Source: Lachnospiraceae bacterium
GTDB lineage: Bacteria; Bacillota; Clostridia; Lachnospirales; Lachnospiraceae
Assembly: GCA_024403355.1 (NCBI GenBank)
Contig: JAKSRW010000014.1
Coordinates: forward strand, 1-32,000
Direction of reading: 5' to 3'
DNA length: 32,000 nt
In this document: positions 1-32,000 of the stretch, piece after piece
Layout of the letters: each line of letters begins with the position of its first letter
How positions within the stretch are numbered: the stretch's first letter is position 1
Notes under the pieces: model-generated
Told to the model about the DNA's origin: nothing
Database searches by the model: none
What the model saw: only the letters and a program-made list of their open reading frames with translations
Translations under genes and position numbers: made by a program

Positions 1-2492
1 CACTGACAATCGGGGATACATTTACAATGTCAGGAACAGTCAGCGGAAACGGCGGAAAGCTTGAAAAGGTATATATAAACGTATTTAAGACGGATGAAAA
101 CAGTTACAGTAAGATACTCTGCGACAGAAGCGGACTTGGGGCAACCTCGTTCAATCTGAGTAATGTGGGAGCTGTTGTGTCAGGAAAGGATTACTTTGCC
201 AAGGAGGGAACATATACTCTCTATATCCATGCCAAAAATGAAGGTGGAGAAAGTGTAAAGCTTGCAGAGAAAACCATCACAGTTAAGAAGGCAGAGCAAA
301 CTCCTCCGATTGTACCGCCCACTGGAGAGTCAGGAGGAACAACTGTGCCACCTACAGGAGGCTCTAGTGGTATAACTATACCACCTACAGGAGGTTCCGG
401 CGGAATTACTATACCGCCCACAGGAGGTTCTAGTGGAATCGTTATACCTCCTATAGGTGGTGGAACATTTATACCGCCTGTAATTATTGATACCGGAGCT
501 GATAAACCACTCAATGGAACGGAAAACAATATATCGAATAATACAGAAATCGTTGATGACACAAATAATACAGGAAATGTTATAGTAGACAAGCCTGAAA
601 CAGGAAAAAGTGATAAAGAACTTGCGGAAGAAGACAAGCGCAGTCTTGTGTTAGGTTTTTCAGATGGCGACAATGAAAAATCGGTTACAGATAATTTATC
701 ATTGAAGAAAAAAGGTAGCAATGGTTCTGTTATTACATGGAGTTCTAACAATACCGATGTAATATCAAATAAGGGTAAGGTAACCAGAAGCACAATTTAT
801 GTTGGAGTTAAACTTACTGCGACAATAACACATGGAGAGTATTCTTGTGAAAAGACGTTCTCTGTGCTAGTAGTGGCAGCTAAAAAGACCGACCGCGAGC
901 GCGTTGAGGATGATTATGGATTACTGAAAATCAGCTATGCTGACGGAGATTCAAGAAAGAATGTAACTAAAAACCTTACATTACCGACTAAGGGTGTGAA
1001 TGGATCTAAAATCACATGGGAATCAAGTAATAGAAGTATAATTACTGAAAAAGGTGCTGTAACGAGAACTAATACCGATACAAAGGTTACGCTTACTGCT
1101 ACAATATCTTACGGATCTGCAGAAAGTATGACTGACACATTCGTTATAGTAGTTAAGGCAGCAGAAGGAGATCAAAATCTACCTGAAATAACTCCTGTTG
1201 TAGAAAATATTGTTACACCTAATGTTGATTCAAGTGATGATAAAGCTCCGAAGTCATTTAAAATAACTTCGCCTAAGTCGGGATATACACTTAAATCCGG
1301 CGGAAGTGTTGAAATAAAATGGTCAGAGTCAAAGAATGCCTCATATTACAGGGTATCAGTTTATAATAAATCGACCTCAAAGAGAGTAATCAAATCTTCA
1401 AAGATTAAAACAACCTCATATTTGATCGGATATTATGAATTAAAGCTTGATGAAGAGTATTATGTTGTAGTGACTGCCCACAATGATTTTGGTGGAATCA
1501 ACAGTAAAGAGATATCTTTATATACTTCAGAAGAAAGTGAAGAACCTGAGAAACCTGTAGAAAAAATAGGTAAGATTACCGTCTCTTCAAAAGAAGAGAA
1601 TGGGGTATTCACTATTTCAATGTCTTCTGATTTATCGAAGAAGAGCCTGGAAGAGGTTGATCATACCTGGATTAATATCTATGATAAATCGAATAAAAAT
1701 AAGCTTGTTGAGTCACAGAGCATAAAAGGAGCAGCAACTTCAATTAATTCTTCAGTACCGGTTGGTAAATACGGCGTTGAGGTAGTTTATTATGATGCGA
1801 ATAAGAATGTTCTGGCTTCGGGAGATGCATTGATAGAATACAATTTGTCATTGACTGAAGATGAACTGGTGCAGGAAATAGAACTTGGGGAGACAGCTAC
1901 ACTATACGGAACAGTGGCATCGGTAAAAGGCTTGAAGTCAATAAAGGTTGTAATAAAGGACGAGAATGGTAAAAGTGTACATGATGCCGTGACAGTGGAT
2001 TTATCAGGAAAGACAGCCTTCAAGCTTAATGATGAGTTACTGGACAGTAAGCTTAAATTTGACACATTAGAACTAGGAAATCTGATGGTTACTCTGGTTG
2101 TAACTGATGTAAAAGGAAATACCCTGAAGAGAAGTTATCCGTTGTCAGTTATTGATTCAGACCAGAAGATAAATGTTATATGTAAGAGTAGTCAGGAACA
2201 GATTGTTGTATCGTTCCAGCATAACTTAACGCCTAAAAAGGCGAAAACAGTTGACTATGCATGGATTAATATCTACGACAAGGAAGCATCAAGCAGACTG
2301 TTTTTCTCAACGTGTTATATTGGAATTGCAACTAATTTTGACATCTATTTAACTCCCGGTGAATATGGTATAGAGGTTGCATATTATAACAGTAGCAAAA
2401 AAATGGTAGCACGTGGTGAAGCAAGATTTGCTCATAGTTGTGATTATTCATTGGATAATTTAAATAAATTGTTAGACTATACTATTAGTTGA
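1..2492 (+). CDS. 5'-truncated large secreted/cell-surface repeat protein (Pro/Gly linker repeats, two Ig-like modules, FN3-like module, two WINIYDK modules)
   Basis: The reading frame of the 27..2492 ORF stays open back to the window edge (codons from nt 3, no stop), so the gene is probably truncated. It has 11-aa PPTGGSSGITI tandem repeats. Two about 90-aa modules carry LxLPxKGxNGSxITWxSSNxxxIxxKGxVTR, a bacterial Ig-like pattern. An FN3-like block reads EIKWSESKNASYYRVSVYN. Two C-terminal paralogous modules are built around WINIYDK...GxYGxEVxYY. Confidence 0.7.
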   Translation, partial: LTIGDTFTMSGTVSGNGGKLEKVYINVFKTDENSYSKILCDRSGLGATSFNLSNVGAVVSGKDYFAKEGTYTLYIHAKNEGGESVKLAEKTITVKKAEQTPPIVPPTGESGGTTVPPTGGSSGITIPPTGGSGGITIPPTGGSSGIVIPPIGGGTFIPPVIIDTGADKPLNGTENNISNNTEIVDDTNNTGNVIVDKPETGKSDKELAEEDKRSLVLGFSDGDNEKSVTDNLSLKKKGSNGSVITWSSNNTDVISNKGKVTRSTIYVGVKLTATITHGEYSCEKTFSVLVVAAKKTDRERVEDDYGLLKISYADGDSRKNVTKNLTLPTKGVNGSKITWESSNRSIITEKGAVTRTNTDTKVTLTATISYGSAESMTDTFVIVVKAAEGDQNLPEITPVVENIVTPNVDSSDDKAPKSFKITSPKSGYTLKSGGSVEIKWSESKNASYYRVSVYNKSTSKRVIKSSKIKTTSYLIGYYELKLDEEYYVVVTAHNDFGGINSKEISLYTSEESEEPEKPVEKIGKITVSSKEENGVFTISMSSDLSKKSLEEVDHTWINIYDKSNKNKLVESQSIKGAATSINSSVPVGKYGVEVVYYDANKNVLASGDALIEYNLSLTEDELVQEIELGETATLYGTVASVKGLKSIKVVIKDENGKSVHDAVTVDLSGKTAFKLNDELLDSKLKFDTLELGNLMVTLVVTDVKGNTLKRSYPLSVIDSDQKINVICKSSQEQIVVSFQHNLTPKKAKTVDYAWINIYDKEASSRLFFSTCYIGIATNFDIYLTPGEYGIEVAYYNSSKKMVARGEARFAHSCDYSLDNLNKLLDYTIS
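312..482 (+). repeat. 33-bp (11-codon) in-frame tandem repeat, about 5 units, encoding (V/I)PPTGGSSGIT
   Basis: Read directly: VPPTGESGGTT / VPPTGGSSGIT / IPPTGGSGGIT / IPPTGGSSGIV / IPPIGGGTF. The nucleotide units are also near-identical. Confidence 0.85.
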
Positions 2493-2510
2493 AAGGAGTG
2501 CCGATATTAA

Positions 2511-4766
2511 ATGAAAAGTATTAGATTAAAATTGCAGAAAATAATGATTATTCCTATTGTTATTTTAATTCTGATTATTCTGTCGGAAAACAAGGTTCGG
2601 GCCAATATAAATGTTTTTTCACCTTATGAATTAAGGGCGGGAATTAATAGTTGTAATCTTTGGAAAGATGTAACTCGTGGGAACCTAGAAATTAAAAACA
2701 AAGGTGATTTTAGCAATGCGCTGTTAGCTAATCCTGAAATGAAAAATAACATTCAGAAAGTTAAAATAGATAATTTTATCACAGAAATACCTTCAAATGC
2801 TTTTAATTCGTGCAAAAAATTGAAAGAAGTATCATTACCATATAGTGTCGCTGTGATAGGTGCGGGTGCGTTTTCAAATACAGCATTGGAGTCTATAATC
2901 TTGCCTAAAAATTTAAAAACTATAGGTAACTATGCGTTTTCGGGAACGGAAATTAAAGTGATTAATATACCTGAAAATGTAACTAGTATTGGTAATTATG
3001 CATTTTCAAAAACGAATCTTTCAGAAATTTATATACCAGAAAGCGTAACAAGTATAGGTGATTATGCATTTTCTGGAGGTAAACTAAAGAAAGTGTTATT
3101 TATTGGCCAAAATGTTGAAAAAATAGGTAAAGATGTATTTCCGAAAGATGTAAAAATATATGGACTTTCAGGTACAAAAATATGTGAGTATGCAAAGAAA
3201 AACAACCTAGAATTTGTGGATATTTTAGGTGAAATCAATATTAAATATCATCAAAATAAAGAAGAAAAAGAATTGTTTACAGCAATGAGCCTTTCTGATT
3301 TTGTATATCATATTGAACATGCACACATACTAAATCTTGGGGGTAAAATAGATGAGAGTGTGGATGTTGGGCCATATAAAGCATCATATAAACCATTATA
3401 TAACATTTTGAAAAAGGAAAAAACTGTAGGGGAAATTATTCAAGGATGGACAAATGGTATAAAAATTAAAAAGTTAGCCTTTAATGATGATGGTAAGGTT
3501 GATACCATTGCCGGAGCGGATATTCCTATAAATACCTATGGATTTTATGAAAAATATATAAAAAATTATAAATACATTTCAAGTCAGTATGATAGTAATT
3601 CCGGTTTTTGTGGAGCCGCGTTTGAGGGAACTGATGATAAGATATGGATTGTTTATTGTGGAACAGATCCTGCAAACGCACGTGAAATGTATAATGACAT
3701 TGTAAAGGCTGATGCACTGGAGCTGGGATCAATAACTGGTACGCCAGATCAATGTGTACAGGCACTTGAATTCTATAAAAAAATAAAAAAGATCTATGAA
3801 AAAGAAATAATAATAACAGGACATTCGTTGGGTGGAGCTTTAGCGACATATGTATCTGCATTAACAGATGAGCGGTCAATAACAATTAATGGCGCAAATT
3901 GTTTAGTTGTATCTAACTTAATTTTTGGAACACGTAATAAAATATCTGATTATTTATGCAATAATAAGATATTTGACTTTTCGTTAATACCAATAACAAA
4001 AAAGCCATATGAGTGGAATGTAGTTAATTATATGACAAACCCGACAGATAATAATTTTGTTCAAAAACTAATGTGTGGTGAGCTGCTAGGTATAAGGATT
4101 GGTTTATTAGATGGAATCGATGCCAAAATTTATGCATATAATAATAAAGCAAAGGATACGCATAATATATTCTCGTTCTTGTCAATTACAATGGAAGATG
4201 GCAAAATCTATTATGAGATGCCATATTTTACTGTAAAAAAGTATCCCATCAAAGAAGCAAGTACTGGGATGATTTGGGATGGAGGTGGTTATATTTGGAT
4301 TAAAAATAATCAAGATGATAAATCTTGGAAGATATTTATGCAGAACATAGAACTTAATCCGCTTTATTATAAAAATGAGATATTGCGTAACATCGAACAA
4401 ATCGAATGGGGGAATCTGGATTCTTTGGCAAAAAAGATATTGGAACCTATGCCAATACAACTCCTGGATCAGATGATTCGAGCAACGAAAGTAGAAAATA
4501 AAGAAAATTATGTAAAGATTGAAGACATGGATCTAGAGTATGATTGTTATTTGTTAACAAAAAACATAACGTTAACTATAAATGACGATTTCCTAGACAA
4601 TAAAGACAAAGTTATTATTGTGAATGGTGTTGTTGGGACTATTGTTCGAAACGATCAAAAGAAAATGACTACATTGACAATGAATAAGAAAAAACTAATA
4701 GTGCCAACTAACAAATTAAATAAGATTAAAATATATGATAAGAAGGGGCAGTGTAAGATTCCGTAA
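2511..4766 (+). CDS. Secreted/membrane-anchored BspA-type leucine-rich-repeat protein fused to a class-3 lipase-like (Mbeg1/DUF2974-like) alpha/beta-hydrolase domain
   Basis: GGAG-type RBS (aaaggag) 12 nt upstream. N-terminal hydrophobic signal/anchor (IMIIPIVILILIILS). Repeated IPxxVTSIGxYAFSxTxLxxI LRR units. Nucleophile elbow ITGHSLGGALATYVS, preceded by a FEGTDDKIWIVYCGTD strand typical of lipase_3-like hydrolases. Confidence 0.8.
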   Translation: MKSIRLKLQKIMIIPIVILILIILSENKVRANINVFSPYELRAGINSCNLWKDVTRGNLEIKNKGDFSNALLANPEMKNNIQKVKIDNFITEIPSNAFNSCKKLKEVSLPYSVAVIGAGAFSNTALESIILPKNLKTIGNYAFSGTEIKVINIPENVTSIGNYAFSKTNLSEIYIPESVTSIGDYAFSGGKLKKVLFIGQNVEKIGKDVFPKDVKIYGLSGTKICEYAKKNNLEFVDILGEINIKYHQNKEEKELFTAMSLSDFVYHIEHAHILNLGGKIDESVDVGPYKASYKPLYNILKKEKTVGEIIQGWTNGIKIKKLAFNDDGKVDTIAGADIPINTYGFYEKYIKNYKYISSQYDSNSGFCGAAFEGTDDKIWIVYCGTDPANAREMYNDIVKADALELGSITGTPDQCVQALEFYKKIKKIYEKEIIITGHSLGGALATYVSALTDERSITINGANCLVVSNLIFGTRNKISDYLCNNKIFDFSLIPITKKPYEWNVVNYMTNPTDNNFVQKLMCGELLGIRIGLLDGIDAKIYAYNNKAKDTHNIFSFLSITMEDGKIYYEMPYFTVKKYPIKEASTGMIWDGGGYIWIKNNQDDKSWKIFMQNIELNPLYYKNEILRNIEQIEWGNLDSLAKKILEPMPIQLLDQMIRATKVENKENYVKIEDMDLEYDCYLLTKNITLTINDDFLDNKDKVIIVNGVVGTIVRNDQKKMTTLTMNKKKLIVPTNKLNKIKIYDKKGQCKIP

Positions 4767-4797
4767 GTAAGCATTTTAACGCATAATGACATGGTGT

Positions 4798-4832
4798 GGG
4801 GCAGTGATAATAATATCATTGTCCCCGTTTTA
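4798..4832 (+). terminator. Putative intrinsic terminator after the LRR-lipase gene
   Basis: Imperfect GC-clamped hairpin ggggcagtgat...atcattgtcccc followed by gtttta. Confidence 0.5.
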
Positions 4833-4854
4833 TACACTTATATATGATTTATTC

Positions 4855-4884
4855 TTGACTTGATTTATCATCAGAGTATATAAT
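4855..4884 (+). promoter_or_regulatory. Sigma-70-like promoter for the Rpn-family gene
   Basis: TTGACT (4855-4860), 18-nt spacer, TATAAT (4879-4884). Confidence 0.5.
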
Positions 4885-4889
4885 TCCAT

Positions 4890-4904
4890 TAGAATTCCTC
4901 TGTT
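4890..4904 (+). repeat. Left arm of a perfect 15-bp inverted repeat flanking the Rpn-family gene
   Basis: tagaattcctctgtt at 4890-4904 is the exact reverse complement of aacagaggaattcta at 5864-5878. Confidence 0.85.
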
Positions 4905-4926
4905 TACACAAGGAGGAACAAAGTTA

Positions 4927-5817
4927 TTGGTTAGGCAACGAAAAACCTTACAGGAATTAACAATTAAAGACAATTTTATGTTTGCGGCGGTAATGCTGGA
5001 GCCGGACAATGCGAAGGGATTACTGGAGCTGGTGCTTGGCATCGAAGTGGACTATGTTGAGATATCCCAGGAGAAAAGCATAGTGTATAACCCTGAGTAC
5101 AGGGGCGTGCGCCTGGATGTTTATATTAAGGATAACAAAGGAACTCACTTCAATGTGGAGATGCAGGCGGTATCACAGCCGCTGGTAAAGCGGGAAAGGT
5201 ATTATCACAGTCAGATGGACATGGAGCTTCTGGTAAGAGGCACCGATTATGAGAATCTGCCGGATGGCTATGTGATATTCATATGTGATTTTGACCCTCT
5301 GAGCATGGGTAAGTATCGGTATAGTATCAGAAAAAGGGTTGATGAAAATCTGGATTATAATTATCCGGATGGAAGTTTTACCATATTTTTGAGTACTGTC
5401 GGAACCAATGAAAATGAGGTGCCGAAGGCACTGGTTAAATTTCTAAAATTTGTAGCTGCAAGACCTGAGTCATCTAATGATGATTTTGACGATAAATATG
5501 TAAAGCAGCTGCAGTATTCTGTAGAGAAAATCAAGACAAGTCGCGATATGGAGGGCCGTTTTATGTTGTTTGAAGAAATGATGAAAAATGAATATAAGGC
5601 AGGCCATGAGGATGGCAAAGCAGAAGGAAAACTCGAGGGAAAACTCGAAGATATTCTCCAGCTTCTGAATGCCAGATTCACTGTACCCGACACACTTCCG
5701 GAGAGAATCAGTAGGATTACTGATGAAAATGTTTTATCAAAGCTTCATATAGATGCTGCTGTTTCAGCATCGATTGAGGATTTTGAGCGTGAGCTTGATA
5801 AACATCTCTCTTTTTAA
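4927..5817 (+). CDS. Rpn family recombination-promoting nuclease / putative transposase (PD-(D/E)XK, YhgA-like)
   Basis: TTG start 9 nt after AAGGAGGA. The N-terminus LTIKDNFMFAAVM plus the RLDVYIKDNKGTHFNVEMQ core is characteristic of the PD-(D/E)XK transposase-like family. Confidence 0.8.
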   Translation: MVRQRKTLQELTIKDNFMFAAVMLEPDNAKGLLELVLGIEVDYVEISQEKSIVYNPEYRGVRLDVYIKDNKGTHFNVEMQAVSQPLVKRERYYHSQMDMELLVRGTDYENLPDGYVIFICDFDPLSMGKYRYSIRKRVDENLDYNYPDGSFTIFLSTVGTNENEVPKALVKFLKFVAARPESSNDDFDDKYVKQLQYSVEKIKTSRDMEGRFMLFEEMMKNEYKAGHEDGKAEGKLEGKLEDILQLLNARFTVPDTLPERISRITDENVLSKLHIDAAVSASIEDFERELDKHLSF

Positions 5818-5863
5818 TCAAATCTACAAAACTCATGTTTAAGTAATAAACAAAGTAAAATTT

Positions 5864-5878
5864 AACAGAGGAATTCTA
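5864..5878 (-). repeat. Right arm of the 15-bp inverted repeat flanking the Rpn-family gene
   Basis: Exact reverse complement of 4890-4904. Confidence 0.85.
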
Positions 5879-5890
5879 TTAATTTTATCA

Positions 5891-5932
5891 AAAAACAGCC
5901 GCATCACGGCTAGCCGTGATGTGGCTGTTTTT
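5891..5932. terminator. Bidirectional intrinsic terminator between the convergent Rpn and NSS genes
   Basis: A 16-bp stem acagccgcatcacggc / gccgtgatgtggctgt with one G-U on the plus strand. It is flanked by an A-run on the left and a T-run on the right. Confidence 0.8.
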
Positions 5933-5985
5933 AAGTGGTCTTCTGTAAATTTCCGAATCTTTCAGTCGCGAACTATCTGAATTAT

Positions 5986-7350
5986 TTAAATATCCGCAAT
6001 AAAAGGTGTAATAAGAATGATGATCATGAATACCGGGCAGACATATTTGATCATGACATTATAGAGCTTCTCGGCCTTGAAATTCGTTTCCCCGATGAGC
6101 ACCTCATCCGCAATATACTTGGTTTTTGCGACATAACCGATGAGGATACAGGTTAGGAACGCAACGATGGGCATCAGCATATTGTTCGAAATAAAGTCGA
6201 AGAAATCGAGAATCTGGTAACCGAAGATGGTCACATCTTCCCAGATGCTGTAGCCGAATACTGAAAATGAGCCCATCACAAAAAGGAAGACAAGGCAGAT
6301 AATTGTCGCTACCACACGCTTCAGCTTGAACTTTTCACTAATGATGGAAACCATGGTTTCAAGCAGTGAAATAGATGATGTAAGCGCTGCGAGAGCTACA
6401 AGCACGAAGAAAAGGCTTCCGATAATCTGACCGCCTTGCATTGAATTGAATACGTTGGGCAGTGTGATGAACATAAGGCTGGGACCCTTGTTGAGCGCAG
6501 CGGGGTCGCCGCCACTGAAAACAAATACGCTCGGAACGATAATCAGGCCGGCGAGGATGGCGATTGCGGTATCGAAAATCTCGATGTTTCGAACTGACTT
6601 TTCGATAGAGTCTTCCTTACGCATGTAGGAGCCGTAGGTAACCATGATACCCATGGCGATGGACATTGAATAGAAAAGCTGTCCGACCGCACCGGCGAGG
6701 GTTTTGGGCAGGTCTGAGAACGAGAAGGTCTCGAAATCAGGAATGAAGTAATACTTGAAGCCTGCACCCGCATCGGGAAGGGTCATGGTGTAAATTGCGA
6801 TACCGATAATGAGAAGGATAAGCAGGGGCATCAGGATTTTACTGATGTTCTCGATTCCCTTCTGAACGCCCAGAATAACGACCAGGGCGGTAAGGATAGC
6901 AAATATAATAAAGAATATCATCGGGGAACCGACTGTTCCGATAAAGCCTGTAAAATACTCACCCTTATCTGCGGCGGTCGAACCATTGCCGGTAACAAAC
7001 ACTGTGAGATACTTAAGTACCCAGCCGCCGATTACACAGTAGTAGGGGGTGATGATGAAGGGAACGACTGCGGCTACGGGGCCGAGGAAGCCGAAACGTC
7101 TATCTGCATCCTTGTAGGCACCGATTACACTTTTGCCTGTTTTACGGCCTAAGGAAACCTCTGTAATCATCAGAGCGAAGCCGAAGGTGCAGGCCAGAAT
7201 TAAATATACCAGAAGGAAAATTCCTCCGCCGTATTTTGCGGCCAAATACGGGAAACGCCAAATGTTACCAAGTCCTACAGCCGAACCGGCTGCGGCAAGT
7301 ATGAAGCCCATACGGCTTCCGAAGCTGTCTTTTTTATTTGAATGACTCAT
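5986..7350 (-). CDS. Sodium-dependent transporter, neurotransmitter:sodium symporter (NSS/SNF) family
   Basis: GLGNIWRFPYLAAKYGGG signature and a multi-TM profile. I place the start at the ATG at 7350 (MSHSNKK), preceded by GGAGG, rather than at the upstream ORF-track start at 7407. Confidence 0.9.
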   Translation of the reverse strand: MSHSNKKDSFGSRMGFILAAAGSAVGLGNIWRFPYLAAKYGGGIFLLVYLILACTFGFALMITEVSLGRKTGKSVIGAYKDADRRFGFLGPVAAVVPFIITPYYCVIGGWVLKYLTVFVTGNGSTAADKGEYFTGFIGTVGSPMIFFIIFAILTALVVILGVQKGIENISKILMPLLILLIIGIAIYTMTLPDAGAGFKYYFIPDFETFSFSDLPKTLAGAVGQLFYSMSIAMGIMVTYGSYMRKEDSIEKSVRNIEIFDTAIAILAGLIIVPSVFVFSGGDPAALNKGPSLMFITLPNVFNSMQGGQIIGSLFFVLVALAALTSSISLLETMVSIISEKFKLKRVVATIICLVFLFVMGSFSVFGYSIWEDVTIFGYQILDFFDFISNNMLMPIVAFLTCILIGYVAKTKYIADEVLIGETNFKAEKLYNVMIKYVCPVFMIIILITPFIADI

Positions 7351-7391
7351 AAATAACCTCCGTGTCAGGAATGTAACGAATAGTAGCCGTC

Positions 7392-7434
7392 TTTTAACGA
7401 GTAACAAGCGAAGCGGTTACAAGTTTTGAATCCG
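7392..7434 (+). repeat. Dispersed intergenic repeat, copy R1 (module with GTAAC...GTTAC hairpin)
   Basis: ttttaacgagtaacaagcgaagcggttacaagttttgaatccgg is closely similar to 10530-10590 and partly similar to 7690-7738. Confidence 0.7.
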
Positions 7435-7590
7435 GACAATTCAAATGCTTCCTTGTGTATAAAAAGCATATTATTTAGTTTATCATATATATGGTTAAAA
7501 TGCACGAACAATTTTACCCAAATATGTATGTTAAGAAAGGTATTTATTATAAAAATGCATAATAAATGCGCTTATATTGCAAATGAAATG

Positions 7591-7619
7591 ATGACATTAT
7601 CAGCAAAACGCGCTATAAT
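7591..7619 (+). promoter_or_regulatory. Sigma-70-like promoter for the 7775 gene
   Basis: ATGACA (7591-7596), 17-nt spacer, TATAAT (7614-7619). It predicts a 5' UTR of about 150 nt that contains repeat copy R2. Confidence 0.5.
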
Positions 7620-7644
7620 ATAAAATGGCTACAAGCCTCAATCG

Positions 7645-7738
7645 GTGCCGGGTATAATCCCCGTACCGGATGGCTGCGAAGCAGCAGGCTTTTAACGGGT
7701 AACAAGCAAAGAGCCTGCGAGTTTTGAAATGAAACCGG
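7645..7738 (+). repeat. Dispersed intergenic repeat, copy R2 (about 95 nt, homologous to 10481-10590)
   Basis: By-eye alignment: gtgccgggtataatccccgtaccggatggctgcgaagcagcaggcttttaacgggtaacaagc... versus gtgcggggttcaagccccgtacctcgtaagctgcggtagcagcgattttataacgagtgacaagc... Confidence 0.65.
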
Positions 7739-7774
7739 TAATTATTATGTTTATGAAGATAGGAGAGAAAAGCT

Positions 7775-10402
7775 ATGAAACTGTTCGGAAAAATTTCAGT
7801 GCTTTTGTTTGCCATGGTATGCGCCGTAATGTGCGTATTTACTGTGCAGGCGGAGGCGAAGTCAGACAGCATCGGCTGGGATATGAGTAAAAACCGGATC
7901 GGGAATTCAAATGTTAAGGTTTCCCTCGATGAGACGGTGAAATATCCCGGTGCCGAGAATTCGATTAAGGTAGTTAATGACGACTATTACTGTGTAGCAG
8001 TTACAAATACTTTCAAGGTAACTCCCGGCAAGTATTACGTTGCTTCGGCCTGGGTAAAGTATGAGGGCTATAAGCTTCATCCGGATAAAATCAGTGATTC
8101 GGGTGCACATATCGGAATTCCCGGAACCTTTGCCGGTTCAGCTACCTATTACGGTTCTGAATGGAAAAAGCATGAATTTGTATTCAAGGCCGGCAGTGAG
8201 GGCAGCATTGATATAGCGCTTTGGAACGGACATTATGGTGCGGAGTGCAAGGGAACCGCATATTTCTGTGATTTTAAGGTTGAGGAATATCAGCCCGGTA
8301 ATGTGGATGATAAAAATGTTCTTGTAAAAAGATTAGAGGCAAAGACTGCAATTCCCGGAAATATTATTTCAAGAATGGATGATAATTATTCGGGTATACC
8401 CGTGACCTTTGAGTTCTGGGGTGAGGATGGTCTTTACAGGGTAGCCTATTGTGACGCAGTAAATGTCTATATCGATATCCTTGATAAGGAGCTTAACAGA
8501 AGCAAAACCATAAAGGTTAAGAAGGAATATGACAAGCTTGGAAGTGTCACAATAGATAAAAAGGGTAATTATTACATTGTATATGGTAATGATGATACAG
8601 ACGAAAAGGGTGACGTCCCTGTAATTTCGGTGGTAAAATATTCTGCTTCGGGTAAAAAGCTCGGAAGGACTGATTTTACAGGCAGGGACAGTAACTGGAA
8701 CGATAAAGAGCTTAACTTTGGAACAAGGGTGCCCTTCAGCCACTCAAACTGTGACACTGTAATTGATGAAAACGGAGTGCTTGTGGTTCGTTACGGCAGA
8801 ACGATGTATAACGGACATCAGTCAAGCTATGCTCATTATGTTGATACAAAAACCATGGAAAAGCTGGAGCTTCCCAGCCCATACATCAGCCATTCCTTTA
8901 ACCAGAAGGTAATCGTCACTGAGGACGGCAGCTATTTAATGGCTGAAAAAGGAGATGCCTTTGAAAGAGGTATCACTATTTCAAAGGTTTACAAAAAGGA
9001 TGACGGCAGCTGGATACAGATTTCGTTCACTCCCTTCCACTTCAGAAGCGGTGCATTTTATCAAAAGGTATATGCGACAATAGCAGGTATCGAGGAATTA
9101 TCAAACGGATATGCACTTGCAGGAACTTCAGTAAAGACTCTCTCCTGTAAGGTGCCTGTGGAAAATGATGCTGATGATCTCGAAGCGAGAAACCTCTTTA
9201 TACAGATATTTAAGAAGGATTTTAGCTCCGAGGATACCGGAAAGAAGGACGTTCATCTCTTAAAGGGCAGCACCAGAAAGGCCACAGATACAGAATTTGC
9301 AGGAAGCTCTGAGCATGGCTGTCAGCCCGGAGACATTGACTATGGTGTTTTATGGATCACAAATTATAAGGATGATGAGTACGCATCTGTACCTAAATTA
9401 ATCAAGCTTAATTCAAAGCAGCTGATGCTTCTCTGGGAGAAGAAAGCTCATAAGCATGGCAAGTATTGTATCGATGATACATATATCAGCACATATTACT
9501 GTATCGTATCAAAGGATGGCGAGTTTATTAAAAAGCCTACCGAGATTCCCGGGCTGAGAATTTCCGAATATACCGAGCCTGCTTATAAGGATGGCTATGT
9601 ATACCTTGTTTCCGTACCCGATTATACCGGAGCATATGGCTATGAAGAGGGCGATAAGTGCGAGTATATCATAAGTAAGATTAGGGTTGAAATCCCTGAA
9701 ACTGAGGCTGTTGCACCCAAGGCAGTAAGCAAGCTGAGCGTCAGCGAAGGCCCCAAGGACTATGCAAAGCTCAGCTGGACGGATGAGGGCGATGCAGATA
9801 AGTACGTTATTTACCGCAAAAGCTCAGCGGGCGGAAAATACAAGAAGATCGGAAGCACAACAGTCTGGTCTTTTAAGGATACGACAAAGCTTACGCAGGG
9901 CAGGACTTATTATTATAAGGTTAAGGCTGTTTATAATACCGGTAAATCAGTCACATCAAAGGCTGTGACCTTTGTTCCGAAGGAAATTAAATGGGATAAT
10001 ACGGTAAGCTATACTGGCGGTGTAAATGTATCTGTCGACAGAAAGGTTAAGTACGGCAGCAGTAAATATTCGATAAAGATTATTAATACGGACTACGAGT
10101 GCGGCTATGTAGAAAAGACCTTTGATGTGAAGCCGAATTCGACCTATAAGGCGACAGTTATGGTTAAGGTTGATGGTTATAAGCTTCAGCCCGGAAAATA
10201 CTATGATTCAGGTGCAGGAATTGGTGCACCCGACCAGTACAGTGTTGCAAATTCCTACAGCTCTGACTGGAAAAAGCTTGAATATGTAATTAAGACAGGC
10301 AGTGAAAAGAAGATTTCAATCGCGCTTTGGAACGGTATGTTCGGAGCGGACTGCAAGGGCACGGCATATTTCAGTGGTTTTAAGCTTACTGAAGTGAAAT
10401 GA
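7775..10402 (+). CDS. Secreted multidomain protein: N- and C-terminal paralogous jelly-roll (CBM-like) domains, central beta-rich region, FN3-like module
   Basis: RBS aggagag. Signal peptide MKLFGKISVLLFAMVCAVMCVFTVQAEA. The N-terminal block (aa 35-170) is repeated at the C-terminus (aa 735-875). Shared strings include VKYxxxxxSIKxxNxDY, VKxxGYKL, SxWKKxEx, IALWNGxxGAxCKGTAYF. FN3-like block: AKLSWTDEGDADKYVIYRK...GRTYYYKVKAVY. Confidence 0.75.
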   Translation: MKLFGKISVLLFAMVCAVMCVFTVQAEAKSDSIGWDMSKNRIGNSNVKVSLDETVKYPGAENSIKVVNDDYYCVAVTNTFKVTPGKYYVASAWVKYEGYKLHPDKISDSGAHIGIPGTFAGSATYYGSEWKKHEFVFKAGSEGSIDIALWNGHYGAECKGTAYFCDFKVEEYQPGNVDDKNVLVKRLEAKTAIPGNIISRMDDNYSGIPVTFEFWGEDGLYRVAYCDAVNVYIDILDKELNRSKTIKVKKEYDKLGSVTIDKKGNYYIVYGNDDTDEKGDVPVISVVKYSASGKKLGRTDFTGRDSNWNDKELNFGTRVPFSHSNCDTVIDENGVLVVRYGRTMYNGHQSSYAHYVDTKTMEKLELPSPYISHSFNQKVIVTEDGSYLMAEKGDAFERGITISKVYKKDDGSWIQISFTPFHFRSGAFYQKVYATIAGIEELSNGYALAGTSVKTLSCKVPVENDADDLEARNLFIQIFKKDFSSEDTGKKDVHLLKGSTRKATDTEFAGSSEHGCQPGDIDYGVLWITNYKDDEYASVPKLIKLNSKQLMLLWEKKAHKHGKYCIDDTYISTYYCIVSKDGEFIKKPTEIPGLRISEYTEPAYKDGYVYLVSVPDYTGAYGYEEGDKCEYIISKIRVEIPETEAVAPKAVSKLSVSEGPKDYAKLSWTDEGDADKYVIYRKSSAGGKYKKIGSTTVWSFKDTTKLTQGRTYYYKVKAVYNTGKSVTSKAVTFVPKEIKWDNTVSYTGGVNVSVDRKVKYGSSKYSIKIINTDYECGYVEKTFDVKPNSTYKATVMVKVDGYKLQPGKYYDSGAGIGAPDQYSVANSYSSDWKKLEYVIKTGSEKKISIALWNGMFGADCKGTAYFSGFKLTEVK

Positions 10403-10428
10403 GTATAGTAGCGTGAAGCTTGAAAATA

Positions 10429-10474
10429 TATAAAATAGAAAGATAACCCACTGCCTTTAGGCGGTGGGTGAAGC
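10429..10474 (+). repeat. Dispersed repeat, module A copy 1 (hairpin cccactgcc-ttta-ggcggtggg)
   Basis: 45 of 46 nt are identical to 25600-25645. The 9-bp stem contains one U-G wobble when read on the plus strand. Confidence 0.85.
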
Positions 10475-10590
10475 TTTCGCGAGGTGCGGGGTTCAAGCCC
10501 CGTACCTCGTAAGCTGCGGTAGCAGCGATTTTATAACGAGTGACAAGCGAAGCGGTCACGAGTTTGACTTTCTAACTGCGGTACAGCCGG
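10475..10590 (+). repeat. Dispersed repeat copy R3 (modules B and C) in the leader of atp operon 1
   Basis: Three hairpins are present. The first is a 12-bp stem cgaggtgcgggg/ccccgtacctcg, the second is gctgc-ggta-gcagc, and the third is gtgac-aagcgaagcg-gtcac. The region is homologous to R1 and R2. Segment 10475-10553 is absent from the 25600 copy and is bounded by a gaagc direct repeat. Confidence 0.7.
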
Positions 10591-10596
10591 AAAGGA

Positions 10597-11475
10597 ATGG
10601 ATATTAGTATGGTCGAAAAGAAAAAGAAAGGAAAAGGGAAAACCGTCTTTATAATCGTTTGGATTGCGCTGATAGCGGGGCTTCTGGCGGCGATTTTTCT
10701 GCTGGGGCTGCCGGAAGGTGAGAGCGAGAGCATAAAGGTTATAATGAAGGACGGGGTTCTGCATGAAACGAACCGGATAAGCCTGTTCGGACTGATTGAG
10801 GTCAATCCGGGACTGATTTCCGCATATGTTGTGACGGCGGTACTTCTGCTGGCGGCAATTTTAATCAGGATATTTGCCATACCTAAATTCAAATATACGC
10901 CCGGAAAATTCCAGATTGTGATAGAAAAAGCAGTAGAATTTTTCTCGGACATGGCAAAAACAAACAGCCCACACAAAACGGGCTTCGTAGCAGCATATAT
11001 ATTCAGCGCGGGTGCATACATATTTTTCAGTACACTTTTTGAGCTGATAGGAATGCAGTGGATTACCACAAAGGGCAATCCCATAGCGCTTCCGGCACCG
11101 CTTGCGGATATTAATGCGGCGATAGCGATGGGTGTAATGTCATACGTAGTTATACTCGGGGCAGGCATTATTTCGAACGGAATTAAGGGCGGACTGAGGG
11201 TCCTGAAGGATTTTTCACTTCCGATTTCGATGAGCTTCCGTCTCTTCGGTGCTCTTTTGAGCGGTCTGCTGGTCACTGAGCTGGTATATTATTTTGTATC
11301 ACTCAGCTTCGTGCTTCCGGTAATTGTGGGCGTGCTTTTTACAATTTTGCATGCACTGATTCAGACATACGTGCTGGCGACACTTGTTTCCACCTTCTAC
11401 GGTGAGGCGGTAGAGCCGCCAAAGCCCAAGGAAGCAAAGGCCTCTGAAGCAGATGAAAATGCTGAAAAGAGCTAG
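10597..11475 (+). CDS. atpB: F-type ATP synthase subunit a (divergent)
   Basis: Multi-TM protein with the essential Arg motif in the form SFRLFGALLSG, and IQTYVLATLVSTFY in the last helix. It is the first gene of an a-c-b-alpha-gamma-beta-epsilon cluster. The ATG at 10609 is an alternative start. Confidence 0.8.
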   Translation: MDISMVEKKKKGKGKTVFIIVWIALIAGLLAAIFLLGLPEGESESIKVIMKDGVLHETNRISLFGLIEVNPGLISAYVVTAVLLLAAILIRIFAIPKFKYTPGKFQIVIEKAVEFFSDMAKTNSPHKTGFVAAYIFSAGAYIFFSTLFELIGMQWITTKGNPIALPAPLADINAAIAMGVMSYVVILGAGIISNGIKGGLRVLKDFSLPISMSFRLFGALLSGLLVTELVYYFVSLSFVLPVIVGVLFTILHALIQTYVLATLVSTFYGEAVEPPKPKEAKASEADENAEKS

Positions 11476-11596
11476 TCTTTGCAAAGAGCAGACCAGTCTT
11501 AAAGCATTTTCGCTCTTAGCATGAGGCTGGGGATGAAAAATATTTTTAGATAAATAAGTGCCCGTGCTCCAAACTATGTGCTGCGGGTAGAAAGGG

Positions 11597-11983
11597 ATGG
11601 TTATTATGAAATTAGTTAAGAAATTTTCAGTTTTATTGGTTCTTTTGATGGTTATGACAATTGGTTTTACATTTACCGCAAAGGCTGTTGCGGCAGATGA
11701 GGATGCGGTAGTTACCGCAGAGGCTGCAGAGGCAGCGGAGGCTGAGGCAGAGGATGGTTCAAAGGGCAGCAAGGCTATTGCGGCAGCTATCGTAGTAGGT
11801 CTTGCGGCAGCAGCCGGTGCACTCGGTATGGGTATTGCGGTAGGAAAAAGTACAGAGAGCATGTCGCGTCAGCCCGAGGCAGCCGGAAAGATTAATTCCT
11901 CGATGATGCTCGGCCTGGTATTTATCGAGACAGCTATTATTTATGCACTTATCATTGCGATTCTGATTATTTTCGTATTGTAA
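11597..11983 (+). CDS. atpE: F-type ATP synthase subunit c with an N-terminal signal-peptide-like extension and acidic tail
   Basis: The C-terminal 75 aa form a classic c hairpin (GALGMGIAVGK...SRQPE...LGLVFIETAIIYALI). The N-terminal 50 aa read KLVKKFSVLLVLLMVMTIGFTFTAKA, then VAADEDAVVTAEAAEAAEAEAED. The start could be 11597 or 11606. Confidence 0.8.
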   Translation: MVIMKLVKKFSVLLVLLMVMTIGFTFTAKAVAADEDAVVTAEAAEAAEAEAEDGSKGSKAIAAAIVVGLAAAAGALGMGIAVGKSTESMSRQPEAAGKINSSMMLGLVFIETAIIYALIIAILIIFVL

Positions 11984-12041
11984 TGTAAACAGCTTATTTA
12001 GCAGATTGTTCTGACTATTTACATCAGAAAAGAGGGAAAAT

Positions 12042-12539
12042 ATGCCGTTAAATATTGATCTTGTGCAGATTTTACTGCACATGCTGAATTTTGTAATACT
12101 TGCCGGCGGACTCACGCTTATCCTTTTTAAGCCTGTGAGTAAGTTTCTGGCAGAGCGCAGGGAGTATTTTGAGAAGCTCGAGAAGGAACATGCCGAAATG
12201 TCTGAGGAAAACGCGAAGATGAAGGCTGAATATGAGCAGAAGATGGAGGAGACAAAGGCAGAGATTAGCGAGCTTCGCAAGCAGTCCGAAAAGGAGGCTG
12301 CGGACGCGGCAAAGGCCTATATTGATGCGGCTAAGGAGCAGGCTGCCAATATTATTAAGACTGCCGAAAAGGACGCCGAGGACAGAAGAAGCCATATTCT
12401 GGATTCTGCCCAGACCGAAATCAGCGAGCTGGTAATCGAGGCAACCCAGAAGCTTCTCAGCGAGACCGCTTCTGCGGAGCGCAGCCGTGCACTTTATGAC
12501 GAATTCATTGTAAATGCTGAAAAGGATACGAAGAAATAA
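12042..12539 (+). CDS. atpF: F-type ATP synthase subunit b
   Basis: RBS agaggga. One N-terminal TM helix followed by a long charged coiled-coil rich in E, K and A. Its position lies between c and alpha. Confidence 0.8.
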   Translation: MPLNIDLVQILLHMLNFVILAGGLTLILFKPVSKFLAERREYFEKLEKEHAEMSEENAKMKAEYEQKMEETKAEISELRKQSEKEAADAAKAYIDAAKEQAANIIKTAEKDAEDRRSHILDSAQTEISELVIEATQKLLSETASAERSRALYDEFIVNAEKDTKK

Positions 12540-12571
12540 GCATTTTACCGAGAAAGATGTGGTTATAAATC

Positions 12572-14362
12572 ATGATAAATGAGGATGTTTTTGATAAAGA
12601 GGATGAAGTCGTTCAGGAAAATGTCCTGAAGGTGGAAATTCGTTGCATGATTCCGCCGAATGATGAGCAGAAGGAGAAAATCCGCGAATTTATGCTCAGC
12701 AAATACAAGGCGGACAAGGTGGAAATTGTGATTCACAAGGACCCTGCGGCGGCTGACGGCTTCAATATTTTCGTAGGTGACGATAACTACGACTGGACAA
12801 CACTGGGACGTATCAGACAGCTCAGAAAGTCCATTCAGGCACTTCCAAAGGAAAAGAGCTTTGACAATATTATTTCGCTGCTCCGTGAGGATATCAGGAA
12901 TTTCAAGCTTACACCCGGCTATCAGCAGGTGGGAGAGGTGCTTTTCGTAGGTGATGGAATTGCGGTAATCGATGGCCTTCATGATGTGGCCTACGGTGAA
13001 ATAGTGCTCTTTGACTGCGGTGTAAAGGGCATGGTGCAGGACATCAGAACCGACGGAACTACAGGTATCGTTCTTTTTGGCGATGCGACAGATATTGTGG
13101 CCGGTTCGCGTGTGGTCAGAACAAGGCGTACCGCAGGTATTCCCATCAGCAACAGAATTCTGGGCCGAATGATCGACCCTCTGGGAAAGCCTATTGACGG
13201 CGGCGAGGATATTGATGCAAAGGAATACTTCCCGATTGAGCGCCCGGCCCCCGGGATTATTGAACGTAAATCGGTTAACAGGCCCATGGAAACGGGCATT
13301 CTGGCTATAGATTCGATGTTCCCCATCGGACGCGGGCAGCGTGAGCTCATCATCGGTGACCGTCAGACAGGCAAAACCTCTATCGCGATTGATACAATTC
13401 TGAACCAGAAGGGCAAGGATGTGGTCTGCGTATATGTGGCAATCAGCCAGAAGGCGAGCTCTGTGGCGAAGGTGGTTAATACTCTTGAAAAGGCCGGTGC
13501 GATGGAATACACGGTTGTTGTCTCGTCGCCTGCGAGCGATGCACCGTCCCTGCAGTATATTGCCCCTTATGCGGGCTGTGCCGTTGCGGAGTACTTTATG
13601 TATCACGGACGCGATACGCTTATTATATACGATGACCTTTCAAAGCATGCGGTGGCCTACCGAACCATAAGCCTTCTGCTCGAGCGTGCACCCGGCCGTG
13701 AGGCTTATCCGGGAGATGTATTCTACCTGCATTCGCGACTGCTGGAACGTTCCGCGCAGCTTTCGGACGAGCTGGGCGGCGGCAGTATGACGGCCCTTCC
13801 CATTGTAGAAACACAGGCGGGTGATGTTTCGGCATACATCCCTACAAATATTATTTCGATTACGGACGGACAGATTTTCCTAGATAATGAGATGTTCTAT
13901 TCGGGTCAGCGGCCCGCGGTAAATGTAGGTCTTTCGGTATCACGAGTGGGCGGCGCGGCGCAGCTGAATCTGATGAAGAAATCGGTAGGCACCATTCGTC
14001 TGGACCTTGCACAGTACCGTGAAATGCAGGTATTTGCGCAGTTCAGCAGTGACCTTGACGAACAGACTATGATCCCTTTGAAATACGGTGCGGGACTTAT
14101 GCAGATTTTGAAGCAGCCGAACCAGGCACCTCTTTCCTTCTGGCAGCAGGTTGTAATACTGAATGTTGCGCAGGCAAGGAAATTCTTAAATATTGAAGCA
14201 AAAAAGATTCCGGCCCTCAAGAAGGAATTTCTGGAATGGTTCGCCCTTGAACAGCATGCTCTTTGTCTGAAAATAGAGCACACAGCGACCTATTCGGACG
14301 AACTGAAGGTAGAGATTCTGAAGGCCGCAGACGAATTTTTTGAGACACACGTAACTGAGTAA
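12572..14362 (+). CDS. atpA: F-type ATP synthase alpha subunit with an N-terminal domain resembling the delta (OSCP) C-terminal domain
   Basis: Residues from about 96 onward are canonical alpha ([17 protein letters not shown], Walker [12 protein letters not shown]). Residues 1-95 ([70 protein letters not shown]) match the pattern of the delta C-terminal domain. No separate atpH ORF lies between atpF and this gene. Confidence 0.8.
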
Positions 14363-14410
14363 GACCACCCCTGACCCCCATCGCCCCACCACAAAATCAA
14401 AGGAGGAACT

Positions 14411-16748
<2,338 letters not shown>

Positions 16749-16804
16749 AAAAGGCGCACCAATCTACTCCATGAGCAACTCATTACATTCGTTGCATTAG
16801 GAGG

Positions 16805-16840
16805 AAGTTTGAAATAAATTTCAAACTATGAGATTGGTGC
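16805..16840 (+). repeat. Direct repeat copy B in the beta-epsilon spacer
   Basis: See copy A. The string gagcaactcatt is also duplicated (16773-16784 and 16844-16855). Confidence 0.85.
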
Positions 16841-16870
16841 GAAGAGCAACTCATTGCACCAAAAGAAAAA

Positions 16871-17311
16871 ATGAAGGAAGGCAGATTAGTGAACAGCTTT
16901 AAATTGTCAATTTTATCGATGGATAAGCCATTTTATGTGGGTGACTGCGTCTCGCTTGTAGTACCTGTGAGCGACGGAATGCTGGGTATACAGGCCAATC
17001 ATCCTCCCATGACGGCTGCGGTACGGGCGGGAATTGTATCGTTTACACTTCCGGACGGTACACGCAGGGAGTGCGTGGTATCCCGCGGCATAGTCGATAT
17101 TTCTAAAAATGATCCGCGAATTCTTTGTGAAACAGTAATGGATCCCGATGAGGTCGATGAGGAAATGGCCAGACGTGCCCTCGAGGAGGCTCAGATAGCC
17201 CTCGATGAAGAAAAAGGCCGCAAGGACTACATCATTTCCCAGCAGGCATTTGCGAACGCATTTAACAGTCTTAAGGTAAAACAGCACCGTGCCATGAAGA
17301 CCAATAACTGA
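16871..17311 (+). CDS. atpC: F-type ATP synthase epsilon subunit
   Basis: Beta-sandwich N-domain pattern (LSILSMDKPFYVGDCVSLVVPVSDGMLGIQANHPPM) plus a helical C-domain. GTG at 16889 is the more likely start, lying 7 nt after AAGGAAGG. Confidence 0.8.
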   Translation: MKEGRLVNSFKLSILSMDKPFYVGDCVSLVVPVSDGMLGIQANHPPMTAAVRAGIVSFTLPDGTRRECVVSRGIVDISKNDPRILCETVMDPDEVDEEMARRALEEAQIALDEEKGRKDYIISQQAFANAFNSLKVKQHRAMKTNN

Positions 17312-17327
17312 GACCGAAAATTAGTTC

Positions 17328-17356
17328 TTTACAAAATAAAATAACGATGCTATACT
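17328..17356 (+). promoter_or_regulatory. Sigma-70-like promoter (extended -10) for the metG leader
   Basis: TTTACA, 17-nt spacer, TATACT preceded by TG-n. Confidence 0.55.
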
Positions 17357-17362
17357 TTCGTT

Positions 17363-17630
17363 AGCGAAAGGCTGTGAAGAGAAGAGTAAATTATTCCGAA
17401 GGCTTACAGAGAATCCGGTAGTGTGCTGAGAACGGAGGCGGGAAGATAATTGAAGATGGTCTTGGAGCCGCAGGGTCGAAGCTTTTAGATTCTGACGGGT
17501 GCACCCGTTACAGTGCCGACTGTTGATGGACAGTTACAGAGGTTCGTATCGTGAGGTGCGGATGAATTAAAGTGGTAACACGTGAGTATTATGCTCTCGT
17601 CTTTAATTAAAGACGGGAGCTTATTTTTTC
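17363..17630 (+). promoter_or_regulatory. T-box riboswitch leader, probable Met (AUG) specifier
   Basis: Stem I elements tgaagagaagagta and gtgctgagaa. Candidate specifier gaagATGg at 17455-17457. T-box sequence aattaaagtggtaacacg at about 17565-17582. Terminator gctctcgtcttt/aaagacgggagc (17593-17620) followed by ttatttttt. It lies immediately upstream of metG. Confidence 0.85.
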
Positions 17631-17749
17631 GGATTTTTTCCGGGGCCGGCTATGAATCCATCACATACCGGGAAGTGGGCCGCATTAGCGGTGACGACCG
17701 AGGTTTTTATACAAAGACTTCGGATTGCAGCAAAGAAAGGAATGATTTT

Positions 17750-19819
17750 ATGAACAAGAAACCTTATTACATGACTACTGCGATTGCCTATGCATCAGGC
17801 AAGCCGCACATCGGCAATACCTACGAGATTATCCTCGCAGACAGTATTGCACGTTTCAAGAAGCTTCAGGGCTTCGATGTACGTTTTCAGACAGGTACCG
17901 ACGAGCACGGTATCAAGGTTGAGGAGAAGGCAGCAATCGCAGGCCAGACACCCAAGCAGTTTGTAGACGAGGTAGCAGGCGAAATCAAAAGAGTTTTTGA
18001 CTTAGTAGGTGCAAAGTATGACCGCTTCATCCGTACAACAGATGAGGATCATGAGAAGCAGACACAGAAGATTTTCAGAAAGCTCTATGAAAAGGGCGAT
18101 ATTTACAAGAATGAGTACGAGGGAATGTACTGTAAGCCCTGTGAGTCATTCTTCACGGCCAGCCAGCTTGTGGACGGCAAGTGCCCCGACTGCGGACGTC
18201 CCTGTACACCCGCAAAGGAGGAGGCATACTTCTTCAAAATGAGCAAATATGCCGACAGACTTATCGAGCATATCAATACACACCCCGAGTTCATTCAGCC
18301 CGAATCACGTAAAAACGAGATGCTGAAGAACTTCCTCCTTCCCGGTCTTAAGGACCTTTGCGTATCACGTACGACCGTTAAGTGGGGTGTGCCCGTAGAT
18401 TTCGATCCCAAGCACACAATCTATGTATGGATTGATGCTCTCAGCAACTACATCACCGGTCTTGGCTATGATGTAGACGGCAATAATGATGAATTATTCA
18501 ATAAATACTGGCCCTGTGACCTTCACCTTATCGGTAAGGACATCTTAAGATTCCACACTATTTACTGGCCTATCCTTCTTATGGCACTTGATGTTCCGCT
18601 TCCTAAGCAGGTATTCGGACATCCCTGGCTGCTGCGCGGCGGTGACAAGATGAGTAAGTCAAAGGGTAACGTAATCTATGCGGATGATGTTGCGGGACTT
18701 TTCGGTGTCGATGCGGTTCGTTACTTCGTACTTCATGAGATGCCCTTCGAAAATGACGGCGTAATCACCTGGGAGCTTCTTGTTGAGCGTCTTAATTCAG
18801 ACCTCGCAAATGTTCTCGGAAACCTTGTAAACCGTACGGTTTCAATGAGCAACAAGTATTTCGGCGGCGTTGTAAACAATGCGGGTGCAGCTGAGCCTGT
18901 TGACGAGGAGCTTATCGCACTTGCAAAGGCCACCCGTGCAATCGTTGTGGCAAAGATGGACGAGCTTCGTGTAGCGGACGCACTTACCGAGATTTTCAAT
19001 CTTTTCAAGCGCTGCAACAAGTATATCGATGAGACAGCACCCTGGGCTCTTGCAAAGGATGAGGCAAAGAAGGAGCGTCTTGAGACAGTTCTTTACAACC
19101 TTATCGAGAGCATTACAATCGGCGCAAGCCTTTTAGCCCCCTTCCTTCCCGAGACCGCAGAGAAGATTTTTGCACAGCTTAATACTTCTGCACGCGAGCT
19201 TGAGGAGCTTGGTGATTTCGGAAAATATCCTTCAGGCAATAAGGTAACGGAGAAGCCTGAAATCCTTTTCGCAAGACTTGACCTCAAGGAGGTTATGGAA
19301 AAGGTAGACGTTATCGCTCAGAAGCAGATTGAGGAATTTAAGGCTGAGCAGGCAAAGATTGATGCCTACAATAAGGCACACGGCATTTTAACAGGTGAGG
19401 AAAAGAAGGAGGAGGCAAAGGCTGAGGCTGAAAAGGCTGCGGACGGCTATGTTGCCGGCGACGGCTTCCCTGAGCTTCATGTTCCCACAAAGGCTGAGAT
19501 TACATATGATGATTTTGCAAAGCTTGAGTTCAGAGTCGGTGAAATCATTAAGTGTGAGGAGGTTAAGAAGTCAAAGAAGCTTCTCTGCTCACAGGTTAAG
19601 ATAGGTGCCGATGTTAAGCAGATTGTGTCAGGTATCAAGGCACATTACACACCTGAGCAGATGGTCGGCAAGAAGGTAATGGTAGTGGTAAACCTTAAGC
19701 CCGCCACACTTGCGGGACTTAGTTCAGAGGGTATGATTCTCTGTGCCGAGGATGAAAACGGCGAGCTCGCACTTATGGTTCCCGAGAAGCCCTTTAGTGC
19801 AGGAAGCGAAATCTGCTGA
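17750..19819 (+). CDS. metG: Methionine--tRNA ligase with a C-terminal tRNA-binding (Trbp111/EMAP-like) domain
   Basis: HIGN and KMSKS motifs and a CPDCG zinc knuckle. The start at ATG 17750 (MNKKPYY) follows gaaagga. The upstream part of the ORF-track frame overlaps the T-box leader and is not coding. Confidence 0.95.
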   Translation: MNKKPYYMTTAIAYASGKPHIGNTYEIILADSIARFKKLQGFDVRFQTGTDEHGIKVEEKAAIAGQTPKQFVDEVAGEIKRVFDLVGAKYDRFIRTTDEDHEKQTQKIFRKLYEKGDIYKNEYEGMYCKPCESFFTASQLVDGKCPDCGRPCTPAKEEAYFFKMSKYADRLIEHINTHPEFIQPESRKNEMLKNFLLPGLKDLCVSRTTVKWGVPVDFDPKHTIYVWIDALSNYITGLGYDVDGNNDELFNKYWPCDLHLIGKDILRFHTIYWPILLMALDVPLPKQVFGHPWLLRGGDKMSKSKGNVIYADDVAGLFGVDAVRYFVLHEMPFENDGVITWELLVERLNSDLANVLGNLVNRTVSMSNKYFGGVVNNAGAAEPVDEELIALAKATRAIVVAKMDELRVADALTEIFNLFKRCNKYIDETAPWALAKDEAKKERLETVLYNLIESITIGASLLAPFLPETAEKIFAQLNTSARELEELGDFGKYPSGNKVTEKPEILFARLDLKEVMEKVDVIAQKQIEEFKAEQAKIDAYNKAHGILTGEEKKEEAKAEAEKAADGYVAGDGFPELHVPTKAEITYDDFAKLEFRVGEIIKCEEVKKSKKLLCSQVKIGADVKQIVSGIKAHYTPEQMVGKKVMVVVNLKPATLAGLSSEGMILCAEDENGELALMVPEKPFSAGSEIC

Positions 19820-19912
19820 TGCATATAAGAATTTATACGTGTAAGCATTGACATAAGCGGGCAAAAGAGGCCGAATCCGGCTGAAATCTGCCCCACTGTA
19901 TTAAAATATTTA

Positions 19913-19941
19913 TTGATAATATACAGAAAGTATGATAAACT
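19913..19941 (+). promoter_or_regulatory. Sigma-70-like promoter with extended -10
   Basis: TTGATA, 17-nt spacer, TAAACT with TG at -15/-14. Confidence 0.55.
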
Positions 19942-20044
19942 ATCTTCGATACTGTACGGCTTGTGGGGGGAAACGTCATTTCTGTACAGATTCGTAAACT
20001 AACTGCCAGTATTTGGCAGGCTTAAAGAAAGGCATGGTTATATT

Positions 20045-20812
20045 ATGAACAGAATTAAGAAAGCAGCCAGCATGGTTCTGGCTATGATCGGTGTTCTTGC
20101 TCTTGCATTTGCTTTCTCACCTGCAAAGCAGACAAGTGCGATGACTACCACAGAAATGAATGCAGCATACAAGCTTGGCAATATCGGCAGCGATAAGAAG
20201 GGCGAGACACTTGGTGCAGCAAACTTAAACGAAGTTAAGTCAACCTACTACAAGTTCACTATTGACAGAGAGCTTGAGGTAACCTTCAAGGTTACATTCC
20301 CCGGCGATTTCTCAAAGAAGATTTATGTATGTCTCTGGAACGGTGATAACACACGTCTCAGAGGTAACGTAACTTCAGAGGCTAACTTCAAGTATGACGG
20401 TGACAAGAACATCTCATATGACAAGTGGACATCAACTCTTAGTGCAGGAACATACTTCATTCAGGTTGAAGAGCATTATACAAACCCCGGAACAAAGTTC
20501 GAGGTTACAACATCAGCTAAGATTGACCAGAAGATGTCTCTTACAGCTGCTAAGCTTACAAAGAACAAGACAGTTAAGCTTACATGGACAGAGTGCTCAG
20601 GCGTAGACGGTTACACAATCTACAGAGCAGATGAGAAGAATGGTAAGTACACAGTAGTTGGCCGTGTAACAGATCCCGATGATACATCTTTCGAGGATAC
20701 AAAGGTTAGAACAGGCAGAAAGTACTACTACAAGGTTCGTGCATACGATAAGACAAACAATGGTACACAGTACACACCTTACACAAAGATTAAGAAGGTT
20801 ACAGTAAAGTAA
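20045..20812 (+). CDS. Small secreted protein: signal peptide, PPC-like beta-sandwich domain, FN3-like domain
   Basis: Signal peptide MVLAMIGVLALAFAFSPAKQTSA. YYKFTI...LSAGTYFIQV resembles pre-peptidase C-terminal domains. FN3-like block: KLTWTECSGVDGYTIYRAD...GRKYYYKVRAY. Confidence 0.7.
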   Translation: MNRIKKAASMVLAMIGVLALAFAFSPAKQTSAMTTTEMNAAYKLGNIGSDKKGETLGAANLNEVKSTYYKFTIDRELEVTFKVTFPGDFSKKIYVCLWNGDNTRLRGNVTSEANFKYDGDKNISYDKWTSTLSAGTYFIQVEEHYTNPGTKFEVTTSAKIDQKMSLTAAKLTKNKTVKLTWTECSGVDGYTIYRADEKNGKYTVVGRVTDPDDTSFEDTKVRTGRKYYYKVRAYDKTNNGTQYTPYTKIKKVTVK

Positions 20813-20862
20813 TTTGTTTGACGGATGCGAACTGATTCGCAGTTAAGAAGAAATATAATAAT

Positions 20863-20896
20863 CGGGGCTGTCGTTTAGGCGACCGCCCCGTTTGTC
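20863..20896 (+). terminator. Intrinsic terminator
   Basis: cggggctgtcg-tttagg-cgaccgccccg followed by tttgtc. Confidence 0.7.
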
Positions 20897-20992
20897 AGTT
20901 AAAGGTCTTGTGCCCGGATATTGGCGGCAGAGAGTATAGACAGAAAGGCATGGCTTTGATTGCAGTGCAGGCGGAAAGGCATGGTAATCGGT

Positions 20993-22060
20993 ATGGAAAC
21001 AATTGTCAAAAAAATAAACGCGGATGCAATGGAGAGTGAGGATTTTTTTGAAGCGGTGAAGATTCTTCGCAGCGGCGGACTTGTTGCATTTCCTACAGAG
21101 ACCGTATACGGACTTGGCGGGGATGCCTTTGACCCTACTGCGGCCAAAAGAATTTATGCGGCGAAGGGAAGACCCTCGGATAATCCTCTTATAGTTCATA
21201 TTGCGGATATCGGTGAGCTGGAGGGGCTCTGCGAGAATATTCCCGCAACTGCCTACAGTCTGGCGGACGCCTTCTGGCCCGGTCCTCTGACCATGATTTT
21301 GCAGAAAAAGGCATGTATTCCGACAGAGACCACGGGCGGACTTGACACGGTAGCCATCAGAATGCCTTCAAATCCCATTGCCCGCAGGCTGATAAGGGAA
21401 GCTGGACTTCCTGTTGCGGCACCTTCGGCCAATGCTTCCGGAAGACCGTCAACCACAAAGGCAGAGCATGTAATAGAGGATTTAGACGGAAAAATCGAGA
21501 TGATTATCGATGGCGGTGCATCTGCCATCGGACTTGAATCGACTATTGTGGACCTTACCTCCAATCCGGTATTGATTCTTCGTCCCGGATATATTACAAT
21601 CGAGATGCTGAGGAAAATAATTCCCGATGTTGAATATGACAAGGCTGTTCTTAAGCGCGAGAGAAATGATAACATTGTGGCTAAGGCACCGGGCATGAAG
21701 TACCGTCATTACGCACCAAAAGGCGATTTAACGATATTTGACGGTAAGGATGAGAATGTGTGCGCCGCGATTGAAAAGGCCGTAAATGAGGCTTTTGAGA
21801 GCGGACAGACGGCAGGTGTGCTCTGCAGTGCGGAGCTTGCGGACAGACTCAGTATTGACAGGGAACGCGTCCGGCTGTGTGTGCCGGGTTCAAAGACTGA
21901 TGAGGCTGCCATTGCGGCTGAGCTTTTTGATTCACTCCGTTCCTTTGATGATGCGGGAACGGGACTTATATTTGCGGAAAGCTTCAGCACGGACGACCTC
22001 GGACAGGCCATTATGAACAGACTTATTAAAGCAGCCGGCTATCATATTGTAGAGGTATAG
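20993..22060 (+). CDS. tsaC: L-threonylcarbamoyladenylate synthase, long Sua5/YwlC type
   Basis: GGLVAFPTETVYGLGGDAF and AAKGRPSDNPLIVHI motifs plus a C-terminal Sua5 domain. The start is uncertain (20960, 20981 or 20993). Confidence 0.9.
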   Translation: METIVKKINADAMESEDFFEAVKILRSGGLVAFPTETVYGLGGDAFDPTAAKRIYAAKGRPSDNPLIVHIADIGELEGLCENIPATAYSLADAFWPGPLTMILQKKACIPTETTGGLDTVAIRMPSNPIARRLIREAGLPVAAPSANASGRPSTTKAEHVIEDLDGKIEMIIDGGASAIGLESTIVDLTSNPVLILRPGYITIEMLRKIIPDVEYDKAVLKRERNDNIVAKAPGMKYRHYAPKGDLTIFDGKDENVCAAIEKAVNEAFESGQTAGVLCSAELADRLSIDRERVRLCVPGSKTDEAAIAAELFDSLRSFDDAGTGLIFAESFSTDDLGQAIMNRLIKAAGYHIVEV

Positions 22061-22102
22061 GAGCCGGAAATAATTAAATTTTATAATAAAGGAGAACAGA
22101 TT

Positions 22103-22528
22103 ATGTTAGCAATTGGCAGTGATCACGCAGGCTATGCATTAAAGCAGGCAGTTATGAAGCATTTAGAGGAAAGAGGCGTAGAGTACAAGGATTACGGAAC
22201 CTACAGTGAGGCTTCATGTGATTATCCTGATTTTGCTGAGGCAGTAAGCCAGGCAATCATCAGCGGTGAGGCAGAGAACGGAATTCTCATCTGCGGTACA
22301 GGTATCGGTATCTCAATCGCAGCAAACAGACACAAGGAGATTCGTGCCGCACTGTGCGGAGACTGCTTCAGTGCAGAGGCTACACGTCAGCACAACGATG
22401 CAAATATCCTTGCCATGGGTGCGAGAGTAGTAGGTGAAGGTCTTGCGGTAAAGATTGTTGATACCTTCCTTGATACACCCTTCTCAAACGGTGCAAACCA
22501 CGTAAGAAGAATTTCAAAGATGAGCTAA
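22103..22528 (+). CDS. rpiB: Ribose-5-phosphate isomerase B
   Basis: RBS aaaggag. IGSDHAGYALK and ILICGTGIGISIAANR motifs. Confidence 0.9.
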   Translation: MLAIGSDHAGYALKQAVMKHLEERGVEYKDYGTYSEASCDYPDFAEAVSQAIISGEAENGILICGTGIGISIAANRHKEIRAALCGDCFSAEATRQHNDANILAMGARVVGEGLAVKIVDTFLDTPFSNGANHVRRISKMS

Positions 22529-22654
22529 GTAATTTTCATTAATTTAGTACTCGGAAGCCGTATAAGCCGGCAAAGCCTGCGCTCGCAGACTTATTCGGGT
22601 GAAGTTAATAAATGTGGAAACTTGGTTCTAAGAGTTGTATTTTTGGAGAAATCT

Positions 22655-25135
22655 ATGGAGCAGGAAATTGTAAAATATGATGCTTTCATCAGCTACAGAC
22701 ATTCGGAGCTCGACAGATATGTGGCAATGACCATACAAAAGAGGCTTGAGGGCTTCAGGCTTCCAAAGAACTTTTCAAAGAAACGGGAGGGTGGCAGAAA
22801 TGTCATCTCCCGTATTTTTCGTGACCAGGATGAGCTGTCGCTGGCGGATAATCTGGCTGAGCCTCTTGCTCTGGCGCTTGAAAATTCCGATTTCCTGATT
22901 GTAATAAGCACACCGAGATATCCGCAGTCAGACTGGTGTCTGCAGGAGATTGAGAATTTCCTGAAAAATCACGACATGGACCATGTTCTTGTGGTACTGG
23001 CTGAGGGTGAGCCTGATGAGTCCTTCCCTGAAATTCTGACCTATCGTGACGTCGAAATAACCGATGATAACGGAAATGTCAGAATCGAGCGTAAAAGCAT
23101 GGAGCCGCTTGCGGCAGATGTGAGGGGCGCGGACAAACGTGAGATTAATAAAAAGATGGACGATGCCGTTTTGAGAATTGCGGCGGCCATGTTCGGTGTT
23201 TCCTTTGACAGTCTCAAGCAGCGCCACCGTGAGCAGCGAATGAGGCGAATGATTGCCTTTTTTGGCAGTGTGGCGGCGGTATTACTCATTTTTTCAATCG
23301 TCTGTTTTGCCCTTCTTACAAAAATCAATGACCAGAAAAGCATTATTTCCGAGCAGTATCGTGACATTCAGCTGAGATATGCCAATTCGATGGTAAATGC
23401 CTCGCAGCAGCTTATGTCAGCGGGGCGAAGGAAGGATGCGGTATATCTGGTAAATAAGGTCCTGCCGGAGAATCCCGTGGATGAGACCATTCCCTACAGT
23501 GCTGAGGCAGAGCGTGCTCTGGCGTCGGCTCTGGAGCTTTATGATCGCAGGAACGGTTTTTCGGTAAAGGGAAGCGTAGATGCCGAATCAGGTGTATCTG
23601 AGCTGACAGCTTCGGCTTCCGGCCGATATTTAGCATTTGCTTCGCAGGACGGAAATATTGTCATTTACGATATGATAGCGGAAAAAGAGGTCGGCAGAAC
23701 CGGGCTTTCCGGCAGCTATACCCAGCTGATTTATCTGAGCTTCATGGGGGAAGACAAGCTGTTTTTCTTTGAAAACGGCGAGGTTCACCGCTATGATATT
23801 TTAAGCGGCAGGGACGAACTGCTCTATCGTGGGGAGAACTGCTCTGTATATCTGTCAGAGGAGGGTAAGGTCTTTGCTGTATGGGAAGATAATATTTTAC
23901 GTATCTTTGATCTAAATAATAAAGAAATCTTCTCAGGGGATTTTATGGAGCAGCTGGCCGAATATGCGGGCAGGGAGCTTGAAATTGCGGCTGCATCCTG
24001 CTCACATTCCGGAAAGACGCTTACTCTTGCACTTTCACCCTACGGCGGCGGGGCAAGCGTGCTGATTTCTGTGGATTTAATAAATTCCGAAGAAGTATTT
24101 TTTGACATATACACGATAAATGCAAATGTCTGTATCGCCAATAGCGATGATATGATATACTTTGTCGTTTACAACGGATATACGCCGGACACCATGTTTG
24201 CAAATGTATACGGTATCAGCTTTGCAACAGGCCAGCCCCTTTGGGCATCATCCGTTTACAATGATGTATTCACAAGGATTGACTACATTGAGGATGCCGG
24301 CAGGGAATACGTGGTCACGGCCGGTGACAAGCGTGTGTCCCTGTATACTGCCGACGACGGCCAGCGACTGTGCGATGAACTGACTTCAGAGCTGATTATC
24401 TCAATGAACAGAACGCAGGCAGGTGACGCTGTTATGTTTTCGTTAAAGAACGGCGGTGTTTTAAAGCTTGACGCGAGTGCAGTGATTGTTGATTATTCGC
24501 TGAATTACTTTAATTACTCTATGTCGAATGTGCTGGACTATTGCAGGGTTTATGACAATTGCGTTGTGGCGCATATTCTCTATTCGGATTATGTCTACTA
24601 TATGACCCGCTATGATACGCCCGGCTATAAGCTTCTTCCGGATATGTCGGACAACAGCCACAGTTATCCTTACAGGGACAATTCAGAACTGATTAAGGAG
24701 CTTGGAATAGACGGTTCAAATATCAGCGCTTCCCTGGAATCCGAGGACGGAAAGCTTTTTATAACAGAGCTTTCAAACGGAGAATTATCCGTATACTCAA
24801 TCGAAGGTAAAAGGCTTCTGAACACGATTTACGGAAGCTATTCGCTTATGAGAAGGCTGATTTACTGCAGTGAAATCGACAAATATTTATTGATTAAGTC
24901 AAAAAGCAGCCTGCTTTTGAATTCCGACGGTGAAGTAGTTGCTGAGCTGCAGGATGTATATGATTACTGCGTGAACGGCGTACCCGGCTTTGTAATGAAG
25001 GAGGCTCAGACCGGCGAGGAGAGCAGCTTCTACTTTGCACCCTATGTGACCTACGAGCAGCTGATAGCCACTGCAAAAAGCTATCTGGGCGACTACGAGC
25101 CCTCACAGAAGATTAGAAAACGCTACGGAATATAA
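22655..25135 (+). CDS. TIR domain protein with a single TM helix and a large C-terminal WD40-like beta-propeller region
   Basis: Start ATG 22655 lies after GGAGA. TIR box 1 is KYDAFISY. The SDWCLQEIENF helix carries the conserved Glu (codon 22946-22948). A KQRHREQRMRR stretch precedes the TM helix MIAFFGSVAAVLLIFSIVCFALL (about 23249-23320). Repeated SxDGxxLAxxxxDGxIxIYD-type blades follow. Confidence 0.8.
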   Translation: MEQEIVKYDAFISYRHSELDRYVAMTIQKRLEGFRLPKNFSKKREGGRNVISRIFRDQDELSLADNLAEPLALALENSDFLIVISTPRYPQSDWCLQEIENFLKNHDMDHVLVVLAEGEPDESFPEILTYRDVEITDDNGNVRIERKSMEPLAADVRGADKREINKKMDDAVLRIAAAMFGVSFDSLKQRHREQRMRRMIAFFGSVAAVLLIFSIVCFALLTKINDQKSIISEQYRDIQLRYANSMVNASQQLMSAGRRKDAVYLVNKVLPENPVDETIPYSAEAERALASALELYDRRNGFSVKGSVDAESGVSELTASASGRYLAFASQDGNIVIYDMIAEKEVGRTGLSGSYTQLIYLSFMGEDKLFFFENGEVHRYDILSGRDELLYRGENCSVYLSEEGKVFAVWEDNILRIFDLNNKEIFSGDFMEQLAEYAGRELEIAAASCSHSGKTLTLALSPYGGGASVLISVDLINSEEVFFDIYTINANVCIANSDDMIYFVVYNGYTPDTMFANVYGISFATGQPLWASSVYNDVFTRIDYIEDAGREYVVTAGDKRVSLYTADDGQRLCDELTSELIISMNRTQAGDAVMFSLKNGGVLKLDASAVIVDYSLNYFNYSMSNVLDYCRVYDNCVVAHILYSDYVYYMTRYDTPGYKLLPDMSDNSHSYPYRDNSELIKELGIDGSNISASLESEDGKLFITELSNGELSVYSIEGKRLLNTIYGSYSLMRRLIYCSEIDKYLLIKSKSSLLLNSDGEVVAELQDVYDYCVNGVPGFVMKEAQTGEESSFYFAPYVTYEQLIATAKSYLGDYEPSQKIRKRYGI

Positions 25136-25146
25136 AAGGAAAAAAT

Positions 25147-25617
25147 ATGATAAGGTCTACATTGTGTTATCTGGAAAAGGACGGCTGTTATCTGATGCTG
25201 CTCCGTAATAAAAAGAAGCAGGATTGCAATAAAGGAAAATGGATAGGTGTCGGCGGAAAATTCGAAGAAGGAGAGACTGCAGAAGAGTGCATAGCCCGTG
25301 AAGTATTTGAGGAGACCGGTATAAGGCTGATTTCGGCTCATTTTTACGGGGTAGTGGAATTCCGTTCCGATACAGATGAGGATGAGGACATGTACCTTTT
25401 TTCCTCAAAGGACTTCGAGGGCGAAACTGATACCGATAAAATAGACTGCAATGAAGGCAGTCTGAAGTGGATAGCCAAAGAAGAAATAATGGACCTTCAT
25501 CTCTGGGAAGGAGACCGGGTTTTCCTTCAGAAAATGCTGCAAGGTGAAGATGCAATAAATCTGCGCCTGGAGTACACTGGTGGAAATCTGACGGGAGCGT
25601 ATAAAATAAAAAGATAA
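25147..25617 (+). CDS. Nudix hydrolase (MutT/8-oxo-dGTPase-like)
   Basis: Perfect Nudix box GKFEEGETAEECIAREVFEETGI. The start is 11 nt after the TIR stop, and its RBS aaagga abuts and partly overlaps that stop. Confidence 0.85.
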   Translation: MIRSTLCYLEKDGCYLMLLRNKKKQDCNKGKWIGVGGKFEEGETAEECIAREVFEETGIRLISAHFYGVVEFRSDTDEDEDMYLFSSKDFEGETDTDKIDCNEGSLKWIAKEEIMDLHLWEGDRVFLQKMLQGEDAINLRLEYTGGNLTGAYKIKR

Positions 25618-25658
25618 CCCACTGCCTTTAGGCGGTGGGTGAAGCGGTCACGAGTTTG
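25600..25658 (+). repeat. Dispersed repeat, module A copy 2 joined directly to module C
   Basis: tataaaataaaaagataacccactgcctttaggcggtgggtgaagc + ggtcacgagtttg. It overlaps the last 6 codons (including the stop) of the Nudix gene. On the minus strand the hairpin is followed by ttatcttttt, so it may also terminate the DUF402 gene. Confidence 0.85.
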
Positions 25659-25699
25659 GTTAATTGTATTATCTGACAAAGTCTGCCGGGGATGGCTTA

Positions 25700-26185
25700 T
25701 CAGGCCTCTGCATTGTCAATGACAGCCTGAAGTCTGTCGAATCTGCCGCGGTAGATGCAGGTCAGAAGCTCATTCATGGCACGAAGGCCGTATAAAAGCT
25801 GCTCCTTTGTAATAAGGCCCTTCTCATAGGCCTCTGCGGCCTCGTCACTGTCCAGCACCTTAATTGCACCGTTAGGATATACCACGACATCAAAAAGCAG
25901 ATCCTCGTAGGTCATGGAATTCTCGGCCTCGTTCTTAACCACATCTATAATGTCACAGTACCAGTATTTTACTTTATTCTCACAGTCAAGAATCTTTGAA
26001 ACCTTCCAGCCCTTATCAAAGAAAAATGCAGAGATACCGCCGACAAAATCCTGACGCGGTTTGAGTGTCTTCCATTTTGTAATGAGCAGATCATCCTCAA
26101 ATTTTAATATTGTATCATTTATCAGGGGAGTAAACTCCTCGGGAATATAACGTCGTCTGTAGAGCTTTAAATCTTCTATTTTCAT
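25700..26185 (-). CDS. DUF402 family protein (Ntdp/FomD-like nucleoside di/triphosphatase fold)
   Basis: Pattern YRRRYIPEE...KWYCDIIDV...DLLFDVVVYPNG, typical of DUF402. Confidence 0.65.
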   Translation of the reverse strand: MKIEDLKLYRRRYIPEEFTPLINDTILKFEDDLLITKWKTLKPRQDFVGGISAFFFDKGWKVSKILDCENKVKYWYCDIIDVVKNEAENSMTYEDLLFDVVVYPNGAIKVLDSDEAAEAYEKGLITKEQLLYGLRAMNELLTCIYRGRFDRLQAVIDNAEA

Positions 26186-26256
26186 ACTGCCATGCCCGCC
26201 CGCATTCGGAATGCGTCCTTTCCGATATACCTATATCTCATAAAAATATTACAACC

Positions 26257-26285
26257 ATTATACGACAGCGAAACCTCACTTTCAA
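26257..26285 (-). promoter_or_regulatory. Consensus-like sigma-70 promoter for the DUF402 gene
   Basis: On the minus strand: TTGAAA, 17-nt spacer, TATAAT. Confidence 0.65.
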
Positions 26286-26299
26286 CCCCCAAAACACTT

Positions 26300-26816
26300 C
26301 CCGGCCAAAATCTGTTACAGTGGGCGTCGCCGGGATGTGTTTTTACTTTTTATTTCCGGCTGCCCGCTGCAGTGTTCAATTTCCGACTGTAATGATATTT
26401 CCTTCGAGAACCGGTCTCGCCTTTTCATTTTCTAACTGCCGCAGCCTCGCGTATCTATGCTCTACGCCGCCAGTCGGACATCCCTGTCCTCCCGTGCGGC
26501 GCGCCGTCCGTCCATGGACGGCGTGACGAGCATAGGTCTTTATTGCAAGACTGCGGCAGCAAGAAAATGTAGCAAGGCTCGAAGGCTCTCGAAGAAAACA
26601 CACATTACAGTCCGGAAAGGAACGCAGCCGGGCGTAAGTAAATAAGCAGAAGCTCACATCCCGGTTTTGTCGATGAGAACAGATTTTGGCTCCTAGCCAC
26701 ACCCAAACCGTGTTAGCTATTTGGGGGATTTACTTGAAGCGTGTGATATGTGGCTGTTAGTAAACCGCAGGTCGAAAAGAAATCTGACGGGAACATTGCA
26801 GCGGGCAGCCGGAAAC
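26300..26816. ncRNA. Candidate large structured non-coding element (unclassified; the alternative is a MITE-like element)
   Basis: There is no protein-like ORF and the core is GC-rich. Nested long-range helices include a 25-bp closing helix (26353-26377/26791-26815), and crossing 13-bp and 10-bp pairings are also present. See the findings for all coordinates. The strand is unresolved. Confidence 0.45.
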
Positions 26817-26858
26817 TAAAAAAGTCGCATCATGGTGAAGCACGATGCGACTGATTTT
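26817..26858. terminator. Bidirectional intrinsic terminator (ends the minus-strand LRR gene; would also end a plus-strand RNA)
   Basis: Stem agtcgcatc/gatgcgact (26823-26831/26844-26852) flanked by an A6 tract on the left and TGATTTT on the right. Confidence 0.75.
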
Positions 26859-26875
26859 GGACTGGGGTGTCCTAA

Positions 26876-28897
26876 TTATTTAACTTTTACAGCTATCTTG
26901 AAGGTCTTTGTAGTCTTCTTCTTGCCGTTGGTGATAGTAGCCTTAACATTTACTGTACAGGTGCCCTTCTTTACACCGGTAATCTTGCCGGTAGTAGAGC
27001 TAACCTTTGCTATTTCCTTGTTGGAAGAGCTGTACTTGAGCACAACCTCAGTATTACTGTTTCCGAGCTTCTTAACAGATGTAAGACCGAAAGGAAGAAT
27101 AATATTGGGCTGAGCCTTCTTCTTAGCAGAAACGGTAACTACATCCTGAACATAAATCTGATTAAGGATTTCATCGTTTGAATCGATTAACTCATAATTC
27201 TGACGGTAGTATGCGTAATCAGGATCGAATTCGGGATCAAACCACTGGGGTAATGTGACATTATTGTAGATGTCAATAATCTCTGCCATGGGTGAATCAG
27301 CATATACACGCATGATATCGATGTTATAGTAGCCAAGTGTTACGAAGTTCTTGGGGAATGTAACTGTAAGTAACATCTCCTTTTCTTCTCCGTCGTAATA
27401 GTTGTTTGCAAGTGCGTAATCAGCTGCTGAAAGGCAATCCTTGTGAATCTTTACATTGCTCAGCTTCTTGGGAGCTACATAAAGATATGAATAATCCTTT
27501 GTATATAAGCAGTTGTTATAAGAAGCGAAGAAGCTGTTATCAGGTGATACTACGATTTTCTCAAGATTATCAGAAGTACGTAAATAGATGTTATCTGTAT
27601 AGGTTAATGATGCGGGTAAGGTAATCTTCTTTGCCGCACTACCGGATAAGTAGCTGCACATATATGTTACGCCCTCGGGAACGTTGATTTCCTTAAGCTT
27701 TGTATCTGTGAAAGCAAATGATTCAATGCCTACAATATTGGGATCAAACTTGATAGATGTCTTGTTCTTGGGAACATAGTAGAGGATTGACTTGTACATA
27801 GGGCTGTTGTTGTCGTAAGAGTAGTCTAAATATGTACCGTAAAGACAATCATCGTAGATACTGAAGGTGGGGTTCTTGTCGCTTACCTTAACAGAACCTG
27901 TATAGCCACAGAAAGCCTCAGGACTGATGAATGCTACATTCTCAGGGATTGTGATGCTCTTAATGGAAGACTCGTCAAATGCATATGCACTGATGGTAAC
28001 GAGGTTCTTGGGAAGGTTTACGTTCTTAAGTGAATACATACCTGCGAAGCTGGCTTCGCCAATCTTCTCAACGCTGTCGGGAAGGTTGATTGTTGTAACA
28101 TAGCAGCTGCCTGAAATACCAAGGTAGCTTGTCTCTATAGTACCGGGTCTTACATTGATAACCTTCTTGCTGGGATCAAGAGAGAAGAGGATATCTCCGT
28201 CGTAGATACAGTCATTTTCGATATCGAAACGGTCTGAATCATCAGTAAGTGCTGAATAAGCTACATCTCTGATTGAGAAGTATGCAAGATTCTTGGGAAG
28301 ATTGATTTTCTTTGCAGCGGGAAGGTCGTAGAGATAAAGATACTCTGTTTTTGCACCTACGTTTACTGTTTCAATCTTATCGCAGTAAGAAATCTCTACT
28401 GTTTCGCCTCTGTTGGGAAGGTCGACTGACTTAATCTGAGGACATGAACTAACCGTAATATTTGAGCATTCGGTTACTCCGTTCTTCTCAAAGGTTACGT
28501 TCTTGAGTGATGACAGTGCATAAAGAGAAACTGACTGTGCATTCTTGGGAATTGTTAAGCTTTCGATTCCTTCATCATAGTTCATATAAATGTAGTCTGC
28601 AGATGCAGGAATCTTAACGCTCTTAAGGCTGGGGCAGTTGTAAATGTAGACACTGTTGTAGCCTTCTGCGATTGAAAGCTCTTCGATGGTTGAGTTCTCT
28701 GAGATATAGAGAGAAGCAGCATCGGTCATGGCAGGAATATTAACCTTTTTGTCTGAACCGACATAGTACACGGTACCCCATGAAACTTCAAAATCACTTG
28801 CTGCTGCATTAGCCTCTACACCGGGCATTGCAAACATCTGGATTGCAATGGCAAGGAAAGCAATGAAGGCAACAAATTTCTTCATAGATCTTTTCAT
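26876..28897 (-). CDS. BspA-type leucine-rich-repeat surface protein with a C-terminal Big_2-like domain
   Basis: RBS aaaggagaaa. Signal peptide MKKFVAFIAFLAIAIQMFAMPGVEANA. Many LRR units of about 22 aa (IPxxVxxIxxxAFxxCxxLxxV). The C-terminus SSSNKEIAKVSSTTGKITGVKKGTCTVNVKA is Big_2-like. Confidence 0.8.
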   Translation of the reverse strand: MKRSMKKFVAFIAFLAIAIQMFAMPGVEANAAASDFEVSWGTVYYVGSDKKVNIPAMTDAASLYISENSTIEELSIAEGYNSVYIYNCPSLKSVKIPASADYIYMNYDEGIESLTIPKNAQSVSLYALSSLKNVTFEKNGVTECSNITVSSCPQIKSVDLPNRGETVEISYCDKIETVNVGAKTEYLYLYDLPAAKKINLPKNLAYFSIRDVAYSALTDDSDRFDIENDCIYDGDILFSLDPSKKVINVRPGTIETSYLGISGSCYVTTINLPDSVEKIGEASFAGMYSLKNVNLPKNLVTISAYAFDESSIKSITIPENVAFISPEAFCGYTGSVKVSDKNPTFSIYDDCLYGTYLDYSYDNNSPMYKSILYYVPKNKTSIKFDPNIVGIESFAFTDTKLKEINVPEGVTYMCSYLSGSAAKKITLPASLTYTDNIYLRTSDNLEKIVVSPDNSFFASYNNCLYTKDYSYLYVAPKKLSNVKIHKDCLSAADYALANNYYDGEEKEMLLTVTFPKNFVTLGYYNIDIMRVYADSPMAEIIDIYNNVTLPQWFDPEFDPDYAYYRQNYELIDSNDEILNQIYVQDVVTVSAKKKAQPNIILPFGLTSVKKLGNSNTEVVLKYSSSNKEIAKVSSTTGKITGVKKGTCTVNVKATITNGKKKTTKTFKIAVKVK

Positions 28898-29020
28898 TTT
28901 TTTCTCCTTTCAAGAAATGAAAAATAATATACAAAAAAAAGTATAGCAGATACTGCAAAATAATAAATACCTAAAAGTATTAAATAAATATAGTTTTTGG
29001 CAGATATTAATTAAATCAGA

Positions 29021-29062
29021 TAAAAACAGCGTGTGAAAAATGATTTCTCAGTCTTCACACGC
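29021..29062 (-). terminator. Intrinsic terminator after atp operon 2
   Basis: On the minus strand: gcgtgtgaa...ttcacacgc followed by tgttttta. Confidence 0.7.
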
Positions 29063-29075
29063 CAAATCATTGTTA

Positions 29076-29477
29076 TCAGTCTTTTACACTCAGACGAACA
29101 AGGGCACGGTTAAGCTTTGCAGTTGCAATACGGAATTCTTTTTCATCAATATTGGCCTGTGCAAGACGTGCTTCTGCTCTTTCTTTTGCGGAAAGTGCAC
29201 GCTCCTTGTCAATGTCTTCCTTCCACTCCCATGTAGTAGCAAGAAGATGGCAGGTACCATCCATAACGCTCAGCATACCGCCGATGCAGGCTGCTGTACG
29301 TCTGGTTCCGTCCTCCAGCTGAATATATGCCTCGCCCATACCGAGAGCGGTGCAATAATTACAATGACCTGCAAGAATTGCGAGGTCGCCGGTGACGGTC
29401 CTGCATTTGATTCTCTCTACATTACCTGAGAAGAGCAGACCATCCGGTGTTGCTATTTGTAACGGAAAAACGTTCAT
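29076..29477 (-). CDS. atpC: F-type ATP synthase epsilon subunit (operon 2)
   Basis: RBS aaaggag. The PLQIATPDGLLFSG...GDLAILAGH pattern is canonical. Confidence 0.9.
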   Translation of the reverse strand: MNVFPLQIATPDGLLFSGNVERIKCRTVTGDLAILAGHCNYCTALGMGEAYIQLEDGTRRTAACIGGMLSVMDGTCHLLATTWEWKEDIDKERALSAKERAEARLAQANIDEKEFRIATAKLNRALVRLSVKD

Positions 29478-29497
29478 GGATTTCTCCTTTATAATAA

Positions 29498-30910
<1,413 letters not shown>

Positions 30911-30913
30911 TTA

Positions 30914-31771
30914 TCATACACCTTCGGCACCTCCGACAATTTCCGTAATTTCCTGCGTGATGCTTGCCTGACGGGCTCTGTTGTAATTGAGGTTCAGCTT
31001 TTCAATCATTTCCTCTGCGTTGCTTGTGGCAGCGTCCATGGCCGTTCTGCGGGCCGCCTGTTCGCTGGCTACCGAATCACAGATGGCACCGTAGATGACA
31101 CCTGCAAGGTATTCGGGAACGATGGTATTGAATACATCGTTGCTGTTCGGCTCGTAGAGGATAAGATTTCTTACTGAGTCAATATTTTCGCCGTCTGTAT
31201 CAAGATCTGTCAGTGGCAGAACGGATACGGCGTGGGGCTGTTGGGAAAGAATGTTGATGAACTCTGTATATACAAGTTTTACACAGCCAAAGGCCTTATT
31301 TCTGAATTCCTCGCAGATAAAGCTTGAAATCGCGAAGCTGTCGGCAACGCAGATTGAAGCAATCTCTCCGAATTCTTCAGTCAGAATTTCTCTGTTGTGG
31401 TGACGGAAATATTCCACTGCTTTTTTACCGATGGGAAGAACCGAGTAGTCCTTGCCCGCGGAATCGGCTTCCATACACTTGAAAAGATTGCCGTTATAGC
31501 CGCCCGCAAGACCACGGTCGCCGGCGATTACAACATAGCAGATCTTCTCATTTTTGCTTTCCTTCGCATAAATGGAAGAGAAGTCTGTATTTCCGTGTGA
31601 AATATTCTGTAAGGTTTTGTATAATTCATCAAAGTAGGGACGACATTTTTCCGAACGTTCCTTTGCTCTTCGCAGTTTGGAGGATGCTACAAGTTCCATT
31701 GCCTTGGTAATCTGCATAGTGCTCTGAACACTTTTAATACGCAGCTTTACCGCTTTCATATTTCCAGCCAT
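30914..31771 (-). CDS. atpG: F-type ATP synthase gamma subunit (operon 2)
   Basis: RBS aaaggagg. N-terminus LRIKSVQSTMQITKAMELVASSKLRRA. C-terminus YNRARQASITQEITEIVGGAE. Confidence 0.9.
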   Translation of the reverse strand: MAGNMKAVKLRIKSVQSTMQITKAMELVASSKLRRAKERSEKCRPYFDELYKTLQNISHGNTDFSSIYAKESKNEKICYVVIAGDRGLAGGYNGNLFKCMEADSAGKDYSVLPIGKKAVEYFRHHNREILTEEFGEIASICVADSFAISSFICEEFRNKAFGCVKLVYTEFINILSQQPHAVSVLPLTDLDTDGENIDSVRNLILYEPNSNDVFNTIVPEYLAGVIYGAICDSVASEQAARRTAMDAATSNAEEMIEKLNLNYNRARQASITQEITEIVGGAEGV

Positions 31772-31788
31772 GGAATTCCTCCTTTACG

Positions 31789-32000
31789 TTAGTTTGCGGA
31801 TTTGATGCTTAAAAACTGTTTTGTGTAAGCTTCAAGAGCCGACTTGATCTTTTCTTCTGTATCGGACTCAAGCTTTCCTGTAGAACGGATTGCTTCCATA
31901 GCAGCAGCGCCGTCTGCGTTGTCATCAAGGAAGGTATAAAGACCGTCCTCGTAGTCACGGATGTCGCTAACCTCTACGTCAACAAGCATATTCTTTGTTA
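31789..32000 (-). CDS. atpA: F-type ATP synthase alpha subunit, C-terminal fragment (gene continues beyond the window)
   Basis: C-terminal helical domain pattern (VSDIRDYEDGLYTFL...KIKSALEAYTKQF) directly upstream of gamma. The Met given in the ORF track is internal. Confidence 0.8.
   Translation of the reverse strand, partial: TKNMLVDVEVSDIRDYEDGLYTFLDDNADGAAAMEAIRSTGKLESDTEEKIKSALEAYTKQFLSIKSAN

Follow-up and report, generated by a model that had tools for sequence, protein, structure and literature searches.

The C-terminal domain of the ATP synthase delta subunit is joined, in frame, to a complete F1 alpha subunit in a single protein of a Lachnospiraceae bacterium (contig JAKSRW010000014.1). 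The fusion is real, is fixed in a large clade of Clostridia and is under purifying selection. Its gene belongs to a complete operon (operon 1), and part of a second, canonical operon (operon 2) is found in the same window, that is, in the whole stretch of 32,000 nucleotides that was analyzed. We lean slightly toward the view that operon 1 encodes a natural multi-stalk, H+-coupled enzyme with a high ion/ATP ratio, which would work beside a canonical Na+ enzyme. The proposed stalk number draws on analogy with an engineered enzyme, and the putative H+ and Na+ assignments are read from sequence.

The ion/ATP ratio was long held to depend only on the size of the c-ring, until work in 2025 made clear that it can also be multiplied through the number of stalks and a-subunits. 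Among natural enzymes, one with two stalks has been solved; the deltaΔN-alpha fusions have been predicted to be multi-stalk, and none is known to have been studied. The window takes the fused design beyond one Negativicute, into an uncultured gut and rumen clade that has kept it under selection. It also places the fused enzyme next to a canonical Na+-type enzyme in one genome, and this co-residence points to a division of labour, with a different ion and a different gear, in energy-limited fermenters. At 6.7 kb, the complete operon 1 is well suited to synthesis and expression for asking whether natural three-stalk ATP synthases exist.

A delta C-terminal domain in frame with alpha

The fusion gene occupies positions 12572-14362 of the plus strand and is separated by 32 nt from the stop codon of atpF at 12539, so that the original prediction of a single 596-aa frame starting just after atpF is exact in its coordinates. 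The protein begins with a variable acidic tail (residues 1-17; 12572-12622, +), recognized from alignments of relatives and modeled with low pLDDT, which is 40-60 aa longer in some relatives. These 17 residues are all that precedes the delta (OSCP) C-terminal domain at residues 18-90 (12623-12841, +). The Pfam OSCP family PF00213 matches residues 15-87 with profile positions 99-171 of 172, and the first 100 aa alone score 35.1 bits (E 1.8e-8) against a cut-off of 22.3. The TIGR01145 model for delta reaches 27.9 bits on the fusion protein, below its cut-off of 57.5. The family motif is present in the domain.

The delta C-terminal domain is the b-binding module of the subunit and consists of a four-stranded sheet and two helices. 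AlphaFold gives the fused domain a beta-alpha-beta-beta-beta-alpha topology, with pLDDT of ~90 across residues 20-70 in a 140-residue model of the N-terminal part. This shorter model was used for the fold search, the full-length one being poor (mean pLDDT 57, shallow alignment). With residues 18-90 as modeled, the top 43 Foldseek matches in the PDB are all delta/OSCP C-domains.

A short junction (residues 91-96, LPKEKS; 12842-12859, +) leads from the last delta helix to the first alpha helix, as delimited by a phmmer alignment to PDB 9jc1 chain I. Residues 97-596 (12860-14362, +) form a complete F1 alpha with N-terminal helix, beta-barrel, nucleotide-binding (P-loop) domain and C-terminal domain (Pfam PF02874, PF00006 and PF00306). 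The NCBIfam atpA model TIGR00962 spans residues 97-593 with model positions 4-501, at 698.7 bits versus a cut-off of 484.45. Profile and fold searches hence bear out the earlier proposal that the first ~95 residues are a delta C-domain and that the canonical alpha N-terminus follows directly.

In ordinary enzymes, the N-terminal helical bundle of delta binds the alpha N-termini on the F1 axis. The original prediction had this bundle missing from the operon, which holds: PF00213 positions 1-98 find no match in the fusion protein, and the 32-nt gap after atpF has no room for it. A frameshifted N-domain between atpF and the fusion ORF was considered and rejected, as the gap has stop codons in all three frames and hides no such reading frame.

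The same architecture is widespread among relatives. Among the 120 closest homologues (identity 72-100%), all but one have a length of 584-641 aa, and most carry PF00213 together with the alpha domains. The exception (P0032, 832 aa), a candidate for a larger fusion, turned out to be a mis-assembled, duplicated canonical alpha. At least 106 species-representative genomes from a large clade of uncultured gut and rumen Clostridia carry the delta module. In 70 loci, atpF and the fusion gene are separated by -83 to +66 nt (median -4 nt), too little to fit atpH, and none is found there. Selection on the delta module (dN/dS ~0.09, versus 0.045 for the alpha body) is purifying.

Such a fusion might be mimicked by a frameshift in the assembly, by the loss of a stop codon or by decay of the operon into pseudogenes, and the frameshift had been a worry from the start. 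All related sequences stem from metagenome-assembled genomes, and many of the entries in databases are fragments whose tails are frameshifted. Against this stand the recurrence of the same in-frame architecture in the at least 106 species genomes, which come from many independent studies, the intact state of the seven operon genes, the dN/dS of 0.09 and the lack of room for a delta N-domain. The frameshift is ruled out by conservation across more than 100 species, and the probability that we attach to any artefact or decay is close to nil; as far as sequence data allow, this explanation is refuted.

Two ATP synthase operons in one genome

Operon 1 (10597-17311) is complete and compact, with the gene order a-c-b-[fusion]-gamma-beta-epsilon, no additional gene and all seven genes intact. 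This order also holds in 45 complete related loci. The a-subunit gene atpB (292 aa; 10597-11475, +) matches Pfam ATP-synt_A over residues 80-267 (67.8 bits), keeps the essential Arg in MSFRLFGA and carries one more hydrophobic helix in an N-terminal extension. The c-subunit, encoded by atpE (128 aa; 11597-11983, +), matches ATP-synt_C on residues 61-124; the normal hairpin is preceded by a ~60-aa extension with a signal-peptide-like helix, an AKA motif and an acidic AEAAEAEAE stretch. The single b gene, atpF (165 aa; 12042-12539, +), scores 52 bits with ATP-synt_B. Downstream of the fusion lies atpG for gamma (303 aa; 14411-15322, +), of which TIGR01146 covers residues 1-288, leaving a basic C-terminal tail of 15 aa beyond the family model. 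An ATGA overlap connects it to atpD for beta (468 aa; 15319-16725, +; TIGR01039, 783 bits). The operon closes with atpC for epsilon (146 aa; 16871-17311, +; ATP-synt_DE_N and ATP-synt_DE). As a separate observation, gamma and beta are fused in nine relatives, with the internal beta start and a Shine-Dalgarno-like motif retained.

N-ATPase operons have the order atpDCQRBEFAG and no delta gene. Operon 1 was compared with this alternate F1Fo type (TIGR03324 and related models) and does not belong to it: the gene order is canonical, and the scores fall below the cut-offs for alpha (580.5 versus 750.5), beta (586.9 versus 752), gamma (79.8 versus 282), c (34.1 versus 130.9) and b (37.5 versus 224.7).

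Na+- and H+-type c-subunits differ in the motifs of their ion sites. We compared these sites in a family alignment of 64 relatives with the c-subunits of operon 2 and I. tartaricus. The motif is GM...IETAIIY in operon 1 and GIGEG...AETTGIY in operon 2, so that in operon 1 c the Q/E32 position is taken by Met and the T67 position by Ala. The lack of these two Na+ ligands indicates that the operon 1 enzyme is probably H+-coupled.

Operon 2 begins within the window, at 29076-32000 of the minus strand, ~12 kb from operon 1. The window holds its genes for epsilon (29076-29477, -; TIGR01216, 85.9 bits), beta (463 aa; 29498-30889, -; TIGR01039, 830.8 bits) and gamma (285 aa; 30914-31771, -; TIGR01146, 282 bits), and the C-terminal end of alpha (31789-32000, -), which runs off the window and was assigned from the gene tables of two near-identical contigs (L081 and L082). 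These contigs share 99.5-99.6% nucleotide identity with window positions 28977-32000, and on them the alpha gene is preceded by genes for delta, b, c, a, atpI and atpZ. The delta read from them is a full OSCP of 179 aa, ~1.6 kb past the right end of the window, and the c-subunit (91 aa) has a Na+-type site. Operon 2 thus appears to encode a canonical Na+-type F1Fo with its own full-length delta.

Judged by their sequence identities (beta 68%, alpha 57%, gamma 32%, b 26% and delta C-domain 22%), the two operons are old paralogous enzyme sets. The surroundings of the fusion gene, scanned over ±10 kb in 80 relatives, contain neither a second operon nor a free delta. The original prediction of no free delta stands for operon 1 and fails for the genome. 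It had also named, as an observation that would speak against it, a full-length delta encoded elsewhere that assembles with this enzyme; the encoded part of this is found in operon 2.

Engineered and natural enzymes with altered delta

The closest counterpart of the fusion is man-made. Ueno et al. (Nat Commun 2025, PMC12229609) engineered a deltaΔN-alpha fusion in the Bacillus PS3 enzyme (PDB 9jc1), in which the delta C-domain (PS3 residues 105-178) is short-linked to the alpha N-terminus; as here, the delta N-domain is gone and the construct has no free delta. For residues 1-189 of the window protein, no PDB entry matches better than chain I of 9jc1. In the phmmer alignment, residues 28-186 run collinear with 9jc1_I 13-171 apart from a gap of one residue at the junction, whose length is thus within one residue of the designed linker. 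By cryo-EM, the PS3 fusion carries as many as three b2 stalks, every one of them accompanied by an a-subunit, and nothing beyond the fusion itself was needed to recruit the extra b2 and a (PMC12229609). The a and b stoichiometry rises 2.2-fold and 1.8-fold, respectively, and H+/ATP is 5.8 versus 3.0. Three-stalk particles are rare, the average is about two, and many particles have one or two stalks. The alpha N-helix of the PS3 fusion packs canonically against b2 and the delta C-domain of the same chain (PMC12229609).

The two enzymes also differ. The PS3 fusion has a truncated epsilon, whereas the window protein is natural, is ~20-25% identical to PS3 in its delta part and has the additional 17-aa N-terminal tail. 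The a, c and gamma termini of the window operon are unusual and set it apart from the PS3 enzyme. Stalk number and ion ratio are measured values for the PS3 fusion and predictions for the window enzyme.

To the original prediction, no delta-alpha fusion of this type had been described. This has been overtaken, since PMC12229609 both built one and noted natural cases (Discussion, Suppl. Fig. 9): a deltaΔN-alpha operon in Acidaminococcus fermentans (UniProt D2RLW6) and the entries G4Q3K6 and A0A1I2C5T3, all of them predicted by the authors to be multi-stalk. Each of these has a delta without N-domain fused to alpha in a natural atp operon, as does the window protein. The window enzyme has the full genetic makeup of such a natural deltaΔN-alpha fused FoF1, with one ORF, no N-domain, no atpH in its operon and the other subunits complete. 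A. fermentans belongs to the Negativicutes, whereas the family described here is the large clade of gut and rumen Clostridia with its at least 106 species. The co-resident canonical Na+-type operon is seen here and is not reported in PMC12229609. Our literature searches found no relevant papers on OSCP in Lachnospiraceae or on delta gene fusions in Firmicutes, and none on multi-stalk or Acidaminococcus enzymes beyond PMC12229609; a survey from 2017 is limited to the b/delta fusion.

Two further enzymes are instructive. In Chloroflexus, a natural F1Fo with two stalks and two a-subunits has been solved (PMC12002316). Its delta is free, has a shortened four-helix N-domain and dimerises on the axis, giving delta2 b4 a2. 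A change in delta thus allows b2 stalks and a-subunits to assemble in more than one copy, and the Chloroflexus delta C-domain is the top sequence-profile PDB match for the window delta module. The window protein differs in having no N-domain and a covalent bond to alpha, which offers three sites rather than two; with neither a free delta nor an N-domain in operon 1, a Chloroflexus-type arrangement was rejected. The mycobacterial b-delta fusion (for example PDB 7jg5) likewise has delta covalently fused within the peripheral stalk, with a delta C-domain of similar structure. Delta has b as its partner in that fusion, keeps its N-domain and is present in one copy per enzyme, whereas in the window the delta C-domain sits on alpha in three copies. 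The b-subunit of operon 1 is separate and, at 165 aa, matches ATP-synt_B only, so that a fusion of the mycobacterial type was likewise rejected.

Stalk number and alternative assemblies

Fusion on every alpha gives three identical stalk-docking modules per alpha3beta3. This stoichiometry, put forward in the original prediction, follows necessarily from the fusion; no conserved internal start is seen. A short alpha without the delta module, made in addition by internal initiation or proteolysis, could lead to a mixed head with one long and two short copies and a delta:alpha ratio of 1:3. The nine relatives with fused gamma-beta offer an analogy, as their retained internal beta start with its motif suggests that the clade may use nested translation. 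At the delta-alpha junction, however, an in-frame ATG with a Shine-Dalgarno-like motif nearby occurs in only one of 79 family genes, and family alignments contain no conserved Met in the junction. The only candidate internal start in the window is a GTG at residue 120, which lies inside the beta-barrel and lacks a Shine-Dalgarno motif. With no conserved in-frame start near the junction, an internal start giving short alpha was rejected, and we consider a mixed head quite improbable.

Delta in operon 1 is reduced to its b-binding C-domain and held covalently on every alpha by the ~6-residue junction. With the delta N-domain gone, nothing is left on the pseudo-threefold axis that normally holds the enzyme to one stalk. 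In the proposed mechanism, more than one b2 stalk could then be recruited, each with its own a-subunit, as in the PS3 fusion. The extra a-subunits would multiply the ions passed per turn of the c-ring and hence the ion/ATP ratio. Such a "low-gear" enzyme might sustain ATP synthesis when the ion-motive force is low or, in the pumping direction, move more ions for each ATP against a smaller gradient.

Alternatively, the covalent link might simply replace the non-covalent contact between the delta N-domain and alpha, as the original prediction has it, with one delta C-domain binding b2, two idle on the crown and the ion/ATP ratio ordinary. Like ordinary operons, operon 1 has a single gene each for a and b. 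The extra N-terminal helix of its a-subunit might crowd the c-ring and was counted against the multi-stalk reading, and many PS3-fusion particles have just one or two stalks. Yet in PS3 the fusion alone recruited extra b2 and a, with the a/b content and H+/ATP doubled, and the three modules of the window enzyme are identical, with no sequence feature that would limit binding to one of them. We regard a single stalk as possible, though somewhat unlikely.

The canonical delta in the same genome raises a further option, in which the full-length delta of operon 2 would cap the operon 1 alpha3beta3 in trans, leaving one stalk and an accessory role for the fused module. The 179-aa protein is encoded in this genome, and operon 1 has kept the conserved alpha N-helix to which the delta N-domain normally binds. 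The packing of the corresponding helix against the fused delta C-domain and b2 in PS3, however, explains this conservation without a delta in trans. The age of the paralogues, with identities of 57%, 26% and 22% for alpha, b and the delta C-domain, and the lack of a linked second operon within ±10 kb in 80 relatives also argue against hybrid assembly, which we judge to be very unlikely.

The multi-stalk reading can be carried further, to an F-ATPase with three stalks, three a-subunits and roughly triple H+/ATP, serving as a low gear beside a canonical Na+ F-ATPase. Its F1 axis would be uncapped, the design would be common in gut and rumen Clostridia (hundreds of species), and in a subclade gamma would be tethered to beta by a flexible linker, with free beta still produced. 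We offer this combination only tentatively.

Divergent fusion families also occur in Christensenellales, Oscillospiraceae and Lawsonibacter, and among the divergent fusion matches listed none is named as Acidaminococcus. The fusion-protein cluster is present in NCBI, ENA and JGI sequence data.

Domain content and conservation of the fusion gene

The fusion of alpha to a delta subunit without its N-terminal domain (deltaΔN::alpha) is genuine and under selection, belongs to a complete operon and is collinear with an engineered multi-stalk construct. Its ORF (12572-14362, 596 aa) lies in the plus-strand operon 1 (10597-17311), preceded by the genes for a (10597-11475, 292 aa), c (11597-11983, 128 aa) and b (12042-12539, 165 aa) and followed by those for gamma (14411-15322, 303 aa), beta (15319-16725, 468 aa) and epsilon (16871-17311, 146 aa). 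Pfam OSCP (PF00213) covers residues 15-87 of the fusion protein with profile positions 99-171 of 172, and NCBIfam atpA (TIGR00962) covers residues 97-593 with 698.7 bits, which bears out both the ORF coordinates of the original prediction and its reading of a delta C-terminal domain joined to alpha. The Pfam check that it proposed for the N-terminus came out positive, as the first 100 residues alone score 35.1 bits against a gathering score of 22.3. Its worry that a frameshift might hide a delta N-terminal domain upstream proved unfounded, since the spacing between atpF and the fusion ORF is 32 nt and holds stops in all three frames.

With a mean pLDDT of 57, the full-length AlphaFold model of the fusion protein was of low quality. 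A shorter model of 140 residues, for which 33 diverse family members were used, reached a pLDDT of ~90 for residues 20-70, with the module adopting the order beta(18-25), alpha(31-45), beta(49-56), beta(64-68), beta(71-74), alpha(77-89). In a Foldseek search of the PDB, the top 43 matches were all delta/OSCP subunits (probability 1.00, 68-83 aligned columns), taken from bacterial, chloroplast and mitochondrial enzymes.

The closest 120 homologues (72-100% identity) are 584-641 aa long, the sole exception being a mis-assembled duplicate (P0032), and most have PF00213 and three alpha domains on record. Where the source gives a name, it is 'F0F1 ATP synthase subunit alpha', from Lachnospiraceae, Clostridia or Eubacteriales MAGs. 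A genome scan placed the module in at least 106 species-representative genomes, all of uncultured gut or rumen Clostridia. Among 80 loci fetched, 45 are complete with the order a-c-b-fusion-gamma-beta-epsilon; in the 70 that contain both atpF and the fusion gene at full length, the spacing of the two is -83 to +66 nt (median -4), leaving no room for atpH anywhere. The module's motif is nearly invariant in family alignments, and dN/dS over 85 gene pairs is 0.09 for the module vs 0.045 for the alpha body. We therefore reject an artefact as the origin of the fusion, given the same in-frame architecture across at least 106 genomes, the missing atpH space and the dN/dS of 0.09.

A short alpha made by internal initiation was likewise considered and rejected. 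An in-frame ATG with an SD-like motif was found in the junction region of only one of 79 family genes, and the window offers a single candidate, the GTG of residue 120, which lies within the beta-barrel and lacks an SD. Barring proteolytic processing, the module is hence expected on every alpha chain, and each alpha3beta3 head should carry three, as had been predicted.

Engineered counterpart and wider distribution

Searched against PDB sequences, the module profile matches free delta subunits and chain I of 9jc1, named 'ATP synthase delta subunit, ATP synthase subunit alpha' (580 aa, three chains). The latter is also the best match for residues 1-189 of the window protein, with residues 28-186 aligned to 13-171 in one collinear stretch broken by one single-residue gap at the junction, where the natural sequence aligns with the designed IRRQLIGGSGGSIRAEEISAL. 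This collinearity makes the natural protein the counterpart of the engineered one, linker length included.

9jc1 is an engineered Bacillus PS3 enzyme (Ueno et al. 2025, PMC12229609), in which the delta N-domain was deleted and a short linker connects delta residues 105-178 with the N-terminus of alpha (PMC12229609). Its a and b contents rose 2.2-fold and 1.8-fold, cryo-EM displayed up to three b2 stalks, each with its own a-subunit, the equilibrium pmf was halved and H+/ATP went from 3.0 to 5.8 (PMC12229609). The authors concluded that the delta N-domain on the pseudo-threefold axis restricts normal enzymes to one stalk (PMC12229609). They also described a delta without N-domain fused to alpha in the Acidaminococcus fermentans atp operon (UniProt D2RLW6, Suppl. 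Fig. 9), named two more natural entries (G4Q3K6, A0A1I2C5T3) and judged a multi-stalk architecture in nature 'highly likely', subject to experiments (PMC12229609). The claim that no such fusion had been described is consequently wrong. We found no literature follow-up to the predicted natural multi-stalk deltaΔN-alpha enzymes. A natural F1Fo with two stalks and two a-subunits has been solved from Chloroflexus aurantiacus; its delta, in contrast, is a free subunit with a shortened N-domain, and dimerises (PMC12002316).

Against 1.84 billion representative proteins, the module profile gave 650 matches, among them several more divergent deltaΔN::alpha families (e.g. P0255, 595 aa), fusions of alpha to a full-length delta whose N-domain is short (~85 aa; P0162, P0214) and a free delta that shares the EYDWS motif (P0165). 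Searching with a profile built from the divergent fusions yielded 506 proteins at E <= 1e-10, with named sources including Christensenellales, Lawsonibacter and Oscillospiraceae. Both match counts make the architecture far commoner than the three literature entries suggest, so that natural deltaΔN::alpha fusions are widespread. Also among the 650 matches are two delta proteins that combine an N-domain with three (P0202, 364 aa) or two (P0169, 255 aa) tandem C-domains. These and the full-length fusions, all four seen as proteins outside any genomic context, may be intermediates in evolution or other ways of obtaining several b-binding sites.

A second operon and the proposed coupling

At the right end of the window, some 12 kb away from operon 1 and in convergent orientation, the minus strand encodes epsilon (29076-29477), beta (29498-30889), gamma (30914-31771) and an alpha C-terminus that runs off the edge, all parts of a canonical F-type operon that the original prediction overlooked. 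Contigs with an identical gamma share 99.5-99.6% DNA identity with 28977-32000 and hold the full operon 2 (L081 5395-12274; L082) in the order atpZ-atpI-a-c-b-delta-alpha-gamma-beta-epsilon, with a of 254 aa, c of 91 aa, b of 176 aa, delta of 179 aa (full OSCP) and alpha of 509 aa, and with a Na+/H+-antiporter-family gene upstream. By this evidence a full-length free delta is encoded ~1.6 kb past the window edge; the predicted lack of a free delta stands for operon 1 and fails for the genome. No second operon was found within ±10 kb of the fusion gene in 80 related loci. Identities between the operons (alpha 57%, beta 68%, gamma 32%, c 43%, a 24%, b 26%, delta C-domain 22%) indicate that the two sets of subunits are paralogues that separated long ago.

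The operon 2 c subunit carries GIGEG...AETTGIY, the full Na+-ligand set plus a second carboxylate; in that of operon 1, Met occupies the Q/E32 position and Ala the T67 position, both conserved in 64 relatives. Under the standard Na+-site rules for the I. tartaricus and F. nucleatum c-rings, these motifs would make operon 2 Na+-coupled and operon 1 probably H+-coupled.

By analogy with the engineered enzyme, we infer that the natural fusion enzyme assembles with at least two b2 stalks and at least two a-subunits, which would raise its ion/ATP ratio and make it a low-gear H+ enzyme beside a canonical Na+ enzyme. A single-stalk enzyme with two idle delta modules is the main alternative, and is equally compatible with the sequence data. 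Previous knowledge comprised the engineered enzyme and three natural entries, the natural kind being so far predicted to be multi-stalk; a fusion enzyme paired with a canonical one in one genome adds to this, and the fusion operon offers a ready test case for natural multi-stalk enzymes.

Subunit extensions, gamma-beta fusions and neighbouring genes

Several subunits of operon 1 are extended. Ahead of its Pfam-matched region, a begins with a lysine-rich segment and has an additional hydrophobic helix (residues 1-78, 10597-10830); this extension could affect the number of a-subunits around the c-ring. In the ~60-aa N-terminal extension of c (residues 1-60, 11597-11775), a signal-peptide-like hydrophobic helix with AKA at its end is followed by an acidic stretch, AEAAEAAEAEAEDG; the resulting length of 114-154 aa is kept in 64 relatives, vs 91 aa in operon 2. 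Between beta and epsilon lies a 145-nt untranslated gap (16726-16870), where most relatives have adjacent or overlapping genes. Gamma ends in a 15-residue basic tail (residues 289-303, 15275-15322) past the TIGR01146 model end, at the position where gamma-beta fusions of relatives begin.

In nine of 80 related species, a single ORF of 776-831 aa encodes both the rotor subunit gamma and the stator subunit beta (L003 3866-6196, L013 5995-8403, L019 5920-8415, L021 7596-9956, L023 9469-11859, L026 11879-14371, L029 11876-14260, L037 2077-4443, L050 6073-8472), the parts lying 27-78 residues apart, with a low-complexity linker that varies making up most of this distance. Each of the nine retains an in-frame ATG at the usual beta start, 18-20 codons before GPVVDV in eight and 28 in one, with a purine-rich SD-like sequence upstream, which would still allow free beta to be produced. 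Tethering the rotor to the stator would call for a swivelling linker, and may be possible only because the F1 axis is uncapped in deltaΔN enzymes.

Elsewhere in the window, an 837-aa protein (22622-25135, plus strand) with an N-terminal TIR domain and WD40/beta-propeller-like repeats may serve in anti-phage defence or be of the NADase type. Large surface-type proteins (27-4766, 7775-10402, 26876-28897) carry atrophied Ig, BspA-type LRR and fn3/CBM domains. A PD-(D/E)XK family transposase (4927-5817) is followed by a sodium:neurotransmitter-symporter-family transporter (5986-7407), which is consistent with a Na+ economy in this organism.

What the first reader, a model, noticed from the sequence alone, without database searches (positions are those of the whole stretch)
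22655..25617. Receptor-like TIR protein (cytoplasmic TIR, one TM helix, roughly 600-aa WD40-like ectodomain) translationally coupled to a Nudix hydrolase
**TIR domain.** The N-terminal 140 aa are a TIR domain, with box 1 YDAFISY. The SxWCLxE(I/L) helix has its Glu at codon 22946-22948. In TIR NADases and in plant TIRs this Glu is the catalytic residue.

**Topology.** A strongly basic stretch (KQRHREQRMRR) precedes one TM helix. By the positive-inside rule the TIR domain is therefore cytoplasmic, and the repetitive beta-propeller-like region (blades of the SxDGxxLAFASQDGNIVIYD type) is extracytoplasmic. This is a Toll-like-receptor logic: an outside sensor and an inside TIR. It differs from the soluble Thoeris ThsB or STAND-type TIR proteins.

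**Nudix partner.** The next gene starts 11 nt downstream, and its RBS abuts and partly overlaps the TIR stop. It encodes a Nudix hydrolase with a perfect Nudix box. Nudix enzymes hydrolyse ADP-ribose-type nucleotides, which are the products of TIR NADases. The pair could therefore form a signal-generator plus signal-degrader (or self-protection) module. No ThsA-like or other known effector lies nearby, so this would not be a classical Thoeris system.

**Caveat.** The Nudix protein also resembles housekeeping MutT/MTH1-type enzymes, and the linkage may be fortuitous.
Basis: partly seen in the sequence, partly recalled or inferred. Interest (0 to 1): 0.72.

Follow-up and report, generated by a model that had tools for sequence, protein, structure and literature searches.

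The report
Membrane TIR receptor beside unrelated Nudix
The gene encodes a real, receptor-shaped bacterial protein: an NAD-cleaving-type TIR domain inside the cell, one membrane helix, and a fast-evolving beta-propeller outside. It belongs to a very large, unstudied family of gut and rumen Clostridia, and the Nudix gene next to it is a housekeeping neighbour, not a partner.

Summary

**The TIR protein (window 22655-25135, 826 aa)**
- It has an N-terminal TIR domain with an invariant W94xxxE98 motif.
- It has a single strong TM helix (aa 199-222) with more basic residues on the N-terminal side.
- It has a helical stalk, a beta-propeller region of about 11 blades, and a conserved C-terminal tail.
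- The AlphaFold2 model has a mean pLDDT of 89.
- The family is very large: 2,034 clusters at 50% identity match at E<=1e-30. Members come mostly from rumen and gut Lachnospiraceae, often with several paralogues per genome.
- Mean pairwise identity is 67% in the TIR domain and 23% in the propeller.

**The proposed TIR-Nudix module is not supported**
- A relative with about 80% nucleotide identity is collinear with the window (Sua5-RpiB-Nudix-DUF402) but lacks the TIR gene. The TIR gene is a 2.6-kb indel at that site.
- Among 147 immediate neighbours of 80 family loci, only 2 are Nudix proteins. Both belong to other subfamilies and lie upstream of the TIR gene.
- The window Nudix is MTH1/MutT-like, and some of its homologues are fused to an MGMT domain.

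**Most likely function (inferred):** an outside-in receptor whose clustering activates TIR NAD+ cleavage. The ligand and the biological role are unknown.

I found no description of this architecture in the searchable literature. I rate it a new variant of a known kind, of moderate interest.

The parts
22529..25143 (+). 2.6-kb segment (TIR gene plus its 126-nt leader and the spacer) that is present here and in L001 but absent from the collinear relatives L085 and L086
   Evidence: The blastn collinearity between window and L085 breaks exactly at 22528 and resumes at 25144. L085 has 164 bp in place of this segment. No flanking direct or inverted repeats were found.
22655..25135 (+). Gene for the 826-aa TIR-TM-beta-propeller protein (type II orientation: N-terminus in, C-terminus out)
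   Evidence: Compared with L001, pN/pS is 0.12, which indicates purifying selection.
22670..23203 (+). Cytoplasmic TIR domain (aa 6-183), including an extra beta-hairpin at aa 130-148 and the invariant EPLAADxRG motif (aa 150-158)
   Evidence: Pfam TIR_2 and TIR score above their cutoffs. The AF2 TIR-only model has pLDDT 85. Foldseek top hits are RUN1, RPV1, RPP1 and AbTir. Mean pairwise identity in the family is 0.67.
22934..22948 (+). W94-C-L-Q-E98 (WxxxE) motif; the Glu98 codon is 22946-22948
   Evidence: W94, C95 and E98 are invariant in 82 sequences. E98 aligns with the Glu of WCLEEL in Roq1 and of WCLMEL in L6.
23249..23320 (+). Single transmembrane helix (aa 199-222), preceded by KQRHREQRMRR
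   Evidence: Kyte-Doolittle maximum 2.69, and it is the only segment above 1.6. K+R counts are 6 on the N side and 3 on the C side. It forms part of one continuous helix, aa 184-255, in the AF2 model.
23321..23554 (+). Extracytoplasmic helical stalk (aa 223-300) with the conserved G257-R-R-K-D-A-V-Y motif
   Evidence: Mean pairwise identity 0.45.
23555..25042 (+). Hypervariable beta-propeller ectodomain (aa 301-796; 44 strands, about 11 blades)
   Evidence: AF2 DSSP assignment. Foldseek matches tandem WD40 propellers at about E 1e-16. Mean pairwise identity is 0.23, and 0.16 to the window protein.
25043..25132 (+). Conserved C-terminal helical tail (aa 797-826; family consensus ADEYLGDYxPSxxIKxKYGI)
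   Evidence: Mean pairwise identity 0.40.
25136..25146 (+). 11-nt spacer AAGGAAAAAAT carrying the Nudix ribosome-binding site
25147..25617 (+). MTH1/MutT-like Nudix hydrolase gene (156 aa; Nudix box at 25255-25323). It is an older resident of the rpiB locus and not a dedicated TIR partner.
   Evidence: A recombination patch at 25263-25404 distinguishes it from L001.
25618..25639 (.). Hairpin CCCACTGCC-TTTA-GGCGGTGGG directly after the Nudix stop. It lies between the convergent Nudix and DUF402 genes and is part of a repeat also found at 10428-10482.

Best explanation
Window 22655-25135 encodes a single-pass membrane protein of a very large, uncharacterised family from Lachnospiraceae and other Clostridia.

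**Architecture (shown here)**
- The N-terminal 190 aa or so form a cytoplasmic TIR domain of the enzymatic type, resembling plant NLR TIRs and AbTir, with an invariant WxxxE motif.
- One continuous helix crosses the membrane and extends into a conserved extracellular stalk.
- The stalk carries a fast-diverging beta-propeller of about 11 blades, followed by a conserved C-terminal tail.

**Mechanism (inferred)**
- The variable propeller binds an extracellular ligand.
- Ligand-driven clustering or a stalk/TM rearrangement brings the cytoplasmic TIR domains together.
- As in other TIR NADases, this assembles the active site and triggers NAD+ cleavage, giving either NAD+ depletion or an ADPR-derived signal.
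- The biological role is unknown. Possibilities include surveillance of phage or envelope attack, or sensing of another external cue.

**The Nudix gene**
- The downstream Nudix gene is an MTH1/MutT-like housekeeping gene that sits next to rpiB in relatives lacking the TIR gene.
- The TIR gene lies on a 2.6-kb indel between rpiB and the Nudix gene.
- The two genes are probably co-transcribed here, but they do not form an evolved module.
For: **TIR domain**
- Pfam TIR_2 and TIR score above their cutoffs.
- W94, C95 and E98 are invariant in 82 homologues.
- E98 aligns with the Glu of the WCL(E/M)EL stretch in Roq1 and L6.
- The TIR-only model best matches NADase TIRs: RUN1, RPV1, RPP1, RPS4 and AbTir.

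**Topology**
- There is one TM segment (KD 2.69) with an N-side basic bias, conserved across the family at 5.0 versus 2.0 K+R.
- The N-terminus (MEQEIVKYDAF) has no hydrophobic signal-peptide-like stretch.

**Structure**
- The full-length AF2 model has pLDDT 89.2 and pTM 0.72. It shows the TIR domain, a helix at aa 184-255, a stalk, 44 beta-strands and C-terminal helices.
- Foldseek matches tandem WD40 propellers at about 1e-16.

**Family**
- 839 hits were scored; only the best 120 are listed, and these have E<=2e-94.
- 2,034 clusters at 50% identity match aa 1-300 at E<=1e-30.
- At least 529 loci were found in species-representative genomes, nearly all rumen or gut Lachnospiraceae and other Clostridia, with 2-3 copies in several genomes. 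L074 carries three tandem copies.
- Region identities are TIR 0.67, stalk 0.45, propeller 0.23 and tail 0.40.
- The gene is under purifying selection, pN/pS 0.12.

**Independence of the Nudix gene**
-.

**Weak contextual hint of an NAD+/ADPR link in the family**
- The only two Nudix neighbours found are an NrtR-like ADPR-responsive repressor (L017) and a NudC-like NAD+ diphosphatase (L040).
Against: - No enzymatic or topology experiment exists. NADase activity, the ligand and the activation mechanism are all inferred.
- No dedicated topology predictor was available, so the orientation rests on hydropathy, charge bias and the absence of a signal peptide.
- Neighbours of family members are overwhelmingly housekeeping genes: 130 Pfam families among 147 neighbours, with almost no PADLOC hits. 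This gives no defence-island support for an immune role.
- No effector or signal receiver was identified.
- Blade number and ring arrangement were read from DSSP only, without coordinates.
- The TIR gene and the Nudix gene are only 11 nt apart and are probably co-transcribed in this strain, so a local, recently acquired functional interplay cannot be excluded.
Confidence: 0.6

Rival explanations
1. First reader's model. The TIR protein and the Nudix hydrolase form a two-gene module. The TIR domain makes an ADPR-type signal or consumes NAD+, and the Nudix degrades the product, either to terminate the signal or to protect the cell.
For: - The genes are 11 nt apart on the same strand with no terminator between them.
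- The same arrangement is found in L001.
- Nudix enzymes as a class can hydrolyse ADPR and NAD+ derivatives (PMC9503650).
- Two other family loci have NAD/ADPR-type Nudix genes directly upstream of the TIR gene.
Against: - L085, L086 and L087 carry the orthologous Nudix (70-77% identity) next to rpiB with no TIR gene.
- Other orthologues are never next to a TIR gene.
- A phmmer search of the window Nudix against all ORFs of 84 family loci hits only L001.
- NUDIX accounts for 2 of 147 neighbours. My own estimate is that about 0.6 would be expected if roughly 0.4% of genes are Nudix, a background figure from general knowledge that was not measured here; on that assumption a Poisson calculation of mine gives P about 0.12.
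- The window Nudix is MTH1/MutT-like, and its homologues are fused to an MGMT domain.
- It lacks the proline 15-16 residues after the Nudix box that, from my recollection of the literature, marks ADPR pyrophosphatases. This can be seen directly in the sequence.
- Between the window and L001 the Nudix carries a recombination patch that the TIR gene does not share.
Confidence: 0.07
2. The TIR domain is a non-catalytic scaffold, as in animal TLR/IL-1R signalling. On activation it recruits an unidentified cytoplasmic partner instead of cleaving NAD+.
For: - No effector or NAD-related partner is encoded nearby.
- The very high conservation of the whole cytoplasmic face, including the family-specific EPLAADxRG motif and a beta-hairpin, could reflect a protein-protein interface.
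- MyD88 and TLR TIR domains also appear among the structural matches.
Against: - The WxxxE motif with Glu98 is invariant across 82 divergent sequences.
- The best sequence and structure matches are catalytic TIR domains.
- From general knowledge of the field, bacterial TIR domains studied so far that have this Glu are NADases.
Confidence: 0.13
3. The protein is not a signalling receptor. It is a surface protein, for example for adhesion to plant fibre or to other cells, or for binding glycans or the cell wall, and the N-terminal TIR domain has a secondary or regulatory role.
For: - The organism and its relatives are rumen and gut fibre-associated Lachnospiraceae.
- The window also encodes other surface proteins: fn3, BspA-type LRR and Big_2.
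- The propeller is highly variable and present in multiple copies.
Against: - A conserved stalk, TM helix and tail, together with a 67%-identical cytoplasmic enzyme-type domain, are hard to explain for a pure adhesin.
- No cell-wall anchoring or known binding motifs were found.
Confidence: 0.1

Closest known systems
Plant TIR-NLR TIR domains (RUN1, RPV1, RPP1, Roq1, L6) and the bacterial NADase AbTir
   Same: They give the best sequence matches (about 1e-3) and the best structural matches (about 1e-5, roughly 120 aligned residues). They share the flavodoxin-like TIR fold. The Trp and Glu of the S-x-W-C-L-x-E-[IL] stretch align in Roq1 and L6.
   Different: Those proteins are soluble and are activated by intracellular NB-LRR or coiled-coil-driven oligomerisation. 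This protein is membrane-anchored with an extracellular sensor. Its TIR domain also carries a family-specific beta-hairpin (aa 130-148) and an EPLAADxRG motif.
Animal Toll-like receptors and IL-1 receptors
   Same: [quoted passage not shown]
   Different: - The orientation is opposite. TLRs are type I with a C-terminal TIR; this protein has an N-terminal TIR and its C-terminus outside.
- The ectodomain is a beta-propeller, not LRR or Ig.
- From general knowledge, TLR TIR domains act as scaffolds. Their structural matches here are weaker than those of the plant TIRs.
- There is no evidence of common descent of the whole architecture.
Thoeris ThsB and other defence TIR proteins (TIR-STING, SpbK, TIR-SAVED)
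   Same: They are bacterial TIR proteins in which a sensor part controls TIR NAD+ cleavage.
   Different: - NCBIfam Thoeris ThcB4 scores 24 bits against a cutoff of 220.
- PADLOC gives only weak hits.
- No ThsA-like or other effector is present, there is no defence-island context, and the protein is membrane-anchored.
- A 2025 survey of TIR signalling systems does not use the words Nudix, WD40 or propeller, and its mentions of transmembrane helices concern effectors (10.64898/2025.12.03.692087).
Eukaryotic tandem WD40 propellers (Utp21, EML-type proteins, Apaf-1 WD40 region); BamB/PQQ-like propellers
   Same: Fold-level similarity of the ectodomain: Foldseek about E 1e-16, plus sub-threshold Pfam hits to WD40 and PQQ_2.
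   Different: Sequence identity is only 10-12%, the TM-scores of the listed matches are mostly about 0.13-0.25 (two ODA16 chains reach 0.24-0.33 normalised to the query and 0.43-0.61 to the target), no Pfam model reaches its cutoff, and the location is extracellular.
MTH1/NUDT1 and MutT 8-oxo-dGTP diphosphatases (for the Nudix gene)
   Same: They are the best PDB matches over nearly the full length (1e-12), including the GKW-G-GGK stretch and the Nudix box. Sources name the homologues 8-oxo-dGTP diphosphatase, and some are fused to an MGMT domain.
   Different: All NCBIfam equivalog models score below their cutoffs. In the alignment to zebrafish MTH1, the Asn of the GKWNGFGGK stretch is Ile33 here, so substrate specificity is open.

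Membership tests
TIR domain superfamily (Pfam PF13676 TIR_2 / PF01582 TIR) | Profile match above the curated cutoff | tested here: met
   TIR_2 scores 35.7 bits (cutoff 28) and TIR scores 26.8 bits (cutoff 21.3).
Catalytic (NADase-type) TIR domains | Conserved catalytic Glu in the alpha-C helix (WxxxE) | tested here: met
   W94 and E98 are invariant in 82 homologues. E98 aligns with the Glu of WCLEEL in Roq1 and of WCLMEL in L6. The closest folds are RUN1, RPP1 and AbTir.
Catalytic (NADase-type) TIR domains | Measured NAD+ cleavage or cyclase activity | not testable with these tools
   This needs an enzyme assay of aa 1-198 with and without the E98A mutation.
Thoeris (ThsB plus a ThsA-type effector) | TIR gene in an operon with a signal-activated effector, and a match to ThsB models | tested here: not met
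   ThcB4 scores 24 bits against a cutoff of 220. PADLOC hits have E>=4e-4. The window neighbours are RpiB, Nudix and DUF402. No recurrent effector appears among the 147 neighbours.
Toll-like receptor architecture | N-terminal LRR ectodomain, type I TM helix, C-terminal TIR domain | tested here: not met
   The TIR domain is N-terminal and the ectodomain is a C-terminal beta-propeller. Only the outside-sensor/inside-TIR logic is shared.
Single-pass N-in/C-out membrane protein | One TM helix, positive-inside bias on the N side, no signal peptide | tested here: met
   The Kyte-Doolittle maximum is 2.69 at aa 199-222 and this is the only such segment. K+R counts are 6 versus 3, with family means of 5.0 versus 2.0. 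No dedicated predictor or experiment was available.
WD40/PQQ beta-propeller | Sequence profile above cutoff | tested here: not met
   All propeller models score below their gathering cutoffs; for example PQQ_2 scores 22.3 against 27.6.
WD40/PQQ beta-propeller | Propeller fold of four-stranded blades | tested here: met
   The AF2 model (pLDDT about 90) has 44 strands. Foldseek matches tandem propellers at about 1e-16. Ring number and closure were not determined.
Nudix hydrolase superfamily | Nudix box GX5EX7REUXEEXGU and a PF00293 match | tested here: met
   G37-I59 (GKFEEGETAEECIAREVFEETGI) is a perfect box. PF00293 matches at 7e-17.
MutT/MTH1-type NTP pyrophosphatases | Closest characterised relatives; equivalog model above cutoff | tested here: inconclusive
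   The best PDB hits are MTH1 and MutT at 1e-12 to 1e-10, but the NCBIfam MutT and NudG models score below their cutoffs.
ADP-ribose / NAD-type Nudix | Closest relatives are ADPRase, NudC or NrtR; subfamily motifs | tested here: not met
   NAD+ diphosphatase scores 26.6 bits against a cutoff of 158, and YffH/AdpP scores 16 against 79.55. The only PDB ADPRase hit is at 2.5e-4. No Pro lies 15-16 residues after the box, and there is no SQPWPFPxS motif; both can be seen in the sequence, and both rules come from my recollection of the literature.
Conserved TIR-Nudix gene pair | The adjacency recurs in independent lineages | tested here: not met
   It is seen only in L001 (TIR 99% identical). It is absent from L085, L086 and L087 at the same locus and from 80 other family loci.

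The most novel reading that the evidence does not exclude
Thousands of Clostridial proteins may be prokaryotic outside-in TIR receptors. Distant TIR-TM relatives with other ectodomains exist too; the Sinorhizobium example has a C-terminal part that looks alpha-helical and repeat-like by eye. In this reading, a hypervariable extracellular sensor detects phage particles, competitors or other surface cues. It then activates a cytoplasmic NADase-type TIR domain by induced clustering. That would be a functional analogue of Toll-like receptors, evolved independently in bacteria, acting without a neighbouring effector gene.
Probability: 0.3. Interest if true: 0.85.

Novelty: new variant of a known kind. 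Interest (0 to 1): 0.5.

Why it matters
Bacterial TIR proteins characterised so far are, to my knowledge, soluble cytoplasmic sensors or effectors. A very large family (at least 2,000 clusters at 50% identity) places an enzyme-type TIR domain behind a single TM helix and a rapidly diversifying extracellular propeller. That arrangement would mean TIR/NAD+ signalling in bacteria can be driven from outside the cell. This is the logic of animal TLRs, and it would be present in dominant rumen and gut fibre degraders.

It would open testable questions. What are the ligands: phage, glycans or neighbouring cells? Is the output NAD+ depletion or a nucleotide signal? Why do genomes keep several paralogues?

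The negative result matters as well. The attractive TIR-Nudix 'generator plus degrader' pairing is an accident of a 2.6-kb indel next to a housekeeping MutT/MTH1-like gene. It should not be propagated as a new defence system.

Tried and rejected
- **Window Nudix versus family loci.** A phmmer search of the window Nudix against all ORFs of 84 family loci, plus a strict Nudix-box regex, found only L001 and two unrelated upstream Nudix genes.
- **Defence classification.** PADLOC and NCBIfam gave only sub-threshold TIR hits. The Nudix hits the candidate model PDC-S07 at 7e-14, which also matched two other family-locus neighbours (most likely the L017 and L040 Nudix genes) at a best E of 3.8e-9, so I treated it as a generic Nudix match.
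- **Mobile-element signature of the 2.6-kb indel.** There are no flanking direct or inverted repeats, no tRNA genes and no compositional anomaly.
- **Internal promoter or terminator between TIR and Nudix.** Nothing convincing was found.
- **Phage carriage.** There is no match to aa 1-300 in 50,697 phage records.
- **A DHH/DHHA1 phosphoesterase as the real conserved partner.**
  - It is adjacent to the TIR gene in 12 of 84 loci and in L094-L097 and L100, even where the other flanking genes differ.
  - I rejected it as an obligatory partner for three reasons. Its orthologues occupy the same conserved purine-gene/GlnS context without a TIR gene (L098, L101). Most family loci lack it. The window has none.
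  - The recurrent adjacency remains unexplained.
- **Literature.** Four full-text searches and four papers were checked. None mentions a bacterial TIR-TM-propeller family or a TIR-Nudix system of this type.
- **Discarded computation.** One search was an ungapped comparison spoilt by a 1-nt indel. It was replaced by the gapped comparison.

Full report
**1. Observation**

ORF and TIR domain:
- The ORF at 22655-25135 (+) encodes 826 aa from an ATG preceded by GGAGA.
- Pfam recognises the N-terminus as TIR_2 (35.7 bits, cutoff 28) and TIR (26.8 bits, cutoff 21.3).
- Codon 22946-22948 is Glu98 within SDWCLQEI.

Membrane segment:
- The only strongly hydrophobic segment is aa 199-222, with a Kyte-Doolittle maximum of 2.69.
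- It follows KQRHREQRMRR.
- Six K/R residues lie within the 15 or so residues on its N side, against three on the C side. The family means are 5.0 and 2.0.

Junction with the Nudix gene:
- The TIR stop codon is at 25133-25135.
- The Nudix ATG at 25147 follows an 11-nt spacer, AAGGAAAAAAT.
- The Nudix protein is 156 aa, matches PF00293 at 7e-17 and has a perfect Nudix box at G37-I59.

The spacing fits co-transcription. The genes do not overlap, so strict translational coupling is not shown.

**2. Structure**

Full-length model:
- I ran AlphaFold2 on an 82-sequence family alignment. It gave a confident model: mean pLDDT 89.2 and pTM 0.72.
- The model shows a TIR fold at aa 8-180.
- One uninterrupted helix runs from aa 184 to 255 through the membrane segment, followed by a short helical stalk to about aa 292.
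- Next come 44 beta-strands (about 11 four-stranded blades) from aa 302 to 796, and two C-terminal helices.
- Foldseek against the PDB returns tandem WD40 propellers (UTP proteins, EML-like proteins, Apaf-1) at about E 1e-16. Sequence identity is only 10-12% and global TM-scores are low.
- At the sequence level, all propeller Pfam models stay below their cutoffs.

TIR-only model:
- A separate model of the TIR domain alone has pLDDT 85.4.
- Its best matches are NADase TIR domains of the plant NLRs RUN1, RPV1, RPP1, RPS4, L6 and Roq1, and bacterial AbTir, at E 1e-5 to 1e-4.
- A phmmer search against PDB sequences aligns the query's WCLQE stretch with WCLEEL of Roq1 and WCLMEL of L6.

**3. Family**

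Size and distribution:
- The protein has one near-identical relative, P0001 at 99% identity. After that come hundreds of homologues at only about 30-33% full-length identity. Their lengths cluster around 800, 1,000 and 580 aa, and they are annotated only as 'TIR domain-containing protein'.
- An exhaustive HMMER scan with aa 1-300 finds 2,034 clusters at 50% identity with E<=1e-30, and 7,079 with E<=1e-10.
- In one-genome-per-species contigs, at least 529 loci encode relatives. Nearly all come from rumen or gut Lachnospiraceae and other Clostridia.
- Several genomes appear two or three times among the best 80 loci. L074 carries three tandem copies.

Conservation by region (mean pairwise identity):

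| Region | Identity |
|---|---|
| TIR domain | 0.67 |
| TM region | 0.53 |
| Stalk | 0.45 |
| Propeller | 0.23 |
| C-terminal tail | 0.40 |

- Invariant positions include A10-Y14 of YDAFISY, W94, C95, E98 and EPLAADxRG at aa 150-158.
- The gene is under purifying selection relative to L001, with pN/pS 0.12.

Reach beyond Clostridia:
- Distant TIR-TM relatives exist on Sinorhizobium megaplasmids (30% identity over aa 4-272).
- Their C-terminal part looks alpha-helical and repeat-like by eye, and shows no propeller-like repeats.
- The TIR-TM module therefore appears to be combined with different extracytoplasmic domains.

Mobile elements:
- No phage record carries the family.
- One Butyrivibrio fibrisolvens 243-kb plasmid does.

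**4. The Nudix question**

Four independent lines argue against a module.

(a) Synteny.
- L085 is collinear with window 18601-29684 at about 67-94% nucleotide identity. Its gene order is fn3, Sua5, RpiB, Nudix (77% identical), DUF402, BspA-LRR, atpC.
- The alignment breaks at window 22528 and resumes at 25144. The 2,615 bp carrying the TIR gene and its leader are replaced there by 164 bp.
- L086 and L087 (Nudix 70% identical) also have Sua5-RpiB-Nudix, with a 16-nt gap.
- More distant Nudix orthologues (61-67% identity) sit in unrelated contexts, never beside a TIR gene.

(b) Family neighbourhoods.
- A phmmer search of the window Nudix against every ORF of 84 family loci hits only L001.
- A Pfam scan of the 147 immediate neighbours of 80 loci finds 130 different families. 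NUDIX occurs twice.

(c) Type of Nudix.
- The best solved relatives are MTH1/NUDT1 and MutT, at 1e-12 to 1e-10 over almost the full length.
- An ADP-ribose pyrophosphatase appears only at 2.5e-4.
- NCBIfam hits are MutT-, NudG- and NudI-like, all below their cutoffs.
- Sources name the homologues 8-oxo-dGTP diphosphatase, and six of them are fused to the MGMT DNA-binding domain PF01035.

(d) History.
- The window and L001 differ at 142 positions over 9.1 kb.
- Forty of these fall inside 25263-25404, the Nudix-box region. This is a recombination patch not shared by the TIR gene.

I conclude that the Nudix gene sits beside rpiB in relatives that lack the TIR gene, and that the TIR gene lies on a 2.6-kb indel next to it. 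Because two increasingly distant relatives lack the segment, insertion in the window lineage is the more parsimonious direction. The indel has no flanking repeats.

**5. Neighbourhood of the family**

- Neighbours are diverse and mostly housekeeping genes. PADLOC finds almost nothing among them. There is therefore no defence-island signal and no recurrent effector.
- The commonest neighbour is a DHH/DHHA1 phosphoesterase of about 500 aa.
  - It lies immediately upstream of the TIR gene in many of the 12 loci that carry it. In L057 its stop codon overlaps the TIR start.
  - It is also present in L094-L097 and L100.
  - The DHH gene is itself a well-conserved gene in a purine-biosynthesis/GlnS context that also exists without a TIR gene (L098, L101).
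  - This again looks like a TIR presence/absence polymorphism at a housekeeping site, not an obligatory pair.
- Regulators occasionally lie between or beside the two genes: a BlaI/CopY-type repressor in L064 and L028, and a LytTR response regulator plus kinase in L100.
- The only two Nudix neighbours are an NrtR-like Nudix-wHTH protein (NF050029, 1e-41; L017) and a NudC-like NAD+ diphosphatase (NF001299, 1.6e-26; L040). These are single cases. They fit the idea that the family deals with NAD+/ADPR, but they do not rescue the window's pairing.

**6. Mechanism**

Shown here:
- an enzymatic-type TIR domain on the N-terminal, basic-flanked side of a single TM helix;
- a rigid helix connecting it to a conserved stalk;
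- a hypervariable propeller and a conserved tail.

Inferred:
- The propeller is extracellular and binds a variable ligand.
- Ligand-induced clustering or stalk movement juxtaposes TIR domains.
- From established knowledge of SARM1, plant TNL resistosomes and AbTir filaments, such juxtaposition is what assembles TIR NADase active sites.
- The output is NAD+ depletion or a nucleotide signal read by an unlinked receiver.

My confidence by step:

| Step | Confidence |
|---|---|
| Architecture | about 0.9 |
| Independence of the Nudix gene | about 0.85-0.9 |
| NADase activity | about 0.65 |
| Outside-in activation | about 0.4 |
| Specifically anti-phage or immune role | about 0.3 |

**7. Comparison and novelty**

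- The protein works like a TLR in layout, but it is not one. The orientation is opposite, the ectodomain is a propeller, and the TIR domain is of the catalytic type.
- It is not a Thoeris ThsB, because model scores are far below the cutoffs and no effector is present.
- The full-text literature I could search does not describe this architecture.
- Databases already hold the proteins under a generic name.
- I classify it as a new variant of a known kind: bacterial TIR enzymes with a new topology and sensor.
- Interest is moderate (0.5). The proposed two-gene system falls, but the receptor-like family is real, very large and uncharacterised.

Noticed in passing
window 10428-10482 (+10550-10570) and 25597-25660; L085 4080-4106: A short repeated element, ATAAAATA(G/A)AAAGATAACCCACTGCCTTTAGGCGGTGGGTGAAGC, includes a 9-bp-stem hairpin. 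One copy lies after the 875-aa ORF at 7775-10402 and another directly after the Nudix stop. A similar hairpin lies between rpiB and the Nudix gene in L085. It may be a reused terminator or a REP-like element.
   Followed up: partly
window 25263-25404: The window and L001 differ at about 1.5% overall. However, 40 of the 142 differences cluster in this 140-nt stretch of the Nudix gene, which covers the Nudix box. This is a localised recombination or gene-conversion patch.
   Followed up: partly
window 10597-16725 (+) and 29076-30889+ (-): The window holds two sets of F-type ATP synthase genes. One includes a 596-aa delta(OSCP)-alpha fusion and a beta-like subunit with an ATP-synt_VA_C domain. 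L001 is 98% identical from 17317 onward but carries different genes (Peripla_BP-HD, FIST-GGDEF) upstream of metG. That indicates either a rearrangement between close strains or an assembly join.
   Followed up: no
window 1000-5800: A low-GC block (0.31-0.36, against about 0.45 elsewhere) encodes an 821-aa aBig_2 protein, a 751-aa BspA-LRR plus lipase-like protein, and a PDDEXK_2 transposase-like protein. It may be acquired DNA.
   Followed up: no
L024, L028, L053-L055, L057, L058, L064, L065, L074, L075, L079, L094-L097, L100: A DHH/DHHA1 phosphoesterase gene of about 500 aa recurs next to TIR-family genes, although the other flanking genes differ. In L057 its stop overlaps the TIR start. Orthologous DHH genes without a TIR gene exist at the same site (L098, L101). 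Whether this reflects an insertion hot spot, an ancestral location or a functional link is unresolved.
   Followed up: partly
L017 5042-5920; L040 5478-5975: The only two Nudix genes adjacent to family members are an NrtR-like ADPR-responsive Nudix-wHTH repressor, whose stop overlaps the TIR start, and a NudC-like NAD+ diphosphatase. Both are NAD/ADPR-related subfamilies, unlike the window's MTH1-like Nudix.
   Followed up: partly
L064 2020-2427; L028; L100 6527-8027: In some loci, regulator genes lie between the DHH gene and the TIR gene. L064 and L028 have a BlaI/CopY-type 'penicillinase repressor', and in L064 its stop overlaps the TIR start. L100 has a LytTR response regulator plus an HATPase_c_5 kinase.
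   Followed up: no
L102 4557-7313 (Sinorhizobium sp. K101 plasmid pK101b): This is a distant homologue of the TIR-TM module: 30% identity over aa 4-272, including an EPLAAD motif. Its long C-terminal region looks alpha-helical and repeat-like by eye, instead of a propeller. An autotransporter gene lies next to it.
   Followed up: partly
L074 3394-5919 and flanks: Three TIR-TM-propeller paralogues (826, 842 and 841 aa) lie in tandem, preceded by a DHH gene.
   Followed up: no

Follow-up and report, generated by a model that had tools for sequence, protein, structure and literature searches.

Between an LRR_5/Big_2 gene and a DUF402 gene, both on the minus strand of the window (the whole 32,000-nucleotide stretch of Lachnospiraceae DNA that was analysed), lies a gap of 690 nt, which an initial annotation had read as the site of an ornate plus-strand RNA at 26300-26816. 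On the minus strand, the order is LRR gene, terminator hairpin, element, promoter and DUF402 gene, and the genes and signals that frame the element are as follows:

26876-28897, minus strand: LRR_5/Big_2 gene, with its stop at 26876
26823-26852 (approximately 26818-26858), minus strand: hairpin followed by T6, about 20 nt past the LRR stop codon and scored as a terminator
26257-26285, minus strand: promoter of the DUF402 gene, TTGAAA-17-TATAAT (11/12 in the promoter scan), 3' of the element and outside it
25700-26185, minus strand: DUF402 gene

The hairpin at 26823-26852 is the terminator of the LRR gene and not the 3' end of a plus-strand RNA, as had been supposed from the hairpin and its U-tract, as the T6 is on the minus strand and closely follows the LRR stop codon. 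No promoter was found inside the element on either strand, by promoter scan or by inspection by eye, in agreement with the initial annotation, and the minus-strand core of the element sits downstream of a good terminator. Because the conserved DUF402 promoter is 3' of the element, the possibility that the element serves as a leader or riboswitch of DUF402 was rejected. The element is also non-coding, and its internal ORFs, earlier regarded as nonsense, are without a family or real homologues: Pfam has no match for the 108-aa internal ORF, whose sole relative among 5.8 billion proteins is encoded by another copy of the same element (P0001), and no genuine match to P0001 came from a phmmer search of 1.8 billion representative proteins.

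A palindromic insertion and its second copy

The heavily base-paired structure of the gap is genuine, and it is larger than first described. In a base-by-base check, all 11 of the pairings that had been traced by hand were present, and an inverted-repeat search of the window finds the same arms. The closing helix (26353-26377/26791-26815) had been described exactly, with 25 bp made up of 24 Watson-Crick pairs and one G-T; the listed helices of 8, 9, 8, 6, 7 and 6 bp are all perfectly paired, the helix 26398-26412/26584-26598 pairs at 13 of its 15 positions, and the two crossing helices are paired throughout (13/13 in 26304-26316/26678-26690 and 10/10 in 26330-26339/26655-26664). Perfect 13-mer inverted matches number 8, as opposed to 0 in 300 dinucleotide shuffles. 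For 26290-26870, the MFE is -263 kcal/mol for the plus strand and -281 kcal/mol for the minus strand, with z-scores of -11.0 and -16.3, respectively; 0/100 shuffles are as low in either case, and both MFE folds join the extremes of the region, 26291-26314 with 26851-26872. Thus the structure seen at 26300-26816 stands, but its limits have to be moved outwards, since MFE folds and end alignment place the palindrome at approximately 26291-26872. The GC content is 0.52-0.57 inside the element vs about 0.40-0.45 in the flanking sequence. The G-T pair of the closing helix, which had been noted as a wobble on the plus strand, is uninformative on strand, because a G-C pair is found there in strain L001.

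The region has been compared with syntenic loci that were fetched via DUF402 homologues of 72-82% identity, where seven look-ups led to ten loci with the gene order atpC, LRR, DUF402, (NUDIX), rpiB and sua5. The LRR-DUF402 gap is 137 nt in L027, 29 nt in L028, 42 nt in L029, 21 nt in L039, 76 nt in L040-L042 and 94 nt in L043-L045. Judged from these sequences, the 690-nt gap of the window is a lineage-specific insertion, because the ten syntenic loci have only 21-137 nt. The extra sequence is located between the LRR stop codon and the DUF402 promoter, since the -10 region of this promoter, CTGTCGTATAAT, is kept and recognisable in L027. The initial annotation had made its RNA reading depend on conservation of the helices in relatives, and 0/10 of these loci have the element at the corresponding site; there it is found only in the near-identical strains L001 and L002 (about 97.8% identity over 5-7 kb). 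In strain L001, the block 26322-26357 is replaced by a different sequence while the partner strand is unchanged; since the neighbourhood is otherwise 98-100% identical, this replacement has the appearance of gene conversion, with another copy as the donor. The core shows 0 differences from L001, which is not significant, given that 13% of 240-nt windows also show none, and with divergence along the locus being mosaic this comparison was dropped as a measure of core conservation.

The MFE folds, the end alignment and the short gaps in relatives delimit the insertion, which is made up of the following parts:

26291-26872, minus strand: whole palindromic insertion, about 580 bp
26791-26872, minus strand: left terminal repeat, about 82 nt, aligned inverted to 26291-26377
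26851-26872, minus strand: left repeat, outer segment
26818-26858, minus strand: left repeat, terminator-like hairpin
26791-26815, minus strand: left repeat, 5' arm of the 25-bp closing helix
26618-26790, minus strand: D2 (the "second domain" described earlier), 173 bp, only in the window lineage
26706-26790, minus strand: remainder of D2
26618-26705, minus strand: inner part of D2, a degenerate direct copy of the left terminal repeat
26389-26610, minus strand: conserved core, a long interrupted hairpin (P1) with a three-way tip
26291-26377, minus strand: right terminal repeat, with a decayed hairpin; homologous to the right end of the second copy, L003
26353-26377, minus strand: right repeat, 3' arm of the closing helix
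26291-26305/26329-26343, minus strand: right repeat, local hairpin

Aligned as inverted repeats, the two ends of the window copy match at 64/79 positions (z 15). Compared with the outer left end, the inner copy within D2 matches at 54/69 positions (z 5.4), and compared with the reverse-complemented right end at 56/71 (z 7.2); D2 holds the partners of both crossing pairings (26655-26664 and 26678-26690). The crossing pairings are by-products of this end duplication and not tertiary RNA structure, because one right end is complementary to both left ends, and the pairings of the inner copy cross the closing helix because that helix is formed with the outer left end. Of the pseudoknot described in the initial annotation, therefore, both pairings exist, but the topology is that of a second left end in D2, and the 10-bp helix is destroyed in L001, a strain about 98% identical overall. 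It was also considered whether D2 could be the remnant of a second copy of TwoAYGGAY, the RNA motif discussed in the next section, and this was rejected, as comparison with the copies of Agathobacter rectalis gave only 9-13-nt matches (E about 1).

The second copy, L003, was found via the 108-aa ORF, whose relative P0001 (MCQ2497017.1, locus tag MJ131_10565) comes from a Lachnospiraceae MAG. The proteins of the window run from MCQ2496104 to MCQ2496122 (79.7-kb contig), with paralogues at MCQ2495665 (90-kb contig) and MCQ2495820 (83-kb contig), while P0001 is on a contig of 25.9 kb. The shorter the contig, the higher the accession numbers, and the locus-tag index is consistent with a single block; by this order L003 and the window copy are probably from one MAG, two different GCA numbers being listed. 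L003 shares with window positions 26389-26610 a 222-nt core of 96.8% identity and sits in a different context, where its left flank resembles no part of the window. It is without the 173-nt D2 (window 26618-26790) and without the closing helix. The left ends of the two copies match at 62/71 positions (z 13) and the right ends at 57/77 (z 9.5), and L003 has a terminator-like hairpin at both ends, in inverted orientation. Positions 75-468 of L003 fold as one hairpin of about 390 nt (-232 kcal/mol, z -20). Neither the rest of the 32-kb window nor, by exact core 20-mer, the genome and metagenome contig collections yielded a further copy, the exact matches in the collections being to unrelated sequences (among them a Methylocaldum locus and the coding sequence of a planctomycete IS). 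An exact 18-mer of the closing helix had no match in viral contigs, and BLASTN of the gap had none in phage and plasmid collections.

Bacterial MITEs and palindromic intergenic repeats include, for example, the Correia elements of Neisseria and the ERIC sequences of enterobacteria. Like these, the element is non-coding, a few hundred bp long and intergenic, has terminal inverted repeats and would form a hairpin if transcribed, and it is present or absent between lineages with truncated or duplicated ends. Unlike them, it has been seen in two copies, with no target-site duplication or parent IS identified, and its core is more conserved than its ends (97% vs about 75-87%), whereas ends recognised by a transposase usually show the reverse. 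The flanks TTAGG/TTTGG are merely similar, the empty sites of relatives are too diverged to fix the junction, and no partner transposase was found. Full MITE status is thus unproven, with only two copies, no target-site duplication and no parent element. The initial annotation had offered a MITE-like element of 465 bp as its fallback; the insertion and the inverted ends, of about 85 nt, bear this out, but the size is about 580 bp, and the MITE-like reading is closer to the evidence than the ornate-RNA reading.

Resemblance of the core to TwoAYGGAY

Positions 26150-26900 (751 nt) were searched on both strands by cmscan against Rfam at E<=10. At gathering thresholds there was no Rfam match in the whole window, and at E<=10 cmscan gave only TwoAYGGAY and one chance miRNA match; ROOL, GOLLD, OLE, raiA, HEARO and 6S had no covariance-model match. 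TwoAYGGAY (RF01731) was matched over its full model (1-168), on the minus strand only, at 37.4 bits (E 3e-4), which is below the gathering score of 43 bits, while a bona fide copy of A. rectalis scores 152.8 bits. It had been anticipated that a strong Rfam match would make the element a known one; a family was indeed matched, but below the strength that its threshold demands. The features of this region are as follows:

26420-26575, minus strand: TwoAYGGAY-like region (RF01731)
26455-26535, minus strand: three-way junction, closed by CUAUGCUC/GAGCAUAG (26528-26535/26455-26462, a perfect 8 bp)
26502-26523, minus strand: tip hairpin 1, with an 8-bp stem and the loop AUGGAC (26510-26515), which fits AYGGAY
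26466-26500, minus strand: tip hairpin 2, with the inner hairpin GGACAGGGAUGUCC (26476-26489) and the loop AGGGAU

The helix 26464-26469/26519-26524, which had been described as the innermost one, does exist as pairs, but it competes with the two tip hairpins, and these are favoured over it by both MFE folds and by the covariance models.

Members of TwoAYGGAY occur in gut and rumen Clostridia, including Lachnospiraceae, in intergenic positions and co-oriented with their neighbours, and their P1 has been described as "often very large" (Weinberg et al., 2010, supplement, PMC2864571). The core shares with them this setting, a very long P1 stem (here an interrupted helix over 26378-26617), two tip hairpins with GGA loops, the AUGGAC of loop 1 and the 3' junction motif GAGCAUAGA, which is the only part of the junction that the core and gut TwoAYGGAY sequences have in common. 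Loop 1 reads AAGGAC in L003, with GGA kept. Loop 2, AGGGAU, has a purine at position 2 and is not a strict AYGGAY, although GGA is present in both loops. The inner junction helix of TwoAYGGAY (CAGcaa.../...uugCGUCA) is not formed, since the cmscan alignment marks its pairs as non-canonical, and CUAUGCUC/GAGCAUAG takes its place. The element of the window also differs from TwoAYGGAY in its terminal repeats of about 85 bp, which bear hairpins, and in its extra segment of 173 bp.

A covariance model made here from 8 gut TwoAYGGAY sequences (R1) scores 22.7 bits on the window at 26414-26578, on the minus strand only, and on L003 it gives 23.2 bits in the sense orientation vs 7.7 bits antisense. 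True copies score 168-187 bits with R1, and their antisense strands reach 29-41 bits from structure alone, so that part of the score of the window may come from mere hairpin shape. When 246 kb of A. rectalis were searched with R1, four copies were found (168-187 bits), all 4 of which are the tip of a hairpin of about 290 nt, lie in an intergenic gap of 370-630 nt and are co-oriented with both neighbours; the window copy agrees with them in its giant-hairpin architecture and in gene orientation. Very long flanking arms are likewise found in gut-metagenome members of TwoAYGGAY, and the motif is multi-copy in Psychromonas and in A. rectalis. Within each true member, the long arms pair perfectly, yet from copy to copy they are only 56-68% alike. 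A hairpin with the same GGACAGGGAUGUCC loop in a Fibrobacteraceae sequence (L005) scored 8 bits with R1, and a relation to it is not demonstrable.

Because the R1 and Rfam scores are weak, loop 2 is AGGGAU and the inner junction helix is lacking, the core is classed here as a divergent relative or variant of TwoAYGGAY and not as a member of it.

Strand signal, mobility and a possible role as RNA

The two strands of the core are not equivalent in their predicted folds, which reach -146.5 kcal/mol on the minus strand vs -116.2 kcal/mol on the plus strand, a difference of 30 kcal/mol. The core has 8 G-U pairs on the minus strand vs 3 on the plus strand, and L003 has the same bias (17 vs 9). Between the window and L003, 5 substitutions lie in helices, and all are transitions after which the minus strand still pairs (A-U to G-U, and G-U to A-U or G-C), while 2 of the 3 loop substitutions are transversions. 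Arm-to-arm gene conversion could mimic compensatory change of this kind, and only two sequences were compared. Counted over the whole element, G-U pairs are symmetric (15 vs 16), and this count was set aside as an uninformative test of strand, the asymmetry being confined to the core.

These results bear on the initial reading of the gap, namely a single novel plus-strand RNA of about 520 nt with two domains and pseudoknots. Its predicted structure is very strong, all of its pairings exist, and a hairpin followed by TGATTTT stands at the plus-strand 3' side; however, that terminator is the one of the LRR gene, on the opposite strand. Of the two strands, the plus strand has the weaker fold and gives no family signal; the only such signal comes from the minus strand. 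L003 has neither D2 nor the closing helix, L001, about 98% identical, has lost one pseudoknot helix, and none of the ten syntenic loci of relatives carries the element. The likeness to the large ornate RNAs (ROOL, GOLLD, OLE, raiA, HEARO) extends to size range and strength of predicted structure only, the element being a simple foldback and not a multi-junction RNA. Near-uninterrupted duplexes of at least 100 bp are unlike ROOL, GOLLD or OLE. An ornate plus-strand RNA is therefore extremely unlikely here.

A weightier alternative is that the element is selfish or neutral foldback DNA of the MITE type with no RNA function, whose likeness to TwoAYGGAY would be no more than that between any two GC-rich hairpins with forked tips. 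In this case, one would point to an insertion that is missing in relatives, to terminal repeats conserved between the two copies, to the internal partial duplication and the replaced block of L001, which are typical of repeat turnover, and also to the lack of a promoter, to model scores that are not above those of the antisense strands of real members and to the symmetric G-U counts of the whole element. The covariance-model matches, on the other hand, are orientation-specific in both copies, the core is stabler by 30 kcal/mol on the minus strand, 5/5 helix substitutions keep minus-strand pairing, both loops retain GGA although one of them bears a substitution, and the junction motif GAGCAUAGA is also found in true members, which together leave a purely DNA-level explanation somewhat unlikely. 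A DNA-level explanation of another kind, in which the element is a strand-specific ssDNA hairpin site that is recognised during replication or by an ssDNA recombinase or transposase (such as attC, REP/RAYT or IS200/IS605-like systems), would be compatible with an orientation that agrees with the flanking genes in 5/5 cases (the window and the 4 A. rectalis copies), with the tolerance of G-T pairs in DNA hairpins, with the perfectly paired yet copy-specific arms of true members and with the multiple copies of the family in Psychromonas and A. rectalis. Against this, no Y1 transposase, integrase or RAYT lies beside any copy examined, the Rpn/PD-(D/E)XK gene of the window is 21 kb off, and the conserved GGA loops are a known RNA-protein motif, so that such a site is highly unlikely.

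The reading that we favour, and hold to be somewhat better than even, is that of a MITE-like palindromic element of about 580 bp between the LRR stop codon and the DUF402 promoter, with a divergent TwoAYGGAY-type core. In its build, a core of 222-240 nt would be flanked by terminal inverted repeats, about 85 bp long and each originally bearing a terminator-like hairpin, and the window copy would have gained the 173-bp segment with its second, degenerate left end. The element may spread or recombine as DNA. Read-through of the LRR gene, or a promoter that escaped recognition, could lead to transcription of its minus strand, and the core would then form a giant interrupted hairpin with a three-way junction and two GGA-containing loops at its tip.

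Tip hairpin 2 holds ACAGGGAUGU, which equals the CsrA SELEX consensus ACARGGAUGU. With GGA in its hairpin loops and this consensus, the core is like the sRNAs that sequester CsrA or RsmA (CsrB, RsmY/Z), and the tip hairpins would offer two candidate CsrA-type GGA sites, about 30 nt apart, a spacing that in the predicted fold may suit one CsrA dimer. Unlike these sRNAs, the element has just two sites, carried on a duplex of more than 100 bp, and has no promoter or terminator that marks an sRNA gene. The decoy or regulatory role so envisaged would be that proposed for TwoAYGGAY, which has been put forward, as a hypothesis, as the clostridial CsrA-binding counterpart of the sequestering sRNAs (PMC4333381). 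The long duplex could in addition be a natural substrate of RNase III.

Since 2010, TwoAYGGAY has remained an orphan among RNA motifs, still described as "relatively unexplored" in a preprint of 2025. A wider and much more speculative proposal, to which we give little probability, is that TwoAYGGAY-type giant hairpins, the divergent one of the window among them, are mobile palindromes that scatter CsrA-type GGA decoys or RNase III-processed modules in transcribed intergenic regions of Lachnospiraceae, their arms being kept perfectly paired, though different from copy to copy, by an unusual mechanism such as target inverted duplication or arm-to-arm gene conversion. If this were true, the element would amount to a MITE with a regulatory RNA as its cargo; to our knowledge, no CsrA-antagonising RNA has been established in Firmicutes. 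The sub-threshold, divergent copy described here suggests that TwoAYGGAY is broader and more repeat-like than catalogued, and copies with clear terminal repeats and a paralogue provide a handle on the question whether such elements are mobile as DNA and active as RNA. For annotation, it follows that very large predicted structures in the intergenic gaps of Lachnospiraceae can be foldback repeats and are not necessarily ornate RNAs.

Outer arms of TwoAYGGAY RNAs and a replaced block

Bona fide copies of the TwoAYGGAY RNA motif (RF01731), of which the core of the window's palindromic element is a divergent relative, are found in Agathobacter rectalis record NZ_CP143948.1:

L034, 32113-32288, TwoAYGGAY copy
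L035, 25500-25675, TwoAYGGAY copy
L035, 30842-31016, TwoAYGGAY copy
L036, 48581-48756, TwoAYGGAY copy

In these four copies, all of which have the same orientation as their flanking genes, the outer arms span 35-43 bp and are perfectly or nearly perfectly complementary within a copy, while likeness between copies is only 56-68%. The record (loci L034-L038) is labelled as a 252-kb plasmid, yet it carries rpoB/rpoC, tuf, fusA, secY and the main ribosomal-protein operons, and is probably a chromosome segment or chromid, as opposed to an ordinary plasmid.

In L001, the strain locus that also carries the element, a block of 36-45 nt (window 26322-26357) that directly follows the 25-bp closing helix is occupied by unrelated-looking sequence (about 2375-2430). 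The sequence around this replaced stretch is otherwise 98-100% identical to the window, which suggests that a different copy of the element donated the block by gene conversion.

Other loci carrying the tip sequence

The tip-hairpin sequence GGACAGGGAUGUCC, present in the element core, is also found in loci from other MAGs:

L005, 1401-1583, giant hairpin whose 31-bp stem is perfectly paired, Fibrobacteraceae MAG
L008, 7467-7539, and L017, 712-784, tandem 53-nt repeat with GGACAGGGAUGUCC in every unit, Gammaproteobacteria MAG

The tip of the L005 hairpin holds the identical GGACAGGGAUGUCC hairpin, and the gut TwoAYGGAY model, built from eight gut sequences, scores it at 8 bits only. The tandem repeat is situated after a terminator and resembles an sRNA of the Csr/Rsm type that carries several GGA sites.

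Genes of the window and its relatives

Further features were annotated in the window:

4927-5817, +, Rpn / PD-(D/E)XK "transposase" family gene
17365-17607, +, T-box leader (RF00230, 101.6 bits)
22622-25135, +, gene whose 837-aa product combines a TIR domain at its N terminus with beta-propeller/WD40-like repeats

The Rpn / PD-(D/E)XK gene has at least three paralogues within the window's own MAG (MCQ2495665, MCQ2495820 and MCQ2496104), and the T-box leader lies immediately 5' of a methionyl-tRNA synthetase ORF (17582-19819). In one syntenic relative, L028 (731-5374), 677-aa LRR_5/Big_2 genes stand on either side of the DUF402 gene, and thus the LRR gene has been locally duplicated.

The TIR-domain gene is bordered by a NUDIX gene on one side and rpiB on the other. 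The TIR protein has weak matches in PADLOC, where the adjoining NUDIX protein matches PDC-S07 (E 7e-14), and its gene is missing at the equivalent site in relatives L027 and L029. It is possible that this gene represents a lineage-specific, defence-type insertion.
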